A DNA stretch of 64,000 nt from Parcubacteria group bacterium (GCA_041659065.1 JBAZYY010000005.1:974-64973), one strand, 5' to 3'; counted from the stretch's first letter, positions 1 through 64,000 are shown. Numbers and translations are program-made. The notes: generated by a model not told the origin, from the sequence alone.

Positions 1-2
1 AA

Positions 3-479
3 GAAGTAATTCCCGAGCTAAAGTCCCTTTCCAAAAGCGAAGATGAAAGTTTTCCTAAAATTTCTTACCACGAGGGTAAAAAAGGCTATCTCTATATCGC
101 CGAAGATTCGCTTAAAATTCATTCTGAGACTCTACATTTCATCGGCTCGCTGACAGAACTTGATAAAATTATTTCGGATAAATACGACTGGGAATATTAT
201 GTTCCGACCCGCATGAAAAGAAAGATAAAAATTAAAATGTTGATTTTTCAGGAAGACGCGGAAAAGATAAAAGAAAAACAACACACTGAAGAACTGCGAG
301 AATTTCGGATCCTGCCAAATGAATTCCGCTTTCTGCCGGTTAAATTAGTTTATCAGGACAAGGTCGCCATCTTTAGTTCGCAGAAAGAGAAAGTCTGCGT
401 GCTGATCGAAAGTAAAGAAATATCTAAAATGGAGCTGGCTTTATTCAATTTCATCTGGGAAAAAGCCGAAAAGATTTAA
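3..479 (+). CDS. TrmB-family transcriptional regulator, C-terminal portion (5' end lies outside window)
   Basis: The frame is open from window position 3 and in phase with ORF 213..479. The C-terminal region resembles the C-terminal halves of the four other TrmB-like paralogs in this window. No N-terminal HTH is visible because the gene is truncated by the window edge. Confidence 0.45.
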   Translation, partial: EVIPELKSLSKSEDESFPKISYHEGKKGYLYIAEDSLKIHSETLHFIGSLTELDKIISDKYDWEYYVPTRMKRKIKIKMLIFQEDAEKIKEKQHTEELREFRILPNEFRFLPVKLVYQDKVAIFSSQKEKVCVLIESKEISKMELALFNFIWEKAEKI

Positions 480-555
480 TTTTATTTTTCTATACAACGA
501 AACCGGGTTTTCTCTTGAAAAACCCGGTTTCTTATCCAATAACAATTTTATAAAT

Positions 556-1887
556 CTAGTAATCTTTCAACTTTTCGATCAGCCCGCTTTCACGAATTTT
601 ATCGAGGGCTTTAGCTTCAATCTGCCTGATTCTTTCGCGGGTGACGCCAAATTCGTGTCCCACCTCCTCAAGAGTATGCGTGACGCCGTCCTCAAGGCCA
701 AAACGAATCTTCAGTATTTTCTGTTCACGGGGGGTCAGATCTCTCAGCACTTCATCCACGTGGTCCATGAGAAGTTTTCTGGCCGCGGATTGATGCGGCA
801 TAACAGTTTCTGTATCTTCGATGAAATCACCCAGGATGCTGTCATCCTCACTGTCGCCCACCGGCGTTTCAATGGAAACCGTTTCCTGGGAAATCTTCAT
901 GATATGCCGAATTTTCTCGACCTCAATTCCCATCTCTGCCGCGATTTCCTCCGGCAATGGATCACGTCCCAGCTCCTGCACGAGGCGCCGCGTAGCTTGC
1001 GTATATTTATTGATAGTTTCCACCATATGCACTGGAATGCGGATCGTTCTGGACTGGTCCGCGAGCGCCCTTGTGATCGCTTGCCGGATCCACCAAGTGG
1101 CGTAAGTTGAAAATTTATAGCCTTTCCGATAATCGAATTTTTCAACCGCCCTGAACAGGCCTATATTTCCCTCTTGGATCAGGTCTAAAAGAGACAGGTT
1201 CGTGCTGCGCCCCACGTATTTTTTAGCAATGCTGACCACCAGGCGCAAATTCGCCTCCGTAAGTTTTTGTTTAGCAGCCAAGTCTCCTTTTTCGTTTCGC
1301 TTGGCAAGCGTTACTTCTTCTTCAGCTTTAAGCAGAGGCACGCGTCCGATTTCCCGGAGATACATTTGGACCGAATCCGAGGATACATCCCCAAGATCAA
1401 GCGGCACATCAATTTGATCCAACTTTCTCTCTGACTGATTGTCCGCTTCTCGATCAATTTCGCCTTTCATCACCTCGTCTGAGCTGATGATCTTAACCCC
1501 GGCCGAATCCAACTGCTCATACAGCGTCTCAAGCCCGCTCAAATCTTTTTCTACCTCGGGAATGACATGCAATATTTCATCTTCCGTGATGAAGCCCCTT
1601 TGTTTTCCGATTTTAATAAGCTCTTCAATTCTTTCTTTGTTTTTATCTTGACCGGCTGAGGCTCCAGGAGCCGCTGATTTAGCCAATCCTTTTTTTCTCT
1701 TTCCGCGAGAAGCAGCTTGTTTTTTTGCCGCTGCGGCCTTTTTGCTTCCGGCTATTTTCCTGACTTTGGATGCTCCGGTTTTTTTTCCAGCCTTCTGCGA
1801 AGATGCCTTCTTAGGCGCCTTTTTTTTAACCACGGCTTTTTTCTTAACCGTCCCAGTCTTTTTCTTTTTTAAACTCTTTCTTGCCAT
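556..1887 (-). CDS. rpoD: RNA polymerase sigma factor RpoD (sigma-70), with a Lys/Ala-rich N-terminal extension
   Basis: Region 2 motifs [40 protein letters not shown] are present. The region 3/4 helix-turn-helix is near the C-terminus. The gene sits immediately upstream of dnaG, the classic macromolecular-synthesis operon arrangement. Confidence 0.9.
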
Positions 1888-1910
1888 ATGCTTATCCCTT
1901 TTTTATCATT

Positions 1911-3764
1911 TTAATCATTTATATACGAAACTAATTTTTGAAATTCGTCTATTAATATCCTTACTGCGGCTTTGTCGCCGCTTTTTTCGGCTAATCTGAT
2001 ATCCTCCGAAATTTCCGTAATTCTTCGCTTGATATTTTTTTGCTGGAGCCTCTCCAGGTATAATTTCAGTTCATTGCCAGGATCTGTTGGGCTGCTGTTT
2101 TTGATTGAGCTGTCTTCCCCGAATTGGACTTCGGCCTCAAAAGCCGCTTCATCGGAATATTTTCTAAGTTCGTAGTCGGAAATGGCACTGTTGATTTTCT
2201 CCCGGTCATAATCCTCGCCCAGCCTTTTCACTATTTCGACTATTTTCCTTTCTTTCGCGCCGTGAAAATCTTCAAGATTTACTTTTCCTAATTTGCGCTG
2301 GCAAGTTTTGGGAAAATTTACCAGAATCCCCACGATTCTTTTTTCAAGCGCTTCATCCTTGTCGTCTGGCGTTACGGTTGGTTTCTTTTCGATCGTGCTT
2401 TGTCTTTTTTCTTTTTCTTTTGCCTTTTTCAGCACATCGAAGAGTACTTCTTCGGAGGTACCCAGCTTTTGGGCCAGTTCATTTATCCAGTGCGACTGTT
2501 CAACGGGGCTGGCAATGTCTTTTACGACATTAAGCAGTTCACTGGCTATTTTTTTCTTTCCAGCCGGATCTTTCGCGTTGTGGCGTGAAAAGGCCTCCTG
2601 AAAAAAATAGTCAACGACATTTTTCGCCTCCTCGATTGCTTTCTTCCAAATCGCTTTGTCTTGCTTTATGGCCTCCGCGGCATCTTTTCCGGAAAGCAAC
2701 AATATTATTTTAACATTTAAATCGTTTTCTAGACAGGTTTTTATGCTTCTTCTGGCAGCCGCTTGGCCGGCCGCGTCCATATCGAAACTCATCTTTACGT
2801 TTTCCGAATAACGCTTGATGATTTTCACCTGATCTTGCGTGAGGGCAGTGCCGGATACGGCAATCACATTTGGAAAACCGGCTTGGTGGCTGGCTACCAC
2901 GTCGAGATTTCCCTCGACCAAGATTGACTCATCCGCTTTTTTAATTTCAGCTTTGGCGAAATTCAGTCCATAAAGGACTTTACCCTTATCATAAATTTCG
3001 GTTTGCGGAGTATTGATATATTTCGCGTTTTTTTCATCGCCTCCCGGAGCGACTCGCGCGCTGTAGCCGACAATTCGGCCGACTACATCAAAAATCGGGA
3101 ACATTATGCGGTCGCGAAACCGATCATAGGAATTAGATTTGAGCTTTGAGATTTGAGATTTGAGATTGTTGTTAGATATTGGGTATTGGATATTGGATAT
3201 TTCTTTCTCTACCAATAGCCCAGTCTTGTTAATTTCTTCGATCGTAAACCCTTTCTTTAATAAAAACTCAAGCAAATTTCGCCAGCCATCAGGCGCATAG
3301 CCCAAGCGAAATTTTTTTATGCTCTCGTCTTGGATCCCCCGGTCATGCAGATATTTTAGTACTTTTTCTTTCCCCTTTCCTTCCCAGAGATTTTTTTCAT
3401 ACCACTTCGTCGCGAGCTCCAGAATTCCATATAGTTTAGGCTTAATATTCTCTTTTTCAACGCCTCGCTCGCCTTTTTCAAATTTTGTGAGTTTTACTCC
3501 CGCTTTTTGAGCCAGCTGCTCAAGCGCCTCCCTGAATCCTATTCCTTCCATCTCCATGACAAATGAAAGCGCGTCTCCGCCTTTCCCGCAACCAAAGCAA
3601 TGCCAGATTCCTTTTTCTTCGCTGACCATGAACGAAGGCGATTTTTCATTATGAAAAGGGCAGAGCGCCCTGTGATTGCTCCCTGCTCTTGTGAGCCGGA
3701 TATATTCCCCTATAAGATCAGCTATATTAATCCGGCTTTTTACTTCTTCAACATCCGAATTCAT
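1911..3764 (-). CDS. dnaG: DNA primase DnaG
   Basis: A CHC2 zinc finger (CPFHNEKSPSFMVSEEKGIWHCFGCGKGGD) and a TOPRIM core (VEGNLDVVASHQAGFPN) are present. The gene contains an in-frame heptamer-repeat insertion at 3135-3201. Confidence 0.9.
   Translation of the reverse strand: MNSDVEEVKSRINIADLIGEYIRLTRAGSNHRALCPFHNEKSPSFMVSEEKGIWHCFGCGKGGDALSFVMEMEGIGFREALEQLAQKAGVKLTKFEKGERGVEKENIKPKLYGILELATKWYEKNLWEGKGKEKVLKYLHDRGIQDESIKKFRLGYAPDGWRNLLEFLLKKGFTIEEINKTGLLVEKEISNIQYPISNNNLKSQISKLKSNSYDRFRDRIMFPIFDVVGRIVGYSARVAPGGDEKNAKYINTPQTEIYDKGKVLYGLNFAKAEIKKADESILVEGNLDVVASHQAGFPNVIAVSGTALTQDQVKIIKRYSENVKMSFDMDAAGQAAARRSIKTCLENDLNVKIILLLSGKDAAEAIKQDKAIWKKAIEEAKNVVDYFFQEAFSRHNAKDPAGKKKIASELLNVVKDIASPVEQSHWINELAQKLGTSEEVLFDVLKKAKEKEKRQSTIEKKPTVTPDDKDEALEKRIVGILVNFPKTCQRKLGKVNLEDFHGAKERKIVEIVKRLGEDYDREKINSAISDYELRKYSDEAAFEAEVQFGEDSSIKNSSPTDPGNELKLYLERLQQKNIKRRITEISEDIRLAEKSGDKAAVRILIDEFQKLVSYIND
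3135..3201. repeat. Degenerate heptamer tandem repeats (GATTTGA / TTGGATA units) inside dnaG, in frame
   Basis: The tract reads gatttgagctttgagatttgagatttgagatt ... gatattgggtattggatattggatatt. It encodes an extra SNIQYPISNNNLKSQISKLKSNS loop relative to E. coli DnaG. Confidence 0.7.
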
Positions 3765-3832
3765 CTAAAAAGCCAAACGCATAATTTTACCTTTAAAATG
3801 GAAAATTTATGCGGCCTGTATAATAATTTACG

Positions 3833-4111
3833 CTATATAACGACACAAGCTTTCGCCACGATTCCGTACAGCTTATTAAGCTTCTTGGTTATGGCGCTGA
3901 TTTCCCCGGCCGTTGCCTCAACTGCGACCGTGATCATGGCCGTACAGCTTTCATTGCAGTGCCTTTGGACGTTTACGCCAAGCCTGGCCATTATCAAATG
4001 GCCGCTGTCCGTGAGAATTTGATTCACCTCCGGGGCATGCATCTGCCGATCTTTGACAAGAATCGTAATTGTGGCTAAATGAAGTTTTGTTTTTTTGGTT
4101 TTATTCGGCAT
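3833..4111 (-). CDS. Small ACT/NikR-C-like domain protein resembling the TM1266 'iron-only hydrogenase system regulator' family
   Basis: The 92-aa product has the pattern ITILVKDR...VNQILTDSGHLIMARLGV...ITVAVEATAGEISAITKKL. This matches the conserved layout of the TIGR03959-type small regulators. Confidence 0.45.
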   Translation of the reverse strand: MPNKTKKTKLHLATITILVKDRQMHAPEVNQILTDSGHLIMARLGVNVQRHCNESCTAMITVAVEATAGEISAITKKLNKLYGIVAKACVVI

Positions 4112-4176
4112 AGATATCGCTTACTCCTCTCCAATACTCTAGCGGAAATATTGAATTTTGTATAGCTTTCTGCCTA

Positions 4177-4557
4177 TTAGCTTTTCCAGAGTCCGTGGAT
4201 GTTGCAGTATTCCCTTGCGCTGACATTTTCGGCCTGAGTCGGGAATTCGGCTTCTGGAACGTCTCCCGGTTTGAGAAATTTTCGGCAATTCCTGCCACCG
4301 GGCACTATGAGTTCAATCCATTCTATATAATGCGTTTCTTCCATTGGGTGGGGAATTGATCCAATCTTAACTTTGTAACCAGTCTCTGTTTTTTCAATAA
4401 TGGGTACATGCTTTTCCGTGAGCCCTTCTTCCTCATGTTTTTCCGTTAAAAGTTCCATTGGTTCCTCACAACAGACAAGATCCCCCTTTCCGCTGTGTAG
4501 GATTTCAACGATATTGCCGCATTTATTGCACTTGTAGATTTGATTTAGCTCAGCCAT
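4177..4557 (-). CDS. dfx: Desulfoferrodoxin / superoxide reductase
   Basis: An N-terminal desulforedoxin Cys cluster (CNKCGN...CCEEP) is followed by a C-terminal neelaredoxin domain with EKHVP and HPMEE..H..IEWIE ligand motifs. Confidence 0.85.
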
Positions 4558-4685
4558 GATAATTTGATTTAAGAATTATGAATTAAGAATCAAAATATTT
4601 TATATTTTTATTCTCGTGTTCCAAAAAATATAGTGTACATATTATGTGTTACGTGTTCTATGCTCTATGCTCCATGTTATGTGAT

Positions 4686-5270
4686 TCAGAATTCCTCGCA
4701 TTTTACCTGATAAAAAGCTTGCGGATGGTCGCAGGACGGGCATTTTTCCGGCGCTTCAGTCCCGAAGTGCTGATAGCCGCATTCTCGGCAGATCCACCAG
4801 ATCTCCTGATCTTTCTTGAAAACCGTTCCGGATTCAATTTCTTTCAGGAGCTTAATGTATCTTTCTTCGTGATGCTCCTCTGCTTTCGCGATTGAACGTA
4901 ATCTCTGGGCAATTCCCGAAAGGCCCTCCTTTTCGGCCACTTCTGCAAATTCAGGATACATGGAAGTATGTTCCCAGTTTTCCCCCGCGATAGCCGCTTT
5001 TAGGTTTTCGATCGTCGTGCCGTAAACCGTCGGCGCAGCGGCTTCAACTTTGATTTCACTTAAATCATCCCCGCTGTCTTTTTTAAGTTCTTGAATATGC
5101 TCGAAAAGCCGCTTGGCATGTTCCTTTTCCTGGTTGGCTGTTTCTTCAAAAATTCCTCCGATTTGTTCATAACCTTCGTTCCGAGCCACTTTGGCATAAT
5201 ATGTATAACGGTTTCTCGCCTGTGATTCCCCGATAAAGGCTTTGGCAAGGTTTTTAATTGTCTCCTGCAT
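4686..5270 (-). CDS. rbr: Rubrerythrin with C-terminal rubredoxin-like domain
   Basis: A ferritin-like diiron domain with E..H repeats is followed by a C-terminal CRECGY...CPSC rubredoxin-type tetracysteine. Confidence 0.85.
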   Translation of the reverse strand: MQETIKNLAKAFIGESQARNRYTYYAKVARNEGYEQIGGIFEETANQEKEHAKRLFEHIQELKKDSGDDLSEIKVEAAAPTVYGTTIENLKAAIAGENWEHTSMYPEFAEVAEKEGLSGIAQRLRSIAKAEEHHEERYIKLLKEIESGTVFKKDQEIWWICRECGYQHFGTEAPEKCPSCDHPQAFYQVKCEEF

Positions 5271-5349
5271 GGATTTGTTTTAATTATTAGCTGCTTAAAC
5301 TATTACGTCGTCAACTGGAATGTTTTTCCAACATTCTTAGTTAAAGTTA

Positions 5350-6195
5350 CTATTTGGCCTCGCCGCCTTTTTTCTTTTGTAAATTCTCCTTAATCGTTTC
5401 TTCCGGCAGTTCATTGGCACAAATAACCATATTTTTTCCTCTTTTTTTTGCCTCATAGTTAGCTGCATCTGCTTGCGCTACCGCTTCTTCAAATTCTTTG
5501 CCCACATTATCCTCATCAATTTCTGGCCCGACTTGGTATACAAAATAGCCCATGCTTAAAGAAGTGATCCGTTCCCCATATTTTTTTATCATAGCCTTTT
5601 CAACCGCTTCTCTTATTTTTTCGGATACTGCTGAGGCGTTTTCCTTTATGAGCCCCGGCAGAACAATAACGAACTCGTCGCCGCCCCATCGGCAAACGAT
5701 ATCTGTTTCTCTGATATTTTGCCTGATTATATCGGCGACTTCTCTTAGGATTTGGTCTCCAAACGCGTGGCCTCCATGTTCGTCATTCACCGTTTTAAAA
5801 TAATCAAGGTCGCAGAATACAAACGTGACATTGATAGGCCCTTCCTTTTTCTGCCTTCTATCCCCCCTTTTTTCTATATGCGACAGCCGCATTAAGATAT
5901 TTTGCATCCTAGGAATAAACACGCTCCTGGAAAAGGTGTCAGTTAGTTGGTCCTTCTCCAATTCTTCAATTCTCACGTCCTGGCTTACGAGCGCCTCCAT
6001 AAATATTAGATCGGAATCTGGCAAAGTACTCTCTTTTGATTCAGCTTGAGCCTCTTTATGCTCCCTTTCTGCCCGCATGGTTCCAAGCGCTTCCGTCCTC
6101 AGCTTTTTTTCCACGTCTCCTTCCCCAGCTATCCCCTTTGCAATTTTTGCTATTTCCATATTCTTTAAATATTTACATAAAAAAATATATTTCAA
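5350..6195 (-). CDS. GGDEF-domain diguanylate cyclase (N-terminal coiled-coil region)
   Basis: The active site RWGGDEFVIVLPG is intact. An RETD I-site lies just upstream and the conserved FKTVNDEHGH block is present. The true start may be the internal Met (MEIAKIAKG, about 6159). Confidence 0.75.
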   Translation of the reverse strand: MKYIFLCKYLKNMEIAKIAKGIAGEGDVEKKLRTEALGTMRAEREHKEAQAESKESTLPDSDLIFMEALVSQDVRIEELEKDQLTDTFSRSVFIPRMQNILMRLSHIEKRGDRRQKKEGPINVTFVFCDLDYFKTVNDEHGGHAFGDQILREVADIIRQNIRETDIVCRWGGDEFVIVLPGLIKENASAVSEKIREAVEKAMIKKYGERITSLSMGYFVYQVGPEIDEDNVGKEFEEAVAQADAANYEAKKRGKNMVICANELPEETIKENLQKKKGGEAK

Positions 6196-6222
6196 GATAC
6201 GCGCATCCTAGCCGAACTTCCC

Positions 6223-7875
6223 CTACTGAATCTTCAACACGGTGAAATCTGTTCCCAGCCCCGGCTGGTAATCAACAGTTTGGATTTGGCTGCTTGGAAA
6301 ATTCTCTTGAATATTGTCTATTACCCCTTGATCGAATCTCATGATAACCAATTGGGATGGAGCGATAAGCGTGGTTGGACTAAAGTCCGGCTCCAGGAAT
6401 TTAATGTTCCCGGCCTTTTGATACGTGAAAAGCTTTATCACCTCCGCTGAAGTCTGAAGGCCGTCCTCCATCTGGATTCCCGGCCCGTTGTCTACCACAT
6501 ATTTCGGCATGGCCACGGGCAGCTGATTCAAGTAATTCGAGACATTCATATAATTTTGATCAAATGCTCCGTGGACATCCTTGCTACCGCCCCAATCAAT
6601 AAAGTATTGTTTCACGGACCAGATCCCACTTCCTACTATTGCGATGATCAAGAGCCCCACGATACTTGCTTTGTATTTTTTCAGCTTCGGTGATTCCGCC
6701 CATTTCCAGGCGCCTTCAATCGCGAAAACGGCAAGCAGTACGGCAACCGGCATCGTACCGATGCTTCGCAGGGCATGCGGAAGTCCCTCCGCGCTAATGG
6801 CCTCCGGCAGAAGCATCGCGAAAAACCAGGACAAGAGAAGGGAGACAAGAATCAAGCGTTCGCTTCTTTCCCCTGGGCGGACCCTCCGCCAAACGAGATA
6901 GAAAAATTCATAGATGAAATAGAAAAATCCTGTCAGAAAAAATATTCCAATAATAGGAAAAAGCTCCGGCCACGGCGGGAGATTGTGCCTCCAATTTTGG
7001 TCGCCCCAAAACGTGTACTGGGCGAGAGAAAGGCCGAAAGTTTTTCCAAGTGTCAGGAAAAGGTGGCCTTGATTTACTTCGGGATTGAAAACCGAAACCT
7101 GACTCGTCCGTCCGCTGAAATGATCGGGATGAATATAAAAATCAACCAGCATCGGGATTGCGACTAAGACCGCCGCCGCCAAAAAAGCTGCAATTTCCTT
7201 CCAATGCGTCGCCAGAAATCTTTTGCGGCTCACAATAAACGCAAGTAAGAGGACAACTAGAATTAAAGGCGCGATGCGAAAAGCAATGTATGTATGCACG
7301 CCCAGTCCGAAAAAGACTCCCGCTAAAATATAATCAACAATTTTCTTTTTTTGAATGCCGCGGATGAGAAAGAATACCGCAAAGACTAGAATAAACGGCA
7401 GCATGATTGCCCGAAAAGAAATACGGCTGAAATTAATTGCCCAAAAAGTCGTCGCGGTGATAAATCCGGCGATTATGCCTGCCCTACGGCTAGCAAACAA
7501 TTCTTCCCCTAAGAGAACCATGCCCAAGACCGTTAGTGTCCCGAAAAGAATTGACCATATCTTGAGAGTGACGACACTAACGCCAAAAAATTGGAAACCG
7601 AGAGCGATTAAGTTCATGAAAAGCCCCTCGCGGCCGTTATTGTTTTCGTAAAAAACTTTCCAGTTATGGCTGGCATTCGCCGTAATTGCGTCCACGCCAT
7701 TTACGGCTTCATCGGGATATACGCCCGGCGGCAAAGAGTTGATGTGATACGACCGCACAAATAAAGCCAGTAAAACCACCAACGCAAAGAGAATAAAATA
7801 TGTTTTGCGGCTGATATCTTTCCTTTCTTTCTTCGCCCTTCGAAGCTTTAGCGAAGGAGGGTTTGTTTTTTTCAT
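6223..7875 (-). CDS. Polytopic membrane glycosyltransferase, GT39/GT83 (PMT/ArnT-like) family
   Basis: The 550-aa product has at least 10 predicted TM helices. Its N-terminal region has the typical ArnT/PMT topology, and the first loop carries a YPDEAVNG-type motif. No finer assignment is possible. Confidence 0.55.
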   Translation of the reverse strand: MKKTNPPSLKLRRAKKERKDISRKTYFILFALVVLLALFVRSYHINSLPPGVYPDEAVNGVDAITANASHNWKVFYENNNGREGLFMNLIALGFQFFGVSVVTLKIWSILFGTLTVLGMVLLGEELFASRRAGIIAGFITATTFWAINFSRISFRAIMLPFILVFAVFFLIRGIQKKKIVDYILAGVFFGLGVHTYIAFRIAPLILVVLLLAFIVSRKRFLATHWKEIAAFLAAAVLVAIPMLVDFYIHPDHFSGRTSQVSVFNPEVNQGHLFLTLGKTFGLSLAQYTFWGDQNWRHNLPPWPELFPIIGIFFLTGFFYFIYEFFYLVWRRVRPGERSERLILVSLLLSWFFAMLLPEAISAEGLPHALRSIGTMPVAVLLAVFAIEGAWKWAESPKLKKYKASIVGLLIIAIVGSGIWSVKQYFIDWGGSKDVHGAFDQNYMNVSNYLNQLPVAMPKYVVDNGPGIQMEDGLQTSAEVIKLFTYQKAGNIKFLEPDFSPTTLIAPSQLVIMRFDQGVIDNIQENFPSSQIQTVDYQPGLGTDFTVLKIQ

Positions 7876-8079
7876 TGAATTTTGTTTTGTTATTTAACGC
7901 TGTCTATTATTATAGTACAAAAGAGAGCTTTTCGAAAAAGCCCTCTTGGTTTCGGATGATTTAATCTCATCAAAATGAGTGCTACTGATTTAAATCCGTA
8001 TTACATCCTTAATTTTTGCATTTTGAATTTGTATATATCCATGTCTTAATTTTTTCTTCGCCAACAAATTCTCCCGAGA

Positions 8080-8547
8080 TTATTCATCCTTTGGAATCAA
8101 TCCAATTCTTTGCATAAATTCTTTTCCCCCGGGAATTTGCTTGACGTTCGGCAGTTCCTCTAAATTGAACCAATGAAATTCTACTAGATCGTCATTGAGA
8201 TTCACCTCGATCTCGCTTGCCAGCTTATCCTTGATATCAACCCTAAATATATTAAATTCCATTTTGCACAAAACATTCTCGCCCGAGGCTAAAGTTTTTT
8301 CAGCGATACCGCTGCCTTTTTCCGGAATTAAAATAGCTTTATAGAAAGAGATATCGATACCAACTTCTTCTTTTATTTCTCTTCGCAGAGCTTGTTCCAA
8401 TGTCTCTCCTTCATCAGTTCCCCCACCTGGGATATGCCAACAATCAGGATAAACACCGCCCTTGCCAGGATCTTTTTTGCCCATAAGAAGTTTCCCGTCT
8501 TTCGAAAAAATCAAAGCTGAAACTATTGTTCTTTGGATTTCTCTCAT
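8080..8547 (-). CDS. NUDIX hydrolase
   Basis: The NUDIX box GGGTDEGETLEQALRREIKEEVGI fits the GX5EX7REUXEEXGU pattern. Confidence 0.8.
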   Translation of the reverse strand: MREIQRTIVSALIFSKDGKLLMGKKDPGKGGVYPDCWHIPGGGTDEGETLEQALRREIKEEVGIDISFYKAILIPEKGSGIAEKTLASGENVLCKMEFNIFRVDIKDKLASEIEVNLNDDLVEFHWFNLEELPNVKQIPGGKEFMQRIGLIPKDE

Positions 8548-8632
8548 GCAAATATTCCTGTGATTTATATTAATTAGTTCTTTTATGGCAGCTTTATGAA
8601 CTCATGTGATTTTTACTCTCATCAAAAAAAGG

Positions 8633-9082
8633 TCAAATCCTCTTCGAAAACTGTACGATAATATCCGTTTCTTTATAGCCCATTTTTTTGTGGAACGCTC
8701 GGCTGGTTTTATTTTGCGGCTTGGTATCCGATCCCATTTCTTTGCAGCCTTTTTCCTTCGCCCACTTTTCGGCCATTTTGATTAATTCCTTTGCAACTCC
8801 CATTTTACGATAGGTATATTTCACAAAAATTCCTTCGATGTATCCGATTGATCTGGCAATTGAACCAACTTCATAATCATTTCTAACGGATACTTCCACA
8901 AAACCGGCATATTCGTCTTTTGGATCAACACAAATAAATACTTCTTGCCTTTTTGAAGAAAAGATGTTTTTCATCTCTGTCTTTAATTCTTTTTCGGTGT
9001 TCTTCGGCCAGAGAGTTTTCCTCATCCTAAGCCATTCTCCAAAATCTTCTTTCTCGATTTTGCGATACTTTATATTTTTCAT
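8633..9082 (-). CDS. GNAT family N-acetyltransferase
   Basis: An acetyl-CoA binding motif IFVKYTYRKMGVAKELIKMAEKWAKEKG is present (the Q/RxxGxG/A-like segment). Confidence 0.7.
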   Translation of the reverse strand: MKNIKYRKIEKEDFGEWLRMRKTLWPKNTEKELKTEMKNIFSSKRQEVFICVDPKDEYAGFVEVSVRNDYEVGSIARSIGYIEGIFVKYTYRKMGVAKELIKMAEKWAKEKGCKEMGSDTKPQNKTSRAFHKKMGYKETDIIVQFSKRI

Positions 9083-9097
9083 ATATCTAGCTAATTA

Positions 9098-9685
9098 TCA
9101 CATTCCTAATTTATCACTAATCCCCTGCAGCGCCATGAGCCCAATTTCGAGAAATTGCTCGAGGGGAATTCCGACAAGCTCGCATTCACGGACAAGTCCC
9201 CGGTCACATTTGGCAGCGAAAGATTTGTCTTTGAATTTTTTCTTTAAAGATTTCAATTTAACGCTGGCAAGTTTTTTGTCAGGCTGGACCAACGCTGACG
9301 CAATAATAATTCCAGTGAGAGTTTCAGCCGCCACGAGGCAATGCTGGATCTTGGTTTCACGTTCTTTTTCTAGAAGATCAGGAATCATTTCATTTCCATA
9401 GCCATGTGATTGGATTGTTTCAATCAAATAATCACTCGCGCCAGCCTTTTGCAATATTTCCTCCGCCATAACGCAATGCTGGCTCTGATTTTCTTTGGTC
9501 AGATCCCAATCAATATCATGCAGTAGCCCAAGGATGCCCCATTCTTCTTCATCCTCTCCTAAATGCTTCGCCACTGCGCGCATAATCACCTCCGATTCCA
9601 GAAGATGCAACTTCGTTACCGGATCCTTGATATGCTCCTCAACCAATTTATCCGCCTGTTCTTTTGTAATTCCAAGTTTATCCAT
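9098..9685 (-). CDS. HD-domain phosphohydrolase
   Basis: The metal-binding residues H...HD (GLLHDIDW) are present in a protein of typical HD-superfamily size. Confidence 0.6.
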   Translation of the reverse strand: MDKLGITKEQADKLVEEHIKDPVTKLHLLESEVIMRAVAKHLGEDEEEWGILGLLHDIDWDLTKENQSQHCVMAEEILQKAGASDYLIETIQSHGYGNEMIPDLLEKERETKIQHCLVAAETLTGIIIASALVQPDKKLASVKLKSLKKKFKDKSFAAKCDRGLVRECELVGIPLEQFLEIGLMALQGISDKLGM

Positions 9686-9716
9686 TTTAAAAATATTATA
9701 TTCTTAAGGTTTCTCC

Positions 9717-11123
9717 CTAATACCTATAAAGGTCTGATTTAAACGGTCCATTTTCCGGAATTCCAAGATATTGCGCCTGTTCTTTGGAGAGTTTCGTGAG
9801 CTTCACTCCGATTTTTTCGAGGTGGAGCCTGGCTACTTCTTCGTCCAGCTTTTTGGGTAGAGTATAGACCCCGATTTTATATTTTTTCGTCCAAAGTTCG
9901 ATTTGGGCCAGCACTTGGTTTGAAAAACTGTTACTCATCACAAAGCTCGGATGTCCCGTCGCGCAGCCGAGGTTCATTAGCCGCCCTTCAGCTAGAATAT
10001 ATATCTCACGTCCGTCCGAAAAAACATATTTATCGACTTGCGGTTTGATATTTTCTTTTTTGACGCCAGGAGCTTTATTAAGATTGTCAACTTGTATCTC
10101 GTTATCGAAGTGCCCAATGTTGCACACAACCGCCTGATCCTTCATTTTTTTCATATGCGCGAGCGTGATGACGTGGAGGCTGCCAGTGGCAGTGACATAT
10201 ATGTCTCCTTCGCCAAGAGTTTCTTCGATGGTTTTCACTTCATATCCTTCCATTGCCGCCTGAAGCGCGCAGATCGGGTCAATTTCAGTGACAATCACTC
10301 TTGCTCCCTGCCCGCGAAGAGCCTGAACGCAGCCTTTCCCCACCTCCCCATAGCCACAAACAACAGCGGTTTTTCCCGAGATCATGACATCCATCGCCCG
10401 ATTAAGCCCGTCAATGACTGAATGGCGGCAGCCATAAATATTGTCGAATTTGCTTTTGGTCACCGAATCGTTGACATTGATTGCCGGAAAAAGAAGTCCG
10501 CCTTTTTCAAAGCGCTGATAAAGCCGATGCACGCCGGTCGTTGTTTCTTCCGAAACGCCTTTGATGCTTTTTGTGACGCCCGTCCACCGGTTCGGGCTTT
10601 TTTGGTATTCTTTTTTCAATATTTTCATGAGCTCCTGAAAATCAACCTCTTTGTCACTGTAATCCTTTTGGAGCAATTTTGGATTTTTTTCAACTTCCGT
10701 CCCAAGATGAACCAAAAGCGTCGCGTCCCCGCCGTCATCGACAATTAAGTTCGGGCCTGTTCCGCCTCCGAAGTCGAGGGATCGCTCGAGACACCACCAA
10801 TATTCTTCGAGGGTTTCGCCTTTCCACGCGAATACGGGAATACCCGCTTTGGCTATCGCTGCTGCCGCATGATCCTGCGTTGAAAAAATATTACAGCTTG
10901 ACCACCGGACTTTAGCGCCCAGTGCGACGAGCGTTTCAATGAGCACTGCTGTTTGGATCGTCATATGGAGTGAACCGGTAATCTTCACGTTCTTTAGGGG
11001 CTTCTTATCTGCATACTTTTTTCTAATTGCCATCAGGCCCACCATTTCCTTTTCGGCAATTATAATTTCTTTGCGCCCCCACTCGGCGAGCTTGATATCT
11101 GCAATTTTGTAATCTACTTTCAT
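9717..11123 (-). CDS. ahcY: S-adenosyl-L-homocysteine hydrolase (adenosylhomocysteinase)
   Basis: The canonical N-terminus [28 protein letters not shown] is present. An NAD-binding region GYGEVGKG and the conserved C-terminal block are also found. Confidence 0.9.
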
Positions 11124-11157
11124 AGAATTTTAAAATTGAATAATTTAATAATTTGTT

Positions 11158-11190
11158 TGAAAATTGAAAATTAGAAATTGAAAATTGAAC
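11158..11190. repeat. Heptamer tandem repeat (GAAAATT x4), intergenic between ahcY and the kinase
   Basis: The tract reads gaaaattgaaaattagaaattgaaaattgaa. Confidence 0.7.
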
Positions 11191-11199
11191 CAACATTGA

Positions 11200-12144
11200 T
11201 TATAGTTGCACATTTTCTCTGTAAGAAGCTTTGTATCTTTTCCTGAACTCTGCTAGCGAAAAATGGTGTTCTTGCGTCCCATACTTTTCAATCGCAAAAC
11301 TTGACGCAACGCTTCCGATCCTCGCGCACATTCTTAAATTATATCCCTTTTCAAGACCTAGCAAAAATCCCGCCCGGTAGGCGTCCCCCGCGCCGGTCGG
11401 ATCTTCAATTTTTTCCGGCCGACATGCCGAAACCAAGATTTTCTGCTTGCCGCGAGATTCAATCCGAGATCCTTGTTTGCCGCAAGTCGTCACTAGCGTT
11501 ACCACTTGCTTCAAAATTTCTTGTTTATCCCAGCCCATCCTTTTTTGAACCATTTTTATTTCATAATCATTGCCAATTAGAATGTCCGCCTGGCTAATAG
11601 CCGCTTCCAATTCTTTTTCTGAAAAAGCCGGAATTTGTTGACCTGGGTCAAAAATTGTATTTATGCCGCTTTTTGAACATTCAGCCAAGTGCTTAAGCAT
11701 CACGCCTTTCTCTGTTGGAGATATTATGGCCCATTTTGGCTTTTTGCCTTTCTCACCAGAAAGAATGTCCGGCGCAAAACCAAGCGCGCCATTGTAGAAA
11801 GCGGTAATTTGATTATCATCGAGATCGGTCGTGATATAGCATGAAGCGGTAAAAAGTTTTCTGTCTTTTAATATTTTACTAGTTTTGATGCCGAGTCTTT
11901 TCAAATAATTAATGTATTCGTCCCCGTCCTGACCAACAGACGAAACGATGATCGGATCTGCTCCGAGCTTTTTCAGATTATAGGCAATATTTCCCGCAGT
12001 TCCACCCTTGCTTTTTCCCAGCTTTTCCACCGTGAAACAAACATTCAGGATATGAATATTGTCGGGCAGAATATGATTTTTGAAACGATCCGGAAAGTCC
12101 ATGATGTTGTCATAGACCAACGACCCGGAAACAAGAATTGACAT
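11200..12144 (-). CDS. PfkB-family carbohydrate/nucleoside kinase, adenosine-kinase-like
   Basis: The PfkB signature DPTGAGDAYRAGFLLG is present. The start is placed at the internal Met (MSILVSGSLVYD) so that the CDS does not run through the tRNA-Ser gene. Adjacency to ahcY suggests a role in adenosine salvage. Confidence 0.7.
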   Translation of the reverse strand: MSILVSGSLVYDNIMDFPDRFKNHILPDNIHILNVCFTVEKLGKSKGGTAGNIAYNLKKLGADPIIVSSVGQDGDEYINYLKRLGIKTSKILKDRKLFTASCYITTDLDDNQITAFYNGALGFAPDILSGEKGKKPKWAIISPTEKGVMLKHLAECSKSGINTIFDPGQQIPAFSEKELEAAISQADILIGNDYEIKMVQKRMGWDKQEILKQVVTLVTTCGKQGSRIESRGKQKILVSACRPEKIEDPTGAGDAYRAGFLLGLEKGYNLRMCARIGSVASSFAIEKYGTQEHHFSLAEFRKRYKASYRENVQL

Positions 12145-12162
12145 AGTATTGGTTTTTAATAG

Positions 12163-12247
12163 CGGAGAGGGAGGGAGTCGAACCCTCGATACCTTGCGGT
12201 ATACCCGCTTTCCAAGCGAGCGCACTAGGCCACTATGCGACCTCTCC
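12163..12247 (-). tRNA. tRNA-Ser (anticodon GGA)
   Basis: The reverse complement folds as a cloverleaf. It has a GGAGAGG/CCTCTCC acceptor stem, an anticodon loop UUGGAAA (GGA), a long variable stem-loop (GUAUACC-GCAA-GGUAUC), and a T-arm GAGGG-UUCGACU-CCCUC. The discriminator is G and there is no encoded CCA. Confidence 0.8.
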
Positions 12248-12256
12248 AGCTTTTGT

Positions 12257-12285
12257 ATAATATCCCATTATAAAGCTAAAATCAA
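12257..12285 (-). promoter_or_regulatory. Candidate sigma-70 promoter for tRNA-Ser (TTGATT-N17-TATTAT), with the -35 embedded in a hairpin
   Basis: On the minus strand, TTGATT (plus 12280-12285) and TATTAT (plus 12257-12262) are separated by 17 nt, about 9 nt upstream of the tRNA 5' end. The -35 lies within the 11-bp-stem palindrome at 12278-12303. Confidence 0.35.
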
Positions 12286-12433
12286 GCTTTTTAGCTTGAT
12301 TTTATGCAGCTTATTATGATACGGATTGCTTTTAATAGGATTAAATAAAAAAACAACCCCCCATCATCACTTGAAACTTGCGTGTTACACACAAGTGACG
12401 ACGGGAGGCAGAAAGAGCACCGGAAACGCAAGT

Positions 12434-13309
12434 TTACGCCTTGCGCCTCCAGAAGAAAAGGCCGATCAAACCAGAGCCCAGGAGCATCATCGTCCCTGGG
12501 ATTGGGATCGGTGGCGGCGGAGGGGGAGGAGGATATGGTGGGGGTGGAAAGGGTGGGGGTGGAAAGGATGGGGGTGGGTATTCCGGAGGACTGCCTCCAC
12601 CTCCTCCACTGGAAACTCCTCCCGGACTGCATATTCCCGCATAATACGACGGAACACCAGTAACTGAAGATCCGGTTGGGGGAATATATCCCGCTGGTCC
12701 GCCAGGACCCCAACCTCCCTCGGGAAAAATAAGAGTATACTCCGCCTTAACCTTTGAATTCCCACAAAATGCAGTCGCCCATCTGAATTTCAGCAGACCG
12801 CTTATTCCAAGCCTGCGAAAGATTTCCTGGGGAATCCTAATGGTGATAAGATACTCACCATTTTTAAGGTCGGCCCAATCAACCTCTGCTTGACCCACCG
12901 GAATTCCTCGCCTAGCCTGAACTTTAATAAAGCTCCCGTCTGGATTCCTGCCATAATCAAGACCGGGAATTTGGGCAAACATTTCTGAGGTCGCCCAAGC
13001 GGAGTCAAACAAAACCAGCCCACGTCTATACTCCGATAACTTCACGGCAAGAATGCCGGATTCAGATTCAATCCGAAGATCCGCGATATTATCGCGAATC
13101 CCTGCATGCGGTCCAGGGTAGTTTGTTTTCATTCGAGGCACGACATAGCCATTCTCCTCACATACAACTATGTCGTGAGTCCGAAAAATATCGGGTCCAA
13201 GATATTTTTCCAATGTCCCTTCCCGAGAGAGAACATCCGCCATTGTTACGTTAACCCCTGTATACGGAAAGAGCGACAGTGCCAAAACGAAAATGACTAT
13301 AGGGCGCAT
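12434..13309 (-). CDS. Secreted hypothetical protein with a Pro/Gly-rich C-terminal region and a C-terminal sorting-signal-like TM+RRK tail
   Basis: An N-terminal signal peptide is followed by a globular region and then PPPPFPPPPYPPPPPPPPIPIPG. The protein ends ...PGTMMLLGSGLIGLFFWRRKA, which is like a PEP-CTERM/PGF-CTERM-type anchor. The GC-rich PPPxP coding repeats create spurious antisense ORFs. Confidence 0.5.
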   Translation of the reverse strand: MRPIVIFVLALSLFPYTGVNVTMADVLSREGTLEKYLGPDIFRTHDIVVCEENGYVVPRMKTNYPGPHAGIRDNIADLRIESESGILAVKLSEYRRGLVLFDSAWATSEMFAQIPGLDYGRNPDGSFIKVQARRGIPVGQAEVDWADLKNGEYLITIRIPQEIFRRLGISGLLKFRWATAFCGNSKVKAEYTLIFPEGGWGPGGPAGYIPPTGSSVTGVPSYYAGICSPGGVSSGGGGGSPPEYPPPSFPPPPFPPPPYPPPPPPPPIPIPGTMMLLGSGLIGLFFWRRKA

Positions 13310-13432
13310 CCTGCTCCCTCCTTTAACTATGATTTTTAAGGTTGCAATCCTGAAGAGCTATCTTGGCACAATAAAAAAGCTTTGTCAAACTGAAGTTAAC
13401 ATTCCAAAAACGCTAAAAGAAGCTAATATTGG

Positions 13433-15862
13433 CTATTTCTCTATCTTCGCGATCTCAATCATTGTCTTGATGACCGTGTCGGGATTGAGAGAGATGGAAT
13501 CGATTTTTTCAACTACCAAAAATTTGGCAAAATCCAAGAAGTCCGACGGCGCTTGGCCGCAGATTCCAACCTTTCTTCGCGCTTTATGAGCTTTGAAGAT
13601 TACTTGTCGGATGAGTTCTTTTACGGCTTCGTTTCGTTCATCATAGACATGCGAAACTTTGGCGCTGTCGCGGTCAACTCCGAGCGTAAGCTGGGTGAGA
13701 TCGTTCGAACCAATTGAAAAGCCGTCAAAAATCTTAGAATATTCACTCGCAAGAATTACATTCGAGGGAATTTCACACATTACATAGACCTGAAGCCCAT
13801 TCTGACCCCGTTTAAGCCCATGTTTTTCCATCTCCGCCAATACTTTTTTGCCTTCTTCGACTGTACGGCAAAAGGGAATCATCGCTTTAAGGTTCGTAAG
13901 CCCCATCACTTCCCGAACTTTTTTAAAAGCCAAGCATTCGAGGCGAAACCCTTCCATATAGTCCGGATCGTAATATCTCGAAGCCCCTCGCCAGCCGATC
14001 ATCGGATTTTCTTCCGCCGGCTCAAAATATCTTCCACCAACCAAAGTCGCGTACTCGTTTGTTTTAAAATCGGACATCCTAACAATTACATCTTTGGGAT
14101 AAAAAGCCGCGCAGATCCTTCCGATTCCTTCAGCCAATTTGTCCACGAAGAATTCCTCTTTGTTTTTGTATCCATAAGTCAGCTCATTGATTTTTTTCTT
14201 CTCATCCTTGTCTTTCACCTTTTCAAAATGCACCAGCGCCATCGGGTGGACCTTGATGTATTCGGTGATAATAAATTCTTCACGCGCGAGCCCCACTCCG
14301 TCATTGGGGATAAATGATAGGTCAAAAGCCTGATCAGGGTTGCCGACATTCATCATAATCCTGGTTTTGGTCTTTTTAATCTCTTTGAGATTAGTCGTCT
14401 TGATTTCGTATTTCAATATTCCTTCATAAACTTTTCCTTCTTCGCCTTCGGCGCAGCTGATCGTCACGGACTTTGTGTCTTTAATGGCGCTGGTTGCGTT
14501 TCCCGTTCCAACAATGCACGGAATACCAAGTTCGCGTGAAACAATCGCCGCGTGCGAAGTCCGTCCACCGGAATTTGTGACAATCGCTGACGCAATTTTC
14601 ATTATCGGCTCCCAATCCGGATCTGTCATTTCCGTGACAAGCACTTCTCCTTTTTTAAATTCTGAAATTTTTGCGACATCCTTGATGACATTGGCGCGTC
14701 CCGCTCCAATTTTTCCTCCCACGGCCGCTCCGACACACAAAACTTTGCTTTTATCCTTCAAAATATATTCCTCCAACACATTTTTCTTTTTCTGCGATTG
14801 AACCGTTTCCGGCCGCGCTTGCACAATGAAAAGCTGGCCGCTTCTACCGTCTTTCGCCCACTCGATATCCATCGGTTTTTTATAGTGCTCTTCGATCAGA
14901 ACCCCCCAATCCGCAAGTTCGACTGCTTCACTGTCCGTGAGGCAGAACCGGCGCCGGTCTTCTTGGGAGACAATCGCGTTTTGAGTCGAAGAAGTTCCCC
15001 CAACGCTGTACACCAGCTTACTTTCCTTGCTACCTAGTTTTTTCCCGATGATTGATTTAAATCCCTTTTTAAGCGTTGGCTTATGCACGATGAATTCATC
15101 CGGGTTTACCTTACCTTTCACTATATTTTCTCCGAGCCCCCAAGATCCATTAATGATGATGGCGTCCTGAAAACCCGATTCGGTGTCAATCGTAAACATA
15201 ACTCCGCTTGAAGCTTCATCCGAACGCACCATTTTTTGCACGCCGACGGAAAGCGCCACGCTGAACTGGTCAAATCCTTTATCGTACCGATAAGAAATCG
15301 CCCGATCCGTAAAAAGGGAAGAAAAACATTTTTTTATGGACTCAAGCAATTGGTATTCCCCCGTAACATTAAGATACGATTCCTGCTGCCCGGCGAATGA
15401 AGCGTCAACCAGATCCTCGGCTGTCGCACTCGAGCGCACTGCGACATCGACACCGCCTGCAAAATGATTAGTATGGTCAAGCTTGTCCCAGCTTATCCTA
15501 AAACTTTTGCGCGGACTGTAAGCATGGGAAAGCTTGGAGTAGGCTTCTATAATTTGATTTCTGAGATCAACCGGAAATTCAGCCGAAAGAATCACCTGGC
15601 GGACCCGATAACCCCGCTCCGCGAGATTGCGCATGTTGGACGTATCCAGCCCCTTGAGTATTTTCTTTATCTCCTGGTCCAGCTCGTTTTGGGAGATGAA
15701 ATAGCGATAGGCCTCCGCGGTAACAGAAAAACCATCCGGGACTCGAATACCCTTCTTCTTCAAATTGGTATACATCTCGCCAAGCGAAGCGTTTTTCCCG
15801 CCAACGAGTTCAATGTCGGCTATTCCCGTTCCTTTGAACGGAAGAATATATTTTTGTTTCAT
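13433..15862 (-). CDS. ppsA: Phosphoenolpyruvate synthase (pyruvate, water dikinase)
   Basis: The N-terminus MKQKYILPF..GGKNASLGEM matches PpsA. A phosphohistidine domain GGRTSHAAIVSRELGIPCIVG and a C-terminal PEP-utilising TIM domain are present. The length of 809 aa fits. Confidence 0.85.
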   Translation of the reverse strand: MKQKYILPFKGTGIADIELVGGKNASLGEMYTNLKKKGIRVPDGFSVTAEAYRYFISQNELDQEIKKILKGLDTSNMRNLAERGYRVRQVILSAEFPVDLRNQIIEAYSKLSHAYSPRKSFRISWDKLDHTNHFAGGVDVAVRSSATAEDLVDASFAGQQESYLNVTGEYQLLESIKKCFSSLFTDRAISYRYDKGFDQFSVALSVGVQKMVRSDEASSGVMFTIDTESGFQDAIIINGSWGLGENIVKGKVNPDEFIVHKPTLKKGFKSIIGKKLGSKESKLVYSVGGTSSTQNAIVSQEDRRRFCLTDSEAVELADWGVLIEEHYKKPMDIEWAKDGRSGQLFIVQARPETVQSQKKKNVLEEYILKDKSKVLCVGAAVGGKIGAGRANVIKDVAKISEFKKGEVLVTEMTDPDWEPIMKIASAIVTNSGGRTSHAAIVSRELGIPCIVGTGNATSAIKDTKSVTISCAEGEEGKVYEGILKYEIKTTNLKEIKKTKTRIMMNVGNPDQAFDLSFIPNDGVGLAREEFIITEYIKVHPMALVHFEKVKDKDEKKKINELTYGYKNKEEFFVDKLAEGIGRICAAFYPKDVIVRMSDFKTNEYATLVGGRYFEPAEENPMIGWRGASRYYDPDYMEGFRLECLAFKKVREVMGLTNLKAMIPFCRTVEEGKKVLAEMEKHGLKRGQNGLQVYVMCEIPSNVILASEYSKIFDGFSIGSNDLTQLTLGVDRDSAKVSHVYDERNEAVKELIRQVIFKAHKARRKVGICGQAPSDFLDFAKFLVVEKIDSISLNPDTVIKTMIEIAKIEK

Positions 15863-15962
15863 GTTTTTTATATTTGTTTAATCAAAAAGTACTCTTTGTT
15901 TAATTATAACATAAAAAAAGAATGTAAGAAACATTCTTTGATTGATCAGTAATTTTCAGCCT

Positions 15963-17447
15963 TTATTTTATTTCATCCACCTTGACCAAGCTCATGTGTT
16001 CTTTTTTTACATGCGGGCGTCCGGCAACCATTACCACCCTTTCGCCTTTTTTCAGCATCTTGTTTTTCTTTAAAGTTTCGATGGATCTGTCAATCAGCTC
16101 GTCCAAGTCCCGACAGTTGGGCAATATGAAGCTATGTACTCCCCAGACCAAAGAAAGTTGACTGTGCGTCTTGGGATTATTGGTCATCACATATATTTCC
16201 TGCTCTGGGCGATGGCGCGTAATCATTCTGGCCGTGAAACCGCTCATGCTGGCCACTACAATCGCCTTAGCTCCGCTGTCTTTTAGAAGCTCATGCGCCG
16301 CCTGCGCTACTGCCGCTGAAACAGATGCGGTCTGATCACCTAAAAATCCATGGGCCAAATCGTCAAAAGGCGATTCCTCAGTCCGCTCGATGATTTTTTT
16401 CATTGTTCTGACTGCCTCTACTGGGTATTTCCCACTCGCTGTTTCTCCGGAAAGCATGACTGCATCGGCATGGTCAACAACCGCATTCGCGACATCACTA
16501 ACCTCTGCTCTAGTAGGCCGCGGATTTCTAATCATCGAATCCAGCATTTGAGTCGCAACAATCACGGGCTTAGCCGCCCTGACGCACTTGGCAACCATTT
16601 CTTTCTGGAGTATCGGCAAATTTTCTTGCGGCATTTCTATCCCCAGATCCCCGCGCGCTACCATCACGGCATCAGTCGCTTTTAATATCTCATCAAAATT
16701 TTTCATGGCTTCACGCCGTTCTATTTTCGCGATTACTTGCGGGAGTCCTTTTTTGTTTTTGGATCTTTTCTGAATTATTTTTTTAAGATTCTTGATTTCC
16801 TTCGCGTTTCTTACGAAAGACAGGGCGATAAAATCCACCTCCTGGGCCAGGGCGAAATCCAGCACCTCTTTGTCCTGCTCAGTGAGCGCGCCCAATTTCG
16901 CGGATATACCGGGAATATTAACGCCCTTTCTGGGTTTTATTACTCCGTCGTCAGCCGCCCGACACTCGATTAAATTATTTTTTTTATTTACCGCTTTGAG
17001 CTTGATTAATCCGTCTTCAATCAGGATTTCATTGTCTTTTTTTATCAGCTTTGAACCATCCGGAAAATCCAGGAAGATAATTTTACGGTTTTCTTTCTTT
17101 TTATCGGAATGCGTTTTGGGCTGTTCGGACGTCACATACACCGTTTCCCCTTTTTTTATTTTCATTTCCTTTTTATTCGCAATCCTGATTCGAGGACCCT
17201 GCAGATCCGCCATTATCCCGATTGGCTGCTTTGTTCTTTTGCTGATTTCCCGCAGCATTTTAATAACTCTCTGGTGCGATAAAAAATCCCCGTGCGAGAA
17301 GTTGAGCCGCGCAACGTCCATCCCGCCTTTTAGCATATCCTCAAGTACTTTTTTCTTGTCAGACGCCGGACCGATTGTGGCTATAATTTTTGTCTTTTTC
17401 CCGCCGTAAGCGGATCTGCCCCTTGCAGACATGTTGCCATTCATCAT
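15963..17447 (-). CDS. pyk: Pyruvate kinase
   Basis: The sequence KTKIIATIGPASD is followed by MVARGDLGIEM and an Lys/Glu-rich insertion. A C-terminal regulatory domain is present. Confidence 0.9.
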   Translation of the reverse strand: MMNGNMSARGRSAYGGKKTKIIATIGPASDKKKVLEDMLKGGMDVARLNFSHGDFLSHQRVIKMLREISKRTKQPIGIMADLQGPRIRIANKKEMKIKKGETVYVTSEQPKTHSDKKKENRKIIFLDFPDGSKLIKKDNEILIEDGLIKLKAVNKKNNLIECRAADDGVIKPRKGVNIPGISAKLGALTEQDKEVLDFALAQEVDFIALSFVRNAKEIKNLKKIIQKRSKNKKGLPQVIAKIERREAMKNFDEILKATDAVMVARGDLGIEMPQENLPILQKEMVAKCVRAAKPVIVATQMLDSMIRNPRPTRAEVSDVANAVVDHADAVMLSGETASGKYPVEAVRTMKKIIERTEESPFDDLAHGFLGDQTASVSAAVAQAAHELLKDSGAKAIVVASMSGFTARMITRHRPEQEIYVMTNNPKTHSQLSLVWGVHSFILPNCRDLDELIDRSIETLKKNKMLKKGERVVMVAGRPHVKKEHMSLVKVDEIK

Positions 17448-17563
17448 TTTTATATTAAATCAAGCATATTATTAACTCGCTCCTTACACTCCGATTATAC
17501 ACTAAAACAGACAGCCTCAAAAGGGCTGCCTGTTTTATAAAAAGCACTACTGCGCGAAACACT

Positions 17564-17911
17564 TTAGCTTATTAGTTTGAATCCTCCGATAAGAGGAAGT
17601 TCTTTCATTTCGCCTTTCGCTCCGTTAATTATTCCCATGATAGCAACTACGATAAGAAAGATTGAGCCCAAAGGCAGAATAATAAACCAGCCAATAAAAG
17701 GTATAACTCCGCCAACAATATTCACTACAATAGCGGCCAAGAGAAGATTTAGTTGCTGGTTGGCGTGGAATTTCGCGAATGGGCTATTCTTGGCGTCTGT
17801 TACAAGCGGAATGAAAAAAAGAATCGGAATGATATACCCAATAATTGCCATGGCTTTGTTTTTTTCCACATCCCCGGCCTCAGCCTTTGTTTCTTTTTTT
17901 TCTTCGGTCAT
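17564..17911 (-). CDS. DUF4870-like small membrane protein
   Basis: The product has two TM helices and an HANQQLNL motif. The start is placed at MTEEKK; the upstream part of the longer ORF lacks coding character. Confidence 0.5.
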   Translation of the reverse strand: MTEEKKETKAEAGDVEKNKAMAIIGYIIPILFFIPLVTDAKNSPFAKFHANQQLNLLLAAIVVNIVGGVIPFIGWFIILPLGSIFLIVVAIMGIINGAKGEMKELPLIGGFKLIS

Positions 17912-17988
17912 TTTTTCACCTCGCTTTCTGTTTTGAAGATTTTTATTTATCCGAATAACCTCTAAGTTTTCTGGTTTCCTTGATTGTA

Positions 17989-18432
17989 TTAAAGCATACT
18001 TTCCAGCTCCCGCAAAATATCCTCCGGAATAGGATCTCTTTTGGGACTCACGCCCGGATAGCGCCACGCGCTGATTATGCGTATTTTCGGTGTTTCAAAA
18101 CTTTTGACTTTTGATTTTTGACCTTTGACTTTTTTTTCGTACATCGCCCAAATTTCGCTACTCCAGACTCGTTTCCCCTCCTTTGTGCGGAGTGATGTCG
18201 GCCCGCCTCGCGTCGACTCTCCTTGATTCGGCGAAGCAGGCAAGCGGACAAAGCGAGTCGAGGCGGGCTGCATAACTGCGATTGTGTTTTTTACGATTCC
18301 TTCTTCCGTTCTTTTCGGATTTTTCACCACCCGCAAAATCCTTTGCGCCGTGAGGCCGTATTGCTTCATCTTGTATGCCGCGTGTTGCGTCCACTCGTAT
18401 TTTTCCGTGTTTTTTGGAATCTTGAACCGCAT
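17989..18432 (-). CDS. Hypothetical protein
   Basis: The start is chosen at MRFKIPKN to avoid overlap with the TrmB gene. The coding region contains a heptamer repeat tract (18101-18138). Confidence 0.4.
   Translation of the reverse strand: MRFKIPKNTEKYEWTQHAAYKMKQYGLTAQRILRVVKNPKRTEEGIVKNTIAVMQPASTRFVRLPASPNQGESTRGGPTSLRTKEGKRVWSSEIWAMYEKKVKGQKSKVKSFETPKIRIISAWRYPGVSPKRDPIPEDILRELESML
18101..18138. repeat. Heptamer tandem repeat (CTTTTGA-like x5) inside hypothetical CDS
   Basis: The tract reads cttttgacttttgatttttgacctttgactttttttt. Confidence 0.65.
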
Positions 18433-18436
18433 AGAA

Positions 18437-19189
18437 TCACTTCTTATTTTTCTCCGTCGGCAGCAGCTCCCACAAAGTTTCAAAAACAGCTTTGAAAGTG
18501 TCGACCATCGGCTGGAGCGAAATGAGCACTGCTAAGGAGCTCAGATTTGTATCAACGACGAGCACCTTGTCGTGATAAATATCAATCGAACTTTTGAGAT
18601 TATATGTTTTTGGCAAAAATTTGTATTCGCGCAAAGGCTCAGTTGTTTTTTTAACGTTTTCCCGCGAATCCTCGGAAAAAAGCATGCGCGTTTTGATGCC
18701 GAGCCTGGCGCGGTCCTTTCTGTATTGCCTGACAAACTCCGGATCCAGGCTTTCCCAAGAAATATCGCTTGAGATCACGTAGTATCGATCCCTTTTTCGA
18801 TTTTTGTATTCTGCCTGGATGTCCAGATAGAGCTGTTTTAATTCTTCTTTTGTTTCAATGAAGCGCATACCAAACAGTTGAGCCTGCTTTTTTTCCATTG
18901 ATTCAAGCGTTGGAATAAGCTTGTTAAAAACATCCAGCTTTTTTTCAAACAAGCTTGCTAATTTCTTAGGCGAGACAGGATGATAGTATTTTCGACTTTT
19001 GCGAAAATAAACTAAAACCAGATTTTTGCTCGCCAGCGACTGCAAAATAGCATAGACAGTCGTTCTTTTAACCCCCATTTCGCGCGCCACCGTGCTGGCT
19101 AATCCTCCACCCAACTTCAAAAGCGCAAGATACGCCTCAACTTCCTGCTCCGGCAGCCCCAAGTCTTTGATTATTTTCACATTGTCCAT
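18437..19189 (-). CDS. TrmB-family transcriptional regulator
   Basis: The N-terminal winged HTH EAYLALLKLGGGLASTVAREMGVKRTTVYAILQSLASKNLV is present. The C-terminal domain is shared with the paralogs at 35307, 40244 and 62584. Confidence 0.7.
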   Translation of the reverse strand: MDNVKIIKDLGLPEQEVEAYLALLKLGGGLASTVAREMGVKRTTVYAILQSLASKNLVLVYFRKSRKYYHPVSPKKLASLFEKKLDVFNKLIPTLESMEKKQAQLFGMRFIETKEELKQLYLDIQAEYKNRKRDRYYVISSDISWESLDPEFVRQYRKDRARLGIKTRMLFSEDSRENVKKTTEPLREYKFLPKTYNLKSSIDIYHDKVLVVDTNLSSLAVLISLQPMVDTFKAVFETLWELLPTEKNKK

Positions 19190-19277
19190 ACGGTGTCTAA
19201 AATATACAACACTTATATTAAGTATGATTATTTTATCATTTATAAGCTAAATTGTCAACATGTATAGTCCTCTATTA

Positions 19278-19305
19278 TTGACGATTATGTTCATCAGGCT
19301 ATAAT
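19278..19305 (+). promoter_or_regulatory. Candidate sigma-70 promoter TTGACG-N16-TATAAT for ORF 19364
   Basis: The promoter reads ttgacg attatgttcatcaggc tataat, about 60 nt upstream of the ATG. A GGAG-like ribosome-binding site (aaaaggagatttcctaaaATG) follows. Confidence 0.45.
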
Positions 19306-19363
19306 TACGGGTCAAAATAAAAACAAAGGGCGCAAGCTCTTTTAAAAAAGGAGATTTCCTAAA

Positions 19364-20002
19364 ATGAATTCCTCCATTTCCAACATTATGCCTTGGAAAC
19401 TCGACGAGCTCGTCAACAATTTGATGAACCAAGTGGGCGTAAATAATCCGACGCAAGGCGTAGAGCTTTTCAATTCCGGAGCGTGGCAAGCCTGCAAAGT
19501 TCTCCCCCGCTGGAAAGAACGTGAGGGTATATTCTATTTCTCTGTAGCTTCAGATAGAACCAGCGGCAGACAATGGATCAAGCGGTTGGAGAAAAATGGT
19601 CTTAAGATCTACGAAAAAGCGAAAGAAATACTTTGCTCTCCCGGCTTCAAAGCCACCGGCGGCATTGAATATGGCATTGCCGTGATCAAACCCTCGCTGA
19701 TTCGTGAATATGGATGTACAATCAAGGATCTTCTCGTTGAGATGAATCATCGATTCCTAAAACGGCCGGGTGTCGAAATTGCATGCCTTATTCGCGAATA
19801 CCTATCCGACAAAGAGATTGGGGAGATGGGCTTGGACTCAATCGTCACTCTGCATGAGCCAGTCGATGGGATCTTACTCGGAATTACCTTGGGACATTGG
19901 CGGTTATCAAGTTATGGCTATGATCTCGATTTCTGTTACTGGGATCTCAAAACCGCATTTGCCTTTATCGTTTGGGAAGCAATTCTGGGAGAAATAGAAT
20001 AA
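19364..20002 (+). CDS. Hypothetical protein
   Basis: This 212-aa ORF has a good ribosome-binding site and promoter. No recognisable motif was found. Confidence 0.5.
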   Translation: MNSSISNIMPWKLDELVNNLMNQVGVNNPTQGVELFNSGAWQACKVLPRWKEREGIFYFSVASDRTSGRQWIKRLEKNGLKIYEKAKEILCSPGFKATGGIEYGIAVIKPSLIREYGCTIKDLLVEMNHRFLKRPGVEIACLIREYLSDKEIGEMGLDSIVTLHEPVDGILLGITLGHWRLSSYGYDLDFCYWDLKTAFAFIVWEAILGEIE

Positions 20003-20084
20003 CTTTCCAAGCTTCCGATGTTCAAAAAATAAAACGACCTTGGGAAATCCCTAGGCCGTTTTTCTTTTGTGAAAAATATAATTT

Positions 20085-20981
20085 TCACACATCCATCCCC
20101 CTGAGGCGTTTCACACGCTCGGCAATCGGCGGATGGGTCTGAAAAAGATTGGAAACTTTTTTTCCTTTGAAGGGATTGGCGATGAAAAGATGGGCTGTGG
20201 CTTCGTTGGCATGCCGCATCGGCGTCGGATCAGCCGATATTTTTTCAAGCGCGCTGGCCAAGCCTTCGGGATATCTTGTGAGGAGCGCTCCATCCGCATC
20301 AGCCAAATATTCACGCTTGCGCGAGATTGCCAGCTGGATAAGCATGGCGGCAATAGGAGCAAGAATTGACAATACTATTCCTGCGATCAGCAGTATCATG
20401 CCTAGCTGTCCCTCTTCCCGATCATTCGATCTCCTTCCTCCCCCGAAAAAACTCCATTGGCGAAAAAATCCCGCCAGAAGCGCCACGAAACCGACCAAAA
20501 CAACAATGACTGTCGAGAGGAGAATATCCCGATTCCCGACATGAGACAGCTCATGCGCAATAACCCCTTCAAGCTCCGGCTTGTCGAGTTTTTCAATGAT
20601 TCCTGTTGTAAGACAAATTACCGCGTGCTTCGGATCGCGTCCGGTCGCGAAAGCATTTGGAGAAAAATCTTGGATGATATAAATCTTGGGAACGGGAAGA
20701 CCAGCCGTGATGCAGAGATTCTCGACTATGTGATAAATTTCTTTCGCGTTCTCGTGCGTCACTTCCTTGGCCCCGCTCATTGCAAGCACAATTTTATCAC
20801 TCCACCAGTAAGAGGCAAAGCTCATCCCCACGCTGAAAATCACAGCTACAACCAAAATTAAGGAGTTGCTCATGGCGCCCGCGAATACATAACCGACTCC
20901 AATCACGAATAGCAAAAAGCCCGTGATATAAACCCAGGTAAGACGAGTATTTTTATCAGCTTGGTTGTAGATCGTTACCAT
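20085..20981 (-). CDS. htpX: Zinc metalloprotease HtpX (M48 family)
   Basis: The HELSHVGNRD (HExxH) motif is present with N-terminal TM helices. The start is placed at MVTIYNQ. Confidence 0.8.
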   Translation of the reverse strand: MVTIYNQADKNTRLTWVYITGFLLFVIGVGYVFAGAMSNSLILVVAVIFSVGMSFASYWWSDKIVLAMSGAKEVTHENAKEIYHIVENLCITAGLPVPKIYIIQDFSPNAFATGRDPKHAVICLTTGIIEKLDKPELEGVIAHELSHVGNRDILLSTVIVVLVGFVALLAGFFRQWSFFGGGRRSNDREEGQLGMILLIAGIVLSILAPIAAMLIQLAISRKREYLADADGALLTRYPEGLASALEKISADPTPMRHANEATAHLFIANPFKGKKVSNLFQTHPPIAERVKRLRGMDV

Positions 20982-20984
20982 AAA

Positions 20985-21105
20985 TTTAAATCCAAAACCC
21001 AAAGTTCAAATATCAAATCAAGTTCAAAGCCCAAAATCCAAACTTTGACATTTGGATTTTGGATTTTATTTGTCTTTTAGATCTTGATATTTGGATTTTC
21101 CGCTA
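20985..21105. repeat. Heptamer-periodic repeat region with inverted symmetry (AAATCCA.../...TTTGGAT) between lemA and htpX
   Basis: The left part aaatccaaaacccaaagttcaaatatcaaatcaagttcaaag faces the right part tttgacatttggattttggatttta. The two are reverse complements and could form a large hairpin. Confidence 0.6.
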
Positions 21106-21651
21106 GAATTCCACTTTAACAGGTTCTTTCTCTCCGCCTTCTGCCTCGAAAAACTCACGGGCAGTGAATCCCAACATACCGGCGAAAACGTTATTGGGGA
21201 AGACTTGAATTTTAGTATTAAAGTCGCGCACATTTCCATTGTAAAAGCGGCGCGATGCCTGAATCTTGTCCTCCGTGTCAGTGAGTTCGCGTTGCAGCTC
21301 CAAGAAGTTCTGGTTGGCTTTGAGGTCAGGATATGCCTCCGCTACGGCAAACAAGCTTTTAAGTGTTTGCGAAAGCGCGTTTTCAGCCTGAGCCTTATCG
21401 GCAGCCGACTGCGCTCCCATCGCCCTCGTTCTGGCTTCGGTTACTTTCTCAAAAACTTCTTTTTCGTGCGAGGCGTAGCCTTTGACCGTATTCACTAAGT
21501 TCGGGATAAGGTCATATCTTCTTTTCAGCTGGACATCAATATCGGACCAAGCTTCATCCACTCTGTTTTTAAGCCGGACTAGACCGTTGTAAATCGCAAT
21601 CAGCCAAACGACAGCGATCACGACTACAGCCAAAATTATTAGCGATACCAT
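21103..21651 (-). CDS. lemA: LemA family protein
   Basis: An N-terminal TM helix is followed by the conserved IAIYNGLVRLKNRVDEAWSDIDVQLKRRYDLIPNLV block. Confidence 0.85.
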   Translation of the reverse strand: MVSLIILAVVVIAVVWLIAIYNGLVRLKNRVDEAWSDIDVQLKRRYDLIPNLVNTVKGYASHEKEVFEKVTEARTRAMGAQSAADKAQAENALSQTLKSLFAVAEAYPDLKANQNFLELQRELTDTEDKIQASRRFYNGNVRDFNTKIQVFPNNVFAGMLGFTAREFFEAEGGEKEPVKVEF

Positions 21652-21693
21652 ATTATTTTATTAATGCTTAAAAGCCTAAAACTGACTCACTTG

Positions 21694-22914
21694 CTACTCC
21701 TGAACCGCTGATTCGATAATTACTCTAGAAAGCGAGATGTTTTCTCTAATCTTATTGTTTATGCTGCCAATGTAGCTGTCGACCGAGGGTTCAATCAGTG
21801 CCACGCCAGAAACCCCATTTGTGGCCGCGCCAGCAACGACAGAATATAATGCACCCGCTCCTCGGCCAACCCGGCTATCGCTCGCGCCAGCTACCCGCCC
21901 CGCGTCAGTTGCGGCTGTTTCTCGAAGGTCTTTTTGAAATATTAATCCTCCCGAGAGTACCACTAATAGTAGCAAAACCACGAAAGAAATAGCAAGTTTT
22001 GAGAAAAGGGACTGCCAAACCATGTCTGCCGCTTCCTGTAAGCCAAAGTTGGGAGAATGGAAATGAGAGTCTTTCTTAACCTGACTTTTAGGCGCTCCTT
22101 TACTATCGTAGTACTGGCTGCTGAAGGATAATGTTTCCTTTTCCCTGCGAACGGCCGGGGCAAGAATAGCCTGACGCGTTTTTTCTGCCCGTCTTTCCCC
22201 TTGCACTGTTTTCACTGAAATATTTTTTTCACCGGATGAGATCATTTTTCTCAAATCGATTACCTCTCCGTGCGCTTTTTTCTGTCTGCTATTTGGCAAA
22301 ATCTGTTTTTCATATCGAGCTTTTTCGTAAACCTGCGTTGGTGCTTGAAATTCAACTATTCTCTCTTCTTGAAAAACTTTATCTTCGACTACCGGCGAAA
22401 TAACTTCTCTTTTTGTTTCCGGCTTGGCTTCCTCCGGAACATATTTGCTGAGCACTGCTTCTGCATGCAGGGTCTGCGCTTCTTTCCTGGGCTGAAAAAA
22501 TTCCTCTCTCGCGGGAACAGCCTCCTTTTCAAAAAATGATTCTTTGACCTTAAGTTTTTCCTCTTCCAAATCCAAAACAGTTTCCTCTTTTGCCTCCGAG
22601 ATTTTCACAGATGAAACCCTGGCTTCGGAAGGCGTGCCAATCTTTTCTATCAATTTTTCAACCGGTTTATCGATTTTTTCAATTTGAGAAAATTTCATGG
22701 GATTGGCAATTTCTTCTTTTCGACGCGCTGTTTCTTCTATAAATTCATCCATCCATTGCGCCGTCGTGTACCAACGCTTTCCGATCCTGATTGACCCAAG
22801 ATCTCCGCGCCGCGCCAAAAGGCTTAGATACTCTTGAGCATACTTCCTCTCCTTTGCTATTTTTGACAACAGAATATATTTCTGTTTTTCCTGGCTATTC
22901 ATGCCTCTGCGCAA
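21694..22914 (-). CDS. Hypothetical protein with an N-terminal excisionase/MerR-like HTH and a C-terminal TM helix
   Basis: The N-terminus KYILLSKIAKERKYAQEYLSLLARRGDLGSIRIGKRWY has an HTH-like pattern. A long charged middle region follows. A TM segment ISFVVLLLLVVLSGGLIF lies near the C-terminus. Confidence 0.4.
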   Translation of the reverse strand: MRRGMNSQEKQKYILLSKIAKERKYAQEYLSLLARRGDLGSIRIGKRWYTTAQWMDEFIEETARRKEEIANPMKFSQIEKIDKPVEKLIEKIGTPSEARVSSVKISEAKEETVLDLEEEKLKVKESFFEKEAVPAREEFFQPRKEAQTLHAEAVLSKYVPEEAKPETKREVISPVVEDKVFQEERIVEFQAPTQVYEKARYEKQILPNSRQKKAHGEVIDLRKMISSGEKNISVKTVQGERRAEKTRQAILAPAVRREKETLSFSSQYYDSKGAPKSQVKKDSHFHSPNFGLQEAADMVWQSLFSKLAISFVVLLLLVVLSGGLIFQKDLRETAATDAGRVAGASDSRVGRGAGALYSVVAGAATNGVSGVALIEPSVDSYIGSINNKIRENISLSRVIIESAVQE

Positions 22915-23109
22915 TTAATAAATTTATTTCTGAAACTTGACTGGAGTTCTCTTTGGGCAATTGAGCGCCCCGCAAGCTAACGGATATATTGTACAATAAA
23001 ATTAAAACTTGCACCAACCCGATATTGTGGATATTCATGCCTGATATTCATATATTATGGAAGAGGTTGAGCTATTCAACATTTTCTTAAAATAGTGTAG
23101 AATATAAGC

Positions 23110-23550
23110 ATGAATGTTTTAGAAAACTACTACATAGTCGCACTTCCTGTCATCGTCGGGCTTACAGCCCAAGCAATAAAGTTTATTCTTTTCGCGATGA
23201 AGCATGGCTGGAAGTTTGAGTATTTTTTTACGCATGGGCATATGCCCAGCGCCCATACGGCTTTTGTAATAGCCGCTATCACATCGATTGGATATTACTC
23301 CGGCACTAATTCTCCCGCATTCGCACTCGCAGTCGTTTTCGCAATCCTCATTATAGATGATGCTTTGCGGCTCCGGATGTATCTCGGCGATCAAGGCCGA
23401 TATTTAAACATGCTGATTAATCAGCTGCCTATAGATAAAAAACAATTCCCTCGGCTTAAGGAGAGAATCGGTCATCGTTTGAGTGAAGTAATTGTCGGGG
23501 GAATCTTTGGTTTCGTTCTCACCCTAGCTCTCGCAAAACTTCTCGGATAA
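23110..23550 (+). CDS. Divergent PAP2 / DUF212 family membrane protein (acid phosphatase/vanadium haloperoxidase-related)
   Basis: The KFEYFFTHGHMPSAHTAF and LIIDDALRLR blocks are typical of PF02681 proteins. Confidence 0.65.
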   Translation: MNVLENYYIVALPVIVGLTAQAIKFILFAMKHGWKFEYFFTHGHMPSAHTAFVIAAITSIGYYSGTNSPAFALAVVFAILIIDDALRLRMYLGDQGRYLNMLINQLPIDKKQFPRLKERIGHRLSEVIVGGIFGFVLTLALAKLLG

Positions 23551-24832
23551 CTTTCGGGTCATTCCAAGGAATCCTTTTCGCACCGATAACCATTATTTCC
23601 TCTGCGCCTTTCCCGGTTATGACTACGATGCCTCCCGGCTCCGCTAACTCGAGAGCTTTTTTTATAGCTTCGCGCCGATCCATAATCCGCCAAGCGTCCT
23701 TGAATTCCTCTTTTTTACCAAGTACTCCTTCGAAGACCTCGTCGATAATTTGCTGAGGGTCTTCATTGTAGGGATCTTCATTGGTCACTATGCATAAATC
23801 AGCATAGCTTGCGACAATTTCTCCCATGATAGGGCGCTTACCGCGATCGCGCTCTCCGCAGGAGCCAAAGACAGCAATGATTTTGGAGCCGCTACTTTTT
23901 AGTTTGCTTACATAGCTATATAATTTTTCAAGAGAATCAGGCGTTAAGGCGTAATCTACGATTACCTCAATGCCATGATCGTTCTCGATATGCTCCATCC
24001 GCCCTGGCACGCCCTTTATTTTCGAAAGCGCATTCGAAATCTTCCCAAGGCTTATGTCTTGGGATAGCCCGGCACAAATTGCCGCGAGAGCATTTTCTAT
24101 ATTAAATTCTCCAGGTAAATTTATTGAGAATTGAGAATTGAGAATTGAGAATTGAGAATGTTTGATACCTAATTTTATATTTTCAGCGATAATAGTTTTA
24201 AATTTTAAGCTGTCACTTTGAACTTTGAACTTTGAACTTTGAACTTTTATCCCATATCCATATTTCTTTTTAAAATCATAATTCAAGAAGTTATCTGCCT
24301 TCTCCATCTGCAGATTTACAACTCCTACGCTATTTTTATTTTTTACAGCCATCCTAAACAGCTTTTCTTTGGCCTGGGCATAAATATCAATGGTATTGTG
24401 ATAGTCGAGGTGCTCGCGAGTCACGTTAGTAATAACCGCGACCAGAAAATTAACACCCCACACCCGGTTTTGATCAAGCGAATGCGAGGAAACCTCAAGT
24501 ACTGCGTATTCACATTTGGCTGCAACGGCCTGGTGCAAGAATTTTTGGAGCGCGAAGCTAGAAAGAGTCGTGAATTTGCTTTTGTTCACCCACTCCTTTT
24601 CGCCCAGCTTGAAATTGATCGTCGAAGCAACAGCGATCTTATGTCCAGCTTCCTCCAAAACTTTCGCGATCATCTGAACTGTCGTCGTCTTTCCGTTCGT
24701 CCCTGTCACTCCGATTACCTTGAGACGCCGCGACGGAAAACAGTATCGGACATTCGCCAAGATGGCTTGGAAAAGATGATATATATTTTTAGCGAATTGG
24801 GGAATAAGTTTTTTTATCCAGTTAGAAATCAT
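23519..24832 (-). CDS. murE: Mur ligase, MurE-like (UDP-MurNAc-L-Ala-D-Glu:diamino-acid ligase) with a short N-terminal domain
   Basis: The central domain has VIGVTGTNGKTTT, LEVSSHSL and TNVTREHLDYH. The C-terminal domain has DYALTPDSLEKLY and FGSCGERDRGKRP. Two heptamer-repeat tracts (24124-24158, 24217-24244) lie in frame. Confidence 0.7.
   Translation of the reverse strand: MISNWIKKLIPQFAKNIYHLFQAILANVRYCFPSRRLKVIGVTGTNGKTTTVQMIAKVLEEAGHKIAVASTINFKLGEKEWVNKSKFTTLSSFALQKFLHQAVAAKCEYAVLEVSSHSLDQNRVWGVNFLVAVITNVTREHLDYHNTIDIYAQAKEKLFRMAVKNKNSVGVVNLQMEKADNFLNYDFKKKYGYGIKVQSSKFKVQSDSLKFKTIIAENIKLGIKHSQFSILNSQFSINLPGEFNIENALAAICAGLSQDISLGKISNALSKIKGVPGRMEHIENDHGIEVIVDYALTPDSLEKLYSYVSKLKSSGSKIIAVFGSCGERDRGKRPIMGEIVASYADLCIVTNEDPYNEDPQQIIDEVFEGVLGKKEEFKDAWRIMDRREAIKKALELAEPGGIVVITGKGAEEIMVIGAKRIPWNDPKVIREVLRELG
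24124..24248. repeat. Two heptamer tandem tracts inside murE (TTGAGAA x5 at 24124-24158; TTTGAAC x4 at 24217-24244)
   Basis: Both tracts were read directly. They encode SQFSILNSQFSI and KFKVQSSKFKVQS in the MurE frame. The 35-nt tract length is not a multiple of 3. Confidence 0.75.
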
Positions 24833-24913
24833 GATATTAAAAATTTCAATTATTCTTTAATTATAAAATGCTTTCTCTCGCCTTATCGTTCAAAAAATAA
24901 TTTCTAATAGGGT

Positions 24914-25957
24914 TTATAGGATTATTTTTTTAGCTTTCTGAATCGCTCTGTATAGATTGTATTTTACCGGATTTAAAATAATATCATAACTTCCTGGAAA
25001 TTCAATCGGTTTCGTCTCCGGCGCAAAACCGGTTTTGAATTTGGTGATCCCAGACCAAGAATTGTTCCTTGTTATGTGTTTCGTGCTGTGTGTCTTGACT
25101 CCGCCAAAGTCGTATCGCGCACATCCATCCTTATTTGCGTCGAGAATCTGCCGCCATTGCAAAAGATACGGCGCCATGACATTCCTATGGTCATTATCAG
25201 AAGCTCCGTGCATATATGTCGCAGTTTTCCCGAAAAACAGAACAAGGTTGGCCGCAATTATCTTTCCCTCATACTCTGCGATATATAGCTTTAAAATATC
25301 AGATGGGATAATCTCAAACATCCGGCGGTAATAATTTTCGGGGTGAGGCGTTATTTTATCCCTTTCCGCCGTGATTTTTACTAATTGACAAAATCCATCA
25401 ATATATTTTTTATCTCGAGAAGTAAAGACTTCAACATTCTTCTTCTCAGCTAATCTAATGTTATAGCGAGTTTTCTGCTTCATCTGTCTTAGCAGCTCAT
25501 CTTTGCTTTTTGAAATATCCAAAACTAAAATTTCCCTAGGCTGCATGTCCACTGCTGATTTTTTCATTTTCAGACTCCCCGGTAAATTCTCTTTAACAGC
25601 TTGCAAAATATCCTCGCTCGCTGGATCAATTCTCACCCATCCAATATTATTTTTTTTAGACAGATCAAGTAAATCAGGAAAAAAAGTTTTGAATTTTTCG
25701 CTGTAGTTTTTCGCTTTTCGCTTTTCGCTTTTCGCTTCAAAAACCGGTCCGCGCGGAATATAAAAATATTTTCCCACTATCGGCAATTTATGCTCAACTA
25801 TATTTGCGAAAGCAATCAGCCCTTCACTACCATCGCTAGCTGAAATATTATAAGTTTCTCGCCCAACGCTTTCCTGAAATTTTCGCCAATACTCCGACTG
25901 CAAAAAGCCCCCATCGGGGGAATTGAATTGAATAAAATTTCTCATATTATCTTCCAT
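24914..25957 (-). CDS. FemAB-family peptidyltransferase (peptidoglycan interpeptide bridge formation)
   Basis: The size and conserved blocks fit the FemAB family (YFYIPRGPV, ...YLLQWRQILDANKDGCARYDFGG). It is adjacent to murE. It contains a TTTTCGC x4 repeat tract in frame. Confidence 0.6.
   Translation of the reverse strand: MEDNMRNFIQFNSPDGGFLQSEYWRKFQESVGRETYNISASDGSEGLIAFANIVEHKLPIVGKYFYIPRGPVFEAKSEKRKAKNYSEKFKTFFPDLLDLSKKNNIGWVRIDPASEDILQAVKENLPGSLKMKKSAVDMQPREILVLDISKSKDELLRQMKQKTRYNIRLAEKKNVEVFTSRDKKYIDGFCQLVKITAERDKITPHPENYYRRMFEIIPSDILKLYIAEYEGKIIAANLVLFFGKTATYMHGASDNDHRNVMAPYLLQWRQILDANKDGCARYDFGGVKTHSTKHITRNNSWSGITKFKTGFAPETKPIEFPGSYDIILNPVKYNLYRAIQKAKKIIL
25707..25737. repeat. 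Heptamer tandem repeat TTTTCGC x4 inside the FemAB-family gene
   Basis: The tract reads ttttcgcttttcgcttttcgcttttcgc and encodes AKSEKRKAKSEK-like residues on the minus strand. Confidence 0.7.
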
Positions 25958-25999
25958 GGAATAATTCTTCTTTTGCTAAAACGACCAACAGTCCCGATA

Positions 26000-26374
26000 T
26001 TAGCCCATGCCACGAAGGAAAGACCAGGCTACGAGAAAAAGAACCAGGGGAATCAATCCGACTATTGCCAGCACCATTCCCGCATTTGCCTGATTTCGAT
26101 TCGAAGAATACATTCCAATCCAACTGCAGAAAAACGCTGCTATGGGAAATATGACCGCCGCGAAAAAAAGTGCGACCCTTCCTGTGTTCACTACCAGTAT
26201 GCGGAACAAATCTGCGTTATTTTGATCAATCCAGCCAGTGCCGGTTACGGATATTAAAAAGATAAGGCAGAACAATAAGAACTCTGCAATTACCAAATAA
26301 ATAGAGTAGAAAGCGCATCTTTCTCTAAGACCTACTTTTTCCGCCGCCCACTTGCGCCCCAAGATTATTTTCAT
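26000..26374 (-). CDS. Hypothetical polytopic membrane protein
   Basis: The 124-aa product has four hydrophobic segments and no motif. Confidence 0.4.
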   Translation of the reverse strand: MKIILGRKWAAEKVGLRERCAFYSIYLVIAEFLLFCLIFLISVTGTGWIDQNNADLFRILVVNTGRVALFFAAVIFPIAAFFCSWIGMYSSNRNQANAGMVLAIVGLIPLVLFLVAWSFLRGMG

Positions 26375-26413
26375 CCTTTGAATGAATCAATTTTTATTTA
26401 CGATTCAGATTTA

Positions 26414-27166
26414 TCAATAAGTCTGCTCCTTATATTTCCTGTATCTTCGCCAAAACCAGAATCCTAACCCTCCGACAAATAGTATTATCCCAAATACTGT
26501 GATTATTATCCAGCTTGCTGACTTCCCAGATAATTTTTGAGAATCGTTTTGCGCTGCGCTGGCTTTTTCCACCACAACTGGATCGAGTTTCGGCTCCTGA
26601 TTTTTGCAGTCCTGCGGACAATTTTCGCTGTCTTCAACTGGCCGTTCGCACTGATCGTTTTCATTGCAGGTGGCTTTCGAGGAAAGGTCAATCGTCAAAA
26701 CCTTTTTGCCATAAGAGTCAAAGATGTCGGCGTATTTCCCGTTGGGGAAATATGGCATTTGAACAATAATCTTTCCTTCCGGCAGCTCCTCGCATCCGCC
26801 GCTCATCTCACCTTCCTCGTCCGCAAAGTCACTGCAATATATAGGACTAAGATTATAATTCACAACAAAATATCCCAAGACTGTATTTTTAAATGAAACG
26901 ACTCTCCCATTAGCTGAATTTCCTTTCCAGTTTTTATAGTCGGTTTGATAAGCGAACTCTCCCGTAGTTATTTCAAGTCCTCTGACTTCATAATTTCCAT
27001 CTTTTTTATAAAGATTAGCGTTCAATGTTTTGGACGATATTTTATAGATCGAATTTTCACTTAATGGTTCCAACTGGCTGTTCGCCCAAGAGAAACTAAA
27101 CAGCAAACAAGCAACGCTTAAAAATATTTTAAAAATTATAGTTTTATATATTTTTTCTTTTTTCAT
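26414..27166 (-). CDS. Hypothetical secreted/anchored protein (signal peptide plus C-terminal TM)
   Basis: An N-terminal signal-like segment is followed by a Cys-containing ectodomain. The C-terminus has a TM helix and basic tail (WIIITVFGIILFVGGLGFWFWRRYRKYK). The start overlaps the stop of the downstream partner. Confidence 0.45.
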   Translation of the reverse strand: MKKEKIYKTIIFKIFLSVACLLFSFSWANSQLEPLSENSIYKISSKTLNANLYKKDGNYEVRGLEITTGEFAYQTDYKNWKGNSANGRVVSFKNTVLGYFVVNYNLSPIYCSDFADEEGEMSGGCEELPEGKIIVQMPYFPNGKYADIFDSYGKKVLTIDLSSKATCNENDQCERPVEDSENCPQDCKNQEPKLDPVVVEKASAAQNDSQKLSGKSASWIIITVFGIILFVGGLGFWFWRRYRKYKEQTY

Positions 27167-28719
27167 CTTTCTCCTTTGTTTTTTAGTAACTCGGAAATTT
27201 TTCCGCTCAAAATATTTCTGTAATCATCTTTATTTCCTCTATTTTCCTCGATCAGCTCCAAGAGGACTACGGCATGCATTTTTGCCCATTTAATTTGATA
27301 AGGTTGACTTTCATAATCAAGCCCGGATTCTAAATCTGCCGACGCTAACCCGGCTTCTTGTCGACATTTTTTGTCATGAATTCTCCAGGCCTTCAAAATT
27401 TCGTTGGTCAGATATTGTAGTCTCGCACCGTCATTCGTGAAATAATCATAGCGCCTTTGAACATCATCTGTGATTTTTCTGTAATCCAAACCGCGCCTCA
27501 CGGTATCTTTCGCATCAAAAAACGTCCCAAGATCATCAATTATGGTTCTTTCTCGGATATCTTGATATTCGGCTGAATTTTCAGGAGGCAAATCAGTATT
27601 TTTAACCGTAGGTGCTATCGATAAAACTCTTTTTCTCGTTTCTCTTTTACGAATAAGCCAGGGTATAGATATACTAATAATGATCGGGAGCAATGGGATA
27701 GGAATCAAAACTCTTCTAGATCGGCTTCCCTCATAATGTATCGTTATTTCAACCATTCTTTTGGACAGCAACATTTCTTCAAGCAGTCTCTTGCTGCTCC
27801 TGTCTTCGACGCTTTCCTCGTTGTATCTTTTTATCAAATTATAAATTTTTTCCATGTCATCGCTCCCGGGCATTTCAGCAGCCAATGTTTTCAGTTCGAA
27901 AAGCTCTATTTTTGAAAATTGGATCTCCTTCGCCTTAATCCGGGAGGCAGCTTCTTCGATTTTCTTAAGATCGACTCCGCTCCTCGCAAGCCATTCTTTT
28001 GAAAGGAAAAGGGCGGTTCGCCCTCGCATCAAAGCAAGATCCAGGTTTTCTCTGTCGATTTTTCCGGGTTTGATTGATTCGGGACTTGATCCTTCAGGTG
28101 AGGCCGTTCCGGTAATTTCAATGCTTTTTATTTCCAGACCTTCGGGCGCTTTTTCGCGAGAATTATTATAAACTTTTTTGTTCCAATCCCACCCGTAGAG
28201 AATTTCCGCAAATTTCTTCTTCAGGTCCCGATCGATATATCTTTCCATCGCCGGAAAATGGTCCGGATTCATCGGCTTGCCGGCTTTTCCATCGCCAGCG
28301 AAAAGACGAGCATATTCAAATGGAATCTGAAAGGTCATTTTACCGTCTTTTTTTTCAAGATATGAAAATTCCGTTTGCAGTATCGCAACGAGAGACCATA
28401 TATTAAATTTGGGATTGCCGTTTTCATCCACACCTTCAAAAAAAGTGCATCCTGCTTCCGGCCATTGGATTTCTCCCGACCGGAATTTTTCTGCAGTCTT
28501 AATATGCATATCGGACCAGTCTCTTTGCATTTGTGTTTCGGGATTATTTTTTCCCGAATTAGAAATTTTTTCCCGGTTTTCCGCTTTTGTGGAATTATCC
28601 ATTGGGAGAGAAAAAGCCAGCATCGCAAGACCAGTACTCATAGCCCGGTAGAGTTCTGGGAAATATTTTTTCTTTTCTTCGCCTTCTTTATTTTCCCCAG
28701 AACTTTCAATTTTTACCAT
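27163..28719 (-). CDS. Hypothetical protein with a central TM helix
   Basis: This 518-aa product has a 4-nt stop/start overlap with 26414..27166. No motif was recognised. Confidence 0.45.
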   Translation of the reverse strand: MVKIESSGENKEGEEKKKYFPELYRAMSTGLAMLAFSLPMDNSTKAENREKISNSGKNNPETQMQRDWSDMHIKTAEKFRSGEIQWPEAGCTFFEGVDENGNPKFNIWSLVAILQTEFSYLEKKDGKMTFQIPFEYARLFAGDGKAGKPMNPDHFPAMERYIDRDLKKKFAEILYGWDWNKKVYNNSREKAPEGLEIKSIEITGTASPEGSSPESIKPGKIDRENLDLALMRGRTALFLSKEWLARSGVDLKKIEEAASRIKAKEIQFSKIELFELKTLAAEMPGSDDMEKIYNLIKRYNEESVEDRSSKRLLEEMLLSKRMVEITIHYEGSRSRRVLIPIPLLPIIISISIPWLIRKRETRKRVLSIAPTVKNTDLPPENSAEYQDIRERTIIDDLGTFFDAKDTVRRGLDYRKITDDVQRRYDYFTNDGARLQYLTNEILKAWRIHDKKCRQEAGLASADLESGLDYESQPYQIKWAKMHAVVLLELIEENRGNKDDYRNILSGKISELLKNKGER

Positions 28720-28736
28720 GACTTTTTTGCAAATAT

Positions 28737-30584
28737 TTAGGGATATTTAATTGGGTCAAATTGTTCACTGAAATCATCCGGCGATTTTTCCGCGCCAAGT
28801 GGCCAATCGCCAACCCTCAGATCTATGATTTTTGAATCGACAGCACCAAATTCCGTTGCCTCTCTGTGATCATTCATTATTCCATTTACAATAGACCGAT
28901 ATAAGCCATTTGTCGTGTACAAGCATCCTTTTTCACAACTTGCGCCAAGGCCATTCCATTTGCTTTGGCATTTCCTTCCCCAATCATAAGAAATTGGAAC
29001 AGAATCAGACATAAGTGGAGGAGGTCCCCACTTTGGTTTACCCTGTGTGCAATTATAATGCGAACCGCCAATAAACTTATTTGGATCCATTAAAGTACTC
29101 GTATATTCATCATCCAGAGCCCCAAGTATATGACCCCCCTGTTCATGCGCAAGTGAATTAGCTGTCGCTATCTCGCCGCCGCTGCAATATTCCGCTGCTA
29201 TGCCATCATTGCCGGCAAATCCTGCTGCTTTCATGGGTACCTGAGCCCACGCATGACCCCCAAAAAAAATTCCTGCATGAACATAACCATAGCTTGTAAA
29301 TATATTTCCGGTTGGGCAGTTATAGTCCCTCGCGCCTATTCTGTCAGACTTATATATGGCCAATTTGCTTTGGGTAAATTTTGGCATACGTTCATATCCT
29401 TGAGCCAGGCCTGAGGCTAACTCAGAAAATATCAAAAGTTCTTCGTCGTTGTTCCAATCATATTTCCAAACCATATTGGGATCACAAGGGGTCTCACCTT
29501 CTCGCATATATTCATTATTTCTCATAAGAATGAAAACAAAATCAGCGCCAGGGTCTCCTTTGAGAAGATGGCAGGTGTTGACTATTCCGCACTGGACGCA
29601 AGCATTTTTTATTGTGCTCACTATCCCAGCTTTGTTATTTTCATTGTTCGAATTTGTGCTTTCACTTGCATTAAATTTTGCTGAATCTGGTTCGGCGTAA
29701 GCCTTTGGAATCAAAAAACTATCAAGCCGTAAAGAAAATTTGTCATTTGTTTCGATACTGGCAGTCGTATTTGGACAAGAATTGATATAAACCTTTGCTT
29801 GATTGGAATTTTTATCCTGAAATTTAGCTTCGACATACGGAGCGCTTTCGGATGATGACCCAAGCGAGGTTGTCACAGCTTGGACAAGGCCTTTGGCGAC
29901 TTTGATTTGCGTCTCGTCGCTGGCTTTCCATTCGGCTTGGGAAGTGATATCTTCTTCGCTGGTTGTTCCGTCGCAGTAATATTTCCCAATGGCTTTCAGT
30001 TGTTTTGTTTTGCCTTTCTCGTCTCCGGACAAAGTGTCGAGAGCGACATAAAATCCGACTCCGTTATCTTTGATATTTTCGGTTTGTTCAGCGCACTGGA
30101 TGACAACCGATTCCAGTTTTTTGTTTTTCGAATCGCATTTACTTCCATTATTGGTATCACTACCTACCGTTTGATTACTTCCTTTTCCTGAACAATCGTG
30201 CTGCCACCAGTTCGCGCCTTTCCAGCCGGCGATATTCATAACCGCGTTCACAATCAGCCAGCCGCAAAGAGCAAAAGCAAATCCTCGCAAAGACCCTAGC
30301 AAAGCTTGCTGTGCAAAGGCGAGAGCCTTGGGAAATACACCAGCAATAATATATGACAATCCGCCTACAGTGATTCCAAGCACCGTCGCGGTAATGAGAA
30401 GCGACCCGGAGAGCCATTGAAAAATATTTGAAAAACCGACCAGGAGATAGCACAGGTTGCAGTCATTTTTACAAGGCACCAGCCCATCGGCGCAAGTTGA
30501 TTGCGAAGAAAAATAAAAAGCTAGGGCTACAGCCGCAATAGCCACAAGAATAATAACTTTATATTTTTTGATTTTTCCTTTCAA
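28737..30584 (-). CDS. Large hypothetical exported protein with an N-terminal double-helix hydrophobic module
   Basis: An N-terminal TM is followed by a Cys-rich linker and two further hydrophobic helices, in a VirB2/TrbC-pilin-like arrangement. The C-terminal region contains HEQGGH, which is not a canonical HExxH motif. Confidence 0.45.
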   Translation of the reverse strand: MKGKIKKYKVIILVAIAAVALAFYFSSQSTCADGLVPCKNDCNLCYLLVGFSNIFQWLSGSLLITATVLGITVGGLSYIIAGVFPKALAFAQQALLGSLRGFAFALCGWLIVNAVMNIAGWKGANWWQHDCSGKGSNQTVGSDTNNGSKCDSKNKKLESVVIQCAEQTENIKDNGVGFYVALDTLSGDEKGKTKQLKAIGKYYCDGTTSEEDITSQAEWKASDETQIKVAKGLVQAVTTSLGSSSESAPYVEAKFQDKNSNQAKVYINSCPNTTASIETNDKFSLRLDSFLIPKAYAEPDSAKFNASESTNSNNENNKAGIVSTIKNACVQCGIVNTCHLLKGDPGADFVFILMRNNEYMREGETPCDPNMVWKYDWNNDEELLIFSELASGLAQGYERMPKFTQSKLAIYKSDRIGARDYNCPTGNIFTSYGYVHAGIFFGGHAWAQVPMKAAGFAGNDGIAAEYCSGGEIATANSLAHEQGGHILGALDDEYTSTLMDPNKFIGGSHYNCTQGKPKWGPPPLMSDSVPISYDWGRKCQSKWNGLGASCEKGCLYTTNGLYRSIVNGIMNDHREATEFGAVDSKIIDLRVGDWPLGAEKSPDDFSEQFDPIKYP

Positions 30585-30601
30585 TGATTGTTTTCCTTTT
30601 T

Positions 30602-31174
30602 TTATTTTTTTCCCAAATTTTTTAGAGCCGCCCGCACTCTTTCCGAAACATCTTTCATGCTTTCCGGAACGACCTTGAGGGCATCGCGGGCTTGAGCATT
30701 CGTGTAGCCCAATGAAATCAGAGCCTCGATTGCTTCGGAATCCGCTTTAGCTGTTCCTTGATCTTCTCCTGGCAAATCCGCAATCCTGTTTTTAAGCTCA
30801 AGGATTACCCGCTCGGCGGTTTTTCTCCCCACGCCCGAAACACGCGTGAGAATCGAAGAATCTCCGCTAATGACTGCCGTGCGGATTGTTTTTGGTTCGG
30901 CAATCGACAGGATGCCAATCGCGGCCTTAGGCCCAATTCCCGAAATCGAGATCAGAAGCTCGAACATTTCGAGCTCCTCCAGGCTCAAAAATCCATAGAG
31001 CGCCAAGGTATCTTCGCGAACGTAGGTATGGGTGAAAAGTTCTATTTCATCTTTTCCGGCAATTTTTCCCATCGCAAAATCAGTAACGAATATCTTGTAT
31101 CCGATCCCGCCAACATTCACTACGACATAATTATCCCTGAAAAAGGCGATTTTCCCCGCTATTCTAGCAATCAT
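30602..31174 (-). CDS. ruvA: Holliday junction DNA helicase RuvA
   Basis: The N-terminus MIARIAGKI...VVVNVGGIGYKIFV matches RuvA. The HhH motif ISGIGPKAAIGIL and a C-terminal domain III are present. Confidence 0.85.
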   Translation of the reverse strand: MIARIAGKIAFFRDNYVVVNVGGIGYKIFVTDFAMGKIAGKDEIELFTHTYVREDTLALYGFLSLEELEMFELLISISGIGPKAAIGILSIAEPKTIRTAVISGDSSILTRVSGVGRKTAERVILELKNRIADLPGEDQGTAKADSEAIEALISLGYTNAQARDALKVVPESMKDVSERVRAALKNLGKK

Positions 31175-31270
31175 ATTTTGTATCTTGTATATAGTATCTA
31201 GTATTTAGTATATTATTTCAATAGCAGCTCCCATTTACAAAAGTTGATTATCATGTTAGAAATATAAGGT

Positions 31271-31332
31271 AATTTTCAACAATTTTTAATTTTCAACTGC
31301 AACTTTCAACTTTTAACTTTGAACTTTGCACT
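31271..31332. repeat. Heptamer-periodic repeats (AACTTTN units) upstream of rpsT
   Basis: The tract reads ttttcaacaatttttaattttcaactgcaactttcaacttttaactttgaactttgcacttga. Confidence 0.65.
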
Positions 31333-31346
31333 TGAGTATAACGAAC

Positions 31347-31616
31347 GTGCCAATCAAACAGAACGCCAAGAAATACATGCGTGCGTCAGCAAAACGCAAG
31401 GGGCAGAACCAAAAAACCAAGAAAGCTTTTCGCTCAGCGGTTAAGAAAACAATGGAGCTGGTAAGCGCCAGCAAATTTGACGAGGCGAAAGAAGCCCTGA
31501 AGTCGGCCGTGAAAGCCATCGACAAAGCCGCGCAGAAAAAAGCGATTGAGAAAAACACCGCGGCGAGAAAAAAATCCCGTTTGATGAAGATAATAAACAA
31601 AGCTTCAAAAAAATAG
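31347..31616 (+). CDS. rpsT: 30S ribosomal protein S20
   Basis: The sequence PIKQNAKKYMRASAKRKGQNQKTKKAFRSAVKK matches S20. The ORF track starts at ATG 31326, but a GTG at 31347 gives the canonical S20 N-terminus. Confidence 0.85.
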   Translation: MPIKQNAKKYMRASAKRKGQNQKTKKAFRSAVKKTMELVSASKFDEAKEALKSAVKAIDKAAQKKAIEKNTAARKKSRLMKIINKASKK

Positions 31617-31697
31617 TTTTCTCTTGTGAAATATAAAAGACCGCCCAGATTCTCACGAGAAGCTAGGCGGTCTTTTACTACACTGCGAACAGTTTCA

Positions 31698-32144
31698 TTA
31701 CTTTTTAAGTTTCCGCCGGAATATGCTCGTGTCCCGTTTTTCAAAATCAAGCTTTTGGTAAAACTTATGCGCTTTCACCCGATCATTGCGGCTCGAGAGG
31801 TCAATATGCTTCACTCTCTTTTTCTTCGCCTCGGAGATTAGATGCTCGGTTATCTTTTTCCCATGACCCTTCCCTTGGTGCTCCGGATGAACTACCACGT
31901 CTTCTATCCAGACAGATTTTTTTACCAAGGTATTAAAATAATGCAAGCTGCCCATACCGACGATTTTTCCATCGATATCAAAGAGATATATTTCCAGCAG
32001 CGGGTTATTTAATAATTCCTTGAGCCTTTTTTGATCCACACTGTAATTATTTGGCGATAGATGTCCTAACAAATTGTTAATCGAGTCAATCAGCTCATTT
32101 GTCAATTTAGTGTTATTTCTAAGTTTATATATTTTATGTTTCAT
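31698..32144 (-). CDS. GNAT family N-acetyltransferase
   Basis: The sequence WIEDVVVHPEHQGKGHGKKITEHLI carries the GNAT motif A. The start is set at MKHKIYK to avoid overlap with holA. Confidence 0.65.
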   Translation of the reverse strand: MKHKIYKLRNNTKLTNELIDSINNLLGHLSPNNYSVDQKRLKELLNNPLLEIYLFDIDGKIVGMGSLHYFNTLVKKSVWIEDVVVHPEHQGKGHGKKITEHLISEAKKKRVKHIDLSSRNDRVKAHKFYQKLDFEKRDTSIFRRKLKK

Positions 32145-32166
32145 TTCGTGTTTTATGCTATGTGAA

Positions 32167-33132
32167 TTATACCGCCGCAATGAACTTATCAAGCGCCAGT
32201 TCAATATCAATCTTGCCGGTTTTCACTTCAAAGTCCATGTTGCAAAGCTGCTGATATAGATTTTTCAAGCCCTCCCAAGAAAAACCTGCCCCTTGTTCCA
32301 AGCTTTTTCTCGCGACGAAAGGATGAATTTTCAGCATTCCCGCGATATCTTTTTGCGTAAAGCCCTTGTCCAAAAGAGGCTTTACTTTCACCAGATTTCT
32401 GAACTGATAAAAAAACATTGAGAGAATGTAGAAGGGATCATCGCCGGAGCTCAAGTGGTTATGCAGCAATCTCAACGCTTCTTTTTTGTCCCGGCGCGCG
32501 AGAGCGTCAACCGTCCTGAAAACATCACTTTCGATTTTTGCCTTGACCAGACGATCAATGTTGTCCTCTGATATCTCACCTTGGCTGACATAATCCACCA
32601 GCTTTTCTATCTCGTTACTCATGAGATATAAGTTGCTGCCTACGTATACTTCCAATTTGGCGATTGCTTTGGCATTGATTTTTACTTTCCCCCCGCTTCT
32701 CGAATCAACCTCTTCTTTGATCCAGTTTAGAAGTTTTACTCCCTCCAAGGATCCGAATTCCTGTGATTTGGCGATTTTTAAAAGCAACTTATATATCTTG
32801 TCTCTTTTATCGATCTTTTTCCCCTCCCAAAAGACTAGGATCAAATCCTTAGAATTTTCCTTGGCTTTTTCTTTTAAGAAGGAAATAAAGGCGTCATTTT
32901 CTGCCGCTAATCGGCTTGCGATTAAATTTTTCGCTATCACCAAACGTTTTTTGGAAAAAAGGCCTTCCGAGGAAGCGCTCATCGTGATAGCGCTTAAATC
33001 CTTTTTCTCTTCCGTCAGGTCAAAAACATCCAATGCGAAATTTTCCCGATTTTTTTCGAGGAACTTTTCTTTGATTTCGGAAATTTTCCGGAGCGAACGA
33101 AACTCGTCCTCCCCATATAAAAATATAATCAT
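32167..33132 (-). CDS. holA: DNA polymerase III delta subunit
   Basis: The N-terminus MIIFLYGEDEF and the overall length of about 320 aa fit HolA, as does the conserved C-terminal helical domain. The start is set at the MIIFLYGED Met. Confidence 0.65.
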   Translation of the reverse strand: MIIFLYGEDEFRSLRKISEIKEKFLEKNRENFALDVFDLTEEKKDLSAITMSASSEGLFSKKRLVIAKNLIASRLAAENDAFISFLKEKAKENSKDLILVFWEGKKIDKRDKIYKLLLKIAKSQEFGSLEGVKLLNWIKEEVDSRSGGKVKINAKAIAKLEVYVGSNLYLMSNEIEKLVDYVSQGEISEDNIDRLVKAKIESDVFRTVDALARRDKKEALRLLHNHLSSGDDPFYILSMFFYQFRNLVKVKPLLDKGFTQKDIAGMLKIHPFVARKSLEQGAGFSWEGLKNLYQQLCNMDFEVKTGKIDIELALDKFIAAV

Positions 33133-33182
33133 CGCAAAGCTTGCCCGCAATACCACGCAATGCGAGACGACAGGCAATACCT

Positions 33183-33214
33183 AAACTTCACACTTTTAAC
33201 TTTGCACTTTTAAC
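33183..33214. repeat. Heptamer repeats (ACTTTTAAC-type) between holA and the DUF3048 gene
   Basis: The tract reads aacttcacacttttaactttgcacttttaactag. Confidence 0.6.
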
Positions 33215-34335
33215 TAGCTTTGCGGTTCCCACTTCAGTGCTTGGCCCGGCTCCAGAACTTCAACCCAAAGTTGGCCAGGAACAAATTTAACTTCCTGCCC
33301 TTGGTCGTCATATAGAAAAAGCTTAGAAGCCCATTTGGACTTGTCTTTCTTCCAGCGCCCCTTGATCTCTTTACCGTTAAAATAGTAATAAGCATCCCCT
33401 TCGCTGACAGTATCAAACTGCGGGTCTCCGATCTGAACATTGTTATATTGTCCTTCAATCTGTTCGGAAGACGCAATCACTACAGCGATATTTTTAGGGG
33501 CGTTTCTTTTGCCGTTATTGGCGTCCACATCCGCGACTTTGTTCCAGGTACGAAGATAAGTGTTAGTGGCTTTGTCATAGTCGTAATCCACCGCGTAGGG
33601 ACCTGCAAATCCGACACGTAAATGCCCGCCATTTGGTCTCTGGTCAACCGGTGCCTCAGCTTGATGCGGATACCCCGTAAATTTGTCCGTCATATCATAG
33701 CCAGCGTCTTTGGCGCATTGAAGCAGCTTATCAAATTTGGCAAATCCGTTGTCCGGGGGTGCGATCCCTTCTTTCCTAAAACCACATTGCGGAGCCTTGT
33801 GCCCGAAACTCCCGTTCAGATCCAGATTATCAACTGCTCCTTTGTTCAGAATATCCCCCGCGAAGTGCGACCCTCCCCAATGGGTGAGAATTGCGTCCCA
33901 GCCGGCCGCAAGCGCGATATAATCATGCCGAGTAGAACGAATGGAGCCTACCTCGGTCGGATCATTGCAGACATAGAGCGCCATAAGACGCGTAATGCTC
34001 GCGGTTATGGCCGGCATCTCAAGGACCAAATCCGCGTCTGAGAAACCGCTATCCGGTCGCACGCTAAGATCGGCAGCCTCCATCACCGCAATCGGCCTTC
34101 GATTCCAATTCGCGCATTGCAGTCCCGAAAACGGACTTACATCGCCGGAATTCGCCGGAGCTCCCGTATCAACCTGGCCTTTCAGCGAATCCGTAAGAAG
34201 ATCATTCGCCTTTCTGTTGCCAAACCATCCCGAAAAATATCCGACAACCAAAATAATAACCGCTACTGCCACAATGCCCAGGATAGTCTTTTGTTTACCG
34301 CCCATCATGGCGATTTTGTTTATTAGCCCCTTCAT
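33214..34335 (-). CDS. DUF3048 (YerB-like) exported protein
   Basis: An N-terminal TM/signal is followed by the conserved PIAVMEAADLSVRPDSG...EMPAITASITRLMALY blocks typical of DUF3048. Confidence 0.55.
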   Translation of the reverse strand: MKGLINKIAMMGGKQKTILGIVAVAVIILVVGYFSGWFGNRKANDLLTDSLKGQVDTGAPANSGDVSPFSGLQCANWNRRPIAVMEAADLSVRPDSGFSDADLVLEMPAITASITRLMALYVCNDPTEVGSIRSTRHDYIALAAGWDAILTHWGGSHFAGDILNKGAVDNLDLNGSFGHKAPQCGFRKEGIAPPDNGFAKFDKLLQCAKDAGYDMTDKFTGYPHQAEAPVDQRPNGGHLRVGFAGPYAVDYDYDKATNTYLRTWNKVADVDANNGKRNAPKNIAVVIASSEQIEGQYNNVQIGDPQFDTVSEGDAYYYFNGKEIKGRWKKDKSKWASKLFLYDDQGQEVKFVPGQLWVEVLEPGQALKWEPQS

Positions 34336-34355
34336 AATTCGTTAGAAATAAAAAA

Positions 34356-35213
34356 TTATTTTTGGCACTTCGGGCAATAGAAGGTGCTTCTTTGCCCAAT
34401 CACCTTTCTTTGGATTATTGTACCACAAACCGCGCATTTTTTTCCAGCTCGGCGATAAACCTTGAGCGCTTTTTGAAAATTCCCGGGAGCCCCGCTCGTA
34501 TCCCGATAATCACTATCTGACGTTCCACGCATCCGAATGGCTTTTTTAAGTATTTTTTTGATTGCGGAATACAGCTTCTTGCGTTCAGCTAAGACCAGGC
34601 TTTGGGACGCACGATCCGGCAAAATACCGGCTTCGTGCAAAATTTCACTGGCGTAAATATTTCCAATGCCGGCAATAACAGTTTGATTTAGCAAAAGCTC
34701 CTTTATTTTTGTCTTGCGACCGTCTAGTATCTTATTCAGCTTAAGCAGATCGAAAGAAGAGCTCATGGCATCAACCCCTAAATCTTTAATGCCCTTCACC
34801 TGATACAGTTTTCCTGCGTCGGCTAATATTAATTTTCCAAATTTTCGCACGTCTGAAAATTCAATTGTCTTCCCGCCTTTCAAATAGAAGATATGACGAA
34901 CATACTGATTCACCCTGTCCTCAAAATAATCCCTTCCATAACTTTTCACTTTTAACTTTTCACTTTTAACTAGTAAGTGTCCTGTCATCCTGAGATGCAT
35001 GGCAATTGCCTTCCCGCCGTCCAAATTCAAGATAATATACTTCCCTTTCCTCTCAACATTAATAATTTTTTTGTTTTTAATGGCTTCCCTGAATTTTGCG
35101 ACAGGATTATTCAGACCTTTCGCCCAAGCACTCCAAAAACTGACGATAGTCTCGCCTTTAATTTTGCGGTTCAAATCGTCGACAATTGTCTGCACTTCGG
35201 GAAGTTCCGGCAT
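34356..35213 (-). CDS. mutM: Formamidopyrimidine-DNA glycosylase
   Basis: The catalytic N-terminus MPELPEVQT is present, with an H2TH motif and a C-terminal zinc finger CAVCGTIIQRKVIGQRSTFYCPKCQ. A heptamer-repeat tract (34941-34973) lies in frame. Confidence 0.9.
   Translation of the reverse strand: MPELPEVQTIVDDLNRKIKGETIVSFWSAWAKGLNNPVAKFREAIKNKKIINVERKGKYIILNLDGGKAIAMHLRMTGHLLVKSEKLKVKSYGRDYFEDRVNQYVRHIFYLKGGKTIEFSDVRKFGKLILADAGKLYQVKGIKDLGVDAMSSSFDLLKLNKILDGRKTKIKELLLNQTVIAGIGNIYASEILHEAGILPDRASQSLVLAERKKLYSAIKKILKKAIRMRGTSDSDYRDTSGAPGNFQKALKVYRRAGKKCAVCGTIIQRKVIGQRSTFYCPKCQK
34941..34973. repeat. Heptamer tandem repeat (TTTTCAC/TTTTAAC x4) inside mutM
   Basis: The tract reads acttttcacttttaacttttcacttttaactag and encodes KVKSEKLKVKS. 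Confidence 0.7.
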
Positions 35214-35227
35214 ATTCGCTATCGCTC

Positions 35228-35296
35228 AAATTAAAAGTTAAAAATGTCATGCCCTAGGCAGATCAGCCTATGGCTGAAAAAGTTAAAAGTTTTTAG
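35228..35296. repeat. AAAAGTT-type heptamer repeats flanking a CCTAGG-centred segment, between mutM and the TrmB gene
   Basis: The two flanks are aaattaaaagttaaaaatg ... gaaaaagttaaaagttttt. Confidence 0.5.
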
Positions 35297-35306
35297 ATTC
35301 AATCAC

Positions 35307-36089
35307 TTAGCTCTCGCTTTCGTATTGCTTAGCAATCTTCCACAAAGTTTCAAAAAATTGCTTGTAGCTACCAGCAATAACACGGCTTGATATAGTGAAA
35401 TTTGTCACTGGTTCTCCAAAAATGTTGAACCCGATCGCTTCCGGCCAGATGTTGGTGTTAACCATTCCGGTGAATAACCCTGGCAAGACCCGATAATCAA
35501 AAATCTTTCGGCTTCTTTTACTTTTTCCCAGATATTCCTTTTGATCCTCGCTTCCAATGTACCGAGTGGATATTTTTTTAGCGAGGCGCAGTTTTTCATA
35601 CGTTTTAATTTCTTCTCCCATATTTTCGGAAAATTTATCCCCAGCGCCGCCGATAATAAGGAGTTCCGAATTTCCCGGAGCTAAATTCAGCAGGTCAAAT
35701 TCGTGAGTAGTATATGACTCTTTCCCTTGAAATACTTCGAATTCATTCCGAGTTGGAATCAAAATCATTTCATTTAATTTTTCCGCGACTTCTTCCGCCA
35801 TTCTTTTTTGACGGTCGATCATCCCCACTAAGGTTTTTGGATTTTTCGCGCTGAATTTTTTGCGGCCGTGCTTCACTATATGCTGTACCAGTCCTTTTTG
35901 CTCGAGAGTCTCCAAAGAATTATAGATAAATTGGCCATGCAGGCCGGTTTTCTTCACAATTTTTGAACTCCCAACTTCCCCCAGCTCCAAAAGCGCCAGA
36001 TAGACCAAAGCCTCTTTTTCCTTGAGCCCCAGCTCTTTTAGACTGGCCTTAATTCCACTATTATCATTTTTATCAATATTTATTGACAT
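35307..36089 (-). CDS. TrmB-family transcriptional regulator
   Basis: The N-terminal wHTH KEALVYLALLELGEVGSSKIVKKTGLHGQFIYNSLETLEQKGLV is present. The gene is divergent from the carbamoyltransferase operon. Confidence 0.7.
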   Translation of the reverse strand: MSINIDKNDNSGIKASLKELGLKEKEALVYLALLELGEVGSSKIVKKTGLHGQFIYNSLETLEQKGLVQHIVKHGRKKFSAKNPKTLVGMIDRQKRMAEEVAEKLNEMILIPTRNEFEVFQGKESYTTHEFDLLNLAPGNSELLIIGGAGDKFSENMGEEIKTYEKLRLAKKISTRYIGSEDQKEYLGKSKRSRKIFDYRVLPGLFTGMVNTNIWPEAIGFNIFGEPVTNFTISSRVIAGSYKQFFETLWKIAKQYESES

Positions 36090-36150
36090 TATTCACAATA
36101 TTAGCCTTTTTATAGCTCCATTGTATCACATATTTTATCATCAATCAATA

Positions 36151-36179
36151 TTGACATTATCCCATTTTTATTATATACT
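36151..36179 (+). promoter_or_regulatory. Candidate sigma-70 promoter TTGACA-N17-TATACT for the carbamoyltransferase operon
   Basis: The promoter reads ttgaca ttatcccatttttatta tatact. It lies about 155 nt upstream of ATG 36335, so a long 5' leader is implied. Confidence 0.45.
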
Positions 36180-36334
36180 TTAGCGTCACAGTAGAAAACT
36201 CGACTTTGAGAGTGAGAATATTAATAAAGCTTATACTCCACGATAATCTAAAGTAAAATCAGAGAGTTTTTTCGAGATCACCGTAATCACTGAAAATCAC
36301 CTATTCTCGAAAAATTTACAAATAATTAGAGACT

Positions 36335-38749
36335 ATGAAAATTATCGGCTTCAATTTAGCTAGAACTTCCTACGGGCTACCGCTTGATAATGGCGGCGCT
36401 TGTTTGATTGTGGACGGAAAAGTCAAAATGCTAATCAGCGAGGAAAGACTTAATAGAAAACAATATTCTCCTGGGTTTAAAAGAAGCTTCAGCTATATTT
36501 TGGAAAATAATAAACTTTCAATAAATGATATTGATTATTTTGTAGCCAGCTCTTGTTTGGAACCGTTAACCAATCCAAAAATAGTGCAGGTACAATTAAA
36601 GCGCTATGGATTCAACATGCCATTACGTAAAATCAAAGTGAGCGATCATCATTTGTCGCATGCTTTTTCTGCTTATTATCCATCCGGATTTAATGAGGCA
36701 ATTGTTTTGGTGTTGGACGGAGATGGAAATGTGTTGACGGAAAAAATGAAATCTGGAACGGATAACACAAAGAAATATTGGCAAAACAAGATAGAGCATA
36801 ATAGTTATTACGTCGCCAAAGGAAATAAGATAAATTTTCTCGAAAGAGACGAGGTTGAAGCTGGTGAAAATGGTTTTGGCGGGGCATATAGATACTTCAC
36901 TTATTTTTGCGGGTTTCCCGGCTATAAATACGCCGGAAAATTAATGGGTTTATCAGCCTATGGAAGCAAGAGAAATAAGTTCAAAGATATAAAATTATTT
37001 GATTTACTTCCCAACGGCCAAATTAAATGTCTGCTTCCGGATTCCGACAGATTGAATTCCCCAAAAGTTGTTGAAAACTGGCTGAAGAAACAGGGAATCA
37101 AAATTAAAGCTCGAAATCCGCAGGATCCCATTACGGAGGATACTGAAGATATTGCTTTTCTGATGCAAAAGGAATTGGACAGGGCGTTGATTCATAAAGT
37201 CAATTATTTGGTGAAAAAAACGGGAATAACTAATCTTTGCATTGCAGGCGGCGTGGGCTTAAACGCAGTGACTAATAGAGCTATCTTAGATAACACAAAA
37301 ATAAAAAATATCTTCATCCAGCCAGCGGCTGGGGACACTGGACAAGCGCTAGGGAATGCATATTTTGGAGTTTTTAATTTTGATAAAAAAAATATCAAAA
37401 GGAATTTAATTTCTGTGTATCAGGGGAAAGAATATTCGGAAAAAGAAATTAAAAACGCTCTCAATAATGAAAAACTAGTAATTGATTATCAGAAAATGTC
37501 TTTTGATGAGTTATCCAAATTAGCCGCAAAAAAAATAAAGGAAAATTATATCATTGGCTGGTTTCAAGGCCGTTCTGAAATGGGTCCGCGAGCGCTGGGA
37601 AATCGAAGTATTCTCGCAAGTCCGGCCAGCAGCAAGATGAAAGACGCTCTTAATCTCAAAGTCAAACACAGAGAAAACTTTCGGCCGTTTGCCCCAAGTG
37701 TTTTGCGAGAAAAAGTAAGCGAATGGTTTGATATTGATTTCGATGCTCCATATATGATATTCAACGCGCAGGTCAAGCAGCCAAAAATTATTCCGGCCGT
37801 GACCCATAAGGACGGCAGTGCCAGATTGCAAACGGTGAGCAAAAAAGATAACGAGCATTACTATAAGTTAATTAAAGAGTTTGAAAAACTGACAAAAATT
37901 CCGGTTGTCATAAATACATCCTTTAACGATAACGAGTCAATTGTGGAAACGCCGCAGGATGCTTTGAATTGTTTTTTGCGAACCGGCATAGATTATCTTT
38001 TCTTGGGAGACTATTTCGTTTCGAAAAAATCCGGGTTGATAGATCCGGCAAAAAATCTGAAAGAGATTGACAATGCCTGGAGTAAAATTGCCTCGCAAAC
38101 CAGCAAGATCCAAAATGCGAAAAACAAAGTGCTAAATTCGAAGATTTTATCGCTGACGAAAAAATATATTTCAAAAGGAGGGAATATATTCGATTACACC
38201 TGCGAATGGGGGGAGTACGCTAATCTGTTGGCTGAAAATGGATACGAAGTCAACGCCCTGAATGAATCCAACCAGATGATTCTTGGGGCCAGAAAAAAAT
38301 TCACAAAGCCAACATTTTATACCAAAAAAGAATTTCGAAAGAATTTTCCAATCTTGCGGGAAAAGTTTGATCTTGTCATGTCGAATCTCTGGCTGTGCAT
38401 TTTGGAAGAAAAATATCACGGAAAATTCATAGAAAATCTAAAAAAGATGGCGAAAAAAGATGGCTTGATTATGCTAAGTTTCTGCCATCCTGCTTTTGAC
38501 TATATGCGAGACAGTATTGTGACGCGCAGGATAGTCGACTATTCTCAAGCCCGCTACGATAAAAAATTCAAGCACAAAAAAATTGTCCATGAAAATGGTT
38601 TGGCGTTCGACGATTATCACCGCCCTCTGCCCTATTATATTTCGTTATTCAAAAAACATGGATTAAGAATTGTAGATATCGCTGAAAGTAAAACACTGAA
38701 TACGAATTATTATCCCGATTTTATTATTTTTGTACTAAAAGTTAAATGA
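36335..38749 (+). CDS. NodU/CmcH-family carbamoyltransferase fused to a C-terminal class-I SAM-methyltransferase-like domain
   Basis: The N-terminal region has a Kae1/ASKHA-like Carbam_trans_N pattern (KIIGFNLARTSYGLPLDNGGACLIVDGKVKMLISEERLNRKQY). The central region carries the Carbam_trans_C hallmark AVTHKDGSARLQTV. The C-terminal roughly 230 aa are paralogous to the stand-alone methyltransferase at 39429..40151. In the fused copy the SAM motif I is degenerate: DYTCEWG versus DYGCGWG in the stand-alone copy. Confidence 0.8.
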   Translation: MKIIGFNLARTSYGLPLDNGGACLIVDGKVKMLISEERLNRKQYSPGFKRSFSYILENNKLSINDIDYFVASSCLEPLTNPKIVQVQLKRYGFNMPLRKIKVSDHHLSHAFSAYYPSGFNEAIVLVLDGDGNVLTEKMKSGTDNTKKYWQNKIEHNSYYVAKGNKINFLERDEVEAGENGFGGAYRYFTYFCGFPGYKYAGKLMGLSAYGSKRNKFKDIKLFDLLPNGQIKCLLPDSDRLNSPKVVENWLKKQGIKIKARNPQDPITEDTEDIAFLMQKELDRALIHKVNYLVKKTGITNLCIAGGVGLNAVTNRAILDNTKIKNIFIQPAAGDTGQALGNAYFGVFNFDKKNIKRNLISVYQGKEYSEKEIKNALNNEKLVIDYQKMSFDELSKLAAKKIKENYIIGWFQGRSEMGPRALGNRSILASPASSKMKDALNLKVKHRENFRPFAPSVLREKVSEWFDIDFDAPYMIFNAQVKQPKIIPAVTHKDGSARLQTVSKKDNEHYYKLIKEFEKLTKIPVVINTSFNDNESIVETPQDALNCFLRTGIDYLFLGDYFVSKKSGLIDPAKNLKEIDNAWSKIASQTSKIQNAKNKVLNSKILSLTKKYISKGGNIFDYTCEWGEYANLLAENGYEVNALNESNQMILGARKKFTKPTFYTKKEFRKNFPILREKFDLVMSNLWLCILEEKYHGKFIENLKKMAKKDGLIMLSFCHPAFDYMRDSIVTRRIVDYSQARYDKKFKHKKIVHENGLAFDDYHRPLPYYISLFKKHGLRIVDIAESKTLNTNYYPDFIIFVLKVK

Positions 38750-39432
38750 TTACTATGGAAACAAATGAAAAAGTGGAGACAAGCAATCTTCAGAAGGTAT
38801 CGTTCGAACAAATAGAAAAAGCTTTTATGGAATTCAAGGAAAAAGCTAACAATCCATACTATGTGGCTATTTTCGGAAAAACATTTTTGGATGAAACTAC
38901 TGATGAATATAAACTTACCAAAGAAGTCGCGCGAAAAGTGATTGAAAATGATCTGGGAGTTATTCACGGCGCCTATACCGGTGTTATGAAAGCCGCCAGC
39001 CAAGGAGCTGATGCGGCGATTCAAAAATCCAATAAAAGCGAGTATCTAAATATTGGAGTACCGATGAAAACTTTTGACGAAGAATTGCCAAAGGCGTCAA
39101 GGATTAATTTGCCGGCCGCTGAAACAATCGGGGATAGAAAGAAAGCTCTGATTGAGTTTTGCGATGTCTGCGTCGTTATGCCTTCTGGCGGTTTTGGGAC
39201 AATGCTGGAATCATTGGAGATTTTCCATATGAACCAATTAGCTGAAAAGTTTGGAGGAAAAGTACGGCCGCTGATTTTTGTTGGCGAGAGATGGAATATA
39301 ATATTCAAGGCACTATATGATAATTTGGATATGAACAAACAAAAGACTGGAGAAAGTTTTTGTCATTTTATCAAAAATATCGAGCAATTGGAGTTGATAT
39401 TAAACGAAATAGAACTAAAAAAGGAAATATGA
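38746..39432 (+). CDS. LOG-family protein (TIGR00730 Rossmann-fold nucleotide 5'-monophosphate N-glycosidase / 'lysine decarboxylase-like')
   Basis: The GAYTGVMKAASQGA and PSGGFGTMLE (PGGxGTxxE) signatures are present. The start overlaps the upstream stop in an ATGA arrangement. Confidence 0.75.
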   Translation: MITMETNEKVETSNLQKVSFEQIEKAFMEFKEKANNPYYVAIFGKTFLDETTDEYKLTKEVARKVIENDLGVIHGAYTGVMKAASQGADAAIQKSNKSEYLNIGVPMKTFDEELPKASRINLPAAETIGDRKKALIEFCDVCVVMPSGGFGTMLESLEIFHMNQLAEKFGGKVRPLIFVGERWNIIFKALYDNLDMNKQKTGESFCHFIKNIEQLELILNEIELKKEI

Positions 39433-40151
39433 AAAACCAATGGGGGGAAATAGCAAAAAAGGAGAAGGAGATTCAGGATGTTAAAAATAAAATCCTGAAT
39501 GATAAACTTCTCAAGCTGATTTCGAAATATTCTAGGAAAAGAGGAAAAGTTCTTGACTATGGTTGCGGATGGGGTGAGTTTGCGGATATTTTAAGCCAGA
39601 AGGATTTCACGGTATCAGCGTACGATGACGCCGAGGAAATGGTTGCACGTGCGAAAGAAAAATTTGAAAAACCGAAATTTTATACCAAGAAAAAATTTCA
39701 CAAAAATATTCATAGCTTGAAAAGCAAGTTTGATTTAGTTGTTTCCAATCTTGTACTATGTATACTAAAAAAACCGCAACAGGATGTTTTATTGAAAAAT
39801 GTCAAAATGTTATTAAAAAAAGACGGTACAATAATCGTCAGTTTCTGCCATCCATGCTTTGATTATATTACCGAGAGCGTGCTGGCAAGAAGGATTAGAC
39901 CCTATACATACAATCCAAAATACGAAAAAGAATTTAAGTACAGAAAGATAATTCATGAAAACAGAATTCAATTCAACGACTATCATCGCCCACTAGAATA
40001 TTACACATCGTTATTTAATGAGCATAACCTGGAAATAATAGATATTGCCGAGAGTGATGTTATAAAATCCGAATTTTATCCTGATTTTATTATATTTGTA
40101 CTGAAAAATAGAAAAGCCGCAAAATCGACAAAACAAATACTAATATCTTGA
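39429..40151 (+). CDS. Class-I SAM-dependent methyltransferase, paralog of the C-terminal domain of 36335..38749
   Basis: Motif I VLDYGCGWGEF is intact. The start is placed at MKNQWGE, which has an AAGGAA ribosome-binding site and an ATGA overlap with the LOG stop. The ORF track gives an upstream ATG at 39360 inside LOG. Confidence 0.7.
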   Translation: MKNQWGEIAKKEKEIQDVKNKILNDKLLKLISKYSRKRGKVLDYGCGWGEFADILSQKDFTVSAYDDAEEMVARAKEKFEKPKFYTKKKFHKNIHSLKSKFDLVVSNLVLCILKKPQQDVLLKNVKMLLKKDGTIIVSFCHPCFDYITESVLARRIRPYTYNPKYEKEFKYRKIIHENRIQFNDYHRPLEYYTSLFNEHNLEIIDIAESDVIKSEFYPDFIIFVLKNRKAAKSTKQILIS

Positions 40152-40243
40152 TGTATGCAATATTATTGCTGCTCAAAAAAAGATTTATGAAATATTTTTT
40201 TATCTTATTGCCGGCCATCTAGCCTGCTAATGCCGTGAGCAAA

Positions 40244-40969
40244 TTACCTTATTCCATTCCAGCACATTTTGAAGATCATTCTCATCGCTGAAGAAATGGG
40301 CTCTGATTCCATAATGACAGCCATCTTGTCTCGCACTGAAAATAAAGCGACTCGATTGGCATAAACATTAATTTCAATTTTAAAAGGATATTCTTCGGCA
40401 TCTATGACTTTTAATTTTCTTAACTGATGGCTGGCACTTTTAATGAAGGCCTGTGCTTCCTTGTCTCCGGTCATAATTAATGTTTCCAAGATTTTTTTTC
40501 GTTGCCTCTTGGCCACATACCGCTCAACTTCTTTCCAGTTGAACATTTTCAAAACTTCGCCCGATGCCCAGCCAGTCACTTCCATATTGGGATAATTCAA
40601 AATATCTTCATAGGCCTCCAAAATTCCTGCTTTGCCGTGATAAAACCATACCTTCGGCTTAAGTTCACTGACATTGTTAATAGAAATCAAATCGGGAAGT
40701 ATTTGGTCAATGAGTGATTCTTTTTTTCTTATCAGCTCCTTTAGATCGTGAGGATCTATTGCTACATAATGCCTTCTCTTGCCTTTTGTGGTCACTCGCA
40801 TATAGCCCAAATCGACCATTTCGTTGATATTTTCATATACCGTTGTTCTCTTAATGCTGGTTTTCCGAGATATTTCGACAATGGTTGTTTCCCCGAGCTC
40901 AAGAGCTGCCAGATATATTCTGGCTTTTTTATCTTCTAAGCCTATTTTTTTGAGTGTTTCGAGTATAAT
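40244..40969 (-). CDS. TrmB-family transcriptional regulator with an apparent non-AUG start
   Basis: The ORF track begins at Met 40819. However, the frame stays open upstream and encodes a complete TrmB-like wHTH (KIILETLKKIGLEDKKARIYLAALELGETTIVEISRKTSIKRTTVYENINEMV). This region has no ATG/GTG/TTG. An AGGAGA Shine-Dalgarno lies 3-6 nt before ATT/ATA codons (40967-40969 / 40964-40966). Confidence 0.5.
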   Translation of the reverse strand: MILETLKKIGLEDKKARIYLAALELGETTIVEISRKTSIKRTTVYENINEMVDLGYMRVTTKGKRRHYVAIDPHDLKELIRKKESLIDQILPDLISINNVSELKPKVWFYHGKAGILEAYEDILNYPNMEVTGWASGEVLKMFNWKEVERYVAKRQRKKILETLIMTGDKEAQAFIKSASHQLRKLKVIDAEEYPFKIEINVYANRVALFSVRDKMAVIMESEPISSAMRMIFKMCWNGIR

Positions 40970-41088
40970 TTTCTCCTAAATGTCGCTTTTTTCGACGATA
41001 TTATTATAATATTATTCTTTAATACTTTAGTCAAATACAGCTAAAAAAAGCCAATATTTTATTACCATGCAAATAATCTTCCTATTAT

Positions 41089-41116
41089 TTGACGTTTTTT
41101 ACGAAAAAGCTATAAT
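41089..41116 (+). promoter_or_regulatory. Candidate sigma-70 promoter TTGACG-N16-TATAAT for the radical SAM gene
   Basis: The promoter reads ttgacg ttttttacgaaaaagc tataat, about 100 nt upstream of ATG 41218. Confidence 0.4.
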
Positions 41117-41217
41117 GGTGAGTCATTTCGATTCAAGAAATGGCGCGAACCTTACCAACTAATTCATCAAATCAGACTTTAATAGGATCACTCAAGACCG
41201 CCAAAGGAGATATCGCT

Positions 41218-42807
41218 ATGTTTACGAGAGTCGCCCTGATTCAACCCGTTGTCCCTGCCGGAAAATCTTTGGGAGTTCACAAATCTCCGGAGTCAATCCA
41301 GGCTTTGGCCGGTCAGCTGCAAAAACTGGGCTGCGAGGTCAAAATGTTTCATGCGACCGATAGCAACACTCTCTACTCGGCTATCCACGGATTCATGCCA
41401 CGGGTTGTTTGTATTTCAACCATGACGGCTAATTTTCCCGAAGGCCGCAAAATTGCCCAGGCTATCAAAAATTCCAAGCGCGGCCGCTATATTAAAATTA
41501 TTTTGGGCGGCTGGCATGCCTCCGGGTGCGTGAAAGCTTACGAGTCTGGTCAGGAAAAAGAAAGTCTCGAGGAAATCCTCAATCCTAGTTCTCCGTTTGA
41601 CTATGTTGTCGCCGGTGAGGGAGAAAAAGTGCTGCCAAAGCTAATCAAGGCTATCCAGAATAATTCTGGGATTATGTCACTCAAAGGAGTGAGCAATTTT
41701 AGCGGTGGATCTATCCAACTTGGCGGCTTTGCTCCAAGAGTAAAGGATCTTAGCCAGCTGGCACAGCCGTCGTGGGATGAATTGAACGTTAACCAATACC
41801 GGGATAAAAGGAATGACGCGCTTGATTTGAGTGTTCACTTTAATCGCGGCTGCCGGTTCAACTGTTCTTTCTGCGCAACAGCCTCGATTTATGGCCACGG
41901 CGTCCGGACTACTCCAGCTCAACAGGCGTTCGAGTATATCGAATTCCTGGCGCAAAAATTCCAACCGCAAGTAATCACTTTCACGGATGAAGATTTCTTT
42001 GCCAATCTTCCCTGGGTGAAACAACTGGTGCGATTGCTGCAACAGGCGGACTTTCATCACAAGTATGGGATTTTCTTTGACACCTTTGCCAGCATCGTCG
42101 ATCTGAATCGTTTGTTTAGGCATAACCAGATGCAATTGCTTCGTCAAATGAAATCAGTCGGATTCAATTCCTTCACGATTGGAATAGAATCCTTATGTAT
42201 CCCCATATTGAAAAAGTACAATAAGGAACAGATGATCCTGTCGACCATGCTTCCAGGGCAAAAGAAACTTTACAAAGAGAGGAAAGAGTCCGCTCTCGAC
42301 GGGCTAAGGCTCTATAGACACAACTTTTCAACTGTTCAACGTGCCGTAAATTTCGCCCACGGGCTCGGATTTCTGGTAGTGGGTGACTATATTCTTGGCA
42401 ACTTGGAGGAATCCGCCACTGATGTGGTGTTTAGCTTCCGGCTTTTGGAGAAAATCCGGAATCTGATGATGGCTTATCTGCCAGTCTACACGCCCTTTCC
42501 GGGAACCGCGCTTTGGCCCGAAGCTTACACTTCCGGCTGGCTGGCCCGAAAGTCTGATGGGAGAATCGATTGGGAAAAATTTGACGCCAATGGCGGCGCC
42601 TTGAATCTTGGCTACGACATCGCCTCGCTGCGCAATCAGCTGGAAATCGAGTTTTACACTTCCAAGCGCTATGCCGATGACATGCTAGCAATGATCGAGC
42701 AGGATTCTCGGCGGAAAAAGTTCTTTCTCAATCGGTTCAATTACCTCGATCGGATTTATCCTGGCGACCCGCAAATAATCCAACGACTCGCGTATTTACG
42801 AGGCTAA
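41218..42807 (+). CDS. Cobalamin-binding-domain radical SAM enzyme (class B radical SAM family)
   Basis: An N-terminal B12-binding-like Rossmann domain (VVCISTMTANFPEGRKIAQAIK...IILGGWHASG) is followed by the radical SAM cluster motif HFNRGCRFNCSFCAT (CxxxCxxC). The start is chosen at MFTRVALIQ, which is preceded by an AAAGGAGA ribosome-binding site; the ORF track gives 41140. Confidence 0.8.
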   Translation: MFTRVALIQPVVPAGKSLGVHKSPESIQALAGQLQKLGCEVKMFHATDSNTLYSAIHGFMPRVVCISTMTANFPEGRKIAQAIKNSKRGRYIKIILGGWHASGCVKAYESGQEKESLEEILNPSSPFDYVVAGEGEKVLPKLIKAIQNNSGIMSLKGVSNFSGGSIQLGGFAPRVKDLSQLAQPSWDELNVNQYRDKRNDALDLSVHFNRGCRFNCSFCATASIYGHGVRTTPAQQAFEYIEFLAQKFQPQVITFTDEDFFANLPWVKQLVRLLQQADFHHKYGIFFDTFASIVDLNRLFRHNQMQLLRQMKSVGFNSFTIGIESLCIPILKKYNKEQMILSTMLPGQKKLYKERKESALDGLRLYRHNFSTVQRAVNFAHGLGFLVVGDYILGNLEESATDVVFSFRLLEKIRNLMMAYLPVYTPFPGTALWPEAYTSGWLARKSDGRIDWEKFDANGGALNLGYDIASLRNQLEIEFYTSKRYADDMLAMIEQDSRRKKFFLNRFNYLDRIYPGDPQIIQRLAYLRG

Positions 42808-42926
42808 CGGCACCCTCATGATTATTCATTACCAACCTCCCCCGGTGACAGCACTCATCGGGGGTTTCTTTATAAAAAAACCGCGCAAGCGATACCTTAA
42901 TTTTTCACTTTAAACTTTTAACTTCT

Positions 42927-45638
42927 TCAGATTTCGCCCCAATTGTCACCGACTTTGATATTGGCCGCGAGAGGGACGGAAAGCTGATAGACATTTTCCA
43001 TCAATTCCTTAACGTCTTTCGCGAAGGCATCCGCCTCTTTCTCGGGGACTTCGAAAAGAAGTTCATCGTGAATTTGAAGAACCATTTTCGCTTTTGGATA
43101 TTTTTCCACGATAAATTTATCAACTTCAATCATGGCCAGTTTGATAATATCTGCCGCAAGTCCCTGGATGGGCATATTAACCGCCATGCGCTCAGCCTGA
43201 TTGCGCAACTGGATATTGGAAGAATTTATTTCCGGGATATAGCGCCTTCTGCCAAGTTCCGTTTCTACATATCCTTTTTCACGAACTAAGATTTTCACTT
43301 CATCCAAAAACTGCGCGACCTGTGGATAATTCTCGAAATATTTTCGGATAAATTGTTTAGCCTCTTCCTGGGCGACTCCCGCACTCTGCGCAAACCCAAA
43401 CGTGCTCATGCCATAAATTATCCCAAAATTCAAAGCTTTAGCCGCGCTACGCATCTTCCCGGTCACTTTATCAAGCGGCACCTTATTGACCCGAGCGGCT
43501 GTCGCGGTATGGATGTCCTCGCCGTTAAGAAACGTGGTAATCATCTTCACGTCTCCGGAGAGATGCGCTGCAATACGCAGCTCAACCTGTGAATAATCAG
43601 CCCCGACCAGGCGAAAACCTTCCTCCGCCTCAAAAGCCGTCCGGATCACTTGGCCCAATTCGGTCCGAATGGGAATATTTTGAAGATTCGGATCGGATGA
43701 AGACAACCTACCGGTCGCAGTAATGGCTTGGTTGAATGTCGTGTGGAGCCGCGATTTATCGTCCGTTAATTCCGGGAGAGTATCAAGATAAGTTGTCTTT
43801 AGTTTGAAGAGCTCCCTGTATTCTTCAACCTTTTCAATTATCGGATGGTGAGATCTTATTTTTTCGAGCTCCGAAGAGGCAGTCGAAAGGCCGGTTTTCC
43901 CCTTTTTTACCTCTCCCGACGGAATCTTCAGCTTTTCAAATAATATTTCACGCAGTTGAACCGACGAATTTACGTTGAATTTTTTGCCAGCCAATTTTTG
44001 GATGTTCTTTTCGAGCGTGGTAATACGGCCGTTGAGTTTTTCGGAAATTCCCCGAAGCACGATTTTATTAATCTTGATCCCGTCCTGCTCCATGCCGGAT
44101 AGAATGCGGATGAGTGGAATCTCAATATCCCAAAAAACATTGCGGAGAGTTGACTTTTTGCCTTGCTGGAACTGATCCTTGCTAATTTCTTCTATTTTAT
44201 CGTTGAGAATCTCCACAAGAGAAATGTTATGAGCCGCCTTTTCACAGATCGCTTTAAGATCTTTTTCGTCTTTTTCAAAAATCAAACTGCTTTGCCCGGA
44301 GGTTTTTTCCGCTTTCGCGGTCATGATCCCCAGATACTCCAGGGCCAGATTCTCCCACTCGACTTTGGTTCCCGGATTCAGCACATAAGCAGCGAGCATC
44401 AAGTCGAAGTCGAGTCCTCTCAAATCAATTCCTTGTGATTGCCAAAGCTTCCGCTCATACTTCAAATTAAAACCAATTTTCTTTATTTTCTCATCCTGGA
44501 GAACATCCTTCAGAAAAGACAGTTTCGTTTGAAATATTTTTTTAGAAATATAGAAAGCTTCCTGGGAAGCCGTTGAAAAAGCTATCCCTTTTATCCCGCC
44601 CTCTTCTCCGGCATCGGTGGCTATCGAGATGCTAATGCCTGGTTTAATCTTTTTTAAGACCGATTCGTAATTTTCCGGTTTTACCTCTCTGCAAAAAACT
44701 ATGTTATTCACCTTTGTTTTTTTTTCTTCACTCTCTAGATTATTCCCGCTCTTCGCAAAATCATCATAACCCGGAAGCCGCCGCAACAGGCTGAAAAATT
44801 CCAGCTCGCGAAAAAGATTAATCGCCTTCACTCGATCGAATTTTTCCCAGCCGGATTCTTCGAGATTTAGCTTGACTGGAACATCTTCAATCAAGATCGC
44901 AAGACGTTTGCTAAAATACGCTTGCACCTTGTCTTTCTCGAGCTTTTTGCGCACACCCTCTTTTATTTCCGGAAGATTCTTATAGATTTCTTCTATTGAT
45001 TTATATTTTTTGAGAAGTTCAATTGCTGTTTTTTCCCCCACGCCCTTTACACCCGGAAGATTGTCCGATGGATCGCCTCGTAGGCCTTTATAATCGTTCA
45101 TCTGCTCTGGCGAAAGCCCGTACCTTTCCATAATCGCTTTTTCATCATAGATAATCGTGTCGCTCATTCCTCGCCGCAGGGCATAAACTTTGGTCTTGTC
45201 ATTCACAAGTTGCAGCGTATCAAGATCGCCGGTGACAATGATGTTTTCCACTTCCGGATGCAATGTCTCGGATTGTTTCGCAAAAGTCGCGATGATATCA
45301 TCGGCTTCGTAGCCCTCTTTCTCAAAGATAGGGATATTGAGAGCCCCCAAAATCTCCTTTACTCTGGGAATTTGTTCATAGAGGTCGTCAGGCGCTTTCA
45401 CGCGAGTCGCTTTATAATCCTTGAATTCCTTGTGGCGAAAGGTCGGCTCTTTGAGATCGAAAGTTGCCACGATGTAGTCCGGTTTTAGTTTCGCAATCAC
45501 GTTTAATAGCACTGAGGTAAAACCATAAACCGCGTTCATGAGCTCGCCCTTTTTCGTCGTAAGGGGGGGCAGCGCGTGATAAGCGCGATGGACTATGGCA
45601 TTGGAGTCGATGAGAATTAGCTTTTTTTTGATTGGCAT
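42927..45638 (-). CDS. polA: DNA polymerase I
   Basis: The 903-aa product has a 5'-3' exonuclease N-terminus (LILIDSNAIVHRAYHAL), a central 3'-5' exo-like region, and C-terminal polymerase motifs (RRxAKxxNFGxxYG and QIHDELLFEV). Confidence 0.9.
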   Translation of the reverse strand: MPIKKKLILIDSNAIVHRAYHALPPLTTKKGELMNAVYGFTSVLLNVIAKLKPDYIVATFDLKEPTFRHKEFKDYKATRVKAPDDLYEQIPRVKEILGALNIPIFEKEGYEADDIIATFAKQSETLHPEVENIIVTGDLDTLQLVNDKTKVYALRRGMSDTIIYDEKAIMERYGLSPEQMNDYKGLRGDPSDNLPGVKGVGEKTAIELLKKYKSIEEIYKNLPEIKEGVRKKLEKDKVQAYFSKRLAILIEDVPVKLNLEESGWEKFDRVKAINLFRELEFFSLLRRLPGYDDFAKSGNNLESEEKKTKVNNIVFCREVKPENYESVLKKIKPGISISIATDAGEEGGIKGIAFSTASQEAFYISKKIFQTKLSFLKDVLQDEKIKKIGFNLKYERKLWQSQGIDLRGLDFDLMLAAYVLNPGTKVEWENLALEYLGIMTAKAEKTSGQSSLIFEKDEKDLKAICEKAAHNISLVEILNDKIEEISKDQFQQGKKSTLRNVFWDIEIPLIRILSGMEQDGIKINKIVLRGISEKLNGRITTLEKNIQKLAGKKFNVNSSVQLREILFEKLKIPSGEVKKGKTGLSTASSELEKIRSHHPIIEKVEEYRELFKLKTTYLDTLPELTDDKSRLHTTFNQAITATGRLSSSDPNLQNIPIRTELGQVIRTAFEAEEGFRLVGADYSQVELRIAAHLSGDVKMITTFLNGEDIHTATAARVNKVPLDKVTGKMRSAAKALNFGIIYGMSTFGFAQSAGVAQEEAKQFIRKYFENYPQVAQFLDEVKILVREKGYVETELGRRRYIPEINSSNIQLRNQAERMAVNMPIQGLAADIIKLAMIEVDKFIVEKYPKAKMVLQIHDELLFEVPEKEADAFAKDVKELMENVYQLSVPLAANIKVGDNWGEI

Positions 45639-45647
45639 CCAGTTGAG

Positions 45648-45746
45648 CTAAAAACTAAAATCGAAAAGCGAAAAACAACAGCTAAAAGGTAAAAGATTTT
45701 CGTTTTTAGTTTTTGCTTTTACATTTTAGATTTTCGCTTTTAGCTA
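45648..45746. repeat. About 100-bp heptamer-periodic tract with large inverted symmetry, spanning the tsaE stop codon and the polA upstream region
   Basis: The tract runs gctaaaaactaaaatcgaaaagcgaaaaac ... gattttcgtttttagtttttgcttttacattttagattttcgcttttagc. The first seven units are reverse-complementary to the last seven. Confidence 0.6.
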
Positions 45747-46248
45747 TTGAAATTTTGCGCGTATTTTCTTTATTGTACTCAAACTTCATCCACACTGCAT
45801 CTTTTGGAACGATAGATCTGATTCTTTCCGCCCATTCGGCAATCACAATATTATTTCTGCCGGCAATAATTTCTTCCCATCCCAAATCCAAAATATCTTT
45901 CGCGCCGACTCGGTAGGCATCAATGTGATAAATATTTTGTATCTGGTATCTTGTATCTAGCATTTGGTATTTTTTTTGAAATTGGGATTTCGATATTTTG
46001 AATTTATTTGGAATTTGGGTTTTGGAATTTGTGATTTCTTTCTTGTAATGCTTCATTACAAGAAAGGTAGGGCTTGTATACGGACCTTTTGCGCCTAGTC
46101 CCTTTAATACGCCTTGAGCAAACGTCGTCTTCCCGCTCCCTAGTTCCCCTGAAAGACAAATGATCTCTCCGCCCCGAAGTTCCTGAGCCAGCATTTCACC
46201 AAGTTTTCCAGTCTGTGCGGCGTTTATTGTATCAAAAATTTTTTGCAT
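45706..46248 (-). CDS. tsaE: tRNA threonylcarbamoyladenosine biosynthesis protein TsaE (YjeE ATPase), with a repeat-encoded insertion
   Basis: The P-loop LSGELGSGKTTFAQGV, SPTF and HIDAYRV blocks are present. An insertion of about 30 aa between SPTF and HIDAYR is encoded by the heptamer-repeat tract 45934-46040. Confidence 0.75.
   Translation of the reverse strand: MQKIFDTINAAQTGKLGEMLAQELRGGEIICLSGELGSGKTTFAQGVLKGLGAKGPYTSPTFLVMKHYKKEITNSKTQIPNKFKISKSQFQKKYQMLDTRYQIQNIYHIDAYRVGAKDILDLGWEEIIAGRNNIVIAEWAERIRSIVPKDAVWMKFEYNKENTRKISIAKSENLKCKSKN
45934..46040. repeat. Heptamer-periodic tract (TATCTNG / TTTGGAA-like units) inside tsaE
   Basis: The tract reads ttttgtatctggtatcttgtatctagcatttggtattttttttgaaattgggatttcgatattttgaatttatttggaatttgggttttggaatttgtgatttc. 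Confidence 0.65.
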
Positions 46249-46263
46249 TTAACTTTAATAAAA

Positions 46264-46314
46264 TTTTGAGTTTTGAGTTGTAGCTTTAAGCTTTGCGTTT
46301 TGACTTTTAAGCTT
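46264..46314. repeat. Heptamer repeats (TTTTGAG / TTTAAGC units) upstream of tsaE
   Basis: The tract reads ttttgagttttgagttgtagctttaagctttgcgttttgacttttaagcttga. Confidence 0.6.
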
Positions 46315-46422
46315 GATTTTATTGTCGCATAAATAAGATTTTTTGCAAAAGAAAAGCCGTTCACGCTGAAACATAAGCGCGAACGGCTGATTGCCCTAAT
46401 GCTTTTCTCCTAAACCGCTGCT

Positions 46423-46668
46423 TCAGCGACAGGGATTACAATAGGGGCAACGAACCGCAGGTGATGGCAAGTATCCTGTGACAGGGTTGCGCCAGACACG
46501 AAGGATAAGCCGATCGCACCCATCACAGTAATAATCCCTATAGTCACACGGCCTTGGCGCATAATAGCCATAGGGACGCCCATATTGATCCACCGGGATA
46601 GCTACACACCCCACCGTTAATCCCGCCAGTAATCCAACCGCTAAAAGAACCATACAAAATCGCGTCAT
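46423..46668 (-). CDS. Small Cys/Tyr/Pro-rich exported protein (signal peptide, possible lipobox)
   Basis: The 81-aa product begins MTRFCMVLLAVGLLAGLTVGC, followed by 9 Cys. Local GC (about 50%) is clearly above the window average. Confidence 0.4.
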   Translation of the reverse strand: MTRFCMVLLAVGLLAGLTVGCVAIPVDQYGRPYGYYAPRPCDYRDYYCDGCDRLILRVWRNPVTGYLPSPAVRCPYCNPCR

Positions 46669-46974
46669 CGAATTCCTCCCGGCCGCAGGCTTGATTACCC
46701 CGACCTAATCGTAATTTTTTTCGCCTAGTCTAGAATCTAGACATGTCAGTTGAGCCAAAATGGCTCTTTTTTCTTTTTCTTTTAAGCCTTTTATAATAGC
46801 CATAAATGGACTATTTGTCAACCCTTAAACACCCCTTCGAAGATTATCCCCATTTTATCCCCAATTCGGATATCTAATAAAATAACAAATTTTGTTGACG
46901 TTAATCATCTCTTTTGATATGTTGATATACTGGCCTCACAAAACACGAAACATGTAGCACAGAAAGAATTAAAG

Positions 46975-48126
46975 GTGTGTTACATGCTATATGTTACATT
47001 GCTATATATGACCCTTTCCCCTAAAGAACAAATTAAAAACCAAGTTGAATCAGCCGAGGGCATTTTAATTCTCGTCGGTGAAAAAGCCGAGCGTGACGCG
47101 ACTGCAGCTGCCTGGGGAATGACCCATCTTCTTGAAAGTCTGGGAAAGAAAACTACGCTTTTGGAAAATTATTCAAATGGAAAAGATCTTGATTTTCTTA
47201 AAAAACCAAAGCACGTGGAAAAAGAGATTAAGGGCGCGCGTGATTTTGTCTTATCTTTTAATACGAAATATAACAAAATTATTGACTTCCGGACGGAAGA
47301 CAAGGACGGCAATTTTGAAATCTACATCACTCCCGAAAAAGAAGCTATCGATCCCAGGGATTTTTCTTTTATCCCGGCTAAATTCAAGTACGATCTTATT
47401 TTCATCCTAGGCTGTTCGGATCTTGAGAAGCTCGGAGATGTTAAAAATAAAAACAGCGACTTGTTTTTTGAGGTTCCCGTGGTAAATATCGACAACTCAA
47501 GCACTAACGAAAATTTCGGTCAGATTAATCTCATTGATATTACAGCACCCTCAGTTTCGGAAATCACCGCTGAACTCTCAAAATCTCTCTGGGAAAAATA
47601 TTTGGGCAAAGATATCGCGCAATGTTATCTGGCAGGCATTGTTTCGGCTACCTCCAATTTTCAGTCCCCAAAAACCGCGCCGCGCACTTTTCTCACCGCT
47701 TCCTGGCTCATCGAAAAAGGCGCCAACCAACACGAGATTATCAAACATCTCCTGAAAACCAATTCCTTTCCCTTTATGAAATTATGGGGACGAGTAATGG
47801 CCCGCCTCAATTGGGACGAAGACCTGAAGCTGGCTTGGTCGCTGGTTTCAATCGAGGACTTTGTACAGAGCCGGTCCAATCCGCAAGACCTCGCCTTAAT
47901 TCTGGAAAAAATTAAGGACAATTTCTCGCGCGGAAAGATTTTCGCCGTCTTGTATTCCGAAAAACTGGATCAAAGTATCGCGTTTGTCAGAAACGGCGAT
48001 TCCGAATCCCTGAAAAGCCTCCAAAAAAATCTAGGAGGAGAGATTAAAGGCGGAAACCTGGAAATTGTTTTTGATAAAAAAAATATCCTCGAAGCAGAGA
48101 AAGAACTGTTGGGGAAATTGAAATAG
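46975..48126 (+). CDS. DHH/DHHA1-like phosphoesterase (NrnA-like architecture), motifs divergent
   Basis: The two-domain layout and length resemble NrnA/RecJ-core proteins, but canonical DHH and GGGH motifs are not evident. The true start may be the Met at about 47008. Confidence 0.4.
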   Translation: MCYMLYVTLLYMTLSPKEQIKNQVESAEGILILVGEKAERDATAAAWGMTHLLESLGKKTTLLENYSNGKDLDFLKKPKHVEKEIKGARDFVLSFNTKYNKIIDFRTEDKDGNFEIYITPEKEAIDPRDFSFIPAKFKYDLIFILGCSDLEKLGDVKNKNSDLFFEVPVVNIDNSSTNENFGQINLIDITAPSVSEITAELSKSLWEKYLGKDIAQCYLAGIVSATSNFQSPKTAPRTFLTASWLIEKGANQHEIIKHLLKTNSFPFMKLWGRVMARLNWDEDLKLAWSLVSIEDFVQSRSNPQDLALILEKIKDNFSRGKIFAVLYSEKLDQSIAFVRNGDSESLKSLQKNLGGEIKGGNLEIVFDKKNILEAEKELLGKLK

Positions 48127-48981
48127 TTATTTGTTATTTTTATTAGACAAAGAGGGAAGTCTTTTGCCTTTTAAAATTTTTGCATTCTTGGCATTTATAA
48201 CGCTTTCGCCTGTTTGTTTTTCTATTTCAAGTCTGGCTTTTTTTGCCGCAAAGCCGCCTCTTCGCGCCACTTTTTTATTTTCTTCCAGTCCTTTAGGTTT
48301 TTGTTTCTTGGATATTTCTGTTGTTGAAACTTCGGCAAGCATATTTAAAACCAATTCGAGATTGGTCATATTGTCTCTCAAATTTTCTTTTTTCAGTCCC
48401 TTGAACTTTTTATAGTCTCTCACGCTTCTGTCCGCCCATGCCCTTGTGATCTCATCCGTCAATATCGCGTATTCCAGTCCTTCTTTCATTTCCCGTTCTT
48501 GCCATTCATCGGTCAATTCTTTTCGCACTTCAATGCTTTTCAAGCGCTGGTTTATCCATTCCTTTGAATAGCCTTTTCGCAAATATGTTTTCATCGCTCT
48601 GTCAAAAGCCAGCTCGGGATCTTCCATTTCTTCTATTCGCTCATATCCAACGCGCGCCAGCCAAAGCTTGATCGGCTCGACTTTCGGGCTGGGGACAGAT
48701 TGGATGAGGCGCAACAATGTTTCAACATCCGCAACATCGGTCATTCTCATTTTTCCATCTGGAGCGACCATTTTCAAACCGTTACATTTTGTAACGGTTT
48801 CATTTGATCCCTCGTCAATCAGGCGTTTTTTGAGTACACGCCAATATACTTGTGGATTTTCGCTATCCGTCAGTACAGCAATAATATCAACGACCGAAAA
48901 ATACCAAAGTTCTTTTTCCTCGTCCCAAAGCCGGCGGATTTCTTTGTTTTCAAAAATGGCAATGCGTTTTTCTTTTTTCAT
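48127..48981 (-). CDS. Bro-N domain protein (DinD / phage antirepressor-like)
   Basis: The N-terminus RIAIFENKEIRRLWDEEKELWYFSVVDIIAVLTDSENPQVYWRVLKKRL is a typical Bro-N/KilA-N-like module. A long helical C-terminal region follows. Confidence 0.6.
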   Translation of the reverse strand: MKKEKRIAIFENKEIRRLWDEEKELWYFSVVDIIAVLTDSENPQVYWRVLKKRLIDEGSNETVTKCNGLKMVAPDGKMRMTDVADVETLLRLIQSVPSPKVEPIKLWLARVGYERIEEMEDPELAFDRAMKTYLRKGYSKEWINQRLKSIEVRKELTDEWQEREMKEGLEYAILTDEITRAWADRSVRDYKKFKGLKKENLRDNMTNLELVLNMLAEVSTTEISKKQKPKGLEENKKVARRGGFAAKKARLEIEKQTGESVINAKNAKILKGKRLPSLSNKNNK

Positions 48982-49003
48982 GCGGATAGTTTTTTATTTT
49001 ACC

Positions 49004-49022
49004 CCCAACATTCAATGTTGGG
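49004..49022. promoter_or_regulatory. Perfect 19-bp palindrome CCCAACATTcAATGTTGGG (candidate operator), 23 bp upstream of the Bro-N gene start
   Basis: The palindrome was read directly from the sequence. It is a near-identical copy of the palindrome at 49151-49171. Confidence 0.5.
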
Positions 49023-49150
49023 TTTGATTAAATGGTATATTATCACTATATCACTATCTTTACCCCTGTCAAGTACTTTGGCGCAAATTCCCCCGCAAAA
49101 AAATCCCGTTCGTTGCAAAACAAAGACGCAGAAGATTTTATTTTCCATTT

Positions 49151-49171
49151 TCCCAATATTCAATATTGGGA
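49151..49171. promoter_or_regulatory. Perfect 21-bp palindrome TCCCAATATTcAATATTGGGA (candidate operator), abutting a TTGCAA-N17-TATACT promoter for the MT/RibA-PRAI operon
   Basis: The palindrome was read directly. The putative promoter is -35 TTGCAA 49181-49186 and -10 TATACT at about 49204-49209, ahead of ATG 49244. Confidence 0.5.
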
Positions 49172-49243
49172 AGTGATAATTTGCAAAAGCAAATATATCC
49201 TATATACTTTAATTACACAAAACATTAAAAAATCGACTACACA

Positions 49244-49927
49244 TTGATGCAATTCAAGCCGAACGATGTCAAAAAATTTAAAGACGTTTGTGATGAAAAC
49301 GATATTATCCCAGTGATTTTAAAGGAAAATCTGGCAAAATATTTTGTTGAACCGATTCTTGACGTCGGCTCCGGGAAAGGAGAAATCATGAGTCAATCTT
49401 TTCCTGAAAAAAGAGTTATACATATTGATATTCAAGATTTCTCCGAATTTAAAATTTCCCAAAATCATACGAGAGAAATAACTGATTTTTTTAGCTACGA
49501 GCCGCAAGAAAAAATTGGCACGGTTTTTTTGTCCCACGCTCTTCAATTCATCGACGATGACATCGTGCTGCTCAACAAAAAATTATCAGAAATATCACCA
49601 GATTATTTGGTTGTTGTCGCAAACACGAATAAGGATTTCATGGGCGATTTGCTGACATGGATTGAAAAGAACTTCAAAAACTCAAATCCCGAGATTGAAT
49701 TGCTAGATTTTCCACGGGGATACGTCCCTGTCGAATCTGCGCCTTTCACGGCAAAAGTTGAATTGCCAGATTACGATCAACTGGCACTGCAAATTGCATA
49801 TTTATTTGATATTCGTTTGAAACAAGCAGAATCAAGTTTATTGGCAAATTATTTGAGTCAAAAGTTAAGCGCTCCGTCTTTTACGATTGATCAGGAGATA
49901 AAAGTTTATAGAAAAATAAATTCATGA
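49244..49927 (+). CDS. SAM-dependent methyltransferase-like protein
   Basis: Motif I ILDVGSGKGE is present. Its stop overlaps the start of the next gene (ATGA at 49924-49927). Confidence 0.6.
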   Translation: MMQFKPNDVKKFKDVCDENDIIPVILKENLAKYFVEPILDVGSGKGEIMSQSFPEKRVIHIDIQDFSEFKISQNHTREITDFFSYEPQEKIGTVFLSHALQFIDDDIVLLNKKLSEISPDYLVVVANTNKDFMGDLLTWIEKNFKNSNPEIELLDFPRGYVPVESAPFTAKVELPDYDQLALQIAYLFDIRLKQAESSLLANYLSQKLSAPSFTIDQEIKVYRKINS

Positions 49928-51222
49928 AAGAAACAGCTTCCGCTAATCTCCCAACAAAATACGGCAACTTTATTATAAAAGCCTGGCCCGAAAAACTCGG
50001 TTTTGAGCCAGTCGCTTTGATGACTCAAAAAATAAATACGAGCAAGCCTGTGCTTGTGAGGGTTCACAGCGAGTGCTTGACCGGCGACACATTCGGGAGT
50101 TACAAATGCGATTGCGGCGTCCAGAAAGAAGAGGCCTTGAAGCTGATTTCAAAATCAAGCACGGGTGGAGTGTTTATTTATTTGAAACAGGAAGGCAGAG
50201 GGATTGGTTTATATGAAAAAATAAAAACATATCATCTTCAAGAACAGGGATATGACACGCACGAAGCAAATATCATGCTCGGCCACAAGCCAGACTTGCG
50301 GGAATATAAATGGGTCAAAAAAATTCTCGACGATTTGGGTATTAAAAAAATCAAATTGATAACCAACAATCCGTCAAAAATCAGCGAGATCTCAAATTTG
50401 GGAGTTGATGTTGCCGAAAGGATTCCTCTTGTGATGAAAAGCAACGAATACAACCGGAAATATTTTGAAAGCAAAAAGGCAAAATTTAAACATTTTTTCG
50501 GAAAAGATATCAGTAATTATTTTTTTGGCATTTCGGGTGTGACGAATTCCACAGAAGTTGAATCTATTGGAGATTTTATGAAAGGCAGAAAGAGGGATCC
50601 CCTTCTGAAAATTTGTTTGGGCATAGCGTTGAATAGAAAATTACTATCAAACGAAAATTTAATAAAAAATATAGAAAAAACGTTCAAAGCCGCGGAATAC
50701 TATGAAGGCTTTGTCCCTATCCTGCACTATTCTTTCCGCTATTCCAAAAATCCCCTCGATGATCTTTTGTTGATCCGAAAATCAATGCCCTTTGTCCAAT
50801 ATATTCAGCTTAATGATCTTTCTTCCAGCTTTTTGAAAGTTTTGAATTATGCAACTAAATATTTCCTTGTTGATTTTCCCCTTTCAAATAATAATTTTAA
50901 CTTGGTCGATAATAGTAAATTTATCGATTTGACAATAAAAAATAAAGTTTTTGTTTTGCTGGATAATAGCGGAGGGAAAGGGAAAAAAGAAAAAGCGGAT
51001 GTTTATCTTTCAAAAATCGGGAAATGTCTTCAAAAAGGAATAAACGATATCGCGCTCGCCGGTGGTTTTGGTCCGGATAACCTTCGCGCCTACCTTGAAG
51101 CAAAAGATTATTTTAAAATAAATTTCTCAATTGATGCCGAAACCGGCCTCAAAACAAACCGGAAACTCGATATGAAGAAAGTAAAGAAATACCTAACAAA
51201 GCTATTAATCAATAAGGGGTGA
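49924..51222 (+). CDS. GTP cyclohydrolase II (RibA) fused to a C-terminal TrpF/PRAI-like (phosphoribosyl-isomerase TIM-barrel) domain
   Basis: Residues 1-200 align throughout with RibA: ANLPTKYGNF, RVHSECLTGD, CDCG, QEGRGIGL, QGYDTHEAN, LITNNPSK and ERIPL. Residues of about 205-432 follow the TrpF pattern: FFGISGVTN (cf. KICGIT), VLLDNSGGKGK (cf. LLD..GGSGK.FDW), LAGGFGPDNL (cf. LSGGLNPENV), and INFSIDAETGLKTNRKLDMKKVKKYL (cf. VDVSSGVE..G.KD..KI..F). Confidence 0.8.
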   Translation: MKETASANLPTKYGNFIIKAWPEKLGFEPVALMTQKINTSKPVLVRVHSECLTGDTFGSYKCDCGVQKEEALKLISKSSTGGVFIYLKQEGRGIGLYEKIKTYHLQEQGYDTHEANIMLGHKPDLREYKWVKKILDDLGIKKIKLITNNPSKISEISNLGVDVAERIPLVMKSNEYNRKYFESKKAKFKHFFGKDISNYFFGISGVTNSTEVESIGDFMKGRKRDPLLKICLGIALNRKLLSNENLIKNIEKTFKAAEYYEGFVPILHYSFRYSKNPLDDLLLIRKSMPFVQYIQLNDLSSSFLKVLNYATKYFLVDFPLSNNNFNLVDNSKFIDLTIKNKVFVLLDNSGGKGKKEKADVYLSKIGKCLQKGINDIALAGGFGPDNLRAYLEAKDYFKINFSIDAETGLKTNRKLDMKKVKKYLTKLLINKG

Positions 51223-51333
51223 ATAACCGCTTAAGACATCTTTGAAGCAAACCCTACAAGGTTTGTTTTTTTATTTTAGATAGAATAAAATAAGATTGCC
51301 TTTCATAAAATATTTCTTCCAATAAAAAACAAA

Positions 51334-54300
51334 ATGGCAAATAAAAACGGGCCGAATCCAGCCCTTCACGGAGCGCACGAAGAAGACGTCCAGAGAGTGC
51401 TGGCAAAAATGAAACACGAATCCGAGGAACAGCAAGCCGCCAATCTGGCCGGTAGTTTAGGTATACCCTATGTCGACCTCAATATTTTTCCGATTGACCC
51501 GGAAACTTTGCGGACAATTCCCAAAGAAAAAGCACTGGAACACCAGATCGTATGCATCCAAAAATTCGGAAAGAATATCAGCGTGGCACTTGCTAATCCG
51601 GCAGATGAACTAGCAGCAAAATATCTTGAGCAACTAGAAAAATCCGAGGGATATAAAATCAAAATCTATGTTTGTTCGAGCACGGGCCTCCAAAAGACAG
51701 TTGAGCGCTACAAACATATAGCTTTGTCGGAAAATCTCGAAGAACTGCGTTTGACCTTGTCCGGATCCGACCTTGAGGAATTTGAAAAAAACCTTAAAGA
51801 TGTCATTGACCTGCAAAAAAGAATCAATGAAATCCCCACCACGGAGGTCATTAATATTGTTATGGCCGGAGCCGTAAAGATGGAAGCGAGCGATATTCAT
51901 TTTGAGCCTCAAGCAGAGGGTATCCGTTTGCGTTTTCGCCTCGATGGCGTACTGCAAAACATATCCATTCTCCCTTCCTCGGTCTATCACTATATCTTAT
52001 CTCGGGTCAAAGTCCTTTCGGGGATGAAAATAAACATCCGTGATATCTCGCAAGACGGGCATTTTTCCATAAATCTAGAAGGAAATGAAATTGATGTTAG
52101 AGTTTCGATCTTGCCGGGAAACTACGGCGAAAATATCGTAATGCGGCTCCTCAACCAGGCGGTGGTGGCACTCAAATTTGACGACTTGGGCCTTAAAGGC
52201 CTGGCTTACGATAAACTGCGAGAGGAAATCAAAAAACCAAACGGCATGGTCCTCAACACAGGCCCGACCGGGTCAGGAAAAACCACCACACTCTACGCCA
52301 TTATCAACCAGCTTAACTCTCCAGAAGTAAAGATAATTACAGTAGAAGATCCGATTGAATATAAGATCAAGGATATTTCCCAAACTCAAGTATCCCGTTC
52401 TCGTGGATACACTTTTGCCAACGCCTTGCGCGCTATTGTGCGTCAGGATCCGGATGTTATTCTTGTTGGAGAAATTAGAGATGATGAAACAGCCAGCATA
52501 GCGCTTCACGCGTCCCTAACCGGGCACCTCGTACTTTCAACCCTACATACCAACAGTGCTATTGAAACAATTCCGCGCCTCATTGATATGGGGGTTAAGC
52601 CTTCGCTCCTGCCAGCCGCGGTCAACGCGTTCATCGCTCAACGACTGGTGCGAAAACTTTGTCCGCATTGCAGAGAAGAATATGCTCCCGCCCGGGAAAC
52701 CGTGGAAAGCGTCAAAAAAATACTAGCTGTTATATCCCCAAAGGCCAAACTTACCATTCCAAAAGAAATTAATAAATTCTACCGTGCCGGGGGCTGTTCC
52801 AAATGTCATGGGCTGGGCTATAAAGGACGCGTCGGTATCTTTGAAATTTTTACTCTAACAGAAGAGATCAGCAAAAGGGTGACTGAAATGGCGCCTGAGG
52901 CGGAAATTTTGTCGTTAGCGCTTGAAGCTGGCATGATTACAATGCTCCAGGATGGAATTCTCAAGGCGCTTGACGGTGTCACTTCGCTTGAAGAAGTGCA
53001 ACGCGTCACGGGGGAAGGTAAATTTTTGGAAGAGCTCTACGAAAAAATCATATCGCAGCTACTGCTGCGTTCGATTGTAATTACCGTAGATGATGGAACT
53101 GAAATCGAAACACTCAAGAGTGACCTACCGAAATTGAGAGAGCTGGTAAAAGCATCCCCCCCGGAAAAATCTCTGCGCCTCATCCTGGCTGGCGGTCTAA
53201 AGCTCGCTGCAGGAGATATTCACATCGAACCGGAGGAGGAATCGGTGAAAATACGCTACCGTATTGACGGAATATTACAGGACGCAGCCGAAATTCCCAT
53301 CACTGAATACCCTCAGCTATTGGGAAACCTCAAAATTCTCAGTGGTTTCAAGGCCAGTGATACCGAGCAAGGAGTAAGAGACAGTCGATTTGGAATAAGC
53401 CTTGAAGAAGGCGCAATGCCTGAAATCAAAGAGAGAGAGATTGATGTCCGTATTTCGATAATCTTAGGCGGTTACGGCGAAACAGTCGTCATGCGGCTCC
53501 TTAACCAGTCAGCGCAAGCTCTCGAGATTGAAAAACTGGGAATCAGGCAGCAGACTCTCGATAAGATACTCAATAAAATTCGAAAGCCTAACGGCATCAT
53601 CCTGAATACCGGCCCGACTGGATCCGGAAAATCGACTACGCTTTATTCCATCTTAAGCATTTTAAACAAACCTGGAGTGAAAATTATAACCGTTGAGGAT
53701 CCGATTGAATACCGCCTCAAAGGGATTTTGCAAACGCAGGTTGACGACAAAAAGGGCTATACTTTCCCAAAAGCCCTCCGCGCGCTTCTTCGCCAAAATC
53801 CAGACATTATGATGATTGGCGAAATTAGAGATGGCGAAACCGCTCAAATTGCCGTCCAGGCGGCTCTCACCGGCCATTTGGTTCTTTCTACGCTGCATAC
53901 TAATAATGCCGCCGGATCTGTGCAGAGGTTGATCAATATGGAAGTCAGCTCTACTGATATTGCATCTTCAGTCAATGCATTCATGGCGCAAAGGTTAGTG
54001 CGACTTCTATGTCCAGACTGCAAGAAACCAGTGCCTCTCGATGAAAAGACAAGGGAACATTTCACAAAGATACTGGAAACGATTTCGGATAAGACGGGGG
54101 TTGAAATCCCCGGCCTGGACAAAATAACAAATATTTACGCAGCGCAAGGTTGCGAGAAGTGCAACAGAATTGGCTATAAAGGCCGAACAACAGTAAGTGA
54201 AATTCTCGAAGTCACCAAAGAAATGGAAGAACTTATCACGCGCGGTCCGACAACATCCGAAGTTGAGGACCTTGCGATCAAACAGGGAATGCTAACCATG

Positions 54301-54375
54301 ACTCAGGACGGAATTCTGAAAGTGCTGGAAGGCATAACCAGCCTCGAAGAAATTGGCCGAGTCACGGAAGAATAA
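51334..54375 (+). CDS. Tandem-duplicated (double) GspE/PilB-type secretion ATPase with N-terminal GspE-N domain
   Basis: There are two complete N1+ATPase units. The first has Walker A LNTGPTGSGKTTT (about 52264), VEDPIE, ILVGEIRD, GHLVLSTLHTN and CPHC...CSKCHGLGYKGR. The second has LNTGPTGSGKSTT (about 53608), VEDPIE, IMMIGEIRD, GHLVLSTLHTNN and CPDC...CEKCNRIGYKGR. Both end ...LEE(V/I)(Q/G)RVT(G)E. Confidence 0.85.
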   Translation: MANKNGPNPALHGAHEEDVQRVLAKMKHESEEQQAANLAGSLGIPYVDLNIFPIDPETLRTIPKEKALEHQIVCIQKFGKNISVALANPADELAAKYLEQLEKSEGYKIKIYVCSSTGLQKTVERYKHIALSENLEELRLTLSGSDLEEFEKNLKDVIDLQKRINEIPTTEVINIVMAGAVKMEASDIHFEPQAEGIRLRFRLDGVLQNISILPSSVYHYILSRVKVLSGMKINIRDISQDGHFSINLEGNEIDVRVSILPGNYGENIVMRLLNQAVVALKFDDLGLKGLAYDKLREEIKKPNGMVLNTGPTGSGKTTTLYAIINQLNSPEVKIITVEDPIEYKIKDISQTQVSRSRGYTFANALRAIVRQDPDVILVGEIRDDETASIALHASLTGHLVLSTLHTNSAIETIPRLIDMGVKPSLLPAAVNAFIAQRLVRKLCPHCREEYAPARETVESVKKILAVISPKAKLTIPKEINKFYRAGGCSKCHGLGYKGRVGIFEIFTLTEEISKRVTEMAPEAEILSLALEAGMITMLQDGILKALDGVTSLEEVQRVTGEGKFLEELYEKIISQLLLRSIVITVDDGTEIETLKSDLPKLRELVKASPPEKSLRLILAGGLKLAAGDIHIEPEEESVKIRYRIDGILQDAAEIPITEYPQLLGNLKILSGFKASDTEQGVRDSRFGISLEEGAMPEIKEREIDVRISIILGGYGETVVMRLLNQSAQALEIEKLGIRQQTLDKILNKIRKPNGIILNTGPTGSGKSTTLYSILSILNKPGVKIITVEDPIEYRLKGILQTQVDDKKGYTFPKALRALLRQNPDIMMIGEIRDGETAQIAVQAALTGHLVLSTLHTNNAAGSVQRLINMEVSSTDIASSVNAFMAQRLVRLLCPDCKKPVPLDEKTREHFTKILETISDKTGVEIPGLDKITNIYAAQGCEKCNRIGYKGRTTVSEILEVTKEMEELITRGPTTSEVEDLAIKQGMLTMTQDGILKVLEGITSLEEIGRVTEE

Positions 54376-54378
54376 ATA

Positions 54379-54545
54379 AAAAATCTCTAATCTGTAGACA
54401 AATCCCGCAACTAGGGAATCGCGGGGGCAGGAACAGTGTCGAGGAACAAGTCAGCCGAGACCGACCTGCCCAGATCTGGACAAAAAAGTTCCCAGGAAGG
54501 AAAGTTACGAGCTCCCCTTATTGTCTACAGGTTAGAGATTTTAGA
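54379..54545 (+). ncRNA. Candidate structured RNA or miniature inverted-repeat element: 22-bp closing stem enclosing about 118 nt of GC-rich sequence
   Basis: The left arm aaaaatctctaatctgtagacaa (54379-54401) pairs with the right arm ttgtctacaggttagagatttt (54520-54541), with one G-U. The interior is about 60% GC versus about 40% background. It contains local stems CCCGC/GCGGG and GGCAGG/CCTGCC. The strand is uncertain. Confidence 0.3.
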
Positions 54546-54722
54546 GCAAACTGAAATTTTTCTACTATCAGCTTGACTGGATAGATTAGCACAAGCTGAT
54601 TTTTTTGTCAATATCGGCTTTTTTTGCTAAGATACCCCCACAGGAAGACTTCCTCTTTCATGAACAATCCACCATCTTTTTGGTAAAGTCACGTTGGAGC
54701 GAGATAATTCATAAATATTCTC

Positions 54723-55730
54723 ATGATCACCTCAACTTCCGAAAAAACCGAAGATACAAAGCTTGATGCCACTCTTCGCCCGCAAAGTTTCCCCGAATAT
54801 GTCGGGCAGCAGCAAATAAAGAAAAACTTGGGAATTTTGATCGAGGCCGCTAAAAAAAGGTCCGAACCGATTGAACACGTTTTGCTTTACGGACCCGCCG
54901 GACTTGGAAAAACAACTCTCGCCCACATTATCGCGAATGAAATGAAGGCAAGTATTCGGGCGACATCCGGACCTGCCATTGAGAAGGTAGGCGATCTTGG
55001 CTCAATTTTGACCAACCTTAGTGACGGAGATATTCTTTTTATTGATGAAATTCACCGCCTGAACAAGCTTATTGAAGAAGTGCTCTACCCCGCTATGGAA
55101 GATTTCAAACTCGACATAATTATCGGCAAAGGCCCATCTGCCAAAACTTTGCAACTTGATCTACCTCGCTTTACTCTCATTGGAGCCACCACCCGCTTAG
55201 GTTCAATTTCTTCTCCTCTCCGCAACCGCTTCGGAGTTATCCATCGCCTTGATTTCTACGGAAACGAGGATATGGAAAAAATAATCCACCGCTCGTCAAA
55301 CATTCTTTCTGTGCCAATTGATAGCGCGGGAGCTAAAATTATCTCCAAATGCAGCCGCAGCACTCCGCGCGTAGGCAACCGCCTCCTGAAACGTGTCCGC
55401 GATTTCACTCAGGTTGAAAACTGTGATCTGATCACCGAAGACCTTTCGAGGCGCGCGCTCAAAATGCTTGAGATTGACGAGCTCGGGCTTGAACCCACGG
55501 ACAGAAGAATCCTCCTTACGATGATTGAAAAATTCGACGGGGGACCAGTAGGAATCCAGACTCTGGCGGCAGCTACTTCCGAAGAAGTTGAGACAATTGA
55601 AGACGTATACGAACCCTATCTTATGCAGTTAGGTTTCCTAGCCAGGACTCCTCGTGGCAGAGTCGTAACCGAGTTAGCTTACAAACATCTCAACTTGCCT
55701 TATAATAAGAATCAGGCAAAGCTAATCTGA
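54723..55730 (+). CDS. ruvB: Holliday junction DNA helicase RuvB
   Basis: The sequence [19 protein letters not shown]...[21 protein letters not shown] matches RuvB. Walker B DEIHRL and the sensor/arginine finger regions are present. Confidence 0.9.
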
Positions 55731-55757
55731 GCTGCGGCTAAATTTTAATACCCCAAA

Positions 55758-55979
55758 ATGCAGCAAATAATTTCTCTGGCCTATCTATTGCTAATTTTTG
55801 TATTCCTCGCTATGGGCGGGGCAATAATCTTTCATTTACTCTTTTACAGAATCAACCGCCATGTCGCTAGCATTATGTCAATTATTTACATCATTGGTTC
55901 CATAGCCCTTCTGATCTCAAACTTCACGATGTTCAGGGCAGTGGATTGGTACCACTTGGCTTTTAGCACGGGGCTCTAA
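55758..55979 (+). CDS. Small hypothetical membrane protein (2 TM)
   Basis: The 73-aa product has two hydrophobic helices. Confidence 0.35.
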   Translation: MQQIISLAYLLLIFVFLAMGGAIIFHLLFYRINRHVASIMSIIYIIGSIALLISNFTMFRAVDWYHLAFSTGL

Positions 55980-55994
55980 AATTAATTAGACTTT

Positions 55995-56564
55995 ATGTAC
56001 GGAGAAATTAGCTTTCCGGGGCAGCACGACAACGAGAATATTATCCTTTTTTTACGAAGACACTGGTTCATCTTTCTCAAACGTTTCCTGATTGTGCTGG
56101 CCGCGATAATCGCGCTAGGCGTGATTTATATTTTAATAAATGTCGCGACACCTAACTTAAGAGAAAGCGAATTTAACAACTTGCTTCTTTTTGGGGAAAG
56201 CCTGGCCACGCTTTTCATCTGGAATATGTTTTTTATCTTGTGGCTTGATTTCTACCTTGACGCGTGGATCGTCACGAATGAAAGAATAATCAACATTGAG
56301 CAAAAAGGTTTTTTTTCGAGAAACATTTCAGAGCTCAAGCTCACAAAAGTTCAGGATGTCACTTCCGAAATCATCGGTGTAATCCCTACGCTCTTGGATT
56401 ACGGCAATATCTACGTCCAAACCGCCGGCGAGATAGAACGCTTCACTTTTTATGAAATTCCCAACCCGAATTTCGTCAAAAACACGATCGTCCAACTTCA
56501 GGAAAAAGAAAAAAAATCCGAAGAATCCGAGCTGGGAAAAGCTATCCGGGGGGAGCTAAATTGA
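55995..56564 (+). CDS. Membrane protein with bacterial PH domain (bPH_2, YdbS/YdbT-like)
   Basis: Two TM helices are followed by the DAWIVTNERIINIEQKGFFSRNISELKLTKVQDV pattern typical of bPH_2. Confidence 0.55.
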   Translation: MYGEISFPGQHDNENIILFLRRHWFIFLKRFLIVLAAIIALGVIYILINVATPNLRESEFNNLLLFGESLATLFIWNMFFILWLDFYLDAWIVTNERIINIEQKGFFSRNISELKLTKVQDVTSEIIGVIPTLLDYGNIYVQTAGEIERFTFYEIPNPNFVKNTIVQLQEKEKKSEESELGKAIRGELN

Positions 56565-56565
56565 A

Positions 56566-57771
56566 ATGATTTTCAAACACAAACATTTCAGGCTGAACGT
56601 CGAAAGCAAAAGGGTCTTCGACGAAAACGGCAAAGAGCTGGCACTCACGGGCAACGCTTATCGTTTGCTCGTTTTTTTGTGTGACAAGAAAAACGCTACC
56701 CTCACTGACATAAACGTATTTTTTGATCCGGCCGGAGCCAAAGAATACACCGAAAACCATGTCAGGCAATACCGTTATAGGATAAATTCACTCATCGGCC
56801 ACAACGTTGTCGCGTACAAAAACAATGTTTATTCAATAGACGGCCCGATATCCACCGAGGAGAACCGGAAAAAGTGGAAAAAATTTTCCACCAAAGAAAA
56901 GGCGGTCATCCCGTTATCGGTTTTTTTGCTGATAATTTATGGCACATTTACCCTTGGTGAAAAAAAACAGGCCGCCGCCCCGGTTGCAGAGATACATTCA
57001 TCCGAGCAAACTTCGCAAGACTCCGCTCCTATGCCTCAAGACGATATGATTTTGATCCCTGCGGGCGAGTTTCTCATGGGCAGTACTGAGCAAGAGATTC
57101 TCGAGACCTGGCGCCAAAACGACGGAGGATGGGAGAAAGAGGATTATATTTCGGCGTATCCCCAACGAAAAATCACGCTCGGCGATTTTTACATCGACAA
57201 AAAGGAAGTATCAAACGGTGATTACAAAATGTTCGCCGAAGCAACCAAGCGCGCCGCTCCGTCCATGTGGGACGACTATACGCTCAATCTGTCGAACCAG
57301 CCTGTGGTCGGAGTCGACTGGAACGACGCCGATACCTATTGCCGCTGGCTTGGCAAGAGATTGCCCGCTGAAGCCGAATGGGAAAAAGCGGCGCGCGGAA
57401 CGGATGGAAGAAACTGGCCCTGGGGAAATGTTTGGGATCCGACAAAAGACAATCACGGAAATGGCACGGGCTACGGATTTGATGAAAGCGACGGCTGGGA
57501 ATATACGGCGCCCGTGGGCGCGAAACTCGGCGTGAGTCCGTATGGCGTTTTGAATATAGCAGGCAATGTTTATGAATGGACAGCCGATGATTTCAACGCC
57601 TATCCGGAAAATGACAAATACATCCCCGAAGATTCCGAAAAGGGCTTCAAGACACTGCGAGGAGGAGCCTACGACGACGGGATAAGTGAGCAACGCACGT
57701 CCACAAGATGCGGCTTCCGGAAAGATTACAAAGACGTGGATGTCGGCTTCCGCTGCGCGCGGGATAAGTAA
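56566..57771 (+). CDS. Transmembrane one-component regulator: N-terminal OmpR/PhoB-type winged-helix DNA-binding domain, TM helix, C-terminal FGE-sulfatase (SUMF1-like) domain
   Basis: The wHTH pattern is LTGNAYRLLVFLCDKKNATLTDINVFF...VRQYRYRINSLIGHNVVAYKNNVYSI. A TM helix AVIPLSVFLLIIYGTFTL follows. The FGE blocks are PAGEFLMGS, PVVGVDWNDADTYCRWLGKRLPAEAEWEKAARG, GNVYEWTADDF, LRGGAY and RCGFRKD. Confidence 0.7.
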   Translation: MIFKHKHFRLNVESKRVFDENGKELALTGNAYRLLVFLCDKKNATLTDINVFFDPAGAKEYTENHVRQYRYRINSLIGHNVVAYKNNVYSIDGPISTEENRKKWKKFSTKEKAVIPLSVFLLIIYGTFTLGEKKQAAAPVAEIHSSEQTSQDSAPMPQDDMILIPAGEFLMGSTEQEILETWRQNDGGWEKEDYISAYPQRKITLGDFYIDKKEVSNGDYKMFAEATKRAAPSMWDDYTLNLSNQPVVGVDWNDADTYCRWLGKRLPAEAEWEKAARGTDGRNWPWGNVWDPTKDNHGNGTGYGFDESDGWEYTAPVGAKLGVSPYGVLNIAGNVYEWTADDFNAYPENDKYIPEDSEKGFKTLRGGAYDDGISEQRTSTRCGFRKDYKDVDVGFRCARDK

Positions 57772-57878
57772 ATTTACAGGTGTCGGGCACCTGCAAAACT
57801 CTTAAAAAGATCGTAATACGAATTTATTACGGTCTTTTTTATATAATGTGCGTGTAATTTATTTTTTAATGAAAAACC

Positions 57879-60428
57879 ATGCACAACAAAAAATTATCTT
57901 CTCTCGTGGCTATTTTTGCAGCCGCAATCGCCGTTTTTTTCGCTATAAATTCCGCCTGCGCAACAGACAGTGATCTGACCATAACTGAAATAATGTATAA
58001 TCCCGTTGAGAATTCAACCGGCGAAAAAACAGAGTGGCTTGAACTTTATACTAAGGCTGATTTGTATATCGACCCGAAATCAACAAGTTGCACGGTAAAT
58101 TGCCAACTGAAAGATTTTTATGTTTGCACAAAAAAGGGCTGTGCCACCTCATATGTTTCGCCGATATATTTATCCGCTGAAGAAAACAACCTGGATATTA
58201 CGCACGGAGAATTTATTATCTTGGCAAAAGATCCAGAAATATTTCGTAAAACCTATCCGGAGAAAAGCGGCTTACCGATAATCAGGGCGGGATCAAATTT
58301 CAATCTCCTTGAAGATGAAAACGGGTTTATTGCAATCAGTAAGGATAATAAATCATCTTGGATTGAAGAAATTGAATATGGAAAATATAATTTGCAGGCT
58401 TCCGCTGGTCTGTCTATTGAAAAAATGAAATTAGACGACGAAAATGAGGGCAAAAATTGGCAAAAAAGTTGCAATTCCGGCGGATCACCCGGAGAAAAAC
58501 CCAAAGAATGCGAAACTGACCCCGCGCTCCCGATCCCAGTTCCTGAACCGGCAGATCTCGATGATCAAACTGAGGATCCTGCTCTGCCAAGTGCCGAAGA
58601 TTCCGATGACATTCCAGTTGGTTCGCCGGAAATAGTTTATTCGAAAAACCTCAAGCTATCCGAAGTCCTTCCGAATCCTTCGGCTAATGAAGATACTGGT
58701 GAGTTCACGGAAATATATAATTCCGATCCAAAGGAAATTATTGAATTATCCGGATGGAAGCTCGAAGACAAAAGCGGAAATTCCTATCCTCTTCCTGACA
58801 TTCCGCTGAAACCCGGCGAATATCACGCCTTTTACAGAAATAATTCCAAATTTTCACTGAATAACACCGGCAGCGAGGACGTTTTTCTGAAAAATCCGGA
58901 CGGCGAAATTGTCGACCACATCTCCTATTCCGGAACCGCAAAAGAAAATTCCGCATATGCACTCAAAGACGGCGAATTCCAATGGACTTCCACCCCGACT
59001 CCCGGAGCAGAAAATATGGTTGAATCAGATTCAAAAACAAATAGCCCGGTTGAAAATAAAGTCGCGGCAGAAGATGAAGATGAAAAAAATTTCTTGAACA
59101 TTGAGGGAATCCATCTCAGTGAGATCCTCCCCAATCCTAAAAAAGGATCTGATGAATATATTGAAATCGCGAACAGCGGAAAAGAACCGACGAATCTCGC
59201 TGGCTGGCGCGTCAAAGACGCTTCCAAAAGTAAAGGTTATCAATTTAAAGAATCAACCGTTATAAACCCCGGCGATTATCTTGTTATTTATCGCCTCGAT
59301 TCAAAAATAACGCTCAATAATTCGGGTGAGTCGGTATATTTGTACAATCCGAAAGGTGAAATCGTCTCAAGCGTTTCGTTTGATAAATCTTCGAAAAATT
59401 CTTCGTACAACTTCGATGGCGGAGAGTGGAAATGGAGTAAATATCTCACTCCCGGAAAAGAAAACAAATTCGATTCGGAGCCTTCAGTAAAAGTCACCAA
59501 ACCGAAGCATGCTTACAAAGACCTTCCTACCGAGTTTTCTGCCAAAGCTAAAGATAAGGAGACAAAAAAACTAAAATACGCTTGGGATTTCGGCGATGGA
59601 AAGAAAAGCTATCTCAAATCTGCCTCGCACAAATATCTTGATACGGGAAAATACACGGTCACACTTTCAGTCGCAGACGAATCGCAGACCGTCGAAAAAA
59701 GTTTCGTCGTCACTGTGAAAAAATATCCCCGCCCAGACCTTGAAATCGTGAGACTCGTTCCCAACCCCTCAGGTAAAGATGAAGGAGGAGAAATTATCGA
59801 TATAAAGAATAACTCCAGCAAAAAAGTGGATATGAAAAGTTGGAAAATCGCGACGGGCCCGGGCGGAAAAATGTACAACCACCCGATCAGCGGCGAATTG
59901 TCCATCATCCCGGGCGAAACCAAAACTGTCACGCGGGAATTTTCCAAATTCTCCCTCAACAACAAGGCTGGGGAAGTGCAGATAGTGATGCCAGACGGAA
60001 AAATTGTCGATGATGTCGAATACATGAAAGACCCGCCCGACTCGCTTCACGATTCGAAACGGGCGGAAAAAATCGCCGAGGATGAAGCCTACGCGAAAAT
60101 CAACGGGCAGTGGCAATGGCTCACAAATAATGTGATGGAGGCTAGCGAGAATACTGATACAGAAACCGAATTCGTCGACGATCCCACCGGTGAAATCGAA
60201 GCCGCAGCAGAAGAAAATAGTGAAAACAACGATGAAGATGGAGAAGTTTTGGGAGCCGTAAATAAAAACATTCCAATTCTTGCTCCGAAAATGAATAATT
60301 ACACTTCTGAAGACGCTTATATATTTTTGAGCAAGATTGGATTTATTAGACCCAGCAGGGAATTAAATTATTGCCCGTTGAAAAACACAACCGCATCGCT
60401 CGAATATATTCTTATTTCTTCAATCTGA
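57879..60428 (+). CDS. Exported multi-domain surface protein with repeated lamin-tail domains (LTD) and a PKD domain
   Basis: A signal peptide is followed by at least four LTD-like units (LTITEIMYNP..EWLELY, LSEVLPNP..EFTEIYN..LSGWKLED, LSEILPNP..EYIEIAN..LAGWRVKD, IVRLVPNP..IIDIKN..MKSWKI). A PKD motif KYAWDFGDGKK...KYTVTLSV is also present. Confidence 0.7.
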   Translation: MHNKKLSSLVAIFAAAIAVFFAINSACATDSDLTITEIMYNPVENSTGEKTEWLELYTKADLYIDPKSTSCTVNCQLKDFYVCTKKGCATSYVSPIYLSAEENNLDITHGEFIILAKDPEIFRKTYPEKSGLPIIRAGSNFNLLEDENGFIAISKDNKSSWIEEIEYGKYNLQASAGLSIEKMKLDDENEGKNWQKSCNSGGSPGEKPKECETDPALPIPVPEPADLDDQTEDPALPSAEDSDDIPVGSPEIVYSKNLKLSEVLPNPSANEDTGEFTEIYNSDPKEIIELSGWKLEDKSGNSYPLPDIPLKPGEYHAFYRNNSKFSLNNTGSEDVFLKNPDGEIVDHISYSGTAKENSAYALKDGEFQWTSTPTPGAENMVESDSKTNSPVENKVAAEDEDEKNFLNIEGIHLSEILPNPKKGSDEYIEIANSGKEPTNLAGWRVKDASKSKGYQFKESTVINPGDYLVIYRLDSKITLNNSGESVYLYNPKGEIVSSVSFDKSSKNSSYNFDGGEWKWSKYLTPGKENKFDSEPSVKVTKPKHAYKDLPTEFSAKAKDKETKKLKYAWDFGDGKKSYLKSASHKYLDTGKYTVTLSVADESQTVEKSFVVTVKKYPRPDLEIVRLVPNPSGKDEGGEIIDIKNNSSKKVDMKSWKIATGPGGKMYNHPISGELSIIPGETKTVTREFSKFSLNNKAGEVQIVMPDGKIVDDVEYMKDPPDSLHDSKRAEKIAEDEAYAKINGQWQWLTNNVMEASENTDTETEFVDDPTGEIEAAAEENSENNDEDGEVLGAVNKNIPILAPKMNNYTSEDAYIFLSKIGFIRPSRELNYCPLKNTTASLEYILISSI

Positions 60429-60571
60429 AAAAACTGATTACACTAACTTAAGGTACCAATTTGGCACCTCAAAGAAAATATAAACTGCCAGAACTTGATA
60501 TGCCAAATTGGAATATCAAGTTTCAAGGTCACAAATTGTAATCTTGAACGATAAATATTAAGAAATACAAA

Positions 60572-61096
60572 ATGAAAAACATTATCGTACCAAGTGAATT
60601 AATCGAAAATCGTATCTTCTTGATCCGAGGAAAAAAAGTAATGTTCGACAGGGACTTGGCGAGACTTTACGGTGTCCCCACCAAAGTTCTTAATCAATCC
60701 GTAAGTAGAAATATAGCACGATTTCCCGAAGATTTTATGTTTCAATTATCAAAGCAGGAAACTAATATTTGGAGGTCACAAATTGTGACCTCCAAGAGTG
60801 CTGCCAAGGGATTGCGGAGAAGTCCTTATGTTTTCACCGAGCAGGGCGTAGCGATGCTTTCATCAGTTCTAAAAAGCAAACAGGCGATCCGGGTCAACAT
60901 CCAGATCATGCGGACATTCACAAAAATCCGCGAGATGATTGTGAGCAACAAAACTTTGCGTGAAACAATTGAAGCTATGGAGCGAAAACATGACAGTAAA
61001 TTCAAAGTCATCTTTGATGTAATCAAGCACCTTATTGAAAAAGATAAAATAGACCCAACAAAAATCATCGGCTTTCGGGACAGAAAGAAAAAATAA
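60572..61096 (+). CDS. ORF6N-domain protein (phage/RhuM-associated putative DNA-binding protein)
   Basis: The product has an N-terminal SELIENRIFLIRGKKVMFDRDLARLYGV...NQSVSRNIARFPEDFMFQLSKQE ORF6N-like pattern. A perfect 23-bp palindrome lies inside the gene at 60773-60795. Confidence 0.55.
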   Translation: MKNIIVPSELIENRIFLIRGKKVMFDRDLARLYGVPTKVLNQSVSRNIARFPEDFMFQLSKQETNIWRSQIVTSKSAAKGLRRSPYVFTEQGVAMLSSVLKSKQAIRVNIQIMRTFTKIREMIVSNKTLRETIEAMERKHDSKFKVIFDVIKHLIEKDKIDPTKIIGFRDRKKK

Positions 61097-61181
61097 CTTG
61101 TCATTCCGAAGCTTTAGCGAAGGATGAAAAAACCCGAGCGATCGCAATGAACCGCTCGGGGGAAATTTATTCTCAGGGTTT

Positions 61182-61631
61182 TTAGCAAGACTGGATATGC
61201 CGATAGGATGATTTTCTCCTCGGTTTTTTCCTGGCAATTCTCCTCGAGATTGCCTTCCAAATTATCATGGCAAGCGGATTTACCTGATTCCCACCGACAT
61301 CATTCAGTACACAGTTGAATTTACTCACCAGGTTGCCGAAGAATGTGGAGCCGAAATCAACTGAGCATTTTCCTTTGCGCCACCTCTCAAGGTTCATCTG
61401 TATTTCCATGATGAACGAAATTCCGCTCTCGAGGCAGCTAAACTGCATCTTGATTTCTCTGCATTGCTCCCTGAAAGAGCTGGGATCTTCACCTCGATAT
61501 GCGATTGAATCATCTGTAATTTTAAGGCATTCAAATGGCGGCATATAACGAAAATCTTTTCGCACCGTTTTTACAAATTCAACCAGAATTTCCTGAACCA
61601 ATTCGGCAAAATCTCGCTCGCTCATTTCCAT
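61182..61631 (-). CDS. Hypothetical protein
   Basis: The 149-aa product has no recognisable motif. Confidence 0.35.
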   Translation of the reverse strand: MEMSERDFAELVQEILVEFVKTVRKDFRYMPPFECLKITDDSIAYRGEDPSSFREQCREIKMQFSCLESGISFIMEIQMNLERWRKGKCSVDFGSTFFGNLVSKFNCVLNDVGGNQVNPLAMIIWKAISRRIARKKPRRKSSYRHIQSC

Positions 61632-61754
61632 AATTTTCTCCTTCTAGAAAAAGATCAATTTTCTTTCTCAAAGCCCACCAAAATGATGAGTTCATTTGAA
61701 GGGGAGTTTTTCGTGCTTTGGCGGAAAACCTCCAAAACATTAGCTTCTCCATTA

Positions 61755-62342
61755 TTACTTTCCAAAATCTTTCAACCAGCCATTAAGACGATCAACTCTT
61801 TGCGATGGAACATAAGCGACAAACTTGTTGGGAAATTTACCAGTCATCATAATAATGCCTGGATTCATTGGATGAGCAAAAACAAAGACTATTTTCCCTG
61901 CAGCAATAAGCACCCCGGCGATGATTTCGCTCCACTTATGATATTCCGAGGAAAAACTGTAAGGGATAGCCATGCAGACTACGTCTGCTTCGGGAAGATT
62001 GTCTTCAATCAACATAGTTGTATATGGATCCGCATTTATTCCGCATATCTCTTCTCTTTTTTCGGACGAGGTGTAAACTCTTTTTGCTCGCTTAGCCATT
62101 AGTGCTAAGATTTCCTCTTGGATAAGATCGCTGTGATCCAAAAAGATCATACTGTATTCCTCCTCTTTTAAGAGGGACGAGAGCAGTTTTCTCTGATCAA
62201 CCCCCTTGTTCCAATTCAGACCAACAATTCTATGCTCGTTTGTTTTGCATAAACTTAGTGAGGAGTCACAGGACCCTTCGTTTTTGACAGAATTGCGCAT
62301 AAAAGCATCTACAGTCTGAATAATTTCTCCCAGCATTAACAT
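61755..62342 (-). CDS. Hypothetical protein
   Basis: The 195-aa product has no recognisable motif. Confidence 0.35.
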   Translation of the reverse strand: MLMLGEIIQTVDAFMRNSVKNEGSCDSSLSLCKTNEHRIVGLNWNKGVDQRKLLSSLLKEEEYSMIFLDHSDLIQEEILALMAKRAKRVYTSSEKREEICGINADPYTTMLIEDNLPEADVVCMAIPYSFSSEYHKWSEIIAGVLIAAGKIVFVFAHPMNPGIIMMTGKFPNKFVAYVPSQRVDRLNGWLKDFGK

Positions 62343-62583
62343 GGTTTTTCTTCCTTCTCAAAGAGCTTGTTTTTGATTTCGATTAAGCCTCTTAAGCTTA
62401 ACAATATAGCCTATAGCTACTCGCGCATTATGTCAATATATAACGTCATATTATCAGAATATTAATATGGCCTATTTACTAATATTCTTTATTTTAAGCC
62501 TCTATTGACAATTTATTGGCTAGATGATATAATGTGAATGTTGACGAATTATATCGACATATATCCATATAACAATTCTGTTC

Positions 62584-63348
62584 GTGGAACTCAAGCAACA
62601 GCTTCAACAATTAGATCTCACAGGCAAAAAGGCGGATGTGTATCTCGCCTGTCTTGAGCTTGGGTCAGCCACCGTCATTGAAATCGCCAAAAAAGCCGGT
62701 ATCAAACGGACTACGGCCTATGATATTTTGATGGATCTCGCACAACGTGGCTTGGTTTCCGAAACGGTGAAAGGTAAAAAGCGGCTATTTGTCGGTGAAG
62801 ACCCAGAAAAGATCAGGAAAGATCTACAGCGAAAAGAAAATCTCATTTCTGAAATTTTACCCATGCTCAAATCGGTATATAATGTGAGAGGCGTAAAGCC
62901 GAAGATCCGATTCTATGAAGGTATTGAGGGACTCAAGGAAACTTACAACGACACTTTGAAATATTCGGGAGAAATTTTTGCTTTCGCTTCCGAAGATGTG
63001 GTGAAAATATTGGGCAATGAGTGGACGACGGAATACGTGCTGAAAAGAGCGAAGAAAGGGATTCATGCTAAGGCGATCATGCCGGCGAGCGAAATAGTTT
63101 CCGGTTATGCGGAAAAAGATCCAGAACACCTCAGAACTTCAAAATTAATCGATCCAAAAAAATATCCGTTTTCAATGGAAATTAATATTTACGGCCACAG
63201 CAAAGTTTCCTTGATGTCTTCCAAAGAACAGTTGGGACTTGTCATTGAAAGCACGGAGATATATAATACGATGAAGCTAATTTTTGAATTACTCTGGGAT
63301 AACTTACCAGAAGTTAAAGTCACGAAACATGTGACCCAAAACATATAA
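62584..63348 (+). CDS. TrmB-family transcriptional regulator (GTG start)
   Basis: The wHTH is KKADVYLACLELGSATVIEIAKKAGIKRTTAYDILMDLAQRGLV. The C-terminal domain matches the other paralogs. The start codon is GTG at 62584. Confidence 0.7.
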   Translation: MELKQQLQQLDLTGKKADVYLACLELGSATVIEIAKKAGIKRTTAYDILMDLAQRGLVSETVKGKKRLFVGEDPEKIRKDLQRKENLISEILPMLKSVYNVRGVKPKIRFYEGIEGLKETYNDTLKYSGEIFAFASEDVVKILGNEWTTEYVLKRAKKGIHAKAIMPASEIVSGYAEKDPEHLRTSKLIDPKKYPFSMEINIYGHSKVSLMSSKEQLGLVIESTEIYNTMKLIFELLWDNLPEVKVTKHVTQNI

Positions 63349-63396
63349 CGCGATTTTTAAAATCTTGCGTTACATGTTTCGTGATATATAAACGAC

Positions 63397-64000
63397 ATGT
63401 CAGGACACTCACATTTCGCAGGTATAAAACACAAAAAAGCCGCCCAGGATGCCAAGCGGGCTAATGTTTTCACGAAAGTTGCGCGAATCGTCACTTTAGC
63501 TGCCAAGGAAGGCGGCGGCAATCCGGATATGAATTTTAAATTACGTCTCGCAGTCGATCAGGCGCGCGCAGTGAATATGCCAAAAGACAACATTGATCGC
63601 GCCATCAAGCGCGGAACTGGCGAGCTCAAGGATCAAGCGGTAATTGAGGAGGTTGTCTACGAGGCATTGGCATTTGGGAATATCGCTATGTTAATCAAAG
63701 CCGCCACTGACAATAAAAACCGGACCATATCCGAGTTAAAAGGAGTTTTTGCGAAGAATAACGCCAAGCTTGTTCCCGCCAGAAGTCTCGCGCATCTCTT
63801 CAAGAATGTCGGCGTAATCTACGTCGACACCGCAGAAAAAGATGCCGATGAAATTGAACTCGCGGCAATTGAAGCTGGAGCGATTGACACGAGTTTCCAA
63901 GCTGAAATCCTGCAGGCGTACACAGATCCTCGTGATCTTCGAGAAATAAAAGACAATCTTGAAAAAAAAGGAATCTCAGTCGAAAGTGCCGGCTTGATCT
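63397..64000 (+). CDS. yebC: YebC/PmpR-family transcriptional regulatory protein (3' end outside window)
   Basis: The protein begins MSGHSHFAGIKHKKAAQDAKRANVFTKVARIVTLAAKEGGGNPDMNFKLRLAVDQARAVNMPKDNIDRAIKRG, the canonical YebC N-terminus. The frame is open to the window end. Confidence 0.8.
   Translation, partial: MSGHSHFAGIKHKKAAQDAKRANVFTKVARIVTLAAKEGGGNPDMNFKLRLAVDQARAVNMPKDNIDRAIKRGTGELKDQAVIEEVVYEALAFGNIAMLIKAATDNKNRTISELKGVFAKNNAKLVPARSLAHLFKNVGVIYVDTAEKDADEIELAAIEAGAIDTSFQAEILQAYTDPRDLREIKDNLEKKGISVESAGLI

Follow-up and report, generated by a model that had tools for sequence, protein, structure and literature searches.

PilB, GspE and PilT couple ATP turnover to filament assembly in a manner that is still debated, with disagreement over C2, C3 and C6 cycles, over the number of sites that must fire, and over a dimeric versus a trimeric platform. 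The rule in the PilB/GspE clade is one N2D-CTD motor per chain. It is represented by PilB (G. metallireducens, 5TSG/5TSH; G. sulfurreducens, 5ZFR; M. xanthus, 3JC8) and by GspE/EpsE (V. cholerae, 1P9R/4KSR; V. vulnificus, 4PHT). The GspF/PilC protein is of a different family (a membrane platform, not an ATPase) and is itself an internal tandem duplication. The platform model has three chains, whose Cyto1 and Cyto2 domains alternate in a six-membered ring and contact one ATPase N2D apiece; a trimer of heterodimers has been proposed for TadB and TadC, and in the PulE6:PulF3 model one N2D is bound per Cyto domain (PMC10790770).

Thermus thermophilus PilF (5OIU, 6F8L; solved chain of 913 residues) is a PilB-family protein lengthened by internal duplication, but what it repeats are the N-terminal GSPII domains, and its motor is single. 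Two homologous P-loop ATPase domains per chain are a feature of KaiC, ClpB, p97/VCP and NSF, in which six chains build two stacked rings. In the laboratory, Martin, Baker and Sauer reportedly engineered single-chain ClpX hexamers in 2005, a linkage said to allow site-specific inactivation and tests of coordination.

Described here is a PilB/GspE-family ATPase with two motors in one natural chain. No description of tandem or fused PilB/GspE ATPases was found in the literature searched, and a 2026 archaeal survey did not see ATPase fusions in archaeal systems.

Gene and domain architecture

The gene lies in a 64-kb stretch of DNA from a Parcubacteria group bacterium, called the window below; its features are collected in Table 1. 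The first-pass annotation of this DNA proposed a single 1013-aa polypeptide, and the uninterrupted reading frame agrees with it at identical coordinates. A public database entry with the identical sequence bears the name 'GspE/PulE family protein [Parcubacteria group bacterium]' (P0001). In Pfam the protein matches T2SSE (PF00437) twice (E 1.6e-232, best stretch 168-557), and it has a single match to MshEN/GSPII (PF05157; E 5.3e-11). Because PF05157 occurs once, one N1D serves two motor modules, and the architecture is N1D-[N2D-CTD]-linker-[N2D-CTD]. The annotation was right about one N-terminal domain followed by two complete modules, but its label for each module, N1+ATPase, departs from the usual nomenclature: each is N2D plus CTD, and N1D is the single N-terminal domain.

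Table 1. Features of the tandem ATPase gene and its surroundings, in window coordinates
Feature	Position	Strand	Residues	Basis or remark
Gene for DHH-like protein, 383 aa; conserved upstream neighbour	46975..48126	+		Pfam DHH match weak, E 1.7e-4
Terminator-like hairpin between upstream gene and ATPase gene	51244..51269	+		Consensus scan, pattern match only
Tandem PilB/GspE-family ATPase gene	51334..54375	+	1-1013	1013-aa ORF, ATG start, no internal stop; stop codon 54373-54375
N1D, GSPII/MshEN-type, one per chain	51457..51723	+	42-130	PF05157; AF2 pLDDT 74-86
N1D-N2D linker helices	51724..51837	+	131-168	Homologous to second half of inter-module linker
Motor module 1	51838..53016	+	169-561	N2D-1 169-285, CTD-1 286-561
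His243 codon (CAT) in N2D-1	52060..52062	+	243	At the QDGR-motif Arg position
Walker A, module 1	52261-52284	+	at 310	GPTGSGKT; motif scan
Asp box, module 1	52342-52359	+	at 337	VEDPIE; motif scan
Walker B, module 1	52468-52482	+	at 379	GEIRD; motif scan
His box, module 1	52522-52548	+	at 397	GHLVLSTLH; motif scan
First Cys pair, module 1	52660-52671	+	at 443	CPHC (CxxC); motif scan
Second Cys pair, module 1	52795-52806	+	at 488	CSKC (CxxC); motif scan
Inter-module linker	53017..53160	+	562-609	Motif G-x-x-[FY]-[LIV]-E-x-[LIM]-Y...Q-x-L-x-R
Motor module 2	53161..54372	+	610-1013	N2D-2 610-735, CTD-2 736-1013
Walker A, module 2	53611-53634	+	at 760	GPTGSGKS; motif scan
Asp box, module 2	53692-53709	+	at 787	VEDPIE; motif scan
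Walker B, module 2	53818-53832	+	at 829	GEIRD; motif scan
His box, module 2	53872-53898	+	at 847	GHLVLSTLH; motif scan
First Cys pair, module 2	54010-54021	+	at 893	CPDC (CxxC); motif scan
Second Cys pair, module 2	54151-54162	+	at 940	CEKC (CxxC); motif scan
ruvB, conserved downstream neighbour	54723..55730	+		Pfam RuvB_N/RuvB_C

The homology between the two linkers is seen in the self-alignment, which begins at residue 140 against 581, and the AlphaFold2 (AF2) model shows the same succession of helices and strands in both segments. The motif of the inter-module linker is taken from an alignment of 13 diverse family members. N2D-2 carries an insertion of 8-9 residues peculiar to the Moranbacteria group. 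Control by c-di-GMP through an MshEN domain was considered and set aside: Pfam covers the GSPII-like part only (42-130), and by eye an RLGxxLLxxG-type motif is absent from the N-terminus. The relatives P0141 and P0176 do have a motif of this type.

Family assignment

The protein has the motifs of the PilB/GspE clade, its two arginine fingers, four-Cys Zn motif and inter-chain Arg, and an N1D; it departs from the clade rule in having two motors per chain. Against solved PilB/GspE chains each half aligns over the full N2D and CTD, with E-values of 1e-113 for module 1 and 7e-92 for module 2. In a Foldseek search of the PDB, a module of the model matches PilB core chains with a TM of up to 0.94 and an rmsd of 2.3 Å, and the matches are all single PilB, GspE or PilT chains with no tandem among them.

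All domains and motifs are common to PilB, with which module 1 and its N1D align end to end (E about 1e-113; fold TM 0.9 or better). The differences are that PilB has one motor per chain where the tandem protein has two sharing a single N1D, that the tandem gene is not placed with pilC, pilM and pilN, and that His takes the place of R257 in module 1. With TIGR02538 (PilB) the whole protein scores 919.6 bits, over the cut-off of 675.65 only through the summing of its two modules; taken separately, residues 1-561 reach 505.0 and residues 562-1013 reach 426.7, each short of it.

GspE/EpsE shares the clade and the motifs, and the best PDB matches of module 2 are GspE 4pht (7e-92, also the best for module 2 with the linker) and PilB 3jc8 (4e-90). 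It differs in lacking the tandem architecture, and the modules fall below the GspE equivalog cut-off (TIGR02533, 630.25 bits; 496.8 and 429.9). Secretion systems of this type have a secretin and outer-membrane parts, which CPR bacteria reportedly do not have; the PilQ secretin is not found in CPR (PMC6744442). No T2SS genes occur near the tandem gene. For ComGA (NF041000, cut-off 300 bits) the modules score 239.5 and 228.6, and the whole-protein score of 463 is the sum of both. PilT/PilU proteins (TIGR01420, cut-off 319.1 bits; modules 196.3 and 167.8) are about 350 aa long without N1D or Zn motif, whereas both features are present in the tandem protein. In comparison with T. thermophilus PilF (core TM 0.91), it is the motor that is duplicated and the N-terminal domain that is single.

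Conservation across genomes

The same architecture is found in more than 120 protein clusters at 90% identity, drawn from NCBI, JGI, ENA and Logan assemblies, whose members are each about 1005-1031 aa long and 59-79% identical. About 14 additional clusters at 50% identity reach down to 39%. When the junction was searched for with a 5-sequence alignment as query, it was continuous in the best 80 species-level genomes of 566 related stretches, carried mostly by Ca. Moraniibacteriota/Parcubacteria, and 70 intact full-length genes with a continuous junction were recovered. The two-motor design is conserved lineage-wide in these ultra-small bacteria.

Two adjacent PilB genes could in principle have been joined by an assembly error or by a sequencing mistake that erased a stop. 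Nothing was found in favour of this, though a few related loci (L069, L028 and L010) have broken reading frames. The breaks in L069 and L028 sit within modules, away from the junction, and the break inside the stretch matched as junction, in L010, is on a contig of only 1.4x coverage. The fused frame also recurs across all four assembly sources and at least 80 species-level genomes, the sequence of the inter-module linker is itself conserved, and the tandem gene has no internal DNA repeat of 20 nt or more. A merger is thus exceedingly improbable, and an assembly artefact is ruled out by independent assemblies with the same fused frame. The annotation had named a frameshift or stop between the halves in independent assemblies as the sign of such a merger and had called for a search of other genomes; the junction is continuous in the best 80 genomes and in the 70 intact genes, and of the three broken copies only the low-coverage L010 is interrupted there.

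Catalytic residues and constraint in the two modules

All motifs named at first pass are present in both modules, and the possibility that the second half might lack ATPase residues is dispelled by their near-invariance there. Conservation was counted over 133 tandem proteins for both modules. The Walker A, the Asp box, the atypical Walker B with its catalytic Glu, and the His box are invariant in 132-133 of them. By residue, the Walker A Lys, Asp-box Glu, catalytic Glu, His box and Thr are kept in 129-133 of 133 in both modules, a range that also holds the pore-loop D/E. G. metallireducens PilB, whose published numbering equals the PDB 5ZFR index minus 14, provides the reference for the arginine fingers (R271 and R286), the inter-chain Arg (R455) and R257 (PMC5424180). 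The fingers (R256/R271 in module 1, R706/R721 in module 2) are present in 133/133, the clade-specific inter-chain Arg in 133/133 (R440) and 132/133 (R890), and the four Zn-motif Cys in 132-133. In some relatives CxC replaces the first CxxC.

Both modules are under strong purifying selection, and equally so. Median dN/dS over the 70 intact full-length genes is 0.036 for module 1 and 0.045 for module 2, with about 0.10 for the inter-module linker, and column entropy is 0.70 for module 1 and 0.82 for module 2.

Among the residues examined, the sole systematic asymmetry between the modules is the replacement by His of the Arg equivalent to R257. In G. metallireducens PilB, R257 forms a bridge to the Glu that binds Mg, at the interface that is open and holds ATP (PMC5424180). 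This QDGR Arg is replaced in 105 of 133 module-1 sequences (H 98, Q 5, S 2) and retained in 28, while Arg is the rule in module 2 (132 of 133) and among single-module relatives (111 of 127). Support for non-equivalent sites is accordingly limited to one conserved Arg, replaced in module 1 (His243). With 28 module-1 sequences retaining Arg, the position switches between His and Arg inside the closest clade and so may be nearly neutral.

The loss of this Arg raises the alternative that module 1 is mainly regulatory or structural, binding nucleotide and contributing little hydrolysis, so that three working and three modulatory sites would operate like the alpha/beta pairs of F1/V1-ATPase. An independent tandem protein, P0137, agrees with it in having a module 1 without the Walker A Lys (GPTGSGTTT), as does one sequence of the module-1 set in which the Mg-Glu is lost. 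In the family of the window, however, no module 1 is without the Walker A Lys, the catalytic Glu, the His box or either arginine finger, module 1 is if anything the more constrained module by both measures above, and the 28 sequences with Arg do not fit. A mainly regulatory or structural module 1 is judged unlikely.

Origin of the duplication and other variants

The two halves align by BLASTP over residues 140-561 and 581-1013 with 48% identity (E 3e-142), and across the proteins compared, module 1 and module 2 of one protein are 36-52% identical. In the module tree, the two modules of one group form a clade in 0 of 200 bootstrap replicates, and module 2 of group 1 is monophyletic in 87%. Deep nodes of this tree have moderate support only. 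Since the modules of one protein are never sisters, the duplication is old, as the first reading had suggested from the divergence of the halves. As far as can be judged from the sequences, an ancient in-place duplication affected the motor unit (linker helices, N2D and CTD). P0138, a relative with one module, has the same surroundings (DHH-PilB-RuvB).

Independent tandem duplications of motor modules are found in other lineages, and similar duplications arose several times independently. P0056 is a three-module variant, in which the N2D types run a-b-b. P0137 is an independent fusion in which two T2SSF cytoplasmic domains are joined to two T2SSE modules.

Genomic neighbourhood and cellular role

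In 62 of 82 related loci some 144 bp separate the DHH-like gene from the ATPase gene that follows it on the same strand; in this window the distance is larger, with about 3.2 kb of additional genes in between. Likewise, ruvB is downstream of the tandem gene in 62/82. Both neighbours also flank single-module relatives (ruvB follows P0138 and P0156), which hold the same DHH/ruvB slot in other CPR genomes. One relative adjoins T4SS-like genes.

Type IV pilus genes are absent from the 64-kb window, and pilC, pilM and pilins are absent next to the tandem gene both there and in most of the 82 related loci. A pilin gene directly follows a relative of the tandem gene in L003, and a PilC is 7 kb away in L042. 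One contig of 921,850 bp holds both a tandem gene (P0100), flanked by the DHH-like gene and ruvB, and a separate pilus operon with a single-module PilB (584 aa), PilC, PilM and PilN. This operon PilB excludes the tandem protein as 'the' pilus PilB. The PilC of the contig (P0347) makes a candidate platform partner available in the genome. The tandem protein is thus a CPR-specific orphan PilB-like paralogue, encoded between the DHH-like gene and ruvB, apart from the type IV pilus operon.

An orphan of this kind need not be a pilus-extension motor. It could serve a competence or DNA-uptake filament, or have a role linked to recombination, as its DHH-like, RuvB, YebC and RuvC neighbours might suggest. 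The pilus operon of the same genome has a PilB of its own, the order DHH-ATPase-RuvB(-YebC-RuvC) recurs in 62/82 loci and around single-module relatives of other CPR lineages, single modules score below the NCBIfam cut-offs for PilB, GspE, ComGA and PilT, and there are the T4SS-like genes beside one relative. Gene order kept in streamlined CPR genomes, though, need not imply a common function, the full PilB/GspE signature including N1D and Zn motif is present, and one relative has a pilin gene directly 3' and another a PilC 7 kb away. A role outside pilus extension is possible but not probable; it is also compatible with the ring mechanism proposed below.

Assembly of the tandem motor

In the AF2 monomer, predicted from a 60-sequence alignment, the domains fold well (mean pLDDT 78.9). 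With a pTM of 0.47 and a pLDDT below 50 in the inter-module linker (residues 562-578), the model gives no relative placement of the modules.

Most likely, three chains would form one pseudo-hexameric ring. Two-module and three-module versions both divide six. Each chain has one N1D, and both modules retain the pore-loop residues on the PilC side. The N2Ds have diverged more between modules (N2D-1 vs N2D-2, 41% identity) than the CTD cores (59%), and P0137 pairs two platform domains with two motors. Against such a motor for a PilC platform count the distance of the tandem gene from pilC, pilM and pilins and the canonical operon PilB on the P0100 contig.

In the mechanism proposed, both modules would bind and hydrolyse ATP, and three chains would close into a PilB-like ring of six modules in the order m1-m2-m1-m2-m1-m2. 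The ring would dock on a trimeric PilC/GspF-type platform with alternating Cyto1/Cyto2 domains, in which case the fusion would hold motor and platform in a set register and leave the two N2Ds free to specialise. The tandem ATPase would then be the motor-side counterpart of the 3 x 2 platform design, a match in stoichiometry that is hypothetical. The a-b-b order of N2Ds in the three-module variant would be out of Cyto1/Cyto2 register and so speaks against a strict specialisation of N2Ds for Cyto types. The ring would power the assembly of a type IV filament, of pilus or competence type, and the His of module 1, in place of a nucleotide-sensing Arg, may give the two classes of site different kinetics. 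The asymmetric cycle suggested at first pass, enforced by two non-equivalent sites per chain, is plausible.

The other geometry to be weighed is a stacked double ring, in which six chains would place a module-1 hexamer over a module-2 hexamer. Natural tandem P-loop ATPases usually stack, as KaiC and the type II AAA+ proteins do. The inter-chain Arg and the packing residues, kept in both modules, fit either arrangement, for which the 48-residue linker is also long enough. A PilB ring, however, contacts the membrane platform with its N2D face alone, yet the pore-loop residues and both N2Ds are strongly constrained. A three-module variant would moreover require three stacked rings, P0137 has two platform domains with its two modules in one chain, and no PilT-like ATPase among the PDB matches is a stacked tandem. 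The tandem protein also belongs to another branch of the ATPase superfamily (PilT/VirB11-like) than KaiC and the type II AAA+ proteins. Stacking is given a low probability, and the single three-chain ring is considered likelier.

Taken as a whole, an old in-place duplication of the motor in an orphan CPR paralogue, with three chains in one pseudo-hexameric ring, is the best explanation, held at somewhat better than even confidence. A more elaborate version is rather doubtful. In it, the trimer would be locked in register with the PilC platform, N2D-1 and N2D-2 would sit on different Cyto types, and the site classes would be alpha3-beta3-like. The ring would serve a second CPR-specific filament, possibly for DNA uptake because of the conserved DHH-ATPase-RuvB(-RuvC) neighbourhood, and the design would have been found repeatedly (at least four independent tandem duplications and the T2SSF x2-T2SSE x2 fusion).

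Implications for ring motors and CPR filaments

A naturally occurring covalent pair of motor modules, under strong conservation, limits the models that can hold for the hexamer. A tandem ring would have at most C3 symmetry in sequence, and in a C2 cycle opposite sites would be one of module 1 and one of module 2. The tandem motor also makes a 3:3 chain stoichiometry with PilC possible. Where ClpX needed engineering in the laboratory, the linkage here is natural and has been kept by evolution, and the tandem gene as it stands allows the two site classes to be mutated independently. Because the design is conserved in a whole lineage, it offers a natural 'covalent dimer' for testing six-part ring motors. 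Moranbacteria and other Parcubacteria encode, away from the pilus operon, a second motor of the PilB type, which bears on how episymbiotic, DNA-scavenging cells use type IV filaments.

Gene and domain architecture

The tandem ATPase is encoded by a single reading frame that opens with ATG, contains no internal stops, and occupies exactly the coordinates of the first-pass annotation. Two complete motor modules (Pfam T2SSE, matched twice) follow one N-terminal domain (GSPII/MshEN, matched once), and every motif that the annotation had named is present in both halves, with equivalent sites 450 residues apart. The halves align with each other over residues 140–561 and 581–1013 (48% identity, E 3e-142), and either half alone aligns to solved PilB/GspE chains across the entire N2D and CTD. 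Superposition of a module from the AF2 model on PilB core chains gives a TM of up to 0.94 and an rmsd of 2.3 Å. In the nomenclature of the field, the architecture is N1D-[N2D-CTD]-48-residue linker-[N2D-CTD], and the duplicated unit starts at the helices joining N1D to N2D. Taken singly, neither module is assigned by NCBIfam to PilB, GspE, ComGA, or PilT; the protein as a whole "passes" for PilB because the scores of its two modules add up. From the N-terminus the c-di-GMP-binding MshEN motif appears to be missing. Elsewhere in the window, which comes from a reduced CPR genome, lies a gene for a GGDEF diguanylate cyclase domain protein.

Positions of the tandem ATPase, its motifs, and other features (window positions unless a residue or locus is named)
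Feature	Position	Strand	Remarks
Tandem ATPase	51334–54375	+	1013 aa
N1D	residues 42–130		
Walker A	residues 310 / 760		modules 1 / 2; motif scan
Asp box	residues 337 / 787		modules 1 / 2; motif scan
GEIRD	residues 379 / 829		modules 1 / 2; motif scan
His box	residues 397 / 847		modules 1 / 2; motif scan
CxxC pairs			two in each half; motif scan
His243 codon (CAT)	52060–52062		module 1, R257 position
DHH-like protein	46975–48126	+	383 aa; degenerate DHH motif, weak Pfam match (E 1.7e-4)
Lower-GC stretch	48127–51222		Bro-N domain gene (−), unannotated 227-aa ORF, 432-aa GTP cyclohydrolase II fusion
GGDEF protein	5350–6195	−	
TrmB-family regulator	18437–19189	−	
TrmB-family regulator	35307–36089	−	
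TrmB-family regulator	62584–63348	+	
Lowest-GC stretch	36001–40200		804-aa carbamoyltransferase-methyltransferase fusion, SLOG/lysine-decarboxylase-like gene, methyltransferase
Surface-type protein	57879–60428	+	large; three lamin-tail domains, PKD domain
ORF6N gene	60572–61096	+	phage antirepressor-like
Canonical pilus operon	L085:8242–17407		histidine kinase, response regulator, single-module PilB (584 aa), PilC (P0347), PilX_N-like protein, PilM, PilN
P0160 and preceding genes	L089:1250–6918		PrgI, TraC-like, VirB4/TraG-like genes
P0056	L083:10001–14383		1460 aa; three complete motor modules

Occurrence and history of the duplication

An identical protein is already public (NCBI, JGI, ENA, Logan) as "GspE/PulE family protein [Parcubacteria group bacterium]". 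A search of other genomes for the same architecture, as the first-pass annotation had proposed, finds tandem proteins in MAGs of Moranbacteria, Parcubacteria, and Patescibacteria. These are the sources of the best 120 matches of a 5.8-billion-protein search, nearly all of 1005–1031 aa with 59–79% identity to the tandem ATPase, the exceptions being three partial sequences and P0056. When 1.84 billion representatives (50% identity) were searched without filters, about 14 further tandem clusters emerged, with identity down to 39%.

A junction-spanning probe, run against one genome per species, matched 566 related stretches, of which the best 80 all align across the junction (probe residues 1–204 or 1–19x) at 43–73% identity; 70 intact genes of 990–1040 aa were recovered from these loci. 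The few broken copies, one of them in the complete genome CP064994.1 (long contig), are truncated by contig ends or frameshifted within a module, apart from L010, a locus on a 1.4x-coverage contig where the break falls inside the stretch matched as junction. Since the best 80 loci are continuous at the junction and the breaks lie elsewhere in all but the low-coverage copy, the condition that would have pointed to two artificially merged genes, a frameshift or stop between the halves in independent assemblies, does not hold. No direct DNA repeats of at least 20 nt were found inside the tandem gene, and the earlier view that the protein is not an assembly artefact stands. Many MAGs with the Patescibacteria-type gene and synteny carry the titles "uncultured Bdellovibrionales", "Gammaproteobacteria", or "Bathyarchaeia archaeon" (L003–L082), which is probably mislabelling.

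A neighbour-joining tree built from 180 modules places modules 1 and 2 of the main family in different clades, and the two modules of one lineage group together in 0 of 200 bootstraps. Moranbacteria-type second modules are monophyletic in 87% of replicates, and all second modules cluster without any first module in 62%. The old duplication already proposed is therefore likely to have been a single event, although deep nodes have only moderate support. Sister modules in P0129, P0132, and P0137 (98–100% support; those of P0132 are 74% identical to each other) indicate independent duplications or gene conversion.

Two relatives depart further from the common form. P0056 is found on a single 77-kb contig, and its middle module is chimeric, the N2D resembling module 3 (module-2-type) and the C-terminal part module 1, a pattern that unequal crossing-over would produce. 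P0137 (1047 aa, outside the window) comes from a GC-rich, apparently non-CPR organism. Its domains, two T2SSF (PilC/GspF-type cytoplasmic) followed by two T2SSE, mark it as a platform-plus-motor fusion in a 2+2 arrangement; its first Walker A lacks the Lys (GPTGSGTTT).

Conservation of the two modules

Residues were mapped onto G. metallireducens PilB by alignment to 5ZFR, with roles from McCallum et al. 2017 (PMC5424180). Across 133 tandem proteins, the key residues are invariant or nearly so (129–133 of 133) in both modules: the Walker A Lys, the Mg-binding Asp-box Glu (E357), the catalytic Glu (E395), the arginine fingers R271 and R286, T411, the His-box H413/H420, the pore-loop D398/E400, the clade-specific inter-chain Arg R455, and the four Cys. 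The second half thus retains its catalytic set, as had been claimed. By the Nei-Gojobori method on 25 gene pairs, median dN/dS is 0.036 in module 1 and 0.045 in module 2; the linker has about 0.10 and N1D 0.09. In the pair with the least saturation, modules 1 and 2 have 0.042 and 0.034. Judged by these patterns, both modules look functional.

The sole systematic difference between modules among the residues checked is the QDGR-motif Arg, R257 in G. metallireducens PilB, which at the open, ATP-bound interface of that protein forms a bridge to the Mg-Glu (PMC5424180). At this position module 1 carries His in 98 of the 133 proteins, Arg in 28, Gln in 5, and Ser in 2. Module 2 carries Arg in 132 of them, as do 111 of 127 single-module relatives. 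The N2Ds (41% identity) lie further apart than the CTD cores (59%), and in the Moranbacteria group the N2D of module 2 carries an insertion of 8–9 residues.

Genomic context

No further type IV pilus genes were found within the 64-kb window. Among 82 related loci, the DHH-like gene lies directly upstream in 62 and ruvB downstream in 62, followed by bPH and LTD/PKD genes; the DHH-like protein is the family's most conserved neighbour in CPR genomes. In the window, about 3.2 kb of lower GC (0.38) separates it from the ATPase. Most related loci lack this stretch, which resembles a local insertion. Related genomes conserve the large surface-type protein downstream of the ATPase and ruvB, and in the window the ORF6N gene follows it. 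Further off, GC (0.36) is the lowest of the window and GC and AT skew are reversed over a stretch that may be an acquired island or a strand-switch region; the 64 kb also hold three TrmB-family paralogues.

One 921,850-bp contig carries both a tandem gene (P0100) in DHH/ruvB context and, about 100 kb away, a canonical pilus operon. PilB of the operon falls within the classical PilB branch, with 48% and 46% identity to the two module cores of the window's ATPase. Moranbacteria therefore possess two PilB-family motors, and since the operon holds its own single-module PilB, the tandem ATPase is not its extension motor. Single-module relatives from other CPR genomes (P0138, P0146, P0156) retain the DHH and/or ruvB(-yebC-ruvC) context. 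Together with the separate operon PilB, they show that the tandem ATPase belongs to a CPR-specific orphan PilB-like paralogue, of which it is the duplicated form. Few loci hint at a connection with pili: at L003 a pilin gene comes immediately after the ATPase gene, and at L042 PilC lies 7 kb away. Another single-module relative, P0160, directly follows a type IV secretion or conjugation-like cluster on a CPR-like contig.

Possible ring assembly

The PilB hexamer is built of "packing units" with C2 symmetry, in which opposite sites fire jointly and PilC is turned by 60 degrees (PMC5424180). The GspF/PilC platform is itself the product of an internal duplication and has been modelled as a trimer whose six cytoplasmic domains, Cyto1 and Cyto2 in alternation, each bind one ATPase N2D in a 6:3 stoichiometry; TadB/TadC would form a trimer of heterodimers (PMC10790770). 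If three chains of the tandem ATPase came together, six modules would lie in one ring, modules 1 and 2 alternating, and the ring would match PilC chain for chain (3:3) with a fixed register, leaving the two N2Ds free to specialise. In a C2 cycle, every firing pair would comprise one module 1 site and one module 2 site. With its natural C3 symmetry, the ring would resemble the "ocococ" state, also C3, in which PilT4 has been solved (PDB titles).

The single-ring trimer fits the greater divergence of the N2Ds than of the CTDs, the PilC-facing pore residues retained in both modules, the one N1D in each chain, module copy numbers of two and three (both divisors of six), and the 2+2 fusion of P0137. 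The three-module P0056 does not fit strict N2D/Cyto pairing, and the AF2 monomer (pTM 0.47) does not fix the geometry of one module relative to the other. The main rival, in which the modules would build a stack of two rings resembling KaiC or ClpB, is the less probable of the two.

A full-text literature search found no descriptions of tandem or fused PilB/GspE/PilT ATPases. In a survey of CPR protein families, PilB and PilT appear only together, as a single family (PMC6744442), and a 2026 archaeal survey reports no ATPase fusions in archaeal systems. Tandem ATPase sequences are public under generic annotation, and the protein is of clear interest to specialists in pilus and secretion motors.
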